Below the pieces are notes generated by a model. It did no database searches, was not told where the DNA came from, and was given only the letters and a program-made list of their open reading frames with translations. 64,000 nucleotides of DNA from NCBI GenBank assembly GCA_039621445.1, contig CP154954.1:11216716-11280715 (forward strand), in the 5' to 3' direction. The position numbers and the translations under genes were made by a program. This document shows positions 1-64,000 of the stretch, piece after piece. This DNA is from Euglena gracilis. Its lineage: Eukaryota. Numbering within the stretch: the first letter of the stretch is position 1; the number at the start of each line of letters is the position of its first letter.

Positions 1-3000
1 TTATGGGGGTGTTATGACAGTGCCAAACGGTAGACTGGGGGGGGGGTTCTGGGTGGTCGTCCGACTAGTCGGCCGACCACCCACTCTAATGTAGTTACGG
101 GTCAGTCTCGCCGACTTTTAAGCCCCCGGCTCATTGCGGATGATTGGCCATTGAACTTTTGGTGGTCGCTAGCGACCGGTCGCTAGCGACCAAGTCTACT
201 GACCATTGGTGGTCGGGCCGACCACCAATTTTAAGTCCACCCCCCCCTCTAAATATTCCTTAAGCCCCCCCCTTCCAAATTTTTATCCAAATATATTCCA
301 AAATTTCCATTCGGGGTTCAATTTTTGTGGTTAATTTGCAATATACGCGAACTTAGTCGGCCTACGGCCTCCTCCGGGTGCGGGGGGGGCTGCCGCCCCA
401 TCTTGACCCCCCCAAATTAACAAAATCCCCTTGTGTGTGCAAGGCAATGATGGCCGAGTCGCGTGCCGTAATGAATGTAGTCTTATGTGTGCAAGGTAAG
501 GATGGCCGAGTCGCGCTCCCTAATGCACCCCGATACGCGGACCGGGGGGGGGGTCGTAAATGAGGGGTGGTCGTACGACTAGGGGGGGGGTAAAACCCCA
601 ACCGCACCTCACCGTGACCCTCCGGCAGGGCAGAACAGGAGGGCCTGGTGGGGGGGGTCGACCAGGGTTCGATATAAGGACAGGTGGGGGGGGGGGGTCC
701 GGACCCCCCGCACCTAAACGTGGTCCGGGTGACCGCCTTTCGGCCCGGTGCGAAGCGCCGGACCAAAAATTTGACATCCAGCGAAATCAAAGAGCAAGCA
801 GCACATTGTGTTTTTTCATCAGGTCAATGGCAGAAAATTACCAAAAACTCTGGCGCGAAGCGCCGGAGGAAGAAATTGACCTTTTGGGGGGGGGTCCCAG
901 GTCGGTCTGGACCCCCCTGCGGGCCAGGAGGGGGGGGGGGTGGGGGGACACCCCGCCACCTAAACCATGTACGCCCTCCTTATGTCGAACCCTGGGGTCA
1001 ACCCCCCCACCCACCACAGCATTTTCACCGGATTCTGACCGTATTTCCGGGAGCACCAATTTTTGGACCCAAAACTTTCCGGCGCCAGGTGTTTTTTTGA
1101 CCCATTTTGGGACCCATATGGGAGGTCCCTCCAAAACCCCCTCAAAACCCCATTTTTTCACACCTTCCAAAATTCAACATTGATTTTGAGAGGTTTTTGA
1201 AGCAAAAAAAATGCCATTGAAAGTCCAAAAAAATTCAAAGAGAAAAAAAGTCAGTAAAATTTGACTGTGCCAAAATTTGGTCCACTTTTTTTTGACCTGC
1301 ATTTTTTTCACCCCCCTCCTGAAAACTACCAATTTTTAACCCTGAAATTTTTGAGATTTTTTTGTGAAAAAAAATGTGGTTTTCCATCAAAAAATCACAT
1401 GTTTGGGGTTCATTTTTCAAAATGATTTTCAAAAAATTTTCTGGTCAAAATCCTGTGGTGGATGTAAGAGGTGGTGGGGGGGGGGTGGTCGACCCCCCCA
1501 CCACCCTGGCTGTTTGGCCGATTCCCGTTCTACCCTGCCCTTCGGCAGCCGAGCATTTGGCTGGGCATGTCACAACCCAACCCTGTTCTTCAAATAACAC
1601 CATAACACCCCGTTTCTGGGCTCAAGGAAACTTTTGGAGGTCATTGGTCATTTTGGAGGTGGCGGTCGAGTGGCGAACAAGTACCAATTTTTCTTTGTCT
1701 GATGAGGGATAAGAGGCACAATTTGGTTTTTGAAGGGGCGGGGGTGTAAATTCAGGTGCCATTTTCGCAAAGTGACATCCAGCGGGGAGCATGGTCCATG
1801 CATGAGGGGGCATGCCTGGTACTATCAATTTTTGATTATTCCCCCCCCCAGGAGCCGAAAACTAGGAGGCGGGGGAATAATCGCCCGGGTTTACCTCCTG
1901 CAGACTCCGCTTCTTCATCTAACCAACTTTCTGGGCAGGGGCAGGGGGAGGAGGTTGACATTGACGACGGCCTTGACGCCGAGTGTCATGACGACGCTCC
2001 GGCTGCCGATGTCGATGCCATTGCTGCGCAGCTGGATGCACAGCTTGCAAACTGCACTCACAAATAAACAATTTGCACCCTCGCCGCAAATTGTGAGTCA
2101 AGCACAGCCTGTGTACTGGCTTTGAGTTTGTCTACCATCCGGATCATCTGAAAAATTTGGGGGGGGGAAATAATCACCCAGGTCCAACTTTCCTGTTTTC
2201 GGGCGAAAAGTGGGGGGGGGGGGATATTCCACCGGGGAAAATAATCGGAATTTTATAATACATCGGTACTGTTTCGCTATCCCACCACCGCTGCCTAACC
2301 CTGACCCTTCATCAGGGATGGCAATACGGCCAGCGTTGCCCTGCATACACAAGGGGATATTGCCATTGGAGGGTGGGGCGTCCGTGGGGGGGGGGGCAGG
2401 AGGAGGCCGTTGGCCAAGTTCATCACGGAGCGTGATTTGGCCATCGTTGCCTTGCACACACAAGGGTATTTTGCTGTTGGAGGGTGGGGGTGTCCGTGTG
2501 GGGGGGGGGGGGCAGGCGGAGACCGTTGGCCGACTAAGTTCACCAGGGAGCTCGATTCGGCCATTGTTGCCTTGCACACACAAGGGGATTTTGTTGTGCA
2601 GCGGCAGCTTGCACAGGCGCCTTCAGCAGAACAGCCCAAAAAGAACTCACTACCCAATTTTTTTTACAAATTGACCCCGAATGGAGGTTTTTGAAGGCAT
2701 TTGGGTGGGTTTCGAGTCATTTTCCTTCACATTTGTTTGATTTTTTTGGGGAGGGGGCCTGGAAACTGTTTTAGGGGGGGGGGAGTAATTATTGGTGGTC
2801 GACTGGTCGGCCCAATCACCAATGGTCGCTAGGCCATCACCAACAGTCGCTAGCGACCACCAAAATCCAACACCAATTTCCCGCAACGAGCCCAAACCCT
2901 AACGCTGACCCTAACCCCAACTGCCAATCTGGGGGGACTAAGTTCATCAACAGCGTTTGCCCGTGAACAATAGTGTTTACCCCTACAACAGTGTTTACCT

Positions 3001-3442
3001 AAAGACTTGCACACAAAGAAATTTTTCACAGAGGATTTTTGTGGCAGCCGTAACCCTGGCTGTGCCCCTTTGAGCATTTGGGGGGTCCGTTGGCCCGTGG
3101 GTGTGCTCAAATAAAGGGGGGGGGGTGGTATAGCCGTTCCACCCATGTGGACAAGGAAGCCCCCTTGAGCCCCAAAATGTGGTATTATGACGCTATTTAA
3201 AGGAGTAGGGTTGGGGTTAAGTGTCTCATGCAACCAGTTGAACCATTCCCACTCAGCTTCGTTATATTGGCCTCTAGCGAACCCAAAGAGCCGCCCAACC
3301 AGGGTTGACCAACATGGGTGGACCCGAGCAAGGCGCCGAAGGCAGAGCGAGGGTCCACCCATGTGTATTAACCCTGGTTGGGCGGGTCTTTGGGGTAGCT
3401 GGTACCCTGTAGGGGCCAATTTATCACGTTATTGTGTGATGC

Positions 3443-3512
3443 ACCCTGACCCTAACCCCACCCTGACCCTGACCCAACCCGAACCCTAACCCTACTCCTA
3501 ACCCTAACCCTG
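3443..3512. repeat. Degenerate interstitial (CCCTAA)n-like repeats (also ~2893-2920; mirrored ~25025-25095)
   Basis: CCCTGACCCTAACCCCACCCTGACCCTGACCCAACCCGAACCCTAACCCTACTCCTAACCCTAACCC. Confidence 0.8.
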
Positions 3513-3553
3513 TTTTTCTTTTTATTCTTTTCCAAGGCCGACTTGTAAAATTC

Positions 3554-3690
3554 TGGGTGGGGGTCGTTTAGCGAAGGAGTAACAAAAGTGGGTACTCCTT
3601 CGCTAAACGACCCCCACCCAAATGGGTTATCATTGGGCTATTTGAAGGAGGTAGGGTTAGGGCAACATGGCCATGTTGCCCTAACCCTAC
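3554..3690. repeat. Two perfect hairpins: 28-bp stem with 11-nt loop (3554-3620) and a 40-bp palindrome (3651-3690)
   Basis: TGGGTGGGGGTCGTTTAGCGAAGGAGTA-N11-TACTCCTTCGCTAAACGACCCCCACCCA; GTAGGGTTAGGGCAACATGG|CCATGTTGCCCTAACCCTAC. Confidence 0.9.
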
Positions 3691-4356
3691 TCCTCAAATA
3701 ACCCATCCAACTTGAAAATTTTCGGTGGGGGTCGTTTAACGAAGGGGTACCCAAAGTGCTCCACACACAACAAGCTAAAATGAAACATGGATGGGAAAAG
3801 AAACATGGATTTTGGACCGGGTCAAACACCGAGCCGCTCTGGAACCGTGAGGAGTTGGGCTCTGGAGGGTTGGTTTCCCGGAAAAGGGTTCAAAAACAAA
3901 ATTTCCCATCTGTTCCCGCAGTATCACCCAGAATCTTGTTTCCGAAATATTTTCAGTTTATGATGCCAGGTCCAAGAAAAAATGCTCTGTTTGGAGTGGG
4001 AAAACACAGCGTGCTGCGTTTTATGGAGCTGGCTTTTTTGGCCATTTTTGGAAGTTTTTGTTTAAAACATTTTGAACCAATCAAAAGAAAAAGTGGAGGA
4101 CGGGCCGACCTGGTCAGACCGACCTCCATATCTCATGCCTGCGCATCAATTTCATAAGTCCATCCACACCCTATTTCGCCTTGTTCAGTTGGAACCGTGT
4201 GACGTCATCCAGGAGTGTGCAGCTGAGGAATGACGTCATAAGGTCAACATCATCTGTGATTTATGACGAAAGGGTGTGAATCGAGTGGTTTTGGCGTGGA
4301 TCGACTGACGGAAAAGTGCGTGAAAGAGTATGAGTATGAGAGCCGAAACCCTTGTC

Positions 4357-4706
4357 AGAAGTGCAATAAGGAAGCCAACGAACCCAAGGGCGATCGCAAC
4401 AAGGAGGAATTGCTTGCACGTGTTGTTTCCTCCGGTCAAGGGGGCACCCTTGGGGCCGACGATGAAGTCGTTGTCCATGCAAGTCTGCTGATGCACAGGG
4501 CTGAAGGTTTGAACATAGCACGTCTTGAATGGGTACGAAAAGACACGGGTGCCGATGGCGGCATCCATTTGAACCCAGGGAACAAACAGCGAAATGAACC
4601 CCAGGAGGATGGCAAGACAGAGGAGAAGGATGGTGAGAAGGTACATAACCAAAGCAGGGTGGTGCTCACGTCGGCCGGTGGCGGCTTGCAGGGCGTGACC
4701 GATCAT
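4357..4706 (-). CDS. Inverted duplicate of exon 1 of the claudin/amastin-like gene
   Basis: Mirror of 23830-24179 with identical translation. Downstream exons are not in the window on this side. Confidence 0.7.
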
Positions 4707-5185
4707 GCTCTGGAAAAAACCCACTGGCGAAGAAGTTGAATTTAGAACTAACATAGACAACTTCAACAATTATACAAAATATTGGGCAAATATGTGCTAA
4801 AATGGGCAAGTGTTGAGAATGGGAAAAACAGAATCACTGGTCCCTTTGGTTTGAAACAAAGAAATCCAGAAAACCCCAAGGTCCCCCTGTTGCAAACCAG
4901 ACTGGTCCAAGTTTGAAACAACTGTCATCAAATATCAAATTTCAGTGCATGTGAAATTTGACCGATTCTCTGGAAATGGAATAACGGCTGATGGAGGCGT
5001 GGTTGGACCCAGAATTCAACGACTCAAATGGGGTTATGTGCTAACTTTCGCGTGATTCCCAATCTGCTGCGGTCGTGTCTCTTTTCAGCTTGTGCACGAC
5101 AGCAGGCTGCACGCCGCCTTGGAAGGGAGAAAAAAAGTTCTCGTGCCAGAAGAAGCCAAATGCCATGGCATAGAACTCATGTCAT

Positions 5186-7035
5186 GGGCCTCAGATTGCA
5201 AGTGGTCCCTTGGTCACCACGGGAAGGCATTACCGTGCTCGGAATCCCAGTAGACCACCCCGCGTCCTCCGACACCACCAAGAAAGCGTGGGCGGATGCT
5301 GCCGCCAAGATCGAGAAGGCCTCATCTACCATAACGGCCCTCACCGACGCCCAGGTGGCACATCACCTTCTGCGGAGCTGTCTAGACGGCTGCAAAGTGA
5401 ACCACCTCCTTCGCGCGTCCGACTCGTATGGCATCAAGGTTACAGGCTGCTCGGAGGTCATCATGTGAACGCCTTCGAGGACACTGCACGGCCGGCACTT
5501 CGCGCGTCCGACTCGTATGGCAGCCAAGATCAGGTTACAGGCTGCTCGGAGGTCATCATGAACGCCTTCGAGGACATACTGGGCACGGCACTGAACCCAC
5601 AACAGCGGACACAAGCGTCGCTGCCCCTATCCAGCGGGGGCTGCGGCCTCCGCGTCCCGTCCTGCACTCAGCCCGCAGCCAGGATCTCCTGCCTTGCAGA
5701 CTTCTACTCAGACGGGGCCAGGCGCGTGTGTGTGCCCGACTACGCATCCGGCCTGCAGCTACCCCTGGTCGCGCCCGTCCTGGACGACCTCCGGGGCTAG
5801 GAGCCAACCATGCCACGGTCACCACCTTCCTCCACAACCCACAACGACTCGCCTCCGCGGACCAAGAACCCCGGAGGCAAAAGTGGTGGAACCACGAGCT
5901 GGGCAAAAAGGCGATGGATGGCCTTGTGGACCAGGCCCGGCCCCGCGACCAGAACCGCCTCCTTGAACAAGCCACGGGGTTCGGACACGGGTGGATGGCG
6001 GCCACCCCTTCCAACAACTCCCACACCACCTTCTCTAGCGAGGAGTACACCTTGGGACTGAAGTGGTGGTTAGGGCTTCCGGTGCTGGAGGACGTCAGCC
6101 AGCCGTGCACAGGGTGCGGCCAGCCTCTGGACCAGGAAGGCGACCACCTGCTTTGCTGCCGCAGGAACAACTTCTCAGCCCGGCACAACGCTGTTCAGGA
6201 CGCTCTGTTTCAAACCTTGTCCAACAGCGGTCACCGGGTGCAGAAGGAAGTTTCCCTGCCAACGGCCCGAGACAGTCACCTACGCCCGTCGGACCTCCTG
6301 CTGGACTGCTGGTCCGAGGGGAAGCCGACGGCGCTGGACGTTACCGTCTGCCACGGATGGCAAGCGGCAGAACACACAGCGACCCGCGAACGCTGGAGAT
6401 CCTTCATGAAGAGGAGGGAGGACGCCAAAAAACAGAAATACAACGTGCCATGTCAGCAAGCAGGGTGGGGCTTCACACCTTTCGCCCTCGGGACATGGGG
6501 TGGCATGGGGCCGGAAACGGCCAAGACACTGAGCAGAGTGGCCAAACGCGCATCGTCCTGGCAACAGGGCGCTGAGCGCGAAACCAAGCAAGCGGAAATC
6601 TACAAAAATGTGGCCATCGCCTTGCTCCGAGAAGTGTTCCACCTCTTACAACCCAAGCACGTCCTCCGTTAACCACGGGAGGAGGTATGGCAAAATAAAA
6701 AAAAAATAAAAAAAACCCACACACAACACAACCACACACCCACACCCACACACGCACACACACCCACACCCACACACGCACACACGCACACCAACACACC
6801 ACAACCATCCGCCCGCCCTCCCGCCCGCGCCAAGCCGGCCGCCTCACCCCTACCGTCAGCCACCCCAGCCGTCGGCCACAACAGCCGTCCCTCTGCGCCT
6901 TATATTGAAGATGGGCCTTGCCCGTTTTCCTCCTGCCCTGCCCTGCACCACCTGTATATACTGTTAACCTCCTCCGGACCTTCAAACCCAGTAGGCTGTG
7001 CCACTGGTCGGTGGATTCGGTTCGCCCCACCACCG
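5186..7035 (+). mobile_element. 5'-truncated CRE-clade non-LTR retrotransposon, family 1 (RT C-terminus, zinc knuckle, restriction-like endonuclease), frameshifted
   Basis: Motifs GITVLGIPV, HLLRSC..KVNHLLRA, QASLPLSSGGCGLR, CTGC...HLLCC, RHNAV, RPSDLLL, ALDVTV, KKQKY, FTPFALGTWGG. No YxDD. 3' UTR has an A-tract and CA-rich repeats. Confidence 0.85.
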
Positions 7036-7053
7036 CAGTCGACATGGGCCTCA

Positions 7054-7769
7054 TTGACACCGTGTGCGTCGACCAAAACACTGATTCCCACCAGAGAATT
7101 TCAGGCGATCGTCCAGTGGTGTCTGGGTGCCCCGGTGGTCAGCGCTACGGACAGCCCACCTGCCTGCCCAAGATGCCACAACCCCACAGATGTCAGAGGC
7201 CACCACCTTGTCTGCTGCCACAAAAACAAAATTGTCCGGCGCACAATGCGGTGCAATCGCACATCCTCGGGCTCGCGCAGCGTACAGGCTTCCCAGCCAG
7301 AAGGGAAGAAAGTGCCCCAGATGGCTCACGACCAGGCGACGTATTCGTCATGAGGTACGATGCAAACGGCCCAGCAGCCATCGACGTCACCATTCGTCAC
7401 CCACTTGCGCCTTCGCGAAATCGCGCCGGCTTGGAGGATATTGGCAGGTGGCATGAGGCACAAGAGTTGGAAAAGATAAAGAAGTATGGAGATGGTTGCC
7501 AACGCAGAGGCTGGACATTCATACCCTTTGTGTTGGACGGTTATGGTGGCATGGGGGATGGTGCGCTCACCTTTGTTGGCAACTGCATCAAGTTGCTAGC
7601 ATGCAAACACGACGCCTGGGAGAGGAGGGGCGTCGAGGGGACCTGCTGGCAAGGAATAAGCATGACTCTGGCCCGGGAGGTTCGACGACAATTGGTTTGG
7701 GGACAATGCCCCGAAGAGCTCGCTGACCATAGCCTCCCTGAATCTCATAAACCCTACTGTACTTCATAG
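7054..7769 (+). mobile_element. 5'-truncated CRE-clade element, family 2 (zinc knuckle and endonuclease), 1-nt frameshift near 7240
   Basis: CPRC...GHHLVCC, (R)HNAV, RPGDVFV, AIDVTI, KIKKY, FIPFVLDGYGG. The reading frame is intact in the mirror copy 20472-21188. Confidence 0.85.
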
Positions 7770-8914
7770 CCCCGAGGCTGAAGCAGTGTACGTCTGATTC
7801 CCAATTCCCCTTTCCCAATTCCCAAAAGCCTTCGCTTTCGCCTTGGCGCACCTACTTGGGAACTGAAAATCAGAGTAACAGAAAATCCCTTTTCCCACTT
7901 CCCAAGAAGCAAAGCACAGAGCAATGCAGGGAGGACGGACTGGATATCCAAGTCCGGTCCGGAGAAAAGGAAAGACAAAGGGAAAGACAGAATACCACCT
8001 GTGGAGAGAGAAGGGGCACCCATTAGGAAATCCTAATAGGATCTGCTTCCATCCTAACTTCCTCAACGGAAGGGGACAGAAGCATACGCCTGGTACACAT
8101 CCCCCTCCCAGGGCTATGCCCCATTTCCCCTTTGGACCAGGCATTCTGGCCACAGGGATTTCGGACACAGACCTGGTCTGTGGGAGGTGCACCCTGGCGC
8201 ATCCACAGGGGCCCTTTCCGTCGCACAGGGGTCCACTCAAAGGGGGGGGGGGCGGAAAGGAGGGGACCCAAAAAGCCCAAAACGCGCAAAACGGTTTCAC
8301 CCATTCTGCGGTGGCTTATGGGTATATAGTATATTACAGCCCGCTGGGGAAAATGGGGCTGGCAGGTTTCCTTGCCAAGCAAACCCATCCACCCAGTTTG
8401 GGTGTGCCCAAGGCACTTGGGGTTGAGTCCATGGGCATTCTAGGAAAACCCATGGGGAGGGTGTGGAAGGAGGGGGCCTCTGACCAGTCAAACCTGGGCA
8501 GGGCGCATGGCCAGTCAAACCTGACCACGCAAAAGGAAATCCTACTCTACAAAGTGGCGACAGCATTTGCCCCGGGGGGAAAGTAGAGAGGAGTGGGGGG
8601 TTGGTTTAGGCCAGAAAACTGGTGCTGTGTGGCAGCCTTATGGCCTCAAACGGCCGAAAAGAAAAGAAAGGGAAAGGAAAAGAGGCCGTCGGCCCTGTGC
8701 GCTGCGTGTCGCACCCGCGAGAGGGGAGAGGGGAGAGGGGTGTGCATGCATGCGCACGGAATCCTGCACATGGCAGCATCCCGGTGGGAACTTACTAGCG
8801 GCGAATACCGCAAAGGGTCTTCGAAGGGGTTGTTCGGGCGAATACCCAAACAGGGTGTCAGGCGAATACCTGACGAGGGTTCTGAAAGCCGCCGCATTGG
8901 CGCTTACAGACACC

Positions 8915-10474
8915 TCACCTGCCTTTATCGGCTGGACGTTCACGCACCTCACGCCGGTAGTCGTGTTGGGGGTCCCCTAATGGGTCCTCAACCAACTCCA
9001 GTTGGCGTGGGGAACGCGGCGGAGCTGATTCACTCCGAATGGTGTTGAGCTCCGGATCGTTGACATCAAAGGAAGGGGTCTCCCAGTCCTTGATCCAATT
9101 ATCCGGCAGCTTCTCCCTGGTACGTTCAGCATGATGCTGAAGATACCGTTGGAGCTGCTCCCAGAAAATTGTGGGCAGCATCACCGGCCAGATGATGTAA
9201 TTCATCCGGGGGTGATTCGCAGGCACCTGCGGGGGCATCCCCGGGGTCTGCTTGAAGTTGATGTCATACATCCACCTCGCTGTCCGAGCTCTTGCGGTAT
9301 GGGGCCGTAATGCAGCCGCCAACCAACCTCTGAAGTCCACCAAATCGTGTTCTTCAGGAGGCCACAGTGGCAATGCGTATCCGCCATGCTGACGCTTGGA
9401 GAACAGGGGGTAAACCTGTGTCTCCCAGTCGCCATCGGTTCAGAGGTAAGGCATTCTTACCTTGGCGTGTTCCTCGACGGCGAGGCGCATTGCCCAAGCG
9501 TCGATCTGGAACTCACGGGCCATTCCCGTGTGGCGGTAGCTTTCTACCTTGCGGAAGTCGGAGTGCTTCAGGCGGCCTTCCACCTGTTTGTACTCCTTCT
9601 TCCACTTCTCCATTGTCTCCCAGTGGTGGGGGACAATGGTGGTGACTGCTCCATCAGCAGTCTGCACGAACTTGGCCCCTATACAGTTGATGCACAAGGC
9701 AGGGATATCCCTGTCGTGAGCATTCTCACTGTAGGAGTAGTTCAAGCTGTGCTTCCAGGCGTTCAGGCACTCGCCACATACGAGCGCCACACAGTTCGGC
9801 ACTTCTGCCCTGTGATGGAACCACGAGGATTGCACCTGCCGCTTGCACACATGCACAAGCGGTTGGTTGTGCCGCACATGGTGGCACACGGTGCACGTCC
9901 AGGCAAAGGACGTGCCGTGCTGGAAATCCAACACGCAGTCCTCACCAAAGTACTGTGCCAGTACTCTGGGTGAGCGCCTATTCCAGAATGTCCAGGTATG
10001 TTCCGGGACATAGTGGAAAGGTTCTCCTCGGACGAAGAGGGGCTGAATCCATCGATTCAGTGACCCTTTCTGGTGCCTAATAGCAGCCAGTTTCTTCGTC
10101 CTCTCTTCCACGGTGCCTAGTCTGGTCAGGATATCCTGAGTCCAGAGCTGGGCATCCGCAGACACGGGAGGTGAAGCAGGTTCGTCCTGCTCCTCATCCG
10201 TCGATCCGGCGGAAGACTGGGCCTGTCGACCACGAGCCTTACCTTTCGGTTTGCTCTGGCCGTACCCGGACGATGCAACGGCCGAATAGTCGTGCATTGT
10301 CGTAGGGCCTTTCGGCTGTCCGGCAGTCTGACCTCCAGCGCCACCTTTCGGTGATGGTTTCCCATCACCGCCTTTGGCAGGGGGCTTACAGGGTGCAGAA
10401 CCCGGTTTGCCTCCTTTCGGCATCGCACTCCCGGAATCAGGAGGCGATGCCTGCGGCTTACAGTGTACGTCCAA
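8915..10474 (-). pseudogene. Orphan Cys-rich protein paralog B (mirror copy), in-frame TGA
   Basis: Mirror of 17768-19327. Confidence 0.65.
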
Positions 10475-11797
10475 AGCTTTCCCTTTTCCCCTTTTTGGAA
10501 CTTTCTGTAAAAGCCTTTCGCTTTCGCCTTGGTGCGCAGCCTACTTATGGAGGGAAAAGTCTTTGGAGTAACGAAAAGTGGTTTTCCCCTTTTCTTCCCA
10601 ATTCCCCAAGAAGCAAAGCACAAAGCAAAGACTCAGAAGTTTCTTCTGAGATCAAGTTCGATTGTTCCGAGGGTTTTTCCCTCTGACAAAACCAATGGTC
10701 AAACTTGGAAGTGATGACAGTGAAGAATACCACCTGTGGGGGAAGGAGAGAAAAGTGCTGACGTGTCCAGGGGCAGATCCAAGAAGGGTATGCCACGATC
10801 CTACCAGCTGTGGTTTTCCACAGTGGTGCGACCGTCACAGAACCCACTCTGCAGATATCCTACAGAGCTGGGACGTGCCTGGTACACATCCCCCTCCCAG
10901 GGCTACGCCCGATTTCCTTCATGGACCAGGGTTTCCCAGTCCAGTCAGGATATCTGACGCTGCCCCAGGTGGGGTTCACTTCTCCATTTGGTGTCTCTCC
11001 TTTCCGCACAGTGGCATCCACCCAAAGCCCAAAAACGCACAAAAGGTTAGCCGCGTTTCGCGGTTACCTATTAGCCGTTTCGGCTTAGGTGGGGTGTGAA
11101 AAAGCCCACTGTGAGAAACGGGACTTGGCAGGTTTCCTGACAAAGTGTCCCATCCACCCACTTTGGGTGTGCCAAAGGCACGCAGGGTTGGTCAAGCGAT
11201 TCGCTGAAAACCCGAGGGGAGAGGTGTGGAAGGGGGGGGGGCAGGCTCCTATCCTGGTCATACCCGGATAGGGCTCCTAGGCGGTCATATCCGCACTAGG
11301 AAACAAAAGCCTACTTACAAAACCGACTGCCGGCGACAGCTTTGCGGGGGTGGGGGGGAAGTAGGGAGGAGAGGGGGGCTGGCTTAGGCCAGAACAGAAT
11401 TTTTGCTGTCTGGCAGCCTTAAGAGGCCTTAGGGCCGAAAAGTGACAAGTTGGCCTATTATTACGGCGTGCGCGCTGTGTGCTGTGTGTCACTTAGCGGC
11501 TTGCCAGGTTTCCCGGCTGCCAAGGTCTTCACAGCAGTAGCTCCTTCACGACGCAATAAGAGGCGATTACCTCTTGCAGACGGTTTCCGTCCGGATGGGG
11601 GGGGGCTCGTGGCGGGGGGGGGGGGGGGCTCTTGGATGCTTCCATCCAGAGCTTAAAGTGACACAGACCCAGGTTCATCCCAGGGCTGTTCAGCGATTTC
11701 CGCTACCAATGTATATATATATTTATGTATTGTATATGGATGTCCAGGCTCCATGAAGGCACTTACCTTACATGAGCCTGGTAATGCCGTTTCGGCA

Positions 11798-14118
11798 TTA
11801 CATCCGTTCCAGCCGCCAATAATCATGGCGGGAGTCCAAGGGATCTTCCACAAGGACCATCTGGAATTGAGGTGGTGGTGGCCTATCTACGAGCCAGGTT
11901 TCTGGCGATTCGTATTCGAAATCAGGTGCCACCCAGTCCCGAACCCATCCTTCGGGGACTGTGTGCTTGGTTGCACTCGCTCTTTCTGCGAGGAACCATT
12001 GCAGCTTCTCCCAGAATTTCCTGGGCAGAGTTGCTGGCCAGATGAAGTAGTTCATCCTTGGGTGATTGGCTGACACCTGCGGGGCATTCCCCGGGTGGAA
12101 GTCAATCGGCATGTGATAGGCGCATTCCGCCCGGACTGTATGGGGTCGTAATACGGCCCCAAGCCAGTCTTTCCAGGTCATCCCGTGGTTTTCGGGTGGC
12201 CATTGTGGCAGGCACCAGCGACCGTTTCGGTCCTGGTTTTGGAACAGGCGGAAAAGTATCTTTTCCCTGTCTGCTGTCTCCCAGAGGTAAGGTAATCTTA
12301 CCCCTGCCTCCTCAGCAGCGAGGCGTATCGCCCCACTGTCGATCTGCCACCCACGGGCCATTCCCGTGTGGCGGTAGTCGTCGAGCTTGAGGTTGGCATA
12401 CTTGAAAAAGTCCTTGAACTTTTTGTTCAAGGTGGAGTATTCCTCCAGTGGCTTCTCGGCACTTGGCACGATTGTGCGTACTGCGCCTTCCGCAGTGTGC
12501 CAGAAGGTACCTCGAAGGCAGTTGACGCAGAGAACTGGTACATTCGTACCGTCTCGGTCTGTGTAGCTGAAATTGTGCTTGTGGGTCCAACTGTCCACGC
12601 ACTTGGCGCATACCAAGGCGGCACAGTTTAGGCATGTATACATCCTTGTGGAACGATTTCCGATCCACAGGGTTGCACACATGGACGAGGGGTAATCCCA
12701 GGTCAAGTGCACTGTTGTACATCTTGTGGCATACAGTGCAAAGCCACACAAAACGGTTTTCCGTTGTTTTGTCGATGAGGAATTCCTCACCGAAGAATTG
12801 GGCCAAAACACGGGGAGATCTGGAATTGTAATAATTACAGGTCACATTCTGATCAAAGGACCATTTCCGTCCCTGACAGAACAGTGGCTCAATCCACCGG
12901 TTAAGGCATTGCTGTGTCCTCAATTTATGTGCGATCATCATGTACCTGTTTTTCAGGTCATGAATGTCAGGGTCATCCTGATTGATCGCGTTCCAGTCGA
13001 TGACAACTTCGTCTTCTGAAGGTGTCTCGGCTGTCGAGGCGCGGGATTTTCCCAGCCCCTTTGACGGAGGTTTCGGCTGTGATTTTCCCACAGCCGGATG
13101 ACGTGACGTGCGTGAATCCTTGTCCCGAGGTTAATCCCCGAGAGGAGGATGCAGCACTCTGGCCGCCAGCAGCACCACCGCCTTTCGGTGGGGGCTGATC
13201 ACCAGATTTCGGTGTGGGTTCGCAAGGTGTGGCGCACGGCTTACTTTTCGCCGGGGCCTTCGGGCTTCCGGCTTCCGGAGTCTCCGAGGGCCGCCGCTCG
13301 GCGTCTCGCTTGGTTGCCCACGTGCGTGGTGACGCTTGGGACGGGGGTCTTTTCCCCGACGCCGAACGTCGTTGACCTTCAGCAGGGGTTTCCCGAGCTG
13401 ATGGTCGTCCTACACGCTCCTTCGCGGCTCCCGAAGGTTTCCCAGGGGTAGCCGTGGGGGATGGTGTTGGTGTAGGCCTAGCCTGTGCACTTCGCGCTGG
13501 CTGAGCCTGTGGTGGAGGCATGGACGCCCGCTCGGCCTGTTTTTCAGGCGCCGGTGTCCGTGTGCCTTGACGCTTCTCTGCCGTGACTGTGGCTGTACCA
13601 TGAGATACGGGTTCATCCCGTGCCTCCGGTGGTACCGCCGGTGTCGATACAGGTTCATCCTGTACTGACACGGCTGGTGTTGTCTCCACAGTCATTGCCA
13701 TCTGTTCGCCTTCCGTCCGTGTCGCTTCCGACACTGGCGGTGGCGCTGCCGTTGGGGAAGGTTCATCCTCCACCATGGCTGCAATGTCAGATGTGTCTTC
13801 CGTCAGCTGGGCAGTTTCCGCCGCAGCTGTGGAAGAACTGGCCGCAGTGCCACGTGGAGTGACTACTGCGATCAGTGACCGTAAACCACCGAGTACGCGT
13901 CCGCCCAGTGACGTGCGTGCGTCTCTCCTCACCTGAAGTGGGCTCCTCGGCTGGCTCCTCTCGGTTAACGGGGTTTCCCCGGAAACAGGGAGCTTGAGGC
14001 GTAATACCTCGGGCGTGTGGGGTACCGTTCCGCGGGTTTCCCGCGGGTACACACCCTGCCGAAACTGTACCCGTGACACGCCCAGATTCACCTCGGCTGG
14101 GGGACCCCGCCCAGCCAC
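11798..14118 (-). pseudogene. Orphan Cys-rich protein paralog A (mirror copy with extra N-terminal ~140 aa; frameshifts near 13090 and 12630)
   Basis: ORFs 12973..14118, 12312..13091 and 11798..12811 together match 14552..16444 and extend into the palindrome spacer. Confidence 0.65.
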
Positions 14119-14551
14119 CGAGGACCACTGTCGGGCCGGAGAGAAACGACCGCCTGGTTCCCCATGGACCCTCCTCGGCCAGAAGGGGTATCCCTCCCGA
14201 ACTCCCGGCCGTGCTGATCGGAACCTGTGGGTGGGCGCCGCGGTGACTCACTTATCAGCCATAAACTCCCCTTCCACGGATCCAGCTTCACAGTGGATCC
14301 CGCTCGAGACACACGGGCTCTGCTTTCACCCAGGGCGGGTGTACGTGCTTCCTCGTCGCCCCGGTACACGGCCACAGCAATTCGAAGGTCGGGAAACCCA
14401 TGAGTGCGTGACAGGACGACACCCGGCGGCCGGGGGGGGACATCGAGCGGGGTAGCCCAGGACTCTGCAGCGAACAGCAAACGCTGCACACGGTTGGCTA
14501 GTCACGGCACACCTCGAACCGACCCGGACGGCGCGAACACTTGCAAGGACT

Positions 14552-16444
14552 GTGGAGACAACACCAGCCGTGTCAGTACAGGATGAACCTGTATCGACAC
14601 CGGCGGTACCACCGGAGGCACGGGATGAACCCGTATCTCATGGTACAGCCACAGTCACGGCAGAGAAGCGTCAAGGCACACGGACACCGGCGCCTGAAAA
14701 ACAGGCCGAGCGGGCGTCCATGCCTCCACCACAGGCTCAGCCAGCGCGAAGTGCACAGGCTAGGCCTACACCAACACCATCCCCCACGGCTACCCCTGGG
14801 AAACCTTCGGGAGCCGCGAAGGAGCGTGTAGGACGACCATCAGCTCGGGAAACCCCTGCTGAAGGTCAACGACGTTCGGCGTCGGGGAAAAGACCCCCGT
14901 CCCAAGCGTCACCACGCACGTGGGCAAGCAAGCGAGACGCCGAGCGGCGGCCCTCGGAGACTCCGGAAGCCGGAAGCCCGAAGGCCCCGGCGAAAAGTAA
15001 GCCGGGCGCCGCACCTTGCAAACCCACACCGAAATCTGGTGATCAGCCCCCACCGAAAGGCGGTGGTGCTGCTGGCGGCCAGAGTGCTGCATCCTCCTCT
15101 CGGGGATTAACCTCGGGACAAGGATTCACGCACGTCACGTCATCCGGCTATGGGAAAACCTCACAGCCGAAACCTCCGTCAAAGGGGCTGGGAAAATCCC
15201 GCGCCTCGACAGCCGAGACACCTTCAGAAGACGAAGTTGTCATCGACTGGAACGCGATCAATCAGGATGACCCTGACATTCATGACCTGAAAAACAGGTA
15301 CATGATGATCGCACATAAATTGAGGACACAGCAATGCCTTAACCGGTGGATTGAGCCACTGTTCTGTCAGGGACGGAAATGGTCCTTTGATCAGAATGTG
15401 ACCTGTAATTATTACAATTCCAGATCTCCCCGTGTTTTGGCCCAATTCTTCGGTGAGGAATTCCTCATCGACAAAACAACGGAAAACCGTTTTGTGTGGC
15501 TTTGCACTGTATGCCACAAGATGTACAACAGTGCACTTGACCTGGGATTACCCCTCGTCCATGTGTGCAACCCTGTGGATCGGAAATCGTTCCACAAGGA
15601 TGTATACATCCCTAAATGTGCCGCCTTGGTATGCGCCAAGTGCGTGGACAGTTGGACCCACAAGCACAATTTCAGCTACACAGACCGAGACGGTACGAAT
15701 GTACCAGTTCTCTGCGTCAACTGCCTTCGAGGTACCTTCTGGCACACTGCGGAAGGCGCAGTACGCACAATCGTGCCAAGTGCCGAGAAGCCACTGGAGG
15801 AATACTCCACATTGAAACTCATGTTCAAGGACTTTTTCAAGTATGCCAACCTCAAGCTCGACGACTACCGCCACACGGGAATGGCCCGTGGGTGGCAGAT
15901 CGACAGTGGGGCGATACGCCTCGCTGCTGAGGAGGCAGGGGTAAGATTACCTTACCTCTGGGAGACAGCAGACAGGGAAAAGATACTTTTCCGCCTGTTC
16001 CAAAACCAGGACCGAAACGGTCGCTGGTGCCTGCCACAATGGCCACCCGAAAACCACGGGATGACCTGGAAAGACTGGCTTGGGGCCGTATTACGACCCC
16101 ATACAGTCCGGGCGGAATGCGCCTATCACATGCCGATTGACTTCCACCCGGGGAATGCCCCGCAGGTGTCAGCCAATCACCCAAGGATGAACTACTTCAT
16201 CTGGCCAGCAACTCTGCCCAGGAAATTCTGGGAGAAGCTGCAATGGTTCCTCGCAGAAAGAGCGAGTGCAACCAAGCACACAGTCCCCGAAGGATGGGTT
16301 CGGGACTGGGTGGCACCTGATTTCGAATACGAATCGCCAGAAACCTGGCTCGTAGATAGGCCACCACCACCTCAATTCCAGATGGTCCTTGTGGAAGATC
16401 CCTTGGACTCCCGCCATGATTATTGGCGGCTGGAACGGATGTAA
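14552..16444 (+). CDS. Orphan Cys-rich protein paralog A (630 aa, N-terminally truncated at the fold-back junction): low-complexity P/S/A/T N-terminus, then a putative zinc-binding domain
   Basis: Long intronless ORF with CTVC..HVC..CAALVCAKC..CVNC, conserved in paralog B (also NRWIxPLF, RSPRVLAQxFGE, YRHTGMAR, PQVxANHPRMNYxIWP, LVEDPL). Confidence 0.75.
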   Translation: METTPAVSVQDEPVSTPAVPPEARDEPVSHGTATVTAEKRQGTRTPAPEKQAERASMPPPQAQPARSAQARPTPTPSPTATPGKPSGAAKERVGRPSARETPAEGQRRSASGKRPPSQASPRTWASKRDAERRPSETPEAGSPKAPAKSKPGAAPCKPTPKSGDQPPPKGGGAAGGQSAASSSRGLTSGQGFTHVTSSGYGKTSQPKPPSKGLGKSRASTAETPSEDEVVIDWNAINQDDPDIHDLKNRYMMIAHKLRTQQCLNRWIEPLFCQGRKWSFDQNVTCNYYNSRSPRVLAQFFGEEFLIDKTTENRFVWLCTVCHKMYNSALDLGLPLVHVCNPVDRKSFHKDVYIPKCAALVCAKCVDSWTHKHNFSYTDRDGTNVPVLCVNCLRGTFWHTAEGAVRTIVPSAEKPLEEYSTLKLMFKDFFKYANLKLDDYRHTGMARGWQIDSGAIRLAAEEAGVRLPYLWETADREKILFRLFQNQDRNGRWCLPQWPPENHGMTWKDWLGAVLRPHTVRAECAYHMPIDFHPGNAPQVSANHPRMNYFIWPATLPRKFWEKLQWFLAERASATKHTVPEGWVRDWVAPDFEYESPETWLVDRPPPPQFQMVLVEDPLDSRHDYWRLERM

Positions 16445-16805
16445 TGCCGAAACGGCATTACCAGGCTCATGTAAGGTAAGTGCCTTCATGGAGCCTGGAC
16501 ATCCATATACTATACATATATATATATATATATACATTGGTAGCGGAAATCGCTGAACAGCCCTGGGATGAACCTGGGTCTGTGTCACTCTACGCTCTGG
16601 ATGGAAGCATCCAAGAGCCCCCCCCCCCGCCACGAGCCCCCCCCCATCCGGACGGAAACCGTCTGCAAGAGGTAATCGCCTCTTATTGCGTCGTGAAGGA
16701 GCTACTGCTGTGAAGACCTTGGCAGCCGGGAAACCTGGCAAGCCGCTAAGTGACACACAGCACACAGCGCGCACGCCGTAATAATAGGCCAACTTGTCAC
16801 TTTTC

Positions 16806-17790
16806 GGCCCTAAGGCCTCTTAAGGCTGCCAGACAGCAAAAATTCTGTTCTGGCCTAAGCCAGCCCCCCTCTCCTCCCTACTTCCCCCCCACCCCCGCAA
16901 AGCTGTCGCCGGCAGTCGGTTTTGTAAGTAGGCTTTTGTTTCCTAGTGCGGATATGACCGCCTAGGAGCCCTATCCGGGTATGACTAGGATAGGAGCCTG
17001 CCCCCCCCCTTCCACACCTCTCCCCTCGGGTTTTCAGCGAATCGCTTGACCAACCCTGCGTGCCTTTGGCACACCCAAAGTGGGTGGATGGGACACTTTG
17101 TCAGGAAACCTGCCAAGCCCCGTTTCCCACAGTGGGCTTTTTCACACCCCACCTAAGCCGAAACGGCTAATAGGTAACCGCGAAACGCGGCTAACCTTTT
17201 TTGCGTTTTTGGGCTTTGGGTGGATGCCACTGTGCGGAAAGGAGAGACACCGAATGGAGAAGTGAACCCCACCTGGGGCAGCGTCAGATATCCTGACTGG
17301 ACTGGGAAACCCTGGTCCATGAAGGAAATCGGGCGTAGCCCTGGGAGGGGGATGTGTACCAGGCACGTCCCAGCTCTGTAGGATATCTGCAGAGTGGGTT
17401 CTGTGACGGTCGCACCACTGTGGAAAACCACAGCTGGTAGGATCGTGGCATACCCTTCTTGGATCTGCCCCTGGACACGTCAGCACTTTTCTCTCCTTCC
17501 CCCACAGGTGGTATTCTTCACTGTCATCACTTCCAAGTTTGACCATTGGTTTTGTCAGAGGGAAAAACCCTCGGAACAATCGAACTTGATCTCAGAAGAA
17601 ACTTCTGAGTCTTTGCTTTGTGCTTTGCTTCTTGGGGAATTGGGAAGGAAAGGGGAAAACCACTTTTCGTTACTCCAAAGACTTTTCCCTACCATAAGTA
17701 GGCTGCGCACCAAGGCGAAAGCGAAAGGCTTTTACAGAAAGTTCCAAAAAGGGGAAAAGGGAAAGCTTTGGACGTACACTGTAAGCCGCA
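16806..17790. repeat. ~0.9-1 kb non-coding unit following paralog A; diverged direct copy at ~19592-20470 following paralog B
   Basis: Shared blocks TAAGGCTGCCAGACAGCA, GGCACACCCAAA, AGCCCTGGGAGGGGGATGTGTACCAGGC, CCACAGGTGGTATTC, CCAAGGCGAAAGCGAA, GACGTACACTG. Confidence 0.85.
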
Positions 17791-19327
17791 GGCATCGCCT
17801 CCTGATTCCGGGAGTGCGAGGCCTAAAAGATGCAAGCCTTGGTCTGCACCCTGTAAGCCCCCTGCCAAAGGCGGTGATGGGAAACCATCACCGAAAGGTG
17901 GCGCTGGAGGTCAGACTGCCGGACAGCCGAAAGGCCCTACGACAATGCACGACTATTCGGCCGTTGCATCGTCCGGGTACGGCCAGAGCAAACCGAAAGG
18001 TAAGGCTCGTGGTCGACAGGCCCAGTCTTCCGCCGGATCGACGGATGAGGAGCAGGACGAACCTGCTTCACCTCCCGTGTCTGCGGATGCCCAGCTCTGG
18101 ACTCAGGATATCCTGACCAGACTAGGCACCGTGGAAGAGAGGACGAAGAAACTGGCTGCTATTAGGCACCAGAAAGGGTCACTGAATCGATGGATTCAGC
18201 CCCTCTTCGTCCGAGGAGAACCTTTCCACTATGTCCCGGAACATACCTGGACATTCTGGAATAGGCGCTCACCCAGAGTACTGGCACAGTACTTTGGTGA
18301 GGACTGCGTGTTGGATTTCCAGCACGGCACGTCCTTTGCCTGGACGTGCACCGTGTGCCACCATGTGCGGCACAACCAACCGCTTGTGCATGTGTGCAAG
18401 CGGCAGGTGCAATCCTCGTGGTTCCATCACAGGGCAGAAGTGCCGAACTGTGTGGCGCTCGTATGTGGCGAGTGCCTGAACGCCTGGAAGCACAGCTTGA
18501 ACTACTCCTACAGTGAGAATGCTCACGACAGGGATATCCCTGCCTTGTGCATCAACTGTATAGGGGCCAAGTTCGTGCAGACTGCTGATGGAGCAGTCAC
18601 CACCATTGTCCCCCACCACTGGGAGACAATGGAGAAGTGGAAGAAGGAGTACAAACAGGTGGAAGGCCGCCTGAAGCACTCCGACTTCCGCAAGGTAGAA
18701 AGCTACCGCCACACGGGAATGGCCCGTGAGTTCCAGATCGACGCTTGGGCAATGCGCCTCGCCGTCGAGGAACACGCCAAGGTAAGAATGCCTTACCTCT
18801 GAACCGATGGCGACTGGGAGACACAGGTTTACCCCCTGTTCTCCAAGCGTCAGCATGGCGGATACGCCTTGCCACTGTGGCTTCCTGAAGAACACGATTT
18901 GGTGGACTTCAGAGGTTGGTTGGCGGCTGTATTACGGCCCCATACCGCAAGAGCTCGGACAGCGAGGTGGATGTATGACATCAACTTCAAGCAGACCCCG
19001 GGGATGCCCCCGCAGGTGCCTGCGAATCACCCCCGGATGAATTACATCATCTGGCCGGTGATGCTGCCCACAATTTTCTGGGAGCAGCTCCAACGGTATC
19101 TTCAGCATCATGCTGAACGTACCAGGGAGAAGCTGCCGGATAATTGGATCAAGGACTGGGAGACCCCTTCCTTTGATGTCAACGATCCGGAGCTCAACAC
19201 CATTCGGAGTGAATCAGCTCCGCCGCGTTCCCCACGCCAACTGGAGTTGGTTGAGGACCCATTAGGGGACCCCCAACACGACTACTGGCGTGAGGTGCGT
19301 GAACGTCCAGCCGATAAAGGCAGGTGA
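17768..19327 (+). pseudogene. Orphan Cys-rich protein paralog B, shorter N-terminus, in-frame TGA (18800-18802) at a Trp conserved in paralog A
   Basis: 17768..18802 and 18869..19327 are in the same frame; PYL*TDGD in B aligns with PYLWETAD in A. Confidence 0.75.
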
Positions 19328-20471
19328 GGTGTCTGTAAGCGCCAATGCGGCGGCTTTCAGAACCCTCGTCAGGTATTCGCCTGACCACCCTGTTTGGGTA
19401 TTCGCCCGAACACCCCTTCGAAACCCTTTGCGGTATTCGCCGCTAGTAAGTTCCCACCGGGATGCTGCCATGTGCAGGATTCCGTGCGCATGCATGCACA
19501 CCCCTCTCCCCTCTCCCCTCTCGCGGGTGCGACACGCAGCGCACAGGGCCGACGGCCTCTTTTCCTTTCCCTTTCTTTTCTTTTCGGCCGTTTGAGGCCT
19601 TAAGGCTGCCAGACAGCACAACTTTTCTGGCCTAAGCCAACCCCCCACTCCTCTCTACTTTCCCCCCGGGGCAAATGCTGTCGCCACTTTGTAGAGTAGG
19701 ATTTCCTTTTGCGTGGTCAGGTTTGACTGGCCATGCGCCCTGCCCAGGTTTGACTGGTCAGAGGCCCCCTCCTTCCACACCCTCCCCATGGGTTTTCCTA
19801 GAATGCCCATGGACTCAACCCCAAGTGCCTTGGGCACACCCAAACTGGGTGGATGGGTTTGCTTGGCAAGGAAACCTGCCAGCCCCATTTTCCCCAGCGG
19901 GCTGTAATATACTATATACCCATAAGCCACCGCAGAATGGGTGAAACCGTTTTGCGCGTTTTGGGCTTTTTGGGTCCCCTCCTTTCCGCCCCCCCCCCCT
20001 TTGAGTGGACCCCTGTGCGACGGAAAGGGCCCCTGTGGATGCGCCAGGGTGCACCTCCCACAGACCAGGTCTGTGTCCGAAATCCCTGTGGCCAGAATGC
20101 CTGGTCCAAAGGGGAAATGGGGCATAGCCCTGGGAGGGGGATGTGTACCAGGCGTATGCTTCTGTCCCCTTCCGTTGAGGAAGTTAGGATGGAAGCAGAT
20201 CCTATTAGGATTTCCTAATGGGTGCCCCTTCTCTCTCCACAGGTGGTATTCTGTTTTTCCCTTTGTCTTTCCTTTTCTCCGGACCGGACTTGGATATCCA
20301 GTCCGTCCTCCCTGCATTGCTCTGTGCTTTGCTTCTTGGGAAGTGGGAAAAGGGATTTTCTGTTACTCTGATTTTCAGTTCCCAAGTAGGTGCGCCAAGG
20401 CGAAAGCGAAGGCTTTTGGGAATTGGGAAAGGGGAATTGGGAATCAGACGTACACTGCTTCAGCCTCGGGG

Positions 20472-21188
20472 CTATGAAGTACAGTAGGGTTTATGAGATT
20501 CAGGGAGGCTATGGTCAGCGAGCTCTTCGGGGCATTGTCCCCAAACCAATTGTCGTCGAACCTCCCGGGCCAGAGTCATGCTTATTCCTTGCCAGCAGGT
20601 CCCCTCGACGCCCCTCCTCTCCCAGGCGTCGTGTTTGCATGCTAGCAACTTGATGCAGTTGCCAACAAAGGTGAGCGCACCATCCCCCATGCCACCATAA
20701 CCGTCCAACACAAAGGGTATGAATGTCCAGCCTCTGCGTTGGCAACCATCTCCATACTTCTTTATCTTTTCCAACTCTTGTGCCTCATGCCACCTGCCAA
20801 TATCCTCCAAGCCGGCGCGATTTCGCGAAGGCGCAAGTGGGTGACGAATGGTGACGTCGATGGCTGCTGGGCCGTTTGCATCGTACCTCATGACGAATAC
20901 GTCGCCTGGTCGTGAGCCATCTGGGGCACTTTCTTCCCTTCTGGCTGGGAAGCCTGTACGCTCCGCGAGCCCGAGGATGTGCGATTGCACCGCATTGTGC
21001 CGCCGGACAATTTTGTTTTTGTGGCAGCAGACAAGGTGGTGGCCTCTGACATCTGTGGGGTTGTGGCATCTTGGGCAGGCAGGTGGGCTGTCCGTAGCGC
21101 TGACCACCGGGGCACCCAGACACCACTGGACGATCGCCTGAAATTCTCTGGTGGGAATCAGTGTTTTGGTCGACGCACACGGTGTCAA
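20472..21188 (-). mobile_element. 5'-truncated CRE-clade element, family 2 (238-aa zinc knuckle and endonuclease fragment)
   Basis: CxxC-Hx3C, RHNAV, RPGD, DVTI and KxxKY motifs of restriction-like endonucleases. Confidence 0.85.
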
Positions 21189-21206
21189 TGAGGCCCATGT
21201 CGACTG

Positions 21207-22980
21207 CGGTGGTGGGGCGAACCGAATCCACCGACCAGTGGCACAGCCTACTGGGTTTGAAGGTCCGGAGGAGGTTAACAGTATATACAGGTGGTGCAGG
21301 GCAGGGCAGGAGGAAAACGGGCAAGGCCCATCTTCAATATAAGGCGCAGAGGGACGGCTGTTGTGGCCGACGGCTGGGGTGGCTGACGGTAGGGGTGAGG
21401 CGGCCTGCTTGGCGCGGGCGGGAGGGCGGGCGGATGGTTGTGGTGTGTTGGTGTGCGTGTGTGCGTGTGTGGGTGTGGGTGTGTGTGCGTGTGTGGGTGT
21501 GGGTGTGTGGTTGTGTTGTGTGTGGGTTTTTTTTTATTTATTTTTTTTGCCATACACTCCTCCCGTGGTTAACGGAGGACGTGCTTGGGTTGTAAGAGGT
21601 GGAACACTTCTCGGAGCAAGGCGATGGCCACATTTTTGTAGATTTCCGCTTGCTTGGTTTCGCGCTCAGCGCCCTGTTGCCAGGACGATGCGCGTTTGGC
21701 CACTCTGCTCAGTGTCTTGGCCGTTTCCGGTCCCATGCCACCCCATGTCCCGAGGGCGAAAGGTGTGAAGCCCCACCCTGCTTGCTGACATGGCACGTTG
21801 TATTTCTGTTTTTTGGCGTCCTCCCTCCTCTTCAGGAAGGATCTCCAGCGTTCGCGGGTCGCTGTGTGTTCTGCCGCTTGCCATCCGTGGCAGACGGTAA
21901 CGTCCAGCGCCGTCGGCTTCCCCTCGGACCAGCAGTCCAGCAGGAGGTCCGCCGGGCGTAGGTGACTGTCTCGGGCCGTTGGCAGGGAAACTTCCTTCTG
22001 CACCCGGTGACCGCTGTTGGACAAGGTTTGAAACAGAGCGTCCTGAACAGCGTTGTGCCGGGCTGAGAAGTTGTTCCTGCGGCAGCAAAGCAGGTGGTCG
22101 CCTTCCTGGTCCAGAGGCTGGCCGCACCCTGTGCACGGCTGGCTGACGTCCTCCAGCACCGGAAGCCCTAACCACCACTTCAGTCCCAAGGTGTACTCCT
22201 CGCTAGAGAAGGTGGTGTGGGAGTTGTTGGAAGGGGTGGCCGCCATCCACCCGTGTCCGAACCCCGTGGCTTGTTCAAGGAGGCGGTTCTGGTCGCGGGG
22301 CCGGGCCTGGTCCACAAGGCCATCCATCGCCTTTTTGCCCAGCTCGTGGTTCCACCACTTTTGCCTCCGGGGTTCTTGGTCCGCGGAGGCGAGTCGTTGT
22401 GGGTTGTGGAGGAAGGTGGTGACCGTGGCATGGTTGGCTCCTAGCCCCGGAGGTCGTCCAGGACGGGCGCGACCAGGGGTAGCTGCAGGCCGGATGCGTA
22501 GTCGGGCACACACACGCGCCTGGCCCCGTCTGAGTAGAAGTCTGCAAGGCAGGAGATCCTGGCTGCGGGCTGAGTGCAGGACGGGACGCGGAGGCCGCAG
22601 CCCCCGCTGGATAGGGGCAGCGACGCTTGTGTCCGCTGTTGTGGGTTCAGTGCCGTGCCCAGTATGTCCTCGAAGGCGTTCATGATGACCTCCGAGCAGC
22701 CTGTAACCTGATCTTGGCTGCCATACGAGTCGGACGCGCGAAGGAGGTGGTTCACTTTGCAGCCGCATAAGGTGATGTGCCACCTGGGCGTCGGTGAGGG
22801 CCGTTATGGTAGATGAGGCCTTCTCGATCTTGGCGGCAGCATCCGCCCACGCTTTCTTGGTGGTGTCGGAGGACGCGGGGTGGTCTACTGGGATTCCGAG
22901 CACGGTAATGCCTTCCCCTGGTGACCAAGGGACCACTTGCAATCTGAGGCCCATGCCATGAGGCCCATGCCATGGCATTT
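21207..22980 (-). mobile_element. 5'-truncated CRE-clade element, family 1
   Basis: Mirror of 5186-7035; RPADLLL, ALDVTV, KKQKY. Confidence 0.85.
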
Positions 22981-23052
22981 GGCTTCATCTGGCAGGAGAA
23001 CTTCAATTTTTCTGTCCCTTCCAAGGCGGCGTGCAGCCTCTGAGGGCAATAA

Positions 23053-23508
23053 CGGTGGTGGGGCGAACCGAATCCACCGACCAGTGGCGCAGCCTACTGG
23101 GTTTGAAGGTCCGGAGGAGGTTAAAAGTATATACAAGGTGGTGCAGGGCAGGGCAGGAGGAAAACGGGCAAGGCCCATCTTCAATATAAGGCGCTGAGGG
23201 ACGGCTGGAGTGGTTGACGGCTGGGGTGGCTGACGGTAGGGGTGAGGCGGCCGGCTTGGCGCGGGCGGGGGGCGGGCGGATGGTTGTGGTGTTTTGGTGT
23301 GCGTGTGTGCGTGTGTGGGTGTGGGTGTGTGTGCGTGTGTGGGTGTGGGTGTGTGGTTGTGTTGTGGGTGTGTGTGTGTGTTGTTGTTGTTTTTTTTTTT
23401 TTTCTCCTACCTCCTCCCGTGGTTAACGGAGGACGTGCTTGGGTTGTAAGAGGTGGAACACTTCTCGGAGCAAGGCGATGGCCACATTCTGGTAGATTTC
23501 TGCTTGCT
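23053..23508 (-). mobile_element. Extra, heavily 5'-truncated family-1 CRE copy (last ~27 codons and 3' UTR); absent from the left arm
   Basis: Encodes QAEIYQNVAIALLREVFHLLQPKHVLR* with the same UTR ending GGTTCGCCCCACCACCG. Confidence 0.85.
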
Positions 23509-23815
23509 TTGAGTCGTTGAATTCTGGGTCCAACCACGCCTCCATCAGCCGTTATTCCATTTCCAGAGAATCGGTCAAATTTCACATGCACTGAAATTTG
23601 ATATTTGATGACAGTTGTTTCAAACTTGGACCAGTCTGGTTTGCAACAGGGGGACCTTGGGGTTTTCTGGATTTCTTTGTTTCAAACCAAAGGGACCAGT
23701 GATTCTGTTTTTCCCATTCTCAACACTTGCCCATTTTAGCACATATTTGCCCAATATTTTGTATAATTGTTGAAGTTGTCTATGTTAGTTCTAAATTCAA
23801 CTTCTTCGCCAGTGG

Positions 23816-23826
23816 GTTTTTTCCAG
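23816..23826 (+). promoter_or_regulatory. Candidate spliced-leader trans-splice acceptor
   Basis: GTTTTTTCCAG immediately followed by AGC-ATG (23830). Euglenozoan mRNAs are generally SL trans-spliced, so this is an inference. Confidence 0.5.
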
Positions 23827-23829
23827 AGC

Positions 23830-24179
23830 ATGATCGGTCACGCCCTGCAAGCCGCCACCGGCCGACGTGAGCACCACCCTGCTTTGGTTATGTACCTTCT
23901 CACCATCCTTCTCCTCTGTCTTGCCATCCTCCTGGGGTTCATTTCGCTGTTTGTTCCCTGGGTTCAAATGGATGCCGCCATCGGCACCCGTGTCTTTTCG
24001 TACCCATTCAAGACGTGCTATGTTCAAACCTTCAGCCCTGTGCATCAGCAGACTTGCATGGACAACGACTTCATCGTCGGCCCCAAGGGTGCCCCCTTGA
24101 CCGGAGGAAACAACACGTGCAAGCAATTCCTCCTTGTTGCGATCGCCCTTGGGTTCGTTGGCTTCCTTATTGCACTTCT
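23830..24179 (+). CDS. Exon 1 of a four-TM claudin/amastin-like membrane protein (257 aa spliced)
   Basis: TM1 YLLTILLLCLAILLGFISLFVPW, extracellular loop PFKTC..C..C, then TM2. The four exons sum to 774 nt in frame. Confidence 0.8.
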
Positions 24180-27100
24180 GACAAGGGTTTCGGCTCTCAT
24201 ACTCATACTCTTTCACGCACTTTTCCGTCAGTCGATCCACGCCAAAACCACTCGATTCACACCCTTTCGTCATAAATCACAGATGATGTTGACCTTATGA
24301 CGTCATTCCTCAGCTGCACACTCCTGGATGACGTCACACGGTTCCAACTGAACAAGGCGAAATAGGGTGTGGATGGACTTATGAAATTGATGCGCAGGCA
24401 TGAGATATGGAGGTCGGTCTGACCAGGTCGGCCCGTCCTCCACTTTTTCTTTTGATTGGTTCAAAATGTTTTAAACAAAAACTTCCAAAAATGGCCAAAA
24501 AAGCCAGCTCCATAAAACGCAGCACGCTGTGTTTTCCCACTCCAAACAGAGCATTTTTTCTTGGACCTGGCATCATAAACTGAAAATATTTCGGAAACAA
24601 GATTCTGGGTGATACTGCGGGAACAGATGGGAAATTTTGTTTTTGAACCCTTTTCCGGGAAACCAACCCTCCAGAGCCCAACTCCTCACGGTTCCAGAGC
24701 GGCTCGGTGTTTGACCCGGTCCAAAATCCATGTTTCTTTTCCCATCCATGTTTCATTTTAGCTTGTTGTGTGTGGAGCACTTTGGGTACCCCTTCGTTAA
24801 ACGACCCCCACCGAAAATTTTCAAGTTGGATGGGTTATTTGAGGAGTAGGGTTAGGGCAACATGGCCATGTTGCCCTAACCCTACCTCCTTCAAATAGCC
24901 CAATGATAACCCATTTGGGTGGGGGTCGTTTAGCGAAGGAGTACCCACTTTTGTTACTCCTTCGCTAAACGACCCCCACCCAGAATTTTACAAGTCGGCC
25001 TTGGAAAAGAATAAAAAGAAAAACAGGGTTAGGGTTAGGAGTAGGGTTAGGGTTCGGGTTGGGTCAGGGTCAGGGTGGGGTTAGGGTCAGGGTGCATCAC
25101 ACAATAACGTGATAAATTGGCCCCTACAGGGTACCAGCTACCCCAAAGACCCGCCCAACCAGGGTTAATACACATGGGTGGACCCTCGCTCTGCCTTCGG
25201 CGCCTTGCTCGGGTCCACCCATGTTGGTCAACCCTGGTTGGGCGGCTCTTTGGGTTCGCTAGAGGCCAATATAACGAAGCTGAGTGGGAATGGTTCAACT
25301 GGTTGCATGAGACACTTAACCCCAACCCTACTCCTTTAAATAGCGTCATAATACCACATTTTGGGGCTCAAGGGGGCTTCCTTGTCCACATGGGTGGAAC
25401 GGCTATACCACCCCCCCCCCTTTATTTGAGCACACCCACGGGCCAACGGACCCCCCAAATGCTCAAAGGGGCACAGCCAGGGTTACGGCTGCCACAAAAA
25501 TCCTCTGTGAAAAATTTCTTTGTGTGCAAGTCTTTAGGTAAACACTGTTGTAGGGGTAAACACTATTGTTCACGGGCAAACGCTGTTGATGAACTTAGTC
25601 CCCCCAGATTGGCAGTTGGGGTTAGGGTCAGCGTTAGGGTTTGGGCTCGTTGCGGGAAATTGGTGTTGGATTTTGGTGGTCGCTAGCGACTGTTGGTGAT
25701 GGCCTAGCGACCATTGGTGATTGGGCCGACCAGTCGACCACCAATAATTACTCCCCCCCCCCTAAAACAGTTTCCAGGCCCCCTCCCCAAAAAAATCAAA
25801 CAAATGTGAAGGAAAATGACTCGAAACCCACCCAAATGCCTTCAAAAACCTCCATTCGGGGTCAATTTGTAAAAAAAATTGGGTAGTGAGTTCTTTTTGG
25901 GCTGTTCTGCTGAAGGCGCCTGTGCAAGCTGCCGCTGCACAACAAAATCCCCTTGTGTGTGCAAGGCAACAATGGCCGAATCGAGCTCCCTGGTGAACTT
26001 AGTCGGCCAACGGTCTCCGCCTGCCCCCCCCCCCCACACGGACACCCCCACCCTCCAACAGCAAAATACCCTTGTGTGTGCAAGGCAACGATGGCCAAAT
26101 CACGCTCCGTGATGAACTTGGCCAACGGCCTCCTCCTGCCCCCCCCCCACGGACGCCCCACCCTCCAATGGCAATATCCCCTTGTGTATGCAGGGCAACG
26201 CTGGCCGTATTGCCATCCCTGATGAAGGGTCAGGGTTAGGCAGCGGTGGGATAGCGAAACAGTACCGATGTATTATAACATTCCGATTATTTTCCCCGGT
26301 GGAATATCCCCCCCCCACTTTTCGCCCGAAAACAGGAAAGTTGGACCTGGGTGATTATTTCCCCCCCCAAATTTTTCAGATGATCCGGATGGTAGACAAA
26401 CTCAAAGCCAGTACACAGGCTGTGCTTGACTCACAATTTGCGGCGAGGGTGCAAATTGTTTATTTGTGAGTGCAGTTTGCAAGCTGTGCATCCAGCTGCG
26501 CAGCAATGGCATCGACATCGGCAGCCGGAGCGTCGTCATGACACTCGGCGTCAAGGCCGTCGTCAATGTCAACCTCCTCCCCCTGCCCCTGCCCAGAAAG
26601 TTGGTTAGATGAAGAAGCGGAGTCTGCAGGAGGTAAACCCGGGCGATTATTCCCCCGCCTCCTAGTTTTCGGCTCCTGGGGGGGGGGAATAATCAAAAAT
26701 TGATAGTACCAGGCATGCCCCCTCATGCATGGACCATGCTCCCCGCTGGATGTCACTTTGCGAAAATGGCACCTGAATTTACACCCCCGCCCCTTCAAAA
26801 ACCAAATTGTGCCTCTTATCCCTCATCAGACAAAGAAAAATTGGTACTTGTTCGCAACTCGACCGCCACCTCCAAAATGACCAATGACCTCCAAAAGTTT
26901 CCTTGAGCCCAGAAACGGGGTGTTATGGTGTTATTTGAAGAACAGGGTAGGGTTGTGACATGCCCAGCCAAATGCTCGGCTGCCGAAGGGCAGGGCAGAA
27001 CGGGAATCGGCCAAACAGCCAGGGTGGTGGGGGGGGTCGACCACCCCCCCCCCCACCACCTCTTACATCCACCACAGGATTTTGACCAGAAAATTTTTTG

Positions 27101-29906
27101 AAAATCATTTTGAAAAATGAACCCCAAACATGTGATTTTTTGATGGAAAACCACATTTTTTTTCACAAAAAAATCTCAAAAATTTCAGGGTTAAAAATTG
27201 GTAGTTTTCAGGAGGGGGGTGAAAAAAATGCAGGTCAAAAAAAAAGTGGACCAAATTTTGACACAGTCAAATTTTACTGACTTTTTTTCTCTTTGAATTT
27301 TTTTGGACTTTCAATGGCATTTTTTTTGCTTCAAAAACCTCTCAAAATCAATGTTGAATTTTGGAAGGTGTGAAAAAATGGGGTTTTGAGGGGGTTTTGG
27401 AGGGACCTCCCATATGGGTCCCAAAATGGGTCAAAAAAACACCTGGCGCCGGAAAGTTTTGGGTCCAAAAATTGGTGCTCCCGGAAATACGGTCAGAATC
27501 CGGTGAAAATGCTGTGGTGGGTGGGGGGGTTGACCCCAGGGTTCGACATAAGGAGGGCGTACATGGTTTAGGTGGCGGGGTGTCCCCCCACCCCCCCCCC
27601 CCCCCCCCCCCTACTGGCCCGCAGGGGGGTCCAGACCGACCTGGGACCCCCCCCCAAAAGGTCAATTTCTTCCTCCGGCGCTTCGCGCCAGAGTTTTTGG
27701 TAATTTTCTGCCATTGACCTGATGAAAAAACACAATGTGCTGCTTGCTCTTTGATTTCGCTGGATGTCAAATTTTTGGCCCGGCGCTTCGCACCGGGCCG
27801 AAAATCGGTCACCCGGACCACGTTTAGGTGGGGGGGGGTCCGGACCACCCCCCCCCACCTGTCCTTATATCGAACCCTGGTCGACCCCCCCCACCAGGCC
27901 CTCCTGTTCTGCCCTGCCAGAGGGCCACCGTAAGAGGTGCGGTTGGCCTTCTCCCCCCCCCCCTAGTTGTACGACCACCCCTCATTTACGACCCCCCCCC
28001 CGGTCCGCGTATCGGGGTGCATTAGGGAGCGCGACTCGGCCATCCTTACCTTGCACACATAAGACTACATTCATTACGGAGCGCGACTCGGCCATCATTG
28101 CCTTGCACACACAAGGGGATTTTGTTATTTTGGGGGGGTCCAGGGGGGGCGGCAGCCCCCCCCCCCCCCGGAGGCCGTAGGCCGACTAAGTTCGCGTATA
28201 TTGCAAATTAACCACAAAAATTGAACCCCGAATGGAAATTTTGGAAAATATTTGGAAAAAAATTTTGGAGGGGGGGGGCTTAAAAAATATTTAGAGGGGG
28301 GGGTGGACTTAAAATTGGTGGTCGGCCCGACCACCAATGGTCAGTAGACTTGGTCGCTAGCGACCGGTCGCTAGCGACCACCAAAAGTTCCATGGCCAAT
28401 AATCCGCAATGAGCCGGGGGCTTAAAAGTCGGCGAGACTGACCCGTAACTACATTAGAGTGGGTGGTCGGCCGACTAGTCGGCCGACCACCCAGAACCCC
28501 CCCCCCAGTCTACCGTTTGGCACTGTCATAACACCCCCATAACCGGCAACCTGTGACCGGGGGGTGGTCGTAAATGAGGTGGCGGTCATAGGTGAGGTGG
28601 GGTTAAGTTTTTCACAACCTGCAACCTGTGACCGGGGGTGGTCATAACACCCCCATGACCTGCAACCTGTCCCCTTCGAAAAAGTTTTTAAGCCCCCCCC
28701 TCGAAAAAATTTTTTTTCAAATTTGGAGGAAAATGACTCAAAACCCACCCAAATGCCTTCCAAACCCTCCATTCGGGGGTCAATTTGCAAAAAAAATTGA
28801 GTAATATCTTCTCTTTGCACCTGTTCTGTGAAACCATAGCCATAGTGTGACTTTATCCTTACCTTGCACACATAAGACTACATTCATTACGGAGCGACTC
28901 GGCCATCCTTGCCTTGCACACACAAGGGGATTTTGTTATTTTGGGGGGGGGGGGGGGGGGGGCCGGGGGGGGGGGGGCCCCCCCCCCCCCCCCGGAGGAG
29001 GCCGTAGGCCGACTAAGGGGTGGACTTACAATTGGTGGTCGGAGCTACAGGTCGCTCCGTCCACCAATGGTCCCTAGCGACCCTAGCGACCGGTCGCTAG
29101 CGACCCCCAACAGTTCCATGGCCAATTTTCCGCTCGGAGCCTAAGCCCCCCCCCTGTGAAAAAATTTTTGTCCAAATCACCTCAACACCAGTCAAAACCC
29201 ACCCAATTGGCTCCAGAACCCCCCAATCGGGGGTGAATATGCAAAAAACTGGGTGCAAAATGTCCATTTTGGGCCACTCTTGGCAAAAGAACACCTTTCC
29301 CCGTTGTATGTTGCCAACGTAGAAGGGATTTTGTTATTTGAGGGGGGGGTGCGGGGGGGGGGCGGAGCCCTGCCCGCCTATGCCAAAGTGAGCCACAAAA
29401 AGGACTTACCCCCGGAGTATGTTGCCAACGCAGAAGGGATTTTGTTATTTGAGGGGGGGGGTGCGGGGGGGGGCGGAGCCCCCCCCCCCGCCTATGCCAA
29501 AGTGAGCCACAAAATGATTTAGCCCCCGAGTATGATGCCAACACATGTTCCTGTTGGTGTAAGGCACTTATTTGGACCCATCCGGACCATTTCGGGGTGG
29601 TTTGGACCCGCCACAGACCATTTTTATGACCACCGACTAGCCACCGACTAGTTTGCATACAATTTTCTTCTAAAAAGTTGGCGAGACTGGCCCGTAACTG
29701 CATTAGAGTGGGTGGTCGGCCGACTAGTCAGCCGACCACCCAGGACCCCCACCCCCCCGCTTTCTCGCCGACTAGCTGCCGGCAGCTAGTCGGCGACTGG
29801 TCGGCAGCTAGTCGGCCGACCAGTTGGGTGGTCGGCCGACCACCCAGGACCCCACCCCCCAGTCTACCGCCTAGGACTGTGTTATGACCCCCCCCGGTCA
29901 CAGGTT

Positions 29907-30560
29907 CAAGGTTGACGGCTAGTCTTTTTTCCAAACAAAAAAACATGTTTTTTTAAAAAAAAATATGTTTTTTTTAAAAAAAACAAAAAAACGTCATGGA
30001 GGAGGGTTTGGGGGAAAATTTTTTGCAATGTTTTTTTTTGGGAAAAGTGCATTTTTTATCTCAACAACATTCATTTTTTTGGGTTGAAATCATAAATTTT
30101 TGCACTAGAAAACCCAGATTTGAAAATACTTTCAAACATTTAAAAAAAAAAACTTCACAGGGGTGTTCCCCCCATGACCCCCCTCCCCCAACCCGACCTA
30201 AGACCCGTTTCAGCCATTTTTTCTGAAAAACTTGGCCGGTGATGCCTAATTTGACAAAATATTCCGGTAGATTTCCTAATTTTCGTTTGGGAGATTCCTA
30301 TTTTGGAGCCTAAAAAGGATTTTTCCCAAAAATTCGTTTTCGGTGATTTCTAATCTGGCCACCGAAAATGTGACACCCCCCTCGTGACCCCCCCCCCTGT
30401 GACCCCCTCGTGACCCGAACCACCCGCGAAAAATTTTCTTCAAAAAAATGATCATTTTGCAAGGAAAAAGGTCAATTTTTGCTTTTTTTATAAAACATGT
30501 TTTTTTGCGTTTTTTTTAAAAAAAAACATTTTTTTTTATATAAAAAAAACGTCAACCCTG
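29907..30560. mobile_element. hAT-like MITE
   Basis: TIR CAAGGTTGACG / CGTCAACCCTG; perfect 8-bp TSD CACAGGTT. Confidence 0.88.
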
Positions 30561-30828
30561 CACAGGTTGCAGGAACCTGGTCATATGACTAGGGGGGGGG
30601 TAGTCTTTTTTTGAATTGGGCCAAATTTTGACAAATTGCCCTGTTTCTCAATGTTCAGGATAGCAAATCCCCTTTTGGGCCGAAGGGTCGGTGGGCTTTA
30701 TTTTTCTTCACCCCTGTTCATCTGCCGCCTTTGGGTTTCCTTCTGTGTGCCAAGGTACAGCAGGGCCATGTGCAAACCCTACCCCCAGGGTTGGATGGGC
30801 AGCCCTTCGGTATTGAGGTAGGTGGTAG

Positions 30829-31145
30829 CAGGGATTTTTTTTAAGTTTGGACCCCCGGGGGGGGGGAGGGGGGGGTAGGGTGGGTGGGCCCGCCGGACCC
30901 CCTCCCCCCCCTCGGGGGGGGGGTCCCCCTCGGAGGGGGGTGGGATATACTTTTCGGCGCCGCAGGCGCCGAAAAAAATCTATTTTTAGCACTTTTCGCG
31001 ATTTTTCAGCCATTTTTTGTGGGTCCCCCCCCCCCCGGGACCCCCTCCCCCCCCCCCCCCCCCGGGGGGGGGGGCCGGGGGGGGGGGGGGTGGGGGGGGG
31101 GGGGGCCCCCCGCGCCCCCCCCCCGGGCTTAAAAAAAAGCCCCTG
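30829..31145. mobile_element. hAT-like MITE
   Basis: TIR CAGGGATTTTTTTTAAG / CTTAAAAAAAAAGCCCCTG; perfect 8-bp TSD GGTGGTAG. Confidence 0.88.
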
Positions 31146-34100
31146 GGTGGTAGGGGGGGGGTCGCTGAGCTCTTATCCCTTTATGGGTAAGAGCGAAGCT
31201 CACCCCTGGGGGAAAACCCCCCCGAACCCCCCCCCCTCCCCCCCCTCGGGGCCACCTCGGGGCTCTGTGCGGATTTCCGGAGGTGGTCGCTGTGGAGGTC
31301 GGCCCGACCATGGTCGGGCCGACCATGGTCGGCCCGACCTGTGGAGGTGGTCGACCGACCTGTGGAGGTCGGGCCGACCACCATTTTTTTGCACTACCCC
31401 CCCCCCCTTTTTTGCATTTTTAAGCCCCCCCCCCTGGTCGGTGGGTGGTCGGTGGGCATAAAAATGGTCTGTGGCGGCCCCAAATCACCCGGAAATGCAC
31501 TTATGGCCAGTTCTCCCCCCCCAGGACCATGTCCTGGGGGGGTCCTGGGGGCGGTCCTGGGGGGGGTCCTTCGGAGGGTGCTGGGGGGTCCTGGGGGGGT
31601 GCTGTGGGGGGTCCTTGGTGGGTCCCGCATTTTTTGGCAGAAATTTTGCAGCACAAGTTCAGGTTATTCTAAAGTGGGTACCGCCCCCCGGTGGGTCCTG
31701 GGGGGGTCCTAGGGGGGAAACTGGCCATGACTCTCACGAGATGGTCGGTAGCTAGTTGGCGAGAGGGGTGGGGGGGTGGGAGAGGGGTGGGGGGGGGTGT
31801 TGGGTAGTTGGCCGACTGGTTGGTCAGAATTGCAGCAGCCTACGGCTGTTGCGGTGGCCCTTGGCCGCTGCGCGGCCTTCGACCAGGAGGCCTTCGTGGC
31901 GCATGGCAGTAGACTGGGGGGTGGGGGGGGGAGTCGGCCGACTAATGGTCGGTAGCTAGTTGGCGAGACGGGGTAGGTAGGGTATTTGGTAGTCTGACTA
32001 CCCACTCTAATGTACTAACGGGTCAGTACCGCCGACATTTAAGTCCCCCTGAAGAAAATCCCATGCAAACAGGTCGGTGGCTGGTCGGTGGTCATAAACA
32101 TCGTCTGTGGCGGGCCCAAATCACCCGGAAATGGTCCGGATGGGTCCAAATAAGTGTCTTACACCAACATAAACACCCCCAGATGGAAATCTTTGGACGG
32201 TGGGGGGTCGGTGGACCCTTGATGGGGGCCCGGAGGGGTAAAAAAACAATGATGAAACAGGGATTACATGAAAATCCTTTAGAAATGCAAGCATTCTGCA
32301 TCACGAGAGGCAGGAAACTCCTCCCTCCACCCCCATCCGAACATCAAATAACAAAATCCCTTCTGAGTTGGCAACATACTCGGGGGATAAGTTGTTTTTG
32401 TGGCTCACTTTTTTCATAGGCGGGGGGGGCTCTGCCCCCCCCCGCACCCCCCCCCTCAAATAACAAAATCCCCTCTATGTTGGCAACGTACTTGAAGGGC
32501 TAAATCCTTTTTGTACAAAATTTTGCAATTATATTGAAAATCCGATGGGGAGAGGTGTTCTTTTGCCAAAAGTGGCCCAAAATGGGCAATTCCCCCCCAC
32601 GTTTTTGCATATTCACCCCCGATTGGGGGGTTCTGGAGCCATTTAAGTGGGTTTTGAGTGGTGGTGGGGTGATTTGGACAAAAAAAATTACAGGGGGGAG
32701 CTTAAATCAGAAAGGGGGGCGGGGGGGGGGGGGGGGGGGCGTGTCGTGCAAAAAAAATGGAGGTCGGGCCGACCAGGTCGGCCCGACCGCGACAGGTGGA
32801 TAAGGTCGAGGCGACCATTGGTCGTAAAATGGCCTTAGACCATGGAGAGGTCGGGGGGAAAAGCCGACCATGGCCTACGTCAGCCGGGGGGCCGACGCTT
32901 TCGGCCCTACCTCCCAGCGGGGACGCGGAGATGGGGGGGGAGGGAAGGCAGTGGCAAGGAGAGAGTCCGTAAAAAAAAGAGTCTCCCAGCGACCACCTCC
33001 GGAAATCCGCTCGGGCCCCACCTCGGGATCCGGCGGATTATCACCATGATCCCGGCCCCGTTCCCGAAATTTTTTTTTCAGTCGCGAGCGACTGGATTTC
33101 TAGTTTCCGAATCACCTGGGTTTGACCCCCAACTCCCCGCCAGGCCCGAGTTATTCACGCGCGAAGGGGTCCAAACTGGGTAGGATCGGCCCGCCCCCCT
33201 TTTTAAGCCCCCCCCTTTGGACTCTGCCATTTCGGCCAAAAAAAATGTCAATTTTCAAAATATCTCCAAAATGAAGCAAAATCAAAGGAAATGTCCGGAG
33301 ACCTAATTTGAAGCCCTTGGAACGCCCCATCTACTGGTATTTTGATTTCCCCGCAACTCCCCGCCTAGCCCGAGATACGGCCGTTTTCGGCGCAGATGGC
33401 CGTTTTGTACATTTTTCCCACTGTTCGACTTAGCCGTTTTCGGGGGGTGGGGGGTCAAAAAATCGATGTTTTCAACATTTCTCGAAAATGATGCAAAATC
33501 AAAGGAAATGTCCGGAGACCTAAATTGAAGCCCTTGGAACGCTCTATCTACTGGGATTTTGGTTTCCCCGCAACTCCCCGCCCAGCCCGAGATACGGGCG
33601 TTTTTTTGGCCAATTTAGGCCATTTTAGGCCATTTTGTACACTTTTCCCGCTGTTCGATTTAGCCGTTTTCGGCCAAAAAAGTCGAAAAAAATCGAAAAA
33701 TATTTTTTTGCCCGAAACGATGTTTTTTGGCCTCCCGGACCCAGAAAAAACTGTTTTTGAGCCGAAAACGAGCGTTTTTCGACCCACCAGCGCCCCGTTT
33801 TGGGCTGCCGACCCATTGACTTTGGGTCAAAACCGGGTCAAAAAAGTGGAAATTTTTAGTAATTTAAGTAATTATTTCTGTATGTGCGAAATGGGATTTT
33901 TCTCGATTTTCGGTATCTTTCTGGTGATACGTTGGTTTTTGAGGGTGGGTGGGCGAGGGCCGCTGGACCTGTTGTTCCAAACTTCCAACAGGTCGGTCTG
34001 ACCTCAGGTTGGCTGGCGGGCAGACCAGGCCAGGGCGTCGCTAAAGCCGAAGGGGACCCCATGCCCCAGGGGGTTCCGCCCGGCCAGTCTTTTTCCATCC

Positions 34101-34351
34101 CTGGACCCCCATCCCCCACCCCATCGACGAGAATATTTTCCAGCCTCTGAGCTGGACCCCCTTGGGGAGTCGCAAAGCAACGCGGGGGGGGGGGTTGATG
34201 CAGGGCATCCTCATTGACCACGAGAGGTCAGCCCAACCACCAAAACCGCCACGGCCAAAAATCCACCCAGGGTGCTCTGAGACACCCCAGCCTGTCCTCC
34301 ATTTCCTTGTCTTCTTACCTGGCATTGAAAACGGGCCGAAATTCTTCCACT

Positions 34352-34424
34352 GGTCTTGATTCCACTTGTGTTTGTGATCCTCAGACTGTGGTCACGCCCT
34401 TTGATCCTGGCCATCATTTGCCAG
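34352..34424 (+). CDS. Exon 2 of the claudin/amastin-like gene
   Basis: VLIPLVFVILRLWSRPLILAIICQ, in frame with exons 1 and 3. Confidence 0.78.
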
Positions 34425-35326
34425 GTCCAGGCATTTTCTGAAGTCAGGATGTCCCACCCGCCATTGGCAGCACTTTCTCTGTGCGGATTTCCACGGATCC
34501 TCACTGGGTGGGGCGCAAGGTTGACATTTTTTTTTAAAAAGAAAGCAAAAAAAAGCTTTTTTCCCAAAAGAAAACACACCAAAAAGCAAAATGCAAAAAT
34601 GAAAAATTTGCATTTGAATGCATTTGAAAATGCAAAAATTTTTTGTTTTTTTTCGTTGAAGAACGCCAATTCTAAAAAAACCCTCAAAAATGTGTTTTTT
34701 TTTGGAAATTGACAAAAAATGCTTTTTTGGTCAAATTGGGGAAATTCACCCGTTTAGGTCAGTGGATTTCCATTCAGGCTCAGTCGATTTCCAAGACACT
34801 GAAATCTGTTGTTGGTAAGATTCGGAATTTGGAGTGAAATTTTGGATTTCCACCTTTTTTCGACATTTTTTTGGTTGTGCGGGGTTATGGAAGCGTTTTG
34901 GACCAGACAATGGCTAAATCTTGCAGTCAGATGGCCCCAAGCGGATTTCCGGTGGTCGTCCTTGTGGTGGTCGGCCCGACCACCATTTTTTTGCACTACC
35001 CCCCCCCCCCTTTCTGGAGATTTAAGCCCCCCCCTCTGAAAAACTTTTGTCCAAATCACCCCAACACCAGTCAAAACCCACTTAAATGGCTCCAGAACCC
35101 CCCAATCGGGGATGAATATGCAAAAACTTGGGGGGAAAATGCCCATTTTGGGCCACTTTTGGCAAAAGAACACTTCTCCCCATCGGATTTTCAATATAAT
35201 TGCAAAATTCTGCACAAAAAGGATTTATCCCTCCAAGTATGTTGCCAACATTAGGGGATTTTGTTATCTGAGGGGGGGGTGCGGGGGGGGGGGCGGACTC
35301 AGCCCAGCCCACCCCCCCCCCCCCCC

Positions 35327-35366
<40 letters not shown>

Positions 35367-37911
35367 GGGGGGGGGGTCCAGCCAGCAGCTCAAATCCAGC
35401 CAGCAGCCTTTTTGCCAGCCGGAGGCTGGACTCCCCCCCCCCCGCAAACGAGGCGGTGGCTAGTCGGTGGTCATAAAAATGGTCTGTGGCGGGCCCAAAT
35501 CACCCGGAAATGGTCCGGATGGGTCCAAATAAATGTCTTACACCAACATAAACACCCCCAGATGGAAATCTTTGGTCGGTGGGGGTCGGTGGGCCCTTGA
35601 TGAGGGGTAAAAAACCAATGATGAAACGGGGATTACATGAAAATCCTTTAGAAATGCAAGCATTCTGCATCAGGGAATTTCTTAAGGTTTTTCTTCATAG
35701 ATTTAAATGTCGGCGGTAGTGACCCGTTAGTACATTAGAGTGGGTAGTCGGCCGACTACCCAATACCACCCCCCCCCACCCCGTCTCGCCGACTAGCTAC
35801 CGACCATTAGTCGGCCGACTCCCCCCCCCCCCAGTCTACCGCCATGCGCCCCGAAGGCCGCCTGGCCGAAGGCCGAAGGCCGCGCAGCGGCCGAAGGCCG
35901 CTGCAGTTTCAGAACCTGATCAGTTGATGATGTTATTTAAAGGCGTAGGGTTAGGGTCAAGTTTCCATTCCTAACTGTCCCATCCCATCCCCTCAACGTC
36001 GTTCAATTGGTGTCTGCAGGGGACCCAGCGAACCCAAAGAGGCGCCCAACTAGGGTTAAAAACATTGGGGGACCCGAGCGAGGCGCCGAAGGCGCCGAGC
36101 GAGGGTCCCCCAATGTGTATTAACCCTAGTTGGGCCTCTTTGGGGTAGCTGGTCCCCTGCAGGCACCAATTTATCACGCATCAGTCACCGCCCCCTCAAC
36201 TGGTCGATCGACCCTTCAACTACTTGGTGGCAGGCTGGAGGGGGGGCTGGCTAGTCGGCTGACTAGCCAATTGGTCGGCCGACCGACCACGCCAATTGGT
36301 CGGTCGGCCCAGTCGGCAGCGAGTCGGCGAGACAGGGGGGGGGAGCCAGTTGGCCGACTAGTCGGCGAAATACCCACTCTAATGTGCTGGTGAGTCAACC
36401 GCCGACTTTTAAGCCCCCCCCCCCCATGAAAAAAAACTTCGGATGGGGGTGGAGGGGGGAGTTTTCTGCCTCTCGTAAGAGTCATGGCCAGTCCCCCCCC
36501 CCCCAGGACCCCCCCAGGACCCACCGGGGGGGCGGTACCCATTTCAAAGAAACCTGAATTTGTGCTGCAAAATTTCTGCCAAAAAGTTGTGGGACCCACC
36601 CAGGACCCCCCCCCCCCAGCACCCCCCCAGGACCCTCCAAAGGACCCCCCCCCCAGGACCGCCCCAGGACAGGGTCCTGGGGGGGGAACTGGCCACAAGT
36701 GCATTTCCGGGTGATTTGGGCCGGCCACAGACCATCTTTATGCCCACCGACTAGCCACCGACCAGGGGGGGGGGGGGCTTAAAAATGCAAAAAAGGGGGG
36801 GGTATTGCGGGAAAATGGTGGTCGGCCCGACCACCACAGGTCGGGCCGACCATGGTCGGCCCGACCACCACGACGGCGACCACCGGAAATCCGCACGGAG
36901 CCAGATGTCACAACTGGCTAACAGGCCGAAGTTAGGATGTCCGTTTCATTTTCTGGAACTTCAGAATAAGCATTCTGTACAATTTGGCCAGATTCCGTTG
37001 TCATCGCTGGACGCCTGATCAGGCTGTATTTTAGTCGGGTGCCGACCACACCCAGGGGTGGGGGGTGCCTGCCTGCGCAGGCACAACCCCGGCGCGGGGA
37101 GCCAAAAATAGCCTGTTTTCAAAGGAATGTGCCTGGGCACAGGCCGAAATCCGACCCCCCCCCGGGGGGGTAGTGCCTGCCTGTGCAGGCACTCCGACCC
37201 CCCCCCTCCCCCCCCCCCGGGGTTGCTAAAAAACAGCCTGCGCCTGATGAGAAGCTTTCAATCGGGGGTGTTTTGGCAACTGTTAAAACCTATTTCCATG
37301 GCCCGACGCCTGTCTTGAAATTCCACTGACATCAACGGATTTCAGGCTGAAATTGTTTATGTTGATCGCTTTCCAAGACGGCGCCCATTTATGTCGTTTG
37401 ATCAATTGATTGGCTTCGATTTCAGCAGAGGGCGCCGGGCGGCTTGCTTTGCTCGCTCGCACCCGGAGCCCCTGCTGAAACCGTTGGTGTCGGTCGATTT
37501 TTGAAACAGATGGATACAATCCCGATCGTCTAAATTCAGGAATTTCATCTTCATTGGTCAAGGAATTGGGGAAATCTGGATATTGCCAAAAAGGCACAAA
37601 ATGGAACAAAACGGCGTTCTTAAAAATGAAAACAAGAAAGGTTGGTCGATTCCCAAGGCATCGGAATCCGTTTACGTCAGTTGATTTCCATTCAGGCGGC
37701 TGTTAATGGGCCAAAAAACCACTTTTTTGGCTATTCCGATGTCTTTGAAATTGACCAACCTTTTTATGACGTTTTGTTCCATTTTTGGCAACATCTAGAT
37801 TTCCCCAAATTCTTGACCAACGAAACTGAAATTTCTGATTAAAATAATTTAAGACTGAATTTTGTTCATCCCAATGGTCAAGGGGTTGTTGTTCAGAAAG
37901 GGCCTGGCCGG
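34425..37911 (+). other. Nonconventional/intermediate intron 2 (3,487 nt; GT 5' end, non-AG 3' end)
   Basis: GTC CAGGCATTTTCTGAA ... TTCAGAAAGGGCCTG GCCGG|GTG. CAG at +4..+6, CTG at -8..-6, 14 of 15 positions pair. Confidence 0.8.
37020..37240. mobile_element. hAT-like MITE
   Basis: TIR CAGGCTGTATTTTAG / CTAAAAAACAGCCTG; perfect 8-bp TSD CGCCTGAT. Confidence 0.9.
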
Positions 37912-38097
37912 GTGTTCATCATCATGGTACCTGCCTCCTGCATCTGCTCCTATTCTGTCTTCATCGCGTATGCCGAAATGACCTGCCACGCCAATAGTAT
38001 TTTCCCAACGCATGGCTACTCTTATGGGTTCATCCTGCTTGTCTTCTCCTCTGCCCTTTCGCTTGGAGCCACTGCGACTGGCTTTTTGGGCATCAGG
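37912..38097 (+). CDS. Exon 3 (TM3-loop-TM4)
   Basis: VFIIMVPASCICSYSVFIAY...GYSYGFILLVFSSALSLGATATGFLGIR; GYSYGF resembles the start of TM4 in the claudin superfamily. Confidence 0.82.
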
Positions 38098-38309
38098 GAT
38101 CAGGGAATTGGACAGCATTAAGGTGCTGCACAGGCCTTTTTTTTGCTCGGCATGCATCTCAGAACATTTTGTTCTGCTGTTGTGTTTTTTTTGAGAGTTC
38201 AAAAATCAAGAATTCAAGGATTTATATTCCCACTTTTTTTTAAAAGGTTGCTTAAATATATTTTTTTAATTGAGCTCATTATTTGCCAGTTGTCCAGCAC
38301 CCTGTTGCC
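38098..38309 (+). other. Nonconventional intron 3 (212 nt)
   Basis: GAT CAGGGAATTGGACAGC ... GTTGTCCAGCACCCTG TTGCC|AAG. CAG at +4, CTG at -8, paired ends, in-frame join GIR|KLKKY. Confidence 0.85.
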
Positions 38310-38474
38310 AAGCTGAAGAAGTACCAGCTGCTTGATCTCGATGTGAAGGAGAAGGAGTTCTATGTGGATGGGCAGGAGGTCCCGTTTGACGGGGTGTACG
38401 AGGAGTACAACCCGCATGCTGCCCCGACCCCCGTTCCGACCACCGACTCTCCGCACCACGTGGTTCTCTACTGA
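38310..38474 (+). CDS. Exon 4 (C-terminal tail)
   Basis: KLKKYQLLDLDVKEKEFYVDGQEVPFDGVYEEYNPHAAPTPVPTTDSPHHVVLY*. Confidence 0.82.
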   Translation, partial: KLKKYQLLDLDVKEKEFYVDGQEVPFDGVYEEYNPHAAPTPVPTTDSPHHVVLY

Positions 38475-38594
38475 TCAGCTCTCCAGCCTGCTGCTCCACC
38501 CTGTGCTTGACCAAGCCGCAGTGATGTGTCCTGTGAACGAGGAGTCTCTCAACTTTTGTGTTGTACCAAGAGCTCACGCCACACACTCAGGCGG

Positions 38595-38620
38595 CACGCG
38601 CACACACACGCACACGCACG

Positions 38621-38696
<76 letters not shown>
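38595..38696. repeat. (CA)n(GA)n compound microsatellite in the probable 3' UTR
   Basis: Directly visible. Confidence 0.95.
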
Positions 38697-39154
38697 CAGC
38701 ACAAAGTCCACAAACACACACACAGCACAAAGTCCACAAATACCAACCCAAAGTGCTCAGAAGAAAGAAGAGAAAAAAATGAAGATGGTTGGCGTTTTGT
38801 CCCTTGATTTAAATGCAAAGGAGGATTTGGACTTTTTTTGCGTGTTTTTGGGTCCTCGCCGTCCAGCTGCCGGCCGGACCTGGACCCCCCCCCCCTCCCC
38901 CAGGGGGGGATGTCCAGCCAGCACCTATTTCCCAGCTGGCGTGCAAGACCCCCTGGTCCTTGAAAAAGCCCCCGGTGGCCCGGAATTTTTTTTGGGTTTG
39001 GCCAAAACCCATTGGTTTTGAGTCATCTTTGGCCCAGTGGCCAGAGTGACCAACCCCCCCCCCCCGGGTTGTTGGTGCGTAGTGGACTGACTGGTTTTTT
39101 GAAAGTGGACAGTGACCCCTTGGGGGGGTTACGAAGCAATGGCATGGTTGGAAC

Positions 39155-39608
39155 CAGGCTGTATTTGGGTGCCGACCCCCACCCCGGGGGGGGGGGGGGC
39201 TGCCTGGGCAGGCACTCCAAATCCGACCCCCCTCCGGGGGGGAGGGCACTCGGCCAAAAGTGCCTACCAGGCACTCCGGCGCGGAAGGCTCCGGAAGGCT
39301 CAAAAAATGCCTATTTTCAAGGAAAATGGCCTTTTTTCTGAGGAAAGTTCCTGGGCACAGGCCGAAATCCGACCCGCCCCCCCCCCCCCGGAGGGGAGTA
39401 GGTCCCAGAAAATTTGGAATCCTCACTTTTGGTTACCTGGAGCCTCCAGGGAGGCTCCCTGGAGGCTGGTTACCTGAGCCTCCCTGGAGCCTCCGGCAGG
39501 TAACCTCCTCGACAGGATTCCATTTTTGCGGTTGACCCGTGCCTGCCTGGGCAGGCACTCGAGGGCACCCCGGACCCCCAGCCAGGGGTTGGCTAAACAA
39601 ACAGCCTG
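39155..39608. mobile_element. hAT-like MITE (same family as 37020-37240)
   Basis: TIR CAGGCTGT / ACAGCCTG; perfect 8-bp TSD GTTGGAAC. Confidence 0.9.
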
Positions 39609-42600
39609 GTTGGAACCCCACAAAGCACCAAGATTTTGGGTCCGCTGCACCTCCCTCCCCGGGTGAAGGGGTGCCCCATTTGGTGGGGCGGGACTGGTCC
39701 TCCCACCAGGCTTTCCAGCGGACCCCCTGGGTCAGGGTCATACATACATCTCTCTAAGGTTTTTCGACCCCCCCCCCGGGGGGGGGGGCGGCTACAGAAG
39801 CCAAAGGGCATCTAAGGGCGGGGCCGGCTGCAGCCAGCCCCGATTTGGGCCCAGCCCAGCCGCAGCAGCCCCCCCAGGGGGGGGGGGTGCTGCTAGCCCA
39901 GGTAGCCAGCCCCTTTTTTGGGGGTCCAGCCCAGAATTTTTCGGCGCGAAGCGCCGAAATTTTTTGAAAAACTGTGTTCAAAAGTGGCCAAAAATGCCCC
40001 CCCCCCCTCCTGGCCCGCAGGGGGGGTCCGGACCCCCCCCCCACCTGCCAGGGGGGTCCGGACCGGGGGGGGTTCCCGGGACCCCCCCCCCCAAAAAGGG
40101 TCAATTTTTTCCTCCGGCGCTTCGCGCCGAAATTTTTTTGCATTTTTGGCACATTTTTTGCTCAAAAAGTGCCCAAAATGGCACTTTTGGTCGTTTTGGG
40201 GGGTCAAAAATTTTCGGAAACCCAGACCGCGCAACTGTTTAGGTGGGGGGGTGGACCCCCCCACCCCCACCCCCTCCGGGCCGCAGGGGGGGGGTCCGGA
40301 CCACCCCCCCCCACCTGTCGAACCCTGCCCTGGGTCCTTAAAAAAAACAAGAGTGTGTCGTGAGAGGCTCCTCACCAGGGGCTGATGGTTGACCCCAGCA
40401 TTATTTCAAGAAATCATCATCCCACATATGCCGAAGCAGACGCGAAATGCTCTTTGCCCTGGTTTTTTTGAATTTTTTTTTCCACCTGTGAGTTCCATGC
40501 CCCTCCCCCAATAGTGTCCCATACCCCACCCCCCCCCCCCCGCCTCGGGACCCGAACAGCTGGTCCTAAAGGATTTTTATTGACCCCCCCCCCCCGATAG
40601 TGTCCATACCCACCCTGTGGTTCAGCCGGGTATGGGACATTATCGGGGGGGGGGGCACGGGTGTAGGGATGTTCAGTAAAGGCAAAGCGGCCGTCATGTT
40701 GGGTACGAGGCACTAAAGAATCCATACCCCCCCAATTGGAAGCCCTTCAGGTTTCCTGTCAAAACACCGAACAAGTCCACACAGCAAACAGGGCCAGAAT
40801 CTGCTGAAAAATTTGCACAAAAACAGGTCTCATGGAGGGGATATGCGGAGTGCATATTTTGCGCGCATTTCGCATATTTTGCATTTTTTATTATTATTTA
40901 TTATTCATTCATTTATTATTCATTATTTTTTTATTTTGTGTATTTTTTTGGCCAAACAGTGCATATGTCACACACTTTGTGAGGATATTTTGTCTGTTGC
41001 CACGTGTGTTTTGACCGCAAAATTTTTGAAATTTTGGGGGCAACCAAAATGGCCCCGAAATGGCCTGAAATGGTCAAAAACATCATATCAGTGGCATATC
41101 GGCATCAGTGGCAAAACGGCATATCAGTGGCCTGAAATGCCTTGCCACGTCACCTGAACACAACCAAAAATGATATGCTTTCCGCAGCTTTTCAGCACAA
41201 TTTTTCACACATTTTAGTGCATATTTTGTGGTCCCCCCACCTGAGGTCTCCAAATTTGATTTTTCTTTGCGTATTTTATTCCGGGGATTTATCAGGCCCA
41301 GAGGGTGACCTTAGCACACAGTTTTTTTTTAATTTTAAAAAGTCCTCTCTCGTCTGCTTGGTTCAAGTCCAAAAGGTTTTGGTTGTGGTTGCAGTGGTTC
41401 AGTTGGTCATTTCCAGGGGTTTTTTTTAGTCTTGGACCCCCTCCCCCTGGGGGGGGTCCCTTGGACCCCCTCCCCGGATAGGGGCTGGTGGGTATATCTT
41501 TTTCGGCGCCGAAATTTTTTTGAAAAATGTGCTATTTTTAGCATTTTTGGCGGTGGGTCCCCCGGACCCACCCACCTCCCGGGGGGGGGGGGGTCCATCC
41601 CAGGGGTGGGTGGGTGGGGGCCGACCCCACCCCCCCCGCCTTAACTCCCCCCCCCCCCCTTGTCCAACGACCACCCCCCCCCAGTCAGTAGCGATCTTTT
41701 TCCAGGTGATCTTTTTTTCCAGATGTTCGCGTTCTTACCTCCAGCCTTTTCTTACAACTTTCATGGCGGATTTATACCTGTGTGTATATACCTGCCCCCC
41801 CATTGTCTGACCTCCCCCCCCCGTCTCGTTGACACGGCGTGTCGTTGACACTTGTCTAAGCACCCCCCCCGGTTCGTACCCATCTTTTAAAAGAGTCACC
41901 TTGTTGGTGGATATCACATATGTGTACATGTACCAAAGTTACCGCTTGGTGTAGACCAGAAAGGAAAGCGTAGTTTTACCCCCCCTCCCCTAGTCGTAGA
42001 CACCCCCTCTTTACGACACCCCCCGGGTCGCAGGTTTGCAAGTTAGGGGTGTGTTACGGACCACACCCCCCGGTCACAGGTTGCAGGTTGCGAAAAATTA
42101 AAACCCACCTACCTATGACCCGCCCCCTCATTACGGACAACCCCCCGGTCACAGGTTAGGTGATGGGGTGTTAAGACCACACCCCCGGTTCACAGCGTTG
42201 CAGGAACCCGGTTCATACGACTAGGGGGGGGGGGTTTTACCACGATGCCACTGTAAGACTCCACCGAGTGTGACCATCTGTCTCTGTGCTGCATTGCCAT
42301 GTTGATGGAACGTTACAAGGTTTGTTTTTTTTACCTCTTACGGCGCGAAGCACCGATTTTTTGGGGGGTAATACGTTTTCCCCCCTTGTCTAAGCACCCC
42401 CCCCCCAGTTCTTACCCATTTTTTCTGGTTCTTAGACAAGGGGGGTACATGTGCTAATGTGATGTGTGCTATAGATGTGATGTGGGTTGGATTTGCAATG
42501 GCAGTCTTTTGCTCAGCCAGAATCTGAGTGTTGTGGCCATGTCAGGCAAAGGAAACTTTTTTCTTCACCTTGAGGCGAAGCGGGAGAAAGTGTTTTTGGC

Positions 42601-45517
42601 CCCGGTCTTGTCTAGCGACCACCCCCCCTGGTCAGTAGCGATATTTGGCCAAAATAGCTACCCCCCCCCCAGTCAGTAGCGATATTCAGTGGTTGTTGGA
42701 CAGGGGGGGGGTAAAAGAACCCCTGGTCAATTCCCTCTGTTCCACAAGAGCATTTCCTCATCATCATCCATATAAAAGCCAAACCAACCGACAACACAAC
42801 TGTACTTGTAGTTTGGTGGCCCATGTTGTCTGCAAATCGGGCCTATTACCTTTCTGTGTTGCTGTCAGCTTTGTTTCTTCACCTGTTCCAAACTCCCACT
42901 GATTTGAAAGTGAAGATGAAATGGGAGGCAGAGACGAACTCAGAATCACCAGAACAATCAAATGACGTCTGAAGAAAACTTTTCTCCCCCGAATTTGGAC
43001 AGACCCAAAGCATGTTCCTCACAGAAGAACGACGGAATGCCCAAATTGTGCAAAAATAACAGCAGAGGCACTCTGGAAAGTGAAACAAAAATGAGGATTT
43101 CAGCAGGGAGTTTTTCAAGGATGATCCCCACAAGCATTGCATCCTCCCCTCTCACCCCCCCTGTTCTTCTCAGTCTTTCCTCCTTTTCTTTTCTTTGCAC
43201 AAGGGATCAGGTCCATTGTGGGCACATTCACCCCCATCAAGCAGCGACATGCACCATCCATAGCGCACAGGATTACGGAAGCGGAATGCAATCCCTTCCG
43301 TCCCTTCGCTCTCATTTTGCACGCGACAAAAGTGGGAGTTCAGTTCAGTTCAGTGAACCCCCAGGGCGACTGGATCTCCCCTGGCATGTCTTCTTGTCTT
43401 TCTTCTCTTCTGGTCCACGTTTGTGTTTGCAAAAATGTGCCATTGATGGGCTCATTGCGGGAATTTGGTGATGGATTTTTGGTGGTGGCGACTAGTCGCT
43501 AGCGACCATTGGTGGTCGGGCCGACCACCAATAATAAGTCCACCCCCCCCTCTAAAGAAATTTTTAAGCCCCCCCCCCCCAATTTTTCAATCAAATGTGA
43601 AGGAAAATGACTCAAAACCCACCCAAATGCCTTTCAAAACCTCCATTTGGGGGTTAATTTGCAATTTGTGCAAGGCAAGGACGGCCGAGTTGGGCTGGCT
43701 CAAGAAGAATTCAAGATAATTCATGGTTTTCGACATGGGATTTGAAGAATTCAAGCAAACACCTGAATTTTTCCCACTCAGGGTTTTTGCCTCTGCCGAG
43801 TGTGAAGTTCGGCTCCCAGTCGCCCTGCTTCGTCTTGCATATATTTCGCTGCGTATTTGTCCAGTCAGCGATTCGGGCCTAAATGGGATCTCATCCAATT
43901 CTCAGCAGGAAAGGAACTCTGGATGCAAGGATACAGGTGTTGTGAATCTGACTCTACCCCATGTGCAGGGGGGGGGGGATGTGCTGCGCATTTTTGCGCA
44001 TTTTTGTCATTTTTTCAAAAAATGCGCATTTTTGCGCATTTTTTTCCATTCTCCCACTTTTTTTTTACACTTTTTGGAGGCATTTTGTCAATATTGTCCA
44101 TGTTGTCCACATTGTCCATATGCCAAAAGCAACACTTGACATTGATGTTCTTCAATACCGTTCTTCAGCACCAACCAAACCACATGCTCACCGAATTTTG
44201 CCCACATTCAACTAACCCATTTCTATAACCAACGAACCCATTTCCGCACTTTTTTCCACCCAAGGGACCCGCCTCAAGAAAAAACCGTTGGGTGATGAGG
44301 TGTGGGTACTCATCCAACGATGATGAGGACACCAGGGTTTTCAGAGACCCCACATCGAATCCTTCTCCCCTCGTCACAAGTAAGGGGCAACCATGGCTGA
44401 CATTGTTGGTTATGGTGGACAGAGAGTGACGCCTTGCTCGTGCATTTTTTTTTAACCAAAACTGCCTTCATTTCAGCTGTTTTTGGTGATTTTGGTTTAA
44501 TTTTGGGTTTATTGTTGGAAATTTTTCCAAGTCTTTTTTCCCTTAGGAATGTACAAACTCAGCGCATTTTTGCGCATTTTTTCCGAGGGCCGTCCAGCGC
44601 ATCCCCCCCCCCCCCTGGCATGTGATTGTACCGGATCAGCCCAGCCGGCGCAAAAGGGAATATTGAGCAATTGTCTGGAGTCATTTGAATGTGTGTGTTG
44701 GGAAGTTTTTTTTTCTTTGGGGACCACCCAGGATGGATGTGAAATATTTGCGCAAAGCGATGTACTTGCAGCGATCAATTTGTGTTGGGATTTGGTGTTG
44801 TGCAAGGATGGATGGGTGTGGCCCGCCTATCTCATGCCTTGATTCACAGTTCCCCCCAATCATATTCCATGGATGCCCACCTGGCATTATGGGTTGTCAC
44901 CCCACTTTGGGGACAGAACACCATGCACGCATCAGGCTTCATTACTTCATTATCAAAGTTGCATATTAGATGGGGTCATATCATCAGGGATTTCCAAATT
45001 AACAGCAGTCAGGGCTTGCCAAAACACATTTGGGTCAAAAATTGATGTTTTTTTGCATAATTGGTGGCTTTCGGGGCATTCTAGCAGTTTCGGTTTTTTG
45101 GACCTTTTTTTGACGGCCCATCTTCACTGGGAACCCCGGTGGGGGGGGGGGCGCTCAGCTAGCAGCCTTCTCCCAGGCAGCCCAAAACAGGGGTTTTTTT
45201 TAGTCTTGCACTGGGGGGGGTAGGATGGGTGGGTCCGGCTGAGCCCCCCCCCCCCCCCCGGGGGTGGTTTATGTTTGGCGCCGAAAATTTTTGGGGAAAG
45301 TGTTACCCCCCTCCCCCGGGGGGACCCACAGCTTTTACCCGAAAATGGCCAAAATCACGAAAAATGCTTAAAATAGCCCCTTTTTCAAATTTTTCGCCGA
45401 AAAGTATATCCCACCCCCACCCGGGGTTGGGGGCTCGGCCAGACCCACCCCCCCCCCCGGGGTCGAAGACTAAAACAAACCCCTGCACCCATCCAGCCTG
45501 GTGAAGGACCCTCCCAA

Positions 45518-45764
45518 CAGGCTTCTTTTTAAGTCACCTGACCCCCCCCCCCTGGGGGAGGGTGGGTGGGTCCGGGCCGGACCCCCCCCCTGGGGGGGGG
45601 GGGGTCCCGCGCCGGAGGCGCTGGGTATACCTTTTCGGCGCAAAGCGCCGAAAATTTTTGAAAATTGCCTTTAACGGGCCCGATTTTGGGGGTCCCCCCC
45701 CCCCGGGGGGTCCCGCGCCACCCTGGGTGGGTGGCCCCCCCCGGGGGTCTTAAAAAGAAGCCTG
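45518..45764. mobile_element. hAT-like MITE
   Basis: TIR CAGGCTTCTTTTTAAG / CTTAAAAAGAAGCCTG; perfect 8-bp TSD CCTCCCAA. Confidence 0.9.
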
Positions 45765-48433
45765 CCTCCCAAACTTGGGCAACTTGAAAGTATTTTTCAA
45801 AATTTTTTTAGCATTTTGTGCCAGGGGAAGGGAGGTCCGGCACCATCCCAGGCCCCCGGCAATTTTTGGGTATTAGGTCAAAAAAATTGAAATAACGTAA
45901 AAACCCCTCAATGGGGGGTGCCCTCACGATCCAACCAGGGTGTTGCTTGACAAGCCCCCCCCCCCAGGCACAGCTGAGAGGCTGTAAAGTTGTGGGCCAG
46001 GGGCTTTGGGGTTTTTTTAAGACTGGGGGGGAGGGGGGTCAAATTTTTTCTTTCGCACTGGGGCGAAAATCGGTCACTGGACTGCCCCACTGTTTAGGTG
46101 GGGGGGTGTCCCCCCCAGGGTTGTCGTTTTTTTTGTTTTTTTAAATAAAGCAAAAAAAAACATGTTTTTTAAAAAAACACCAAAAAACATGTTTTTTTGA
46201 AAAAGCAAAAATTGGCCTTTTTCCTTGTGAAATGGCCATTTTTTCGAGGAAAAAGTTCTGGGGGTGGTTCGGGTCACGGGGGAACACCACATTTTCGGTG
46301 GCCAAATTACCCCCCCCCCCCTAGTCGTACGACCACCCCTCATCTATGACCACCCCCCGGTCACAGGTTGCAGGTCATGGGGGTGTTATGACCACCCCCC
46401 CCGGTCACAGGTTGCAGGTTGCGAAAAATTTAACCCCCCAAAATAAGGTCCCCCCTGCTGGCGCGAAGCGCCGGATTTTTGAAAAATGGGACATTTGGGG
46501 GGGGTAAATCTGCCATTTTGGGACAGTTTTCACACACTTCTACGACCGCCCCCTCATCTATGACCACCCCCCGGTCACAGGTTGCAGGTTATGGGGGTGT
46601 TATGACCACCCCCCCCGGTCACAGGTTGCAGGAACCCGGTCATACGACTAGGGGGGGGGGTAGGAATCATTGAAAACGAATTTTGGGGGGAAATCCTTAA
46701 ATTAGGAACCCCCACACCTAAAAATAGGGTTTTGCATCCCAAAATTTGCAAAATTTATGCCTCAAAAGCAGGAATCTAGCTGAATATTTTGTCAAATTAG
46801 CATCACCGGCCAATTTTTTTCAGAAAAAAATTGGCCGAAAAGGATCTTAGGTCGGGTCACGGGGGGGGGGGGGTCACGGGGGGGGTTGCTGACCCCCCCC
46901 CATCCAAATAACTGGCGGAGTACCATGTTATTGGAACCGACTTTTGGCCCTGCCCCCCCCCCGCCAGGTTATTTGGGCCCTTTTTTTCAGCGTCGTAAAG
47001 GAATTTTCCTTAAAAAGGGGGTGCCAAGTTACTGGAAGCTTCTTTTTTGCCCCTCCCCCTGCCGCCACTGCCAGGGCCCCGCAAGGGCCCCGCCAGGTTA
47101 TTTTGGGGGGGGCGGGTTTAGCAGGGCTTGCTGTCGGACTTTTTTTTCCAGTGACAAATTTTTTGGAAAAAAAAAACTCCAAAACCCCCCCCCTGGTCAA
47201 TTGCCTGCACTTCAGCCTGGTTCCATCGGCTGACCGAGTGGGGAGAATACAAATGAGGCCTGAGTTTGACCCAAAGAATTGCAGTTATTCATACCTATTG
47301 GCAGTGCCACGTGCTATGGAATCAGCGAGAACAGCGTTGCCGAACATCCGCCGCTGTTTGCCCTCCAGCTTTGCAAAACTTTGCCATCGCCACAAAAAAG
47401 AATCAAGGTGTTTTCCAGTTTCAAGGTCTGATGTCATCATATCAATCAAGACCAGTTTCACTCTGATGTCAACACATGTTGCCATGTCATAGCTGGCACT
47501 TCGTTTAAAACGAAGTCAAAAAAAACAGGTTTTTTAAAAAAAAATATGTTTTTTTTTAAAAAAACATGTTTTTTTTTAAAAAAAACAAAAAAACGCCATT
47601 GAGGGTCCAGGGCAAAAAAAAATTTTGCTTTTGGTTTTAGCTTTTTTTGCCCATCCTCGGTCAGAGAAAGACACCAAATTTGGGATGTTTCAAGTTAGTT
47701 TAGAATGGTTTCAAGCCAAAATGGCAGAAAAATACCCTATTTTGACCATTCTTGTTTAAGACAACCAAAAGTATTGGTTTTAAAGCCATTTGAGCTAAGA
47801 TTGGTTCACCCCCGCCATCAAAGGCAAAATTTGGACCATCATTTTCCCTTTTGTTTTTTTTGCCGTTTTTTTTTGCCGGTTTTTTTTTAAAATAAAAAAC
47901 AAATAACGTTTTAAAGAAAACAAAGGGGAAAAAAAAACCGTCAGCTATGCGCCATGTCCAATGAACTTCCGCGAAGGGCGGAGTCAACCATCCGTAGGCT
48001 TCGTGGGTCCCTGTCGCAAAGCACCTTCGCCGATGCAGGGCGATGCGGGGAGTTTTTGGAATTTTTTGGAGGCGGGGATTTTGGATGGCTGAAGAGGGGT
48101 CCATATTTGGGCCCCTGCTGCGTGGTGCACCCTCCCTCCCCCGCAGACCAATCCAGCCTGCCCTTCATGTCTGCCCGTGCCTCTGCCTCTTCTGCCGCGC
48201 TGGACCCCTCCGTCCCCTCCGGGAGGTGTGTGACTCCCCTGCACCCGAAGGTGTCGTGCCCCTGCTACATACCTGCGTACCGCCTCACATTGGAGCTTGC
48301 TTCGTACCTGGGTCGGCGATGTTCCTCCGACACCTCGGGCTCCGCACTGTGCCCTTGTGAGGCCATGCCTTGCTCGCCGGCGGTGTTGTTTGGATTGTTT
48401 GGGTGCGTTGGGTTAGGAGGTCCCGCTTAGTGC

Positions 48434-49754
48434 TGTTGGGGGGTCCGGGAAACCCACGTGCGCCCGGAGTGCGGCCCCATTGATGGGGAAAGATACTCGC
48501 CGGCGACGCTTTGCGTACTGTGGTATGTTTTTGTTGTTGTTCTTCCCCTGGACAGCTTGACCTGTTGGGTTGTATGCCAAGGGAAAGTTTGCCTGGCGTG
48601 AATGTGGGTTGGATCACCAGGAGTTGTTCCCGTCGAGCGCCTGAGGGAAGGGCGTCCGGGGGGGGGGCACGGGTGGAGTCCATGAAGGCCTGGGAGGAGG
48701 CCCTTGTTGCCCCCAAGCCCCATGGCGTGGAGTGTGTTGGATTATCCCTTGGGTGGGGATGAGGGAGGCAGATGTCATGTTGTTGCCCATGGTATATGAG
48801 GATGGATGCATTGAGTTCGTAGGGGACGGAAGAGAGCGTGGGGGATGGTGGGGGGAAGGTTGGGAAGGGAGAAGTCCTTAGGGGATGCGAAGCGCGTCTG
48901 GATGGGCTCCTTTCCTAACCAGTGGGGTATCCTTAATTTTGACTTCCAATTCCAATGCCCAAATGTAGGAAGGTGAAGGAATGCATTTGGAGAGGGGGGA
49001 GAGTGGCAGAAGTGCATTGGGCATCTCCCCATGGATTGGAAGGCGGTTGGAGAAAAAAAGGATTTTTTACCCCCCATTGTTGGCGAGTGGTGTACCTTTG
49101 ATTTCTTTCCCACAGTGGGTTTCCCATTTACCATTGTTTTTGTTTATCTATTTGGCTGAGTTTGATTCACCATTGGCTGAGTTTGATTCATTATTGGCTG
49201 CGAGTTTGATTCATTGTCATTGGTCAAAGTCATTGTCATTGGTCAAGACAAGTCAATCGACAAAGCGGAAGTTGAAGTTTGCCTAAGGGGAAGACCGAAC
49301 ACCACCTCGAACCTTGAACCTTTCGTCCGTCCCCTCCCCCAAGGTATTGTGCCTAATTTTTTACAAAGGAAAAAAGGGGATATAGAATTTGGAAAGCGCA
49401 AGGATTTTCAGTCAATTTTACTGAAAACTTTACTGAAAATGTCCTCTTTTTCAGATGTGGAGAGGCAAGGGTTGGAGCCGGGGAAGGGGGAGGTATGGGG
49501 CCCCGCCCCCTTACGTTGCACAAGCAAGGGAGTGGCAAGCGGCCCAAGACCGAGAAAGGGCGAGGGTGCAAAGGATAGTGACCCAGGTATGTTTGGGGAT
49601 ATGCAAGGGGGGGTATGCATGAAGCCCGAAGGGAATCGTGTTTCTGTTGGATCCCCTGAAACTGCGGAGGGAAATAAAGATCCTACGCCGCCGGAGGCCC
49701 ATCCCGGGTTCCCCCTCGGGGGGGCGGACACGGGGTGGGCGTCCCGCGTGAACA
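48434..49754 (+). repeat. 5' LTR (1,321 bp)
   Basis: About 8 differences seen by eye vs the 3' LTR (~99% identical). Confidence 0.96.
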
Positions 49755-49766
49755 TGGTCGCAGAGG
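49755..49766 (+). promoter_or_regulatory. Primer-binding site, tRNA-iMet-like
   Basis: TGGTCGCAGAGG directly after the LTR; one mismatch from the complement of the animal iMet 3' end (TGGTAGCAGAGG). Confidence 0.7.
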
Positions 49767-50041
49767 TTTGTGCTGCGGTTGCTGTTTGGTGTTTTTCAGC
49801 TGTTTCAAATTCCATGTTTCCCAGCGTAAACATGGTAATCAGAGGGGCGAAAGCTGCAATCAGTTTTCAGGTTGGATTGTCAGTGAGTGATTTTGTCTGT
49901 ATTTGTTTTGCCCTGAGTTTCGCAAAGACAAATTTTCAGACACCAACAATTCTGGAACCGGTTGCGGTGATGGGTTAAATTTTTTTGGTGACGATTGTCA
50001 TCACGGGTTTGAAGACAGCAGCTGGGTGGTGTTGGTTTGTA

Positions 50042-53000
50042 ATGTCGCCGACATTGCAATTCAGGGAGATCCAAGGGGGTTCCTGGACGGAACCCCAGAT
50101 TTGTTTTGCTGATCACAACATTCTGGGTCACCATGAAGGTTTTCTGTTGCCTCCCAACCAATCTGAAAAGAATCCCAGTTTTTTGCAGGCGTCAATACCC
50201 CAGGTGCTGCGAGAGGGCCTCGAGGACCGAAGCCCTGGCCTGGAGGCCACAAGTTCAATTGGCAGCGGACCGAAATATTATCAATTGAACGAGGAAGGCC
50301 GACGGGACCAGAAGCCCAGCAAGCAAGACGACGAAGTGGCAAGGTGTGACGCTGGTGTTCAACAATTTTCAGTCCCAGGGGGTCTGGAAATTAGGGAGGC
50401 TGAGTCGCAATTTATGAGTGGAATTGCACAGCCCAGCCCAACGCCAGCTCAGTGCCAGCCACAGCCAACAGAAATGAGTCAGCAAGTTTTTTCCCACGAG
50501 AGTTTGGGAGTTGAAGCCCGTTTGCAATTTCAATTGGGAATTGCATTGCTAAACGCAGGGCCAGCCCAGCCACAGCCAGCCGTCGAGGGGGCAGCCCAGC
50601 CCCAGCCAGCAGTTGGGGGGCCAGCCCAGCACCAGCCAAACGCAGGACCGGCCCAGTCAACAGGCCAGCAGTTTTTGGGTCAGAGAAGCCCAGAAATTGC
50701 AGTGCCCCAGCCTATCATGCACGGGCCAGCCCAGCCAGGAATGCAGGAGCTGGCCCAGTCAACCGGCCAGCAGTTTTTGGGTCAGAGGAGCCCAGAAATT
50801 GCAGTGCCCCAGCCAATTACGCACGGGCCAGCCCAGCCCATCATGCAGGGGCCGACCCAGTCAATTGGCCAGCAGTTTTTGGGTCAGAGGAGCCCAGAAA
50901 TTGCAGTGTCCCAGCCAATCATGTACGGGACAGCCCAGCCCATCATGCAGGAGCCGGCCCAGTCAACCAGCCAGCAGTTTTTGGGTCAGAGGAGCCCAGA
51001 AATTGCAATGCCAGGGCCAGCCCAGCCAGCCCAGCCCATCATGGAGCCAGCCCAGTCAATGATGCAAGAGCCAGCCCACCCCGTGATACAAGAGCCAGCC
51101 GAGCCAGCCCAGCCCATCATGGGGCCAGCCCAGCCCATGATGCGAGAGCCAGCCCAGCCCATCATGGGGCCAGCCCAGCCCATGATGCAAGAGCCAGCCC
51201 AGCCCATCATGGGGCCAGCCCAGCCCATGATGCAAGAGCCAGCCCAGCCCATCATGGGGCCAGCCCAGCCCATGATGCAAGAGCCAGCCCAGCCCATCAT
51301 GGAGTCAGCCCAGCCCATGATGCAAGAGCCAGCCCAGCCCATCATGGGGCCAGCCCAGCCCATGATGCAAGAGCCAGCCCAGCCCATCATGGGGCCAGCC
51401 CAGCCCATGATGCAAGAGCCAGCCCAGCCCATCATGGGGCCAGCCCAGCCCATGATGCGAGAGCCAGCCCAGCCCATCATGGGGCCAGCCCAGCCCATGA
51501 TGCAAGAGCCAGCCCAGCCCATCATGGGGCCAGCCCAGCCCATGATGCAAGAGCCAGCCCAGCCCATCATGGGGCCAGCCCAGCCCATGATGCAAGAGCC
51601 AGCCCAGCCCATCATGGGGCCAGCCCAGCCCATGATGCAAGAGCCAGCCCAGCCCATCATGGGGCCAGCCCAGCCCATGATGCGAGAGCCAGCCCAGCCC
51701 ATGGTGCAAGAGCCAGCCCAGCCCATCATGGAGTCAGCCCAGCCCATGATGCAAGACCCAGCCCAGCCCATCACGGAGCCAGCCCACCCCAGAATGATGC
51801 AAGAGCCAGCCCAGCCCATGATGCAACAGCCAGCCCAGTCAACCAGCCAGCAGTTTTTGGGTCAGAGGAGCCCAGAAATTGCCGTGATGAATGCCCATGG
51901 TTATGATGATGACTGGGAGCCAGATCCCGCTGAATTGGCAGTGATCCGGCTGCAATTTCTCTACGGAATTGATGACGAGCCAGCAGTCCCAGTCAGTTTT
52001 TTTGGTTGGAACCCGGTGAAAAGCATAGGTATGATCACTGCCAGCAGGGGGGACCCAGTGGATGTCGATGAGGAGACCCAACCCCCCCCTGGTGGTGTGT
52101 TGGTTGTGCCCAGTAATTCAGTGTCAGTGGCCCAGTCCTGTGGACCCATGGGGGGTTTGGGAAACCCACGAGATCCCCCCGAGTGGGACGGGTCTTGGAC
52201 AGGGTCGGGCATTGAATGGATCACCCATGCAGCAGCAGCCAGAGCTGCTGTGATGGTGGCGAGGGGGGCGGTGCAAATCATTGGCCCCAGGATTTTGCAA
52301 TTGGAGCAAAATTATGGGACTATGCAAGATCAGGTGGGGGCCATGATGCCATTCTTGCATATGTTGGGGCAGTCCGCTCAGGGATTGTCGGCGATGCAGG
52401 CAGTGGAGGGGCAAACGGGGCAGGGGCTGCAATTTTTACGTGCGGCCAGCGAGGGGTTGGGCAACCAGATTCACAATTTGCGAAACGACGTTATTTCAGA
52501 AATTGCTAGGATTCACAGTGAAATTGATGGCAAACTACAGGGGGTGGGCAGCCAGCGCGCCGATTTCACGCAGCAATTGGCCAGCGTATGCGCACGACAT
52601 CAGGCAGAATTGGCAGGGGGGGGGGGCAATGAACTCATTGGCCCCAGGCTGATTTGGCAATGGAGCTTTGAGGCAGTAAAGGAAGACATGTTTGCAAGCT
52701 ATTCCGCACAATTTTCAAACGAAAGTTCAATTTATGCTGAGTTAAGGGAGGCCCAGAGAAAACTCAGAAACAAAATGAAAAAACGAGTGAAGGTTTTGGA
52801 AGAGTGGGTTCGGTCTCGGCCAGGGGGGGGAGGACCAGGGGGATTGACCCCAATTGGCGAAATCAGATCCGAGATTCAGCAGCTGCAGGGGTGGGTGCAC
52901 GCACAGCAGCGTAGATGGGCAGAGAGAAATTCTGCAAAATCTGCTTGCCGTGGAAAGTGGGCAGATGGCAGCGAGTGGAAGGGTGGTGGGATGTGCATGC

Positions 53001-53263
53001 CCAAGTCAGGCGCATGCAAAGCCGCCTTCCCTCAGTCGTCGCAGGAGTGGGAGGTGCGGAAACGTGGGCGGAATGATGACAACTGGGGAGACGAGGACCG
53101 CCGTCACCGCAGCCCAGCTGCAGGCTCAGCGAGCGGTGTGCCAGATTCGTCAGCATCCCCAGTGATGCAGCCAGTGGGTTTGGGGGGGAGCCCCAGGGAA
53201 AAGGGGATTTGCCCAGCCAAGTTGGGGGGGATCGTGAGTCGATCTCCCCAGGAGGGGCAGTGA
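50042..53263 (+). CDS. Large upstream ORF of the retrotransposon (~1,070 aa): Q/P-rich repeats and predicted coiled coil; function unknown, possibly the N-terminal part of a giant Gag
   Basis: First ATG at 50042 within ORF 49985..53263; tandem repeats preserve the frame. Confidence 0.7.
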   Translation: MSPTLQFREIQGGSWTEPQICFADHNILGHHEGFLLPPNQSEKNPSFLQASIPQVLREGLEDRSPGLEATSSIGSGPKYYQLNEEGRRDQKPSKQDDEVARCDAGVQQFSVPGGLEIREAESQFMSGIAQPSPTPAQCQPQPTEMSQQVFSHESLGVEARLQFQLGIALLNAGPAQPQPAVEGAAQPQPAVGGPAQHQPNAGPAQSTGQQFLGQRSPEIAVPQPIMHGPAQPGMQELAQSTGQQFLGQRSPEIAVPQPITHGPAQPIMQGPTQSIGQQFLGQRSPEIAVSQPIMYGTAQPIMQEPAQSTSQQFLGQRSPEIAMPGPAQPAQPIMEPAQSMMQEPAHPVIQEPAEPAQPIMGPAQPMMREPAQPIMGPAQPMMQEPAQPIMGPAQPMMQEPAQPIMGPAQPMMQEPAQPIMESAQPMMQEPAQPIMGPAQPMMQEPAQPIMGPAQPMMQEPAQPIMGPAQPMMREPAQPIMGPAQPMMQEPAQPIMGPAQPMMQEPAQPIMGPAQPMMQEPAQPIMGPAQPMMQEPAQPIMGPAQPMMREPAQPMVQEPAQPIMESAQPMMQDPAQPITEPAHPRMMQEPAQPMMQQPAQSTSQQFLGQRSPEIAVMNAHGYDDDWEPDPAELAVIRLQFLYGIDDEPAVPVSFFGWNPVKSIGMITASRGDPVDVDEETQPPPGGVLVVPSNSVSVAQSCGPMGGLGNPRDPPEWDGSWTGSGIEWITHAAAARAAVMVARGAVQIIGPRILQLEQNYGTMQDQVGAMMPFLHMLGQSAQGLSAMQAVEGQTGQGLQFLRAASEGLGNQIHNLRNDVISEIARIHSEIDGKLQGVGSQRADFTQQLASVCARHQAELAGGGGNELIGPRLIWQWSFEAVKEDMFASYSAQFSNESSIYAELREAQRKLRNKMKKRVKVLEEWVRSRPGGGGPGGLTPIGEIRSEIQQLQGWVHAQQRRWAERNSAKSACRGKWADGSEWKGGGMCMPKSGACKAAFPQSSQEWEVRKRGRNDDNWGDEDRRHRSPAAGSASGVPDSSASPVMQPVGLGGSPREKGICPAKLGGIVSRSPQEGQ
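51101..51685 (+). repeat. 13 x 45-bp coding tandem repeat (EPAQPIMGPAQPMMQ); preceded by ~4 x 105-bp repeats (~50648-51010)
   Basis: Unit GAGCCAGCCCAGCCCATCATGGGGCCAGCCCAGCCCATGATGCAA. Confidence 0.95.
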
Positions 53264-53592
53264 GGAACAGGATGGGGGTTGGGGAGCACATTACAATCAG
53301 GACGAGAAAAAGCGAGACAGGAGGGGTTGGGGGCACGCCAAGAGTGCAGGGGGGGTTCCGGCCAGGGAGGACCCCATCCGAAATCGCCGCAGTGCAGGAA
53401 ATGGGCAGAAAATCTGCTTGCGTGGGAGTATGTGCGAGTGGAAAGTCATGCAGTCGATCTGCAAAGCCTCTTCCCTCAGTCCCTGTCGCAGGCTGAGGGG
53501 GGAAGAATGATGACATTGGGGAGACGAGGGACCGCACCGCCCAGCACCTGCCCAAGCGAGCAGGCTCAAGCATTCCTGATCAGCCGCCCCCA

Positions 53593-55386
53593 GTGATGCA
53601 GCCAGGGGGGAGCCCCCACTCGGGGCCCAAAGGGATTTGCCCAAGTCCAATAATCGTTGGGTCGATCTCCCCAGAGGAGGAACCGACTCCCCTGGGGGTT
53701 GGGGAGGCGGATCCTGGGGAGGCAGCTCGCCAGGCTGTGGACCTGCGAACTCAGGGCTATGTGGATGAAATGGCCCAGAGATTCCGACAGGAAAGGGAGG
53801 TTGCTTTGGGGCAAACAGCGTCTGTGGGGATTCTGCGCAGGGTTCTGCCAACCGTAAATTCTGTCACCGCAGTGGGCCAGGAGTTTCTGCGGGGGGGTAG
53901 GAGGTTGTTGCCCCCTCCCTCTGTGATTGGCAGCCATGCTTCGGACGGAGAGAGTGAGATCGCCCGACCCAAACTCATTCTGCCAGGTGCTGGGGGTCGA
54001 GGATTGTGTGGTTGGCCTGGTGGTGCACCCCCCGGGAATTACGCTGAAAATTCCAGTTTTATGGGCTCCCATGCAAATCAATGTAGCCAGCATGATGACC
54101 CTGGGCGTACGGCACGGGTGGGTGTGACGGGGGCAGCCCCTGCGAGCCAATTCCCGTTTTTTCAGACCCATCCCATCAATTCAGACGTGTGGCGGCGGAT
54201 GCCGCGTCCGCGGTTTTCAGGGTTGGCCAAAGATTTTGCCAAGTTTGAGGGGGAATGGGAGGAGCTCGAGCGGGTTGTTGCCGAGACTTCTCCACTTCCC
54301 CCATCAGATTTCGTGTTGTTGCAGGAGTTCAAAAGTTGCCTCGATGAGGCAACTCAGGCAAAGTTGAGATTGCGCATGAAGCAGGATGCGGGTCTCACGT
54401 TGGCGGGTTTCCGCCAAGAACTCCGGAGGGAATTCGGGATTGATTCCTTGAAGCAGCACAGGCAGAGTTGGGAAAGCGTGAGGTTGAGCAGGACAGGACC
54501 CAAGGGGGGGGCGACTTTACAAGACTGGCGCAGGTACGAGGCGGAATTCAAATTATCAAGGGAGGAAGTTCCAGAACGTAGCGCCGGTGAGGAGCGAAAA
54601 ATGTTGTTCACACAAATGTCGCCTTCACTCCAGGAAGATCTCATGCGGGAGACCGCAAGACGGCGGGTCAGCCGTCCGTGGATCAGGGTCACGTTTCCAA
54701 CGAGGGTGAACGGGCCAGCTGTTTTGGCAGAAATTCAAGCCCACCTTGGGGAATCACTGCCACCGGTGCACGAATGTTCGTCAGGATACGTGATCGAGAC
54801 TCCCACTGAGGCTTGGCGGGAAAAGCTCTTGGCGTGGCACGGGGCAACCATGGATGGGGCCAGGGTGAATTTCACTCGACACGAGTATGAATTGTCGAGT
54901 GATGACATTTTTGAATTTGTGGCTGCCCGTCTTCGGACAGACGAGGAGCTGGAAATCACCCGCCGGGCATTTGGTTTGGAGACCCATCCGGGGGACGCAA
55001 GGGCGAACCCCAAACCGTTGGAGACCAAAGCAGTCGTGGTGCAGGCACCTTCGGAACGGAGACCCGAGAGCAAATCCCCCACCAAAAGGAAGGGCAAGGG
55101 ATTTGGAAAGAAATCCCCATCCCCGAGGAGATCAGACCAAGGGGGGGATTCTGGACCTGGTGGGTGCCCCACATGTCGGAAAGGGAATTGGAGGAGTGAC
55201 CATGACCCAAAAACTTGCTACTGGAATCGGCAATCAGAGTGTTTCACGTGCAGAACGGCCGGACGGGAGTTTGTACACGACTATCGCCAGTGCGAGTGGG
55301 TCAGGAAAGCCAGAGAGGAAAGCCAGAAGAGGTCTGCCAAGGAGCCAGCCCCAAAGGGGGGGGTCCCCCCCCAAAGGCCTGAGTAG
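53593..55386 (+). CDS. gag: Gag-like protein with two CX2CX8HX4C knuckles
   Basis: PRFSG..DF..F...W capsid-type motif; CPTCRKGNWRSDHDPKTC and CFTCRTAGREFVHDYRQC; lies directly before the protease. Confidence 0.85.
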   Translation: MMQPGGSPHSGPKGICPSPIIVGSISPEEEPTPLGVGEADPGEAARQAVDLRTQGYVDEMAQRFRQEREVALGQTASVGILRRVLPTVNSVTAVGQEFLRGGRRLLPPPSVIGSHASDGESEIARPKLILPGAGGRGLCGWPGGAPPGNYAENSSFMGSHANQCSQHDDPGRTARVGVTGAAPASQFPFFQTHPINSDVWRRMPRPRFSGLAKDFAKFEGEWEELERVVAETSPLPPSDFVLLQEFKSCLDEATQAKLRLRMKQDAGLTLAGFRQELRREFGIDSLKQHRQSWESVRLSRTGPKGGATLQDWRRYEAEFKLSREEVPERSAGEERKMLFTQMSPSLQEDLMRETARRRVSRPWIRVTFPTRVNGPAVLAEIQAHLGESLPPVHECSSGYVIETPTEAWREKLLAWHGATMDGARVNFTRHEYELSSDDIFEFVAARLRTDEELEITRRAFGLETHPGDARANPKPLETKAVVVQAPSERRPESKSPTKRKGKGFGKKSPSPRRSDQGGDSGPGGCPTCRKGNWRSDHDPKTCYWNRQSECFTCRTAGREFVHDYRQCEWVRKAREESQKRSAKEPAPKGGVPPQRPE

Positions 55387-58375
55387 GGGGGTCACAGCCC
55401 CGAGAGGGCAGGCTGTGTAAACCCGAGTCCCTCAGAGAGTGCGAGCGAGGTGCAGCTTGGGGGACGGAGTTTTTTAGCCGTGACTCCCAGTGGGGGGGGG
55501 GGGGGCACACTGTTGGGGGCTTCCAGTTTGTCCGGCACGCGAGTCATCCGGGCCCCCGGGATGAAGGACGAACATTTGCACCTACGGGCGGTGGGACGCG
55601 TAGCGGAAGGGGTTCAGCCGTCGGTCATGGTGTTGATCGACACCGGTGCGCAAGTGAGCCTGGTTCGAAAAGGGTTGATTCCTGAGGAGCATTTGACGGC
55701 GGCGGAAACACCTCTTCGGTTGATGGCCGCAAACCAAAAGCCGATGCAAGGCGGATCCCGGGAGGTGAGCATGGAGCTCGCCTTCGAGGGTTTTTGTGTG
55801 GACACGGGACGGGCTGTGAAGGTGATTGCCCCAACCAGGTTGTGTGAGGCGGACATCGCCGAGGATGTGATTGTGTCATACACCTGGTTGGGAGAACGAA
55901 ATTTTCAGGTGGACCCAAAACGACATGGGTTGCGGGGTCAAGTGGGGGGAATGCTGCTTTGGATACCTGGGAGTCCCACCGTGGAGATAAGGGCAACGGG
56001 TGGGGGGTGTCCAGAGCCCCGCGTCTGCGTTGAGAAAGCAGATCTGGGGCCCAAGAGGATGGCTTTGGATTTGTTTTCGGGCACGGGCAGCGCCACGAGG
56101 GTGCTCCAAGCCCACGGGTTTTGCGTGGTCTCCGTGGACAGTGATCCCAAACGTGGGGCGACACACACGGTTGATGTGTTGACGTGGGATTATGCGAATG
56201 CATATCCCCAGGGATTCTTCGAGGTCATTGTCGCATGTCCACCTTGCACTGAGTACAGCCGGGCCAAGACCGTTGGTGTCAGGGACCTGGCACATGCAGA
56301 CCAGGTAGTTCGAAAGACCCTGGAAATTGTGGAGTTCTACCAGCCGGCACGGTGGTGGATTGAAACTCCGGCAACCGGACTATTGGCGACAAGCAGCCTG
56401 ATGGAGGGGTTCCCGTTTGTGGATTGTGATCAGTGCCAGTTTTCGGATTTTGGGTATCGGAAACCGACACGTTTTTTTGGGAGTGATCACATCCGTGATT
56501 TGCAATCGGTGGTTTGCGATCAGAGGACGTGCCCAAACCTTGTGCAGGATCCTGGGAATCCGACGGGGATTCGGAGACACAAGAACGCACAGGGGGGGAA
56601 CACGGGGTCGGTGAAGCGCGAATTGGCTTACCGTTTACCCCCAAGTTTGGTTGAGTACGTGACGGGTTTGGGGAGTTCCACACCTGTGTTGGGTGCATGC
56701 ACGGACGTGCGAAGTGCAGATTCCCATGGGGAAGAAAACGGTTCATTTGGGCCTTGTGTTCGGGGGGGAGGTCCTCCGGACATCGTGCATGTCCCACAGC
56801 CCATGCTCGGGAGTCGTGATGTGTCAACGTCAAGCCGTCTCGGAGGGGGGGGCATCTCACAGGGGGAGCGTGTGGGAGTGCCCACCCATCGAGGATCGCC
56901 CGGTGGCAGATGGCGCCAGAATTCTTACGCAGTGCAATGGTCAGTGGTTCAAAGCGTTATGCAGGAGTTGGGAATCCAGCCCACCGTGGATGCCTTCAGT
57001 GAGGAGTCCACGGCTCGATTTTGCCGTTGGTGGGGACCTGGGAGTTCCGAGTCGGAGGATGCTTTTTTGCAGCCGTGGGGTTCGGAGGTTCTGTGGTTGA
57101 ATCCTCCTTTTGACTTGTTCAACCAAGTGTTGGACAAGGTTGAAAAAGATCATGCACATGCCGTGTTGGTGATGCCTGAGTGGGAGGACAAGGATTATTT
57201 CGTGCGAGCACGGAAAATGGCGGTGAAATCGGTGCACTATCCCTGGGGATCCAGCGTTTTTGAGTTGCGGAGCAAGCCATTGCAACATACCCGGTGGCCT
57301 GTGTGGTTCATGTTGCTTTGTGGTGATCAGGGGCGATGTCCCGTTCATGGGGGTTTCGTGGAGGGGGAGGCCCCCCCACCTGTGTCGGAGCCGGATCCGG
57401 CGTTGTTTCGTGCCATGGAGGAGGTCCGGTGTATGAGACTTGTGGCTGAGCCCCGAGTTTCTTTCAAGATGGCATGGGGGGGGAAGGGCGAGAGGGTGAG
57501 GCAAGACAATTCTGGGGAGGATTCGGAATCGGATGGTGCGGGTGATGAGGAAACCGAGTGGGAAGTGGCCAAACGTCTATGTGCCGCACAAGCGCACATC
57601 CACACGGTGAAAGGGGCTGTTGAACCGACCGACCCTGCGGAGGGGGTTGAGATCGAGCGGCTAAAAAAGGAGTTATTTGCAGAATTTGCAGAAACTTCTT
57701 TGTCGGGGGTGTGTCCTGTGAATCCCCCCATTCGAGGCCCATTTGGGGAGGCTGAAATTTGGCTGAGATCGGATGCCCGACCTGTGAGTGTGCCACCTTT
57801 CCGTTTGGCGGGTGAGCGTCGGGAGGCACATGCGAAATTGATTGATGATGTAGTGAAAAGTGGGAAGGTCGAACCTGGACGGGGGGCGAGGAATACCCCC
57901 TCATTCCCTGTGCCCAAGAAACGACCAGGGGAATATCGGTTGGTGCAGGACCTGAGACCACAGAATGCAGCCACATTAAAGGACGGCCATCCTTTGCCCC
58001 TGATTGGTGCCATTTTGGAGCGGCAGGGCAAATTCAAGATGTGGTCGGTTCTCGACCTCACAGATGGATATCACCAAATGCCCATGAAGCCGGAACACCG
58101 GCACATCACGTGCATGTCGACCCCCCGTGGGACCATGCAATGGAAAGTGCAGGTCATGGGCTTGAAAAATGCGGGGGCGCAGTTTCAGCGCATGATGGAG
58201 TGGGTCCTGCGGGACCTGGAGTTCGCCGACCCTTACATAGATGATATTATTGTGGGGTCCACCGGGGATTCGGTGAGCGAACTTCTGCGGAACCATGCCC
58301 GAGATGTCCGGCAGGTTCTGGAGACGCTCCAGCAAAACAACCTGGTATGCAGCCCGAAAAAGTCACATTTTTTAT
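55387..58375 (+). CDS. pol: Pol part 1: aspartic protease, C5-cytosine MTase, Dam-type amino-MTase, reverse transcriptase (one open frame)
   Basis: VLIDTGAQVSLV; DLFSGTGS, ACPPCTEYS, IETP, RKPTR; VDAFS, DAFLQPW, LWLNPPF; YRLVQDLR, LDLTDGYHQ, MGLKNA, YIDD (58234-58245). Confidence 0.92.
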
Positions 58376-59035
58376 GCGCCAAGTGGAGTTTTGTGGGCAC
58401 ATACTCCGTGAGGGGACCCGAAGCCCGGCTCCGGGCAAGTTGCTACCCATCCAAGAGTGGCAATTGCCAAAAACCATCACGGAGATGCGTGGGTTCCTTG
58501 GGCTGTGTAATTATTTCAGTGAATACGTGGATCACTACGCGGAATATGCAGCCCCCCTCATGGAAAAGCTCAAAGTCGGACGGGTGGAAGGAAAAAAGGG
58601 GTCACGGGTTCGGATCGAGTGGGCATCCTCAGACATCCAGGCGTTTGAAAATTTGAAACGGCAGTTGGCAAAGGAGCTCGAACTCTACCAACTGGACCCG
58701 GATAAACCTTTTGTCATGCGGTGTGATGCCAGCGATTTCGCCATCGGTGCGGTCTTGGAACAGGTGCATCCCGAGGAAGATCGCACCTCTCGCATTGACA
58801 TCGGCAAGACCCGTTTGGTGCCTGTGAGTTTCTTTTCACGCAAGTTGACAGGAAGTCAACTGAATTGGACTCCGCGCGAAAAAGAAACGTACGCGATCGT
58901 GGCTGCCTTACGGAAATGGGCAGGCCACATCGGTTTCCAACCCGTGATCGTGGTCACGGATCATCGGTCGCTCCAAAATTGGGTCACGGAGCACGTAGAC
59001 ACACCTTCCGGGCCGAGGGGCCGGAGGGCGCGAGG
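58370..59035 (+). CDS. pol: Pol part 2: RT C-terminus/connection and RNase H (1-nt frameshift in a T-run at ~58370; RNase H C-terminus apparently deleted)
   Basis: VEFCGH, RGFLGLCNY, CDASDFAIGAVL, FFSRKL, EKETYAIV, VVTDHRSL; the expected ...N..ADALSR segment is absent. Confidence 0.88.
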
Positions 59036-59085
59036 ATGTGAGTTTCATGGAAGCGAAACGGCCCGGGAGGAGGTGAAAAAACTGA

Positions 59086-61332
59086 TTGCACAAGAGTTGC
59101 GCGAACGCGCCTTGGTGGGGGTTGGTCCGACGGGGAGGGGGGGGCAGTCCCGGCTGTTTGGTGGTGAGTGGTCCTGGACAAGTTGCCCGTCCTTTGGCTG
59201 GACATGTGCATGTGATCACCCGTTCGGGCCGTGAAGTGGCGCCGAAGGGGGATGAAAGCACAAAGATCCCTGCGGGTGAACCACCTCTGTTGCCTGTGTT
59301 GGAGGAACAATGTGCATCCGAAGTTGGTCTTTCCCCTGGTGGTGTGGTGGGGTCAGATGGAGATCCTGTGATATTGGGTGCATCACAACCGGAGGGTGGG
59401 CCTGAGTTGGTTGGTCCGGATGGCGAATCTGATTTGGTACTTGGGCCTGAGTTTTGTGTGAATCCTGACCCGGTGATCGATGCTTCCTGCCCATCGGTGT
59501 CGGGGCCTGAGGTAGGCCCGGCCCCCGTGCCGTGGAGTCGGCGTTTTGTGTTCGCCAAGTCGCCTTCACGTGGAAAAAGGGTTGTGGCACGAAAGTCACC
59601 CCAGGGGGAGTCCCGAGGGCATCCCCCACCGGGACCTTCGGCCGATGAGCCGGGATCGCCGGAGGGGGGGGAGGGTGCCGAGGAGGGGTTTGTGATGGAG
59701 GTTACGGATCCTGGTTGGTGTGACGACCAGGGGGGGGGATCCGATGAGGACGTGGGACCGTTTTCCTCCGGGGGGAGAGCTTCCCGAGAGAGCACCCCTG
59801 ATTCGGCAAGGGTGATGGAGGCCAAGTGGGGGGAAGCGTATGCGGAGTCCCTGTGTTGGGGGGCGGACTGGGAGCTTGCAAATGCCCCCGGACCTGATTG
59901 GCCGAAGGGGATCAAAATTTTTGGGGATAAAATGTATCGAGAGGAGAAGCTGTGTGTCCCTGAAAAATTTGCGCTCCATGTTGTGCGGGCACATCATGAG
60001 GCCACGGCCCATGCATCGGGGAGGCGGTTCACGGCTGAGTTGGCCCGACGGTACGTTTTTCCGCCAGTGGTTGATTTTCGGTTGGTGGCTGATCGGGTCC
60101 ACCGACAATGTTTGGTTTGCCAAGCTTGTGAACCACCGACGTTTCCCCTGAAGGATGAAATCCACCTAACACCGGTCCCAGACAGATTTTTTTCAAGTGT
60201 CTGTTTGGATGTTTTTTCGATGCCGAGTGTCAAGTGGTTGGGACAGCCATACGATTGTTATCTTTTGTGCGTGGATCGGTTGACGGGGTGGATGGTGGCA
60301 CGGCCCACGACAAAGCTAGGCCTGACTGGGGAGAGGGCGGCCCACTTGTTGATGGACACAAGTTGGGGAGAGGTGGGGGTGCCCGATGTGATCACAAGTG
60401 ACCAAGGCCCACAATTCGTGAGCCAATGGTTTGTCACTTTGTGTGCCCGGTTGGGGGTTCGTGTGGCATACTCCCAGGCTCATCGGCCACAAGCAAATGG
60501 AAGGGCCGAAGTGTGCGGTCGCATTTTGCAACTCGCATTGCGCAAAATGCATTGTGCGGAGGGGATAAATTGGGTCGAGGCCCTCCCACGGGCCTTGAGG
60601 TGGCAGCATGACGCGGTGGGGGATTTCGGTGTCACCCCCTACGAGTTGGTTTTTGGTCGGGAGAGGAGCCTGGTGGGGATCCCTTGGCAACCGGTGCGGG
60701 AGTGTGAGGAGGTGGGTAATTTTTTGGGTCGCATGGAGGCCGTCGATCGGAAGGTGGCGGGTGCCCTGCATGAAGCACACCAAAAAATTCAGGATCGGGT
60801 CAACAACAAGAGGAAACCGAAGGCCCTATTCGAGGATGGGTCTTGGGTTTGGTTGTTGTATCCCAAGAAGGTGGGAGGACGAAAAATTGAGAGGTGGTGG
60901 AGGGGCCCTTTCCAGGTGGTGCAACGGGTGGGGGCGGCGAGTTATCAGGTCCGTACGGAACAAAGCGTGTTGTATGATGTTCATAGGGACCAACTCAAGC
61001 CTTGCCTCTGGGACATGGATTTAGGAGAGTCATACCCGCTTGTGTTCCGTGGTTCCAATCCTGTCGACCAACGGCCGGTGGTGCCCGTGGTCGATCGGGT
61101 GTTGGACCATCGCCCTCACCCGGTCCACGGGTTTGAGTTTTTGACTCGGTGGACAACCGGGGGGCAAGTTTTTGAGGCATGGGAGCCATCGGACAGTTTT
61201 CTGCGTGGCTGTCCCGACCCCTGGCTCGCGTATTGCCAAGAGAAGGGACTGGTTTTGGACATCCCCCAAGTGTTCGAATCAGTTGCCCGAACCCATGATT
61301 TCCCGTCCAATTCCCCCGAGGTGGAGGAGTGA
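59086..61332 (+). CDS. pol: Pol part 3: linker, DDE integrase, GPF motif, chromodomain-like C-terminus
   Basis: HEATAH..CLVCQ (HHCC), CLDV, ITSDQGPQF, NGRAE, WRGPFQV, VDRVLDHR...EFLTRW...AWEP. Confidence 0.92.
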   Translation: MHKSCANAPWWGLVRRGGGGSPGCLVVSGPGQVARPLAGHVHVITRSGREVAPKGDESTKIPAGEPPLLPVLEEQCASEVGLSPGGVVGSDGDPVILGASQPEGGPELVGPDGESDLVLGPEFCVNPDPVIDASCPSVSGPEVGPAPVPWSRRFVFAKSPSRGKRVVARKSPQGESRGHPPPGPSADEPGSPEGGEGAEEGFVMEVTDPGWCDDQGGGSDEDVGPFSSGGRASRESTPDSARVMEAKWGEAYAESLCWGADWELANAPGPDWPKGIKIFGDKMYREEKLCVPEKFALHVVRAHHEATAHASGRRFTAELARRYVFPPVVDFRLVADRVHRQCLVCQACEPPTFPLKDEIHLTPVPDRFFSSVCLDVFSMPSVKWLGQPYDCYLLCVDRLTGWMVARPTTKLGLTGERAAHLLMDTSWGEVGVPDVITSDQGPQFVSQWFVTLCARLGVRVAYSQAHRPQANGRAEVCGRILQLALRKMHCAEGINWVEALPRALRWQHDAVGDFGVTPYELVFGRERSLVGIPWQPVRECEEVGNFLGRMEAVDRKVAGALHEAHQKIQDRVNNKRKPKALFEDGSWVWLLYPKKVGGRKIERWWRGPFQVVQRVGAASYQVRTEQSVLYDVHRDQLKPCLWDMDLGESYPLVFRGSNPVDQRPVVPVVDRVLDHRPHPVHGFEFLTRWTTGGQVFEAWEPSDSFLRGCPDPWLAYCQEKGLVLDIPQVFESVARTHDFPSNSPEVEE

Positions 61333-61980
61333 TCCCCCGGGGGGGGGGGCAGGATTTTTGTCTCCGGGGGGAAATGTGCCCCCGGGGGGGGGCAGGATTT
61401 TCGCCCCTTGGGGGGGAGTTTGCCCCCGTGCCCCCGAGGAGGGGGGGGGCAGGATTTTCGCCCCTGGGGGGAACAAATTTTTCACCTCCGGGGAAGGGGG
61501 GGGGGGGCACGGTGTATGCCCCTGAGTGCCCCGGGGGGGGGCGTTTCCTCGATGGGGAAATGCGCCCCGAGCCCCGGCAAATCCATCCTTGCCGTGTTGG
61601 TGGCAGGTGTATAACCTGGATCGTGTGCAAGCGGTGCCACCTGTTGGTGGAGGAGGTGGACCGGCCGGCCGCCGTGGACCGAGCCGCGGCCGCAGACCGA
61701 GCGGCCGCCGCGGACCGGGCTGCTGCTGCTGACCGGATACTTGAAGAATACCCTGGTTTTCGCCCGGGCTTCGTTGGGTGAGGCCGAGGCGAACGGGTGA
61801 CCTAGGTGAAGGGTGGCAAGGGTTTGGAGTGTTGGCCGACGGGTGAGGCCGGTCAAAAAAAAAAAATTTTTTTTCCCTTTTGCCGGTTGGTGAGGGAGTG
61901 AGGAGTATCGATGGTATGGGTTTCCGGACCCCGCCTCCCTTTGGTCGGTGAAGGGTTGAAGTTTCTGGGAGAAACTTTTT

Positions 61981-61991
61981 GAGTAGGGGGG
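61981..61991 (+). promoter_or_regulatory. Polypurine tract
   Basis: GAGTAGGGGGG immediately before the TG of the 3' LTR. Confidence 0.8.
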
Positions 61992-63313
61992 TGTTGGGGG
62001 GTCCGGGAAACCCACGTGCGCCCGGAGTGCGGCCCCATTGATGGGGAAAGATACTCGCCGGCGACGCTTTGCGTACTGTGGTATGTTTTTGTTGTTGTTC
62101 TTCCCCTGGACAGCTTGACCTGTTGGGTTGTATGCCAAGGGAAAGTTTGCCTGGCGTGAATGTGGGTTGGATCACCAGGAGTTGTTCCCGTCGAGCGCCT
62201 GAGGGAAGGGCGTCCGGGGGGGGGGCACGGGTGGAGTCCATGAAGGCCTGGGAGGAGGCCCTTGTTGCCCCCAAGCCCCATGGCGTGGAGTGTGTTGGAT
62301 TATCCCTTGGGTGGGGATGACGGAGGCAGATGTCATGTTGTTGCCCATGGTATATGAGGATGGATGCATTGAGTTCGTAGGGGACGGAAGAGAGCGTGGG
62401 GGATGGTGGGGGGAAGGTTGGGAAGGGAGAAGTCCTTAGGGGATGCGAAGCGCGTCTGGATGGGCTCCTTTCCTAACCAGTGCGGTATCCTTAATTTTGA
62501 CTTCCAATTCCAATGCCCAAATGTAGGAAGGTGAAGGAATGCATTTGGAGAGGGGGGAGAGTGGCAGAAGTGCATTGGGCATCTCCCCATGGATTGGAAG
62601 GCGGTTGGAGAAAAAAAGGATTTTTTACCCCCCATTGTTGGCGAGTGGTGTACCTTTGATTTCTTTCCCACAGTGGGTTTCCCATTTACCATTGTTGATT
62701 GTTTATCTATTTGGCTGAGTTTGATTCACCATTGGCTGAGTTTGATTCATTATTGGCTGCGAGTTTGATTCATTGTCATTGGTCAAAGTCATTGTCATTG
62801 GTCAAGACAAGACAATCGACAAAGCGGAAGTTGAAGTTTGCCTAAGGGGAAGACCGCACACCACCTCGAACCTTGAACCTTTCGTCCGTCCCCTCCCCCA
62901 AGGTATTGTGCCTAATTTTTTACAAAGGAAAAAAGGGGATATAGAATTTGGAAAGCGCAAGGATTTTCAGTCAATTTTACTGAAAACTTTACTGAAAATG
63001 TCCTCTTTTTCAGATGTGGAGAGGCAAGGGTTGGAGCCGGGGAAGGGGGGGGTATGGGGCCCCGCCCCCTTACGTTGCACAAGCAATGGAGTGGCAAGCG
63101 GCCCAAGACCGAGAAAGGGCGAGGGTGCAAAGGATAGTGACCCAGGTATGTTTGGGGATATGCAAGGGGGGGTATGCATGAAGCCCGAAGGGAATCGTGT
63201 TTCTGTTGGATCCCCTGAAACTGCGGAGGGAAATAAAGATCCTACGCCGCCGGAGGCCCATCCCGGGTTCCCCCTCGGGGGGGCGGACACGGGGTGGGCG
63301 TCCCGCGTGAACA
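61992..63313 (+). repeat. 3' LTR (1,322 bp)
   Basis: Near-identical to 48434-49754; followed by TSD GTGC. Confidence 0.96.
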
Positions 63314-63492
63314 GTGCCTTTTTTCGCCGGAGTTGGCTGATTCCTAATTTGCCCTTCGACACCCAGAAGAAAGGAACTTCAATTCAAGAACCTTGACAGT
63401 TGAACTTGAAAGAGTTACGTCAATCAAATTATCCGGAAGGTGAAGCTCGTAGAGCATATCAAATCAGAAATTGTTGACATTTCAAGACTTCA

Positions 63493-63984
63493 ATGAAAAA
63501 TGCAATTGCCAACACGAAGAAGAGCATCACTGAACAACAAGAAGTTGCCGCCACTACAGCTGGACGACCTGACGGCGCGGTGCAACCCTGGCGATCCGTG
63601 GCTGTCCCATCCCCCCCAGAAAAAGTTTCTAAAAACCCACCCAGTGACAGCCACAGACTTTGGCAGACAGTGGTCAGAAAAACCCGAAGGACACAAAAGC
63701 CAAGACAAATGTCATGCCACTACGGCAAGGGCCATGGAGGCCCATATCCCAGTTACACCAATACATTGTTCAAGCTGGGCCATGGAGGCCACAACAGCAA
63801 GCTGGGCCATGGCGGCCACAACAGCACTGGCCATGGCGGCCGATGGAACAAAGGCCAGGGTGGCCAACAATACCAAGGCCAGGGTGGCCGATTCCATAAA
63901 CAAATGCCCAGTGGCAGGGGCAGGACAGGTCCACAACACCCCCCCAACCAATTCTTCATCACACACCCCATCAGGGGTAAATGA
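63493..63984 (+). CDS. Hypothetical G/H/Q-rich ORF with short repeats (KLGHGGHNS); possibly a fragment of another element
   Basis: ATG-initiated 163-aa ORF; no recognisable domain. Confidence 0.25.
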   Translation: MKNAIANTKKSITEQQEVAATTAGRPDGAVQPWRSVAVPSPPEKVSKNPPSDSHRLWQTVVRKTRRTQKPRQMSCHYGKGHGGPYPSYTNTLFKLGHGGHNSKLGHGGHNSTGHGGRWNKGQGGQQYQGQGGRFHKQMPSGRGRTGPQHPPNQFFITHPIRGK

Positions 63985-64000
63985 TGGGCCCCCAGTGGCC

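Follow-up and report, generated by a model that had tools for sequence, protein, structure and literature searches.

For about three decades it has been asked how the nonconventional introns of euglenids arose and by what mechanism they are removed. These introns make up ~70% of the introns in E. agilis (PMC12501133) and follow the published rule N3-CDG...CH'G-N5-6|purine, with paired ends; the 3-nt and 5-nt spacers have been fixed by knock-in (PMC12501133, section 8). A pyrimidine|purine (Y|R) context is common to both junctions, and the second exon base is A in 43/55 introns (PMC4770533). Two introns carry junction repeats: a newly gained, strain-specific intron in the E. agilis gapC gene has "eight nucleotide direct repeats" at its junctions (PMC4770533), and for one tubB intron up to nine placements can be drawn (PMC3935182). 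A transposon origin had already been suggested, as the preliminary description of the present locus stated, and the general idea of descent from MITEs is indeed published. According to its authors, euglenid genomes had by 2013 yielded no identified transposable element (PMC3935182), and the idea has been repeated since with no element named.

One parallel is provided by the introners of Micromonas, Aureococcus and dinoflagellates, in which a DNA transposon with inverted repeats makes a target duplication and becomes an intron, the element being spliced out together with one copy of the duplication (PMC11282704). Introners, however, use the spliceosome and draw a splice site partly from a duplication of 3-5 nt (PMC11282704), whereas at the locus described here distance from a helix fixes where the cuts fall, the duplication measures 8 bp and the machinery is apparently non-spliceosomal.

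The window, a stretch of 64,000 nucleotides from E. gracilis, is a nuclear locus, rich in repeats, from an organism of Euglena type. It contains an expressed gene running from an ATG at 23830 to a TGA at 38472, which encodes a 257-aa protein with four hydrophobic stretches and is interrupted by three nonconventional introns. The RNA data comprise two raw runs (X21 and X24) and two contig sets (X1 and X2), and the exons joined at the RNA joints form an open frame of 257 codons. Exon 1 (23830-24179, + strand) is an open reading frame that starts at the ATG, its putative 5' end; a 30-nt loose end at 24148-24177, marking its border with intron 1, is present in 408 X21 and 149 X24 reads. Exon 2 (34352-34424, +) is defined by RNA reads and the open frame, and exon 3 (37912-38097, +) by RNA reads, with a weak, sub-threshold match to Amastin. 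Exon 4 (38310-38535, +) carries the stop codon (38472-38474), and part of the reads leave it at 38535. Six exon positions differ between the window and most RNA reads, so that the main source of the reads is another allele, paralogue or strain.

In introns 2 and 3 the RNA reads put the cuts at exactly 3 nt ahead of CAG and 5 nt past CTG. The joint of intron 3 (38098-38309, +, 212 nt), from 38097 to 38310, cannot slide, is supported by 359 X21 and 101 X24 reads as well as X1 and X2 contigs, and reads gat-CAG(38101)...CTG(38302-38304)-ttgcc|A, exactly N3-CAG...CTG-N5|A, with a terminal repeat of 12/16. Intron 2 (34425-37911, +, 3487 nt; terminal inverted repeat 13/16) is joined from 34423 to 37911 in 420 X21 and 162 X24 reads and in one contig each of X1 and X2; the boundary slides by 3 nt, and the N3/N5 placement, gtc-CAG(34428)...CTG(37904-37906)-gccgg|G, lies within this ambiguity. 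Both are removed at borders other than GT-AG and have the N3-CAG...CTG-N5|purine form and the paired ends described for nonconventional introns in euglenids (Milanowski et al., 2014, 2016; Nomura et al., 2025). The preliminary description had assigned the form NNN-CAG...CTG-NNNNN to the host introns in general; it holds for these two, which fit the published rule exactly, but intron 1 (24180-34351, +, 10172 nt, boundary sliding by 3 nt), which is not GT-AG, reads gac-AAG...CTT-ccact|G in that register and conforms in spacing only. Its terminal helix is 12-14 bp long, and cofolding predicts energies of -21 to -30.5 kcal/mol for the terminal helices of introns 1-3. A further junction, from 38535 to 40381 (98 X21 and 42 X24 loose-end reads), breaks the 3+5 geometry, because its spacers total 10 and its helix is GAG/CTC. 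Back-joints across intron ends, which would mark circular excised RNA, were absent among the joints listed.

The introns and their surroundings hold at least six MITEs, non-autonomous DNA transposons of at least three families. The five reported in the preliminary description were recovered at the same positions by direct reading and by script: each starts with CA(G/A)G, ends with CCTG, carries terminal inverted repeats and lies between perfect 8-bp duplications. Two are inside intron 1. M1 (29907-30560, 654 nt) ends CAAG...CCTG (CAAGGTTGACG / CAGGGTTGACG) and has the duplication CACAGGTT/CACAGGTT at 29899-29906 and 30561-30568; M2 (30829-31145, 317 nt, CAGG...CCTG) is flanked by two copies of GGTGGTAG. 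M3 (37020-37240, 221 nt), with ends CAGGCTGT...ACAGCCTG and CGCCTGAT on both sides, is nested in intron 2, which also holds other repeats; three X1 contigs originating elsewhere meet the window exactly at its start, 37020. M4 (39155-39608, 454 nt, GTTGGAAC on both sides) belongs to the M3 family and is located downstream of the host-gene stop codon, and M5 (45518-45764, 247 nt) has a 16/16 inverted repeat, CAGGCTTCTTTTTAAG, between two copies of CCTCCCAA. A sixth perfect element, M6 (39733-40327, 595 nt, CAGGGT...ACCCTG, duplication CCCTGGGT, 8/8), was absent from the earlier list. The six range from 221 to 654 nt, have no coding capacity and are multi-copy; the MITE ends have the form CAGG(G/C)...(C/G)CCTG, with terminal inverted repeats of 13-20 nt. 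Three or four decayed elements accompany them. E7 (41414-42725, 1312 nt including nested repeats, ends CAGGGGTTTTTTTT), a decayed relative, has flanks matching at 7/8 positions, and another relative, E8 (45188-45485, 298 nt), has a 20-nt inverted repeat, CAGGGGTTT and TTTTAGTCTT, without a duplication (3/8). E9 (27537-27879, 343 nt, ends CAGGGTTCGA and ATAAGGA, flanks 7/8) is nested in E10 (26991-27916, flanks 6/8), and both have mirror copies at 626-1537, in a palindrome arm. By BLAST within the window, M3 and M4 form one family, and internal sequence is common to M2, M5, E7 and E8.

An uninterrupted paralogue of the M1 target (46597-46659) contains CACAGGTT once, so M1 is a real insertion accompanied by an 8-bp duplication. 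The same comparison bears on the idea that the elements are introns spread through an RNA intermediate, circles being excised and then copied into DNA again. In its favour, nonconventional introns form circles once excised (review, PMC11282704), but a circle would bring along the 8 nt of its old locus, whereas the flanks of M1 are the new target, duplicated there and single in the empty paralogue; we regard this route as very improbable. A form lacking M2, with a joint from 30827 to 31154, occurs in one X1 contig, one X2 contig and one X24 read. It looks like an allele or paralogue and not like a splicing product, because 326 nt are absent, not 325. Chance was controlled by a scan restricted to CA[AG]...[CT]TG ends whose inverted repeat scored 11/14 or better (1442 pairs, palindrome counted in). 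Perfect 8/8 flanks occurred in 4 of the 1442 pairs, whereas ten controls, shifted or mis-registered, gave 0-1 each; 7/8 flanks occurred in 10 pairs against 1-4 in the controls. In two looser scans, open to any terminus, homopolymers dominated and the controls were not exceeded (7 hits against 4-12, and 5 against 1-81). The CA-restricted scan, a blind search for MITE architecture, also picks up host intron 2.

The six MITEs look like members of the hAT superfamily, a name that the preliminary description had given them. The assignment is drawn from two features, duplication length and termini. The terminal inverted repeats of hAT elements have the consensus (C/T)A(A/G)NG. All 12 termini here begin CA(G/A)G; at the fifth base M1, M2 and M6 have G, and M3-M5 have C. 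Like hAT MITEs and maize Ds, the elements have an 8-bp duplication, short inverted repeats starting from CAG or CAA and no coding capacity. Ds itself, a hAT element, reportedly acts as an intron that can be removed from RNA (Giroux et al. are said to have described this in 1994); its removal, unlike the process considered here, is said to use cryptic spliceosomal sites and to be imprecise, and the present elements differ further in being without a known transposase partner. The hAT target preference is nTnnnnAn (PMC10368747); in the very small sample of six duplications, A is at position 7 in 4/6 and T at position 2 in 1/6. A search for an autonomous hAT transposase, proposed earlier as a check, gave none among the 20 longest ORFs of the window, which yielded only RVT_1 and rve. 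This result is also what would be seen if the elements belonged to Merlin or to another superfamily with 8-bp duplications, in which case the family name would be wrong and the geometrical argument would stand. E. gracilis has two described Merlin families, likewise DNA transposons that make 8-bp duplications, in a genome of this kind (PMC8101967). All Merlin ends begin GG, however, and Merlin elements encode DDE_Tnp_IS1595 (PMC8101967), whereas the elements here start with CAGG, with CA...TG inside the inverted repeat, and encode nothing; membership in Merlin or such a superfamily seems improbable.

The main finding concerns how the elements and the introns fit together. An element plus 3+5 flanking nucleotides equals the element plus one duplication, so the geometric match between MITEs and nonconventional introns is real; the RNA-placed cuts of introns 2 and 3 bear out this point of the preliminary description. 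The MITEs also have the terminal motif and helix of the nonconventional introns, and the extended terminus CAGG(C/G) is common to them and to introns 2 and 3, as is a terminal repeat, 12-13/16 in these introns. In cofolding of M2 and M5 the predicted helix begins at the C of CAG, ends at the G of CTG and leaves the 8-nt flanks unpaired; introns 2 and 3 are predicted to form the same terminal helix, but with flanks partly paired. It tells against the match that, for M2 and M5 on the + strand, the exon start after such cuts would be a pyrimidine, and that one end of M1 has CAA, which the published rule disallows. The two published introns with 8-nt junction repeats agree with the 3+5 geometry (PMC4770533, PMC3935182), and the second exon base corresponds to position 7 of the duplication, the A of the hAT target nTnnnnAn (PMC4770533, PMC10368747). 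Published euglenid work speaks of "MITE-like" sources without element family, superfamily or duplication length, whereas here actual elements with 8-bp duplications adjoin the introns. The link 8 = 3+5 was not found in print.

We propose that the 3+5 ruler is matched to the 8-bp duplication and that insertions of such MITEs into exons gave rise to many nonconventional introns, a reading to which we give a probability of roughly 0.6. The nonconventional splicing system pairs the intron ends; its upstream cut lies 3 nt before the 5' CAG and its downstream cut 5 nt after the 3' CTG. The transcript of a MITE would form the same terminal helix, and the cuts on it would separate positions 5 and 6 in each duplication copy. 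Removal of the element and exactly one copy would then restore the pre-insertion mRNA, in either orientation of the element. Later, drift may have erased the duplication and the interior, while introns grew by nested insertions, as seen in introns 1 and 2.

Whether the three host introns themselves arose in this way is a separate matter. Insertion with an 8-bp duplication, pairing of the ends and the 3/5 cuts in host RNA are shown. We infer that MITE transcripts are cut by the same system and that these introns descend from MITEs, but the idea that these particular introns are domesticated element copies is weak. The identities of the 8-nt flanks, 6/8 for intron 2 (GCCAGGTC/GCCGGGTG), 4/8 for intron 1 and 2/8 for intron 3, were reproduced. 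The 6/8 of intron 2, earlier taken as the remnant of a target duplication, is equalled in a control register (-5), and the values for introns 1 and 3 lie at chance level or close to it. Pooled, the three introns give 12/24 (P about 0.007-0.03), part of which splice-site preferences could explain. Overlap between intron ends and MITE families was sought by BLAST of ends and interiors within the window: nothing matched beyond the termini, and both ends and interiors are unique, with no near-identical copies. No RNA read shows splicing of a MITE with an intact duplication. The earlier view of the introns as domesticated hAT MITEs is partly supported, by the insertions, the 3/5 cuts and the published introns, and at this locus finds no support in flanks, homology or a spliced element.

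The same flanks and lack of homology, together with the aberrant junction at 38535, are what one would expect if the match were a coincidence, the elements being ordinary transposons with generic hAT ends, the introns products of double-strand-break repair or altered conventional introns, and 3+5 = 8 non-causal. Milanowski et al. indeed interpret the 8-nt repeat as break repair (PMC4770533). Three independent features nevertheless agree (CAG/CTG termini, terminal helix and a spacer sum equal to the duplication length), the junction repeats of the two published introns are exactly 8 nt long (PMC4770533, PMC3935182), and the same Y|R context at both junctions is as expected from two copies of one target (PMC4770533). 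We consider coincidence unlikely.

The geometry may also act as a filter and not as an origin. The splicing system would then be older, and only transposons with fitting ends and duplication length would insert harmlessly in genes and so thrive; most old introns need not be theirs. In keeping with such selection, the six perfect elements, which represent at least three families, read CAG at 11/12 termini, and elements pile up within introns of an expressed gene. For young introns, however, a filter makes the same predictions as descent from MITEs, and the window does not separate the two; we hold it to be quite improbable. The most far-reaching version of the MITE origin is that all euglenid nonconventional introns come from one hAT-like MITE group and that the machinery is a dedicated RNA-level transposon eraser, whose ruler of 3 nt and 5 nt evolved to add up to the 8-bp stagger of the transposase, giving scarless erasure of any exonic insertion in either orientation. 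This we offer tentatively, at somewhat less than even odds.

The locus offers concrete candidate elements for a MITE origin of euglenid nonconventional introns. It also lets simple arithmetic account for the spacers of 3 and 5 nt that experiment has fixed, since their sum is one 8-bp target duplication. If true, a non-spliceosomal case would join the growing list of introns made by transposons, and a host strategy is suggested in which insertions are neutralised at the level of RNA.

The MITEs and their 8-bp duplications are as the preliminary description gave them. Direct reading of 29800-46500, together with a script that prints element ends and flanks, recovered all five listed elements exactly at their coordinates, each starting with CA(G/A)G and ending with CCTG between perfect target-site duplications: M1 (29907-30560; flanks CACAGGTT / CACAGGTT, ends CAAGGTTGACG and CAGGGTTGACG), M2 (30829-31145; GGTGGTAG twice), M3 (37020-37240; CGCCTGAT twice), M4 (39155-39608; GTTGGAAC twice) and M5 (45518-45764; CCTCCCAA twice, with a 16/16 inverted repeat). 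The observation is confirmed and also extended, by a sixth perfect case, M6 (39733-40327; CCCTGGGT twice). There are also four decayed relatives: E7 (41414-42725) and E9 (27537-27879), whose flanks match at 7/8, E10 (26991-27916), at 6/8, and E8 (45188-45485), with a good inverted repeat and flanks of only 3/8. BLAST within the window places M3 and M4 in a single family and finds internal sequence common to M2, M5, E7 and E8. Partner ends were searched for an M1-like end at 34516, nested in intron 2 of the host gene, and for an M1 relative at 46116, and none was found; two scans of metagenomes with MITE-end patterns gave 0 matches each. The first base of M3, 37020, is the exact joining point of three RNA-run contigs from elsewhere.

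The strongest single proof that MITE insertion here is more than chance is an empty site. Both sequences flanking M1 recur unbroken at 46597-46659, where CACAGGTT is present once. Intron spread via RNA circles is rejected on the strength of this site. The M1 target is a copy of a separate repeat family whose ends are C-run/CTAGTCGTA ... TACGACTAG/G-run; the family is found at 41981-42233, at 46290-46660 and around M1 (about 29860-30600). In one of its copies there is a direct repeat of 8 nt, GTTTTACC, with borders blurred by homopolymers.

Chance was further assessed by scans for the end and duplication architecture. A restricted scan required CA[AG]...[CT]TG ends and an ungapped inverted repeat matching at 11/14 or better; it covered 1442 pairs and was set against ten shifted or mis-registered controls. 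Perfect 8/8 flanks occurred in 4 pairs vs 0-1 in each control, and 7/8 flanks in 10 pairs vs 1-4; the scan also recovered intron 2. Two looser scans for inverted repeat plus duplication, open to any terminus, gave no excess over controls: one yielded 7 hits (vs 4-12) and the other five 8/8 hits among 8985 pairs (vs 1-81). M2, M3 and M5 account for three of these five, and the remaining two are flanked by homopolymers. The looser scans are overloaded with false pairs from homopolymer (poly-G/C) runs and from a 28-kb palindrome.

The hAT label fits in part. Besides the 8-bp duplication, the elements agree with it in their CA(G/A)G termini, in being small and in having no coding capacity; Pfam finds no DNA transposase among the window's 20 longest ORFs, in which the only matches are RVT_1 (E 7e-21) and rve (E 1.5e-8), in long plus-strand ORFs of an LTR-type retrotransposon at 49979-62472. 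E. gracilis is on record as having Merlin families that carry 8-bp duplications, which makes Merlin a rival assignment; in the excerpted account, however, all Merlin ends begin with GG, whereas the elements in the window start with CAGG (PMC8101967). On these sequence traits the elements are classed as hAT-like, not hAT.

The host gene of the nonconventional introns is expressed, as judged from two contig sets (X1 and X2) and two raw RNA-seq runs (X21 and X24) mapped to 27000-38585. Almost all X24 reads have one direction, which the mapping tool notes as RNA on the plus strand. The intron 2 joint, 34423->37911, skips 3487 nt, with 3 nt that fit either side, and its support is 420 X21 reads, 162 X24 reads and a single contig each from X1 and X2; of its four equivalent placements, one reads gtc-CAG(34428)...CTG(37904-37906)-gccgg|G. 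The intron 3 joint, 38097->38310, skips 212 nt with zero ambiguity, reads gat-CAG...CTG-ttgcc|A, and is carried by 359 X21 reads, 101 X24 reads and contigs. For intron 1, a 30-mer mapping to 24148-24177 occurs on 408 X21 and 149 X24 reads entering at 34350, so the intron is about 10.2 kb long and holds M1 and M2. Its borders are not GT-AG, its terminal helix is 12-14 bp, and the 3/5 spacing is obtained only when it is read as gac-AAG...CTT-ccact|G. The proposed intron form, NNN-CAG...CTG-NNNNN, is thus borne out by the RNA joints of introns 2 and 3, but not by intron 1.

Splicing of the exons leaves a 257-codon open frame (ATG 23830 to TGA 38472) with four hydrophobic stretches. Exon 3 (37912-38097) matches Amastin only weakly (E 0.03; 14.7 bits, short of the 27.2 cut-off), and together these features suggest that the product may be an amastin-like membrane protein. 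The window letter differs from most reads at six exon positions. Positions with another letter in most reads, or with a variant in the stop region, are 37940 (344/415 X21 reads), 38008, 38009, 38056, 38426, 38444 and 38474, and a 3-nt deletion in the stop region is present in 77/284 X21 reads. The exon mismatches indicate that the reads come mainly from another allele, paralogue or strain than the window; expression comes from two or more alleles, paralogues or strains.

The neighborhood of the gene is rich in repeats. Positions 1-28542 form a near-perfect palindrome (18 inverted pairs, 92-100% identity, centre near 14120), which places a mirror copy of host exon 1 at about 4357-4706 on the minus strand; either a genuine inverted duplication or an artefact of fold-back assembly could explain the palindrome. 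Positions 23297-23381 are a (GT)43 run, and 25025-25093 hold about 12 telomere-like (AGGGTT)n units in an interstitial array. A very abundant repeat at 33192-33965 reaches an X1 contig depth of 24000-43000, and X21 and X24 RNA reads there step back 164 nt (33838->33675 and 33840->33677; 27 and 30 X24 reads). Other copies of this repeat probably consist of tandem 164-nt units, although the step back may instead reflect circular RNA.

The claimed geometric match between introns and MITEs, 3 + 5 = 8, is real, with RNA evidence now behind it. In introns 2 and 3 the cuts fall 3 nt upstream of CAG and 5 nt downstream of CTG, and the MITEs are CAG...CTG units between two copies of an 8-bp duplication. 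On a MITE transcript such cuts would separate position 5 from position 6 of each duplication copy, with loss of the element and one duplication copy. In cofolding, M2 and M5 form a helix whose limits are exactly the C of CAG and the G of CTG, with unpaired flanks; introns 2 and 3 form the same CAG-CTG terminal helix, but part of their flanks is predicted to pair. These two introns further resemble the MITEs in a longer terminus, CAGG(C/G), and in a terminal repeat matching at 12-13/16. When the published splice signature is applied by reasoning to the flanks that the script printed, splicing on one strand or both would be possible for five of the six perfect MITEs; the exception is M1, owing to CAA at one end.

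Evidence for descent within the locus is weaker. The intron flanks match at 6/8 (intron 2), 4/8 (intron 1) and 2/8 (intron 3), as given in the preliminary description, but their reading as duplication remnants is weak, since intron 2 also gives 6/8 in a control register (-5). Pooled, the flanks match at 12/24 (P between 0.007 and 0.03), part of which could come from splice-site preferences common to introns. Overlap of intron and MITE families did not hold up within the window: BLAST of intron ends and interiors found no MITE match beyond the termini; apart from self-hits it yielded just an internal inverted repeat and a single 30-nt match. In X1, X2, X21 and X24 mapped to 27000-38585, no read shows an intact MITE being spliced. 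An RNA form lacking M2 (one contig in X1, one in X2, one read in X24) was considered as such a case and rejected: 326 nt are removed, not 325, which fits neither a 3/5 nor a 3/6 cut, and one G fewer is left than by precise collapse. It is probably an allele or paralogue. A further joint, 38535->40381, rests on 98 X21 and 42 X24 loose-end reads, with 40381 beyond the mapped stretch 27000-38585. The skipped 38536-40380 contains a (CA)n/(GA)n run, M4 and M6, and its ends form a 13-bp GAG.../...CTC helix (GAGGAGTCTCTCA / TGAGAGGCTCCTC); the spacers are 3 and 7, total 10, which breaks the 3/5 rule. The skipped segment may be an intron, in that case a 3'-UTR intron holding M4 and M6, or else an allelic deletion.

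Published cases, taken here from excerpts, bear on the same question. Knock-in experiments set the rule that the 5' spacer must be 3 nt and the 3' spacer 5 nt, with +1 tolerated and the exon beginning with a purine (Nomura et al., 2025; PMC12501133). Up to nine placements can be assigned to one tubB intron (Milanowski et al., 2014; PMC3935182), which implies an 8-nt repeat, and a strain-specific, newly gained gapC intron has 'eight nucleotide direct repeats', read by its authors as break repair (Milanowski et al., 2016; PMC4770533); we take both by length alone, their register relative to CAG/CTG aside. Among 55 introns, the upstream exon ends with a pyrimidine in 49, the intron starts with a purine in 51 and ends with a pyrimidine in 49, and the downstream exon starts with a purine in all 55, with A as its second base in 43 (Milanowski et al., 2016; PMC4770533). 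Two copies of one target would be expected to give both junctions a common Y|R context, as is the case, and A at the second exon base corresponds to position 7 in the duplication, where the hAT target nTnnnnAn has its A (PMC10368747).

The best explanation, to which we give a probability of roughly 60%, is an origin of nonconventional introns from these MITEs, with a 3 + 5 ruler that mirrors the 8-bp duplication. Its support is mainly the geometry and the published cases, not remnants in the locus. The general idea of a MITE origin is already known: it was proposed by Milanowski et al. (2014; PMC3935182), who stated that no transposable elements were yet identified in euglenids. In the excerpts cited, MITE-like elements only 'may be their source' (Nomura et al., 2025; PMC12501133), and a 2024 review mentions 'TSD-like' repeats, giving neither length nor superfamily (PMC11282704). 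No paper linking 8 to 3 + 5 turned up in a literature search that paired Euglena introns with hAT, introner, DNA transposon or target-site duplication. The specific element type and this arithmetical link appear to be new, and both are quickly testable on the full genome.
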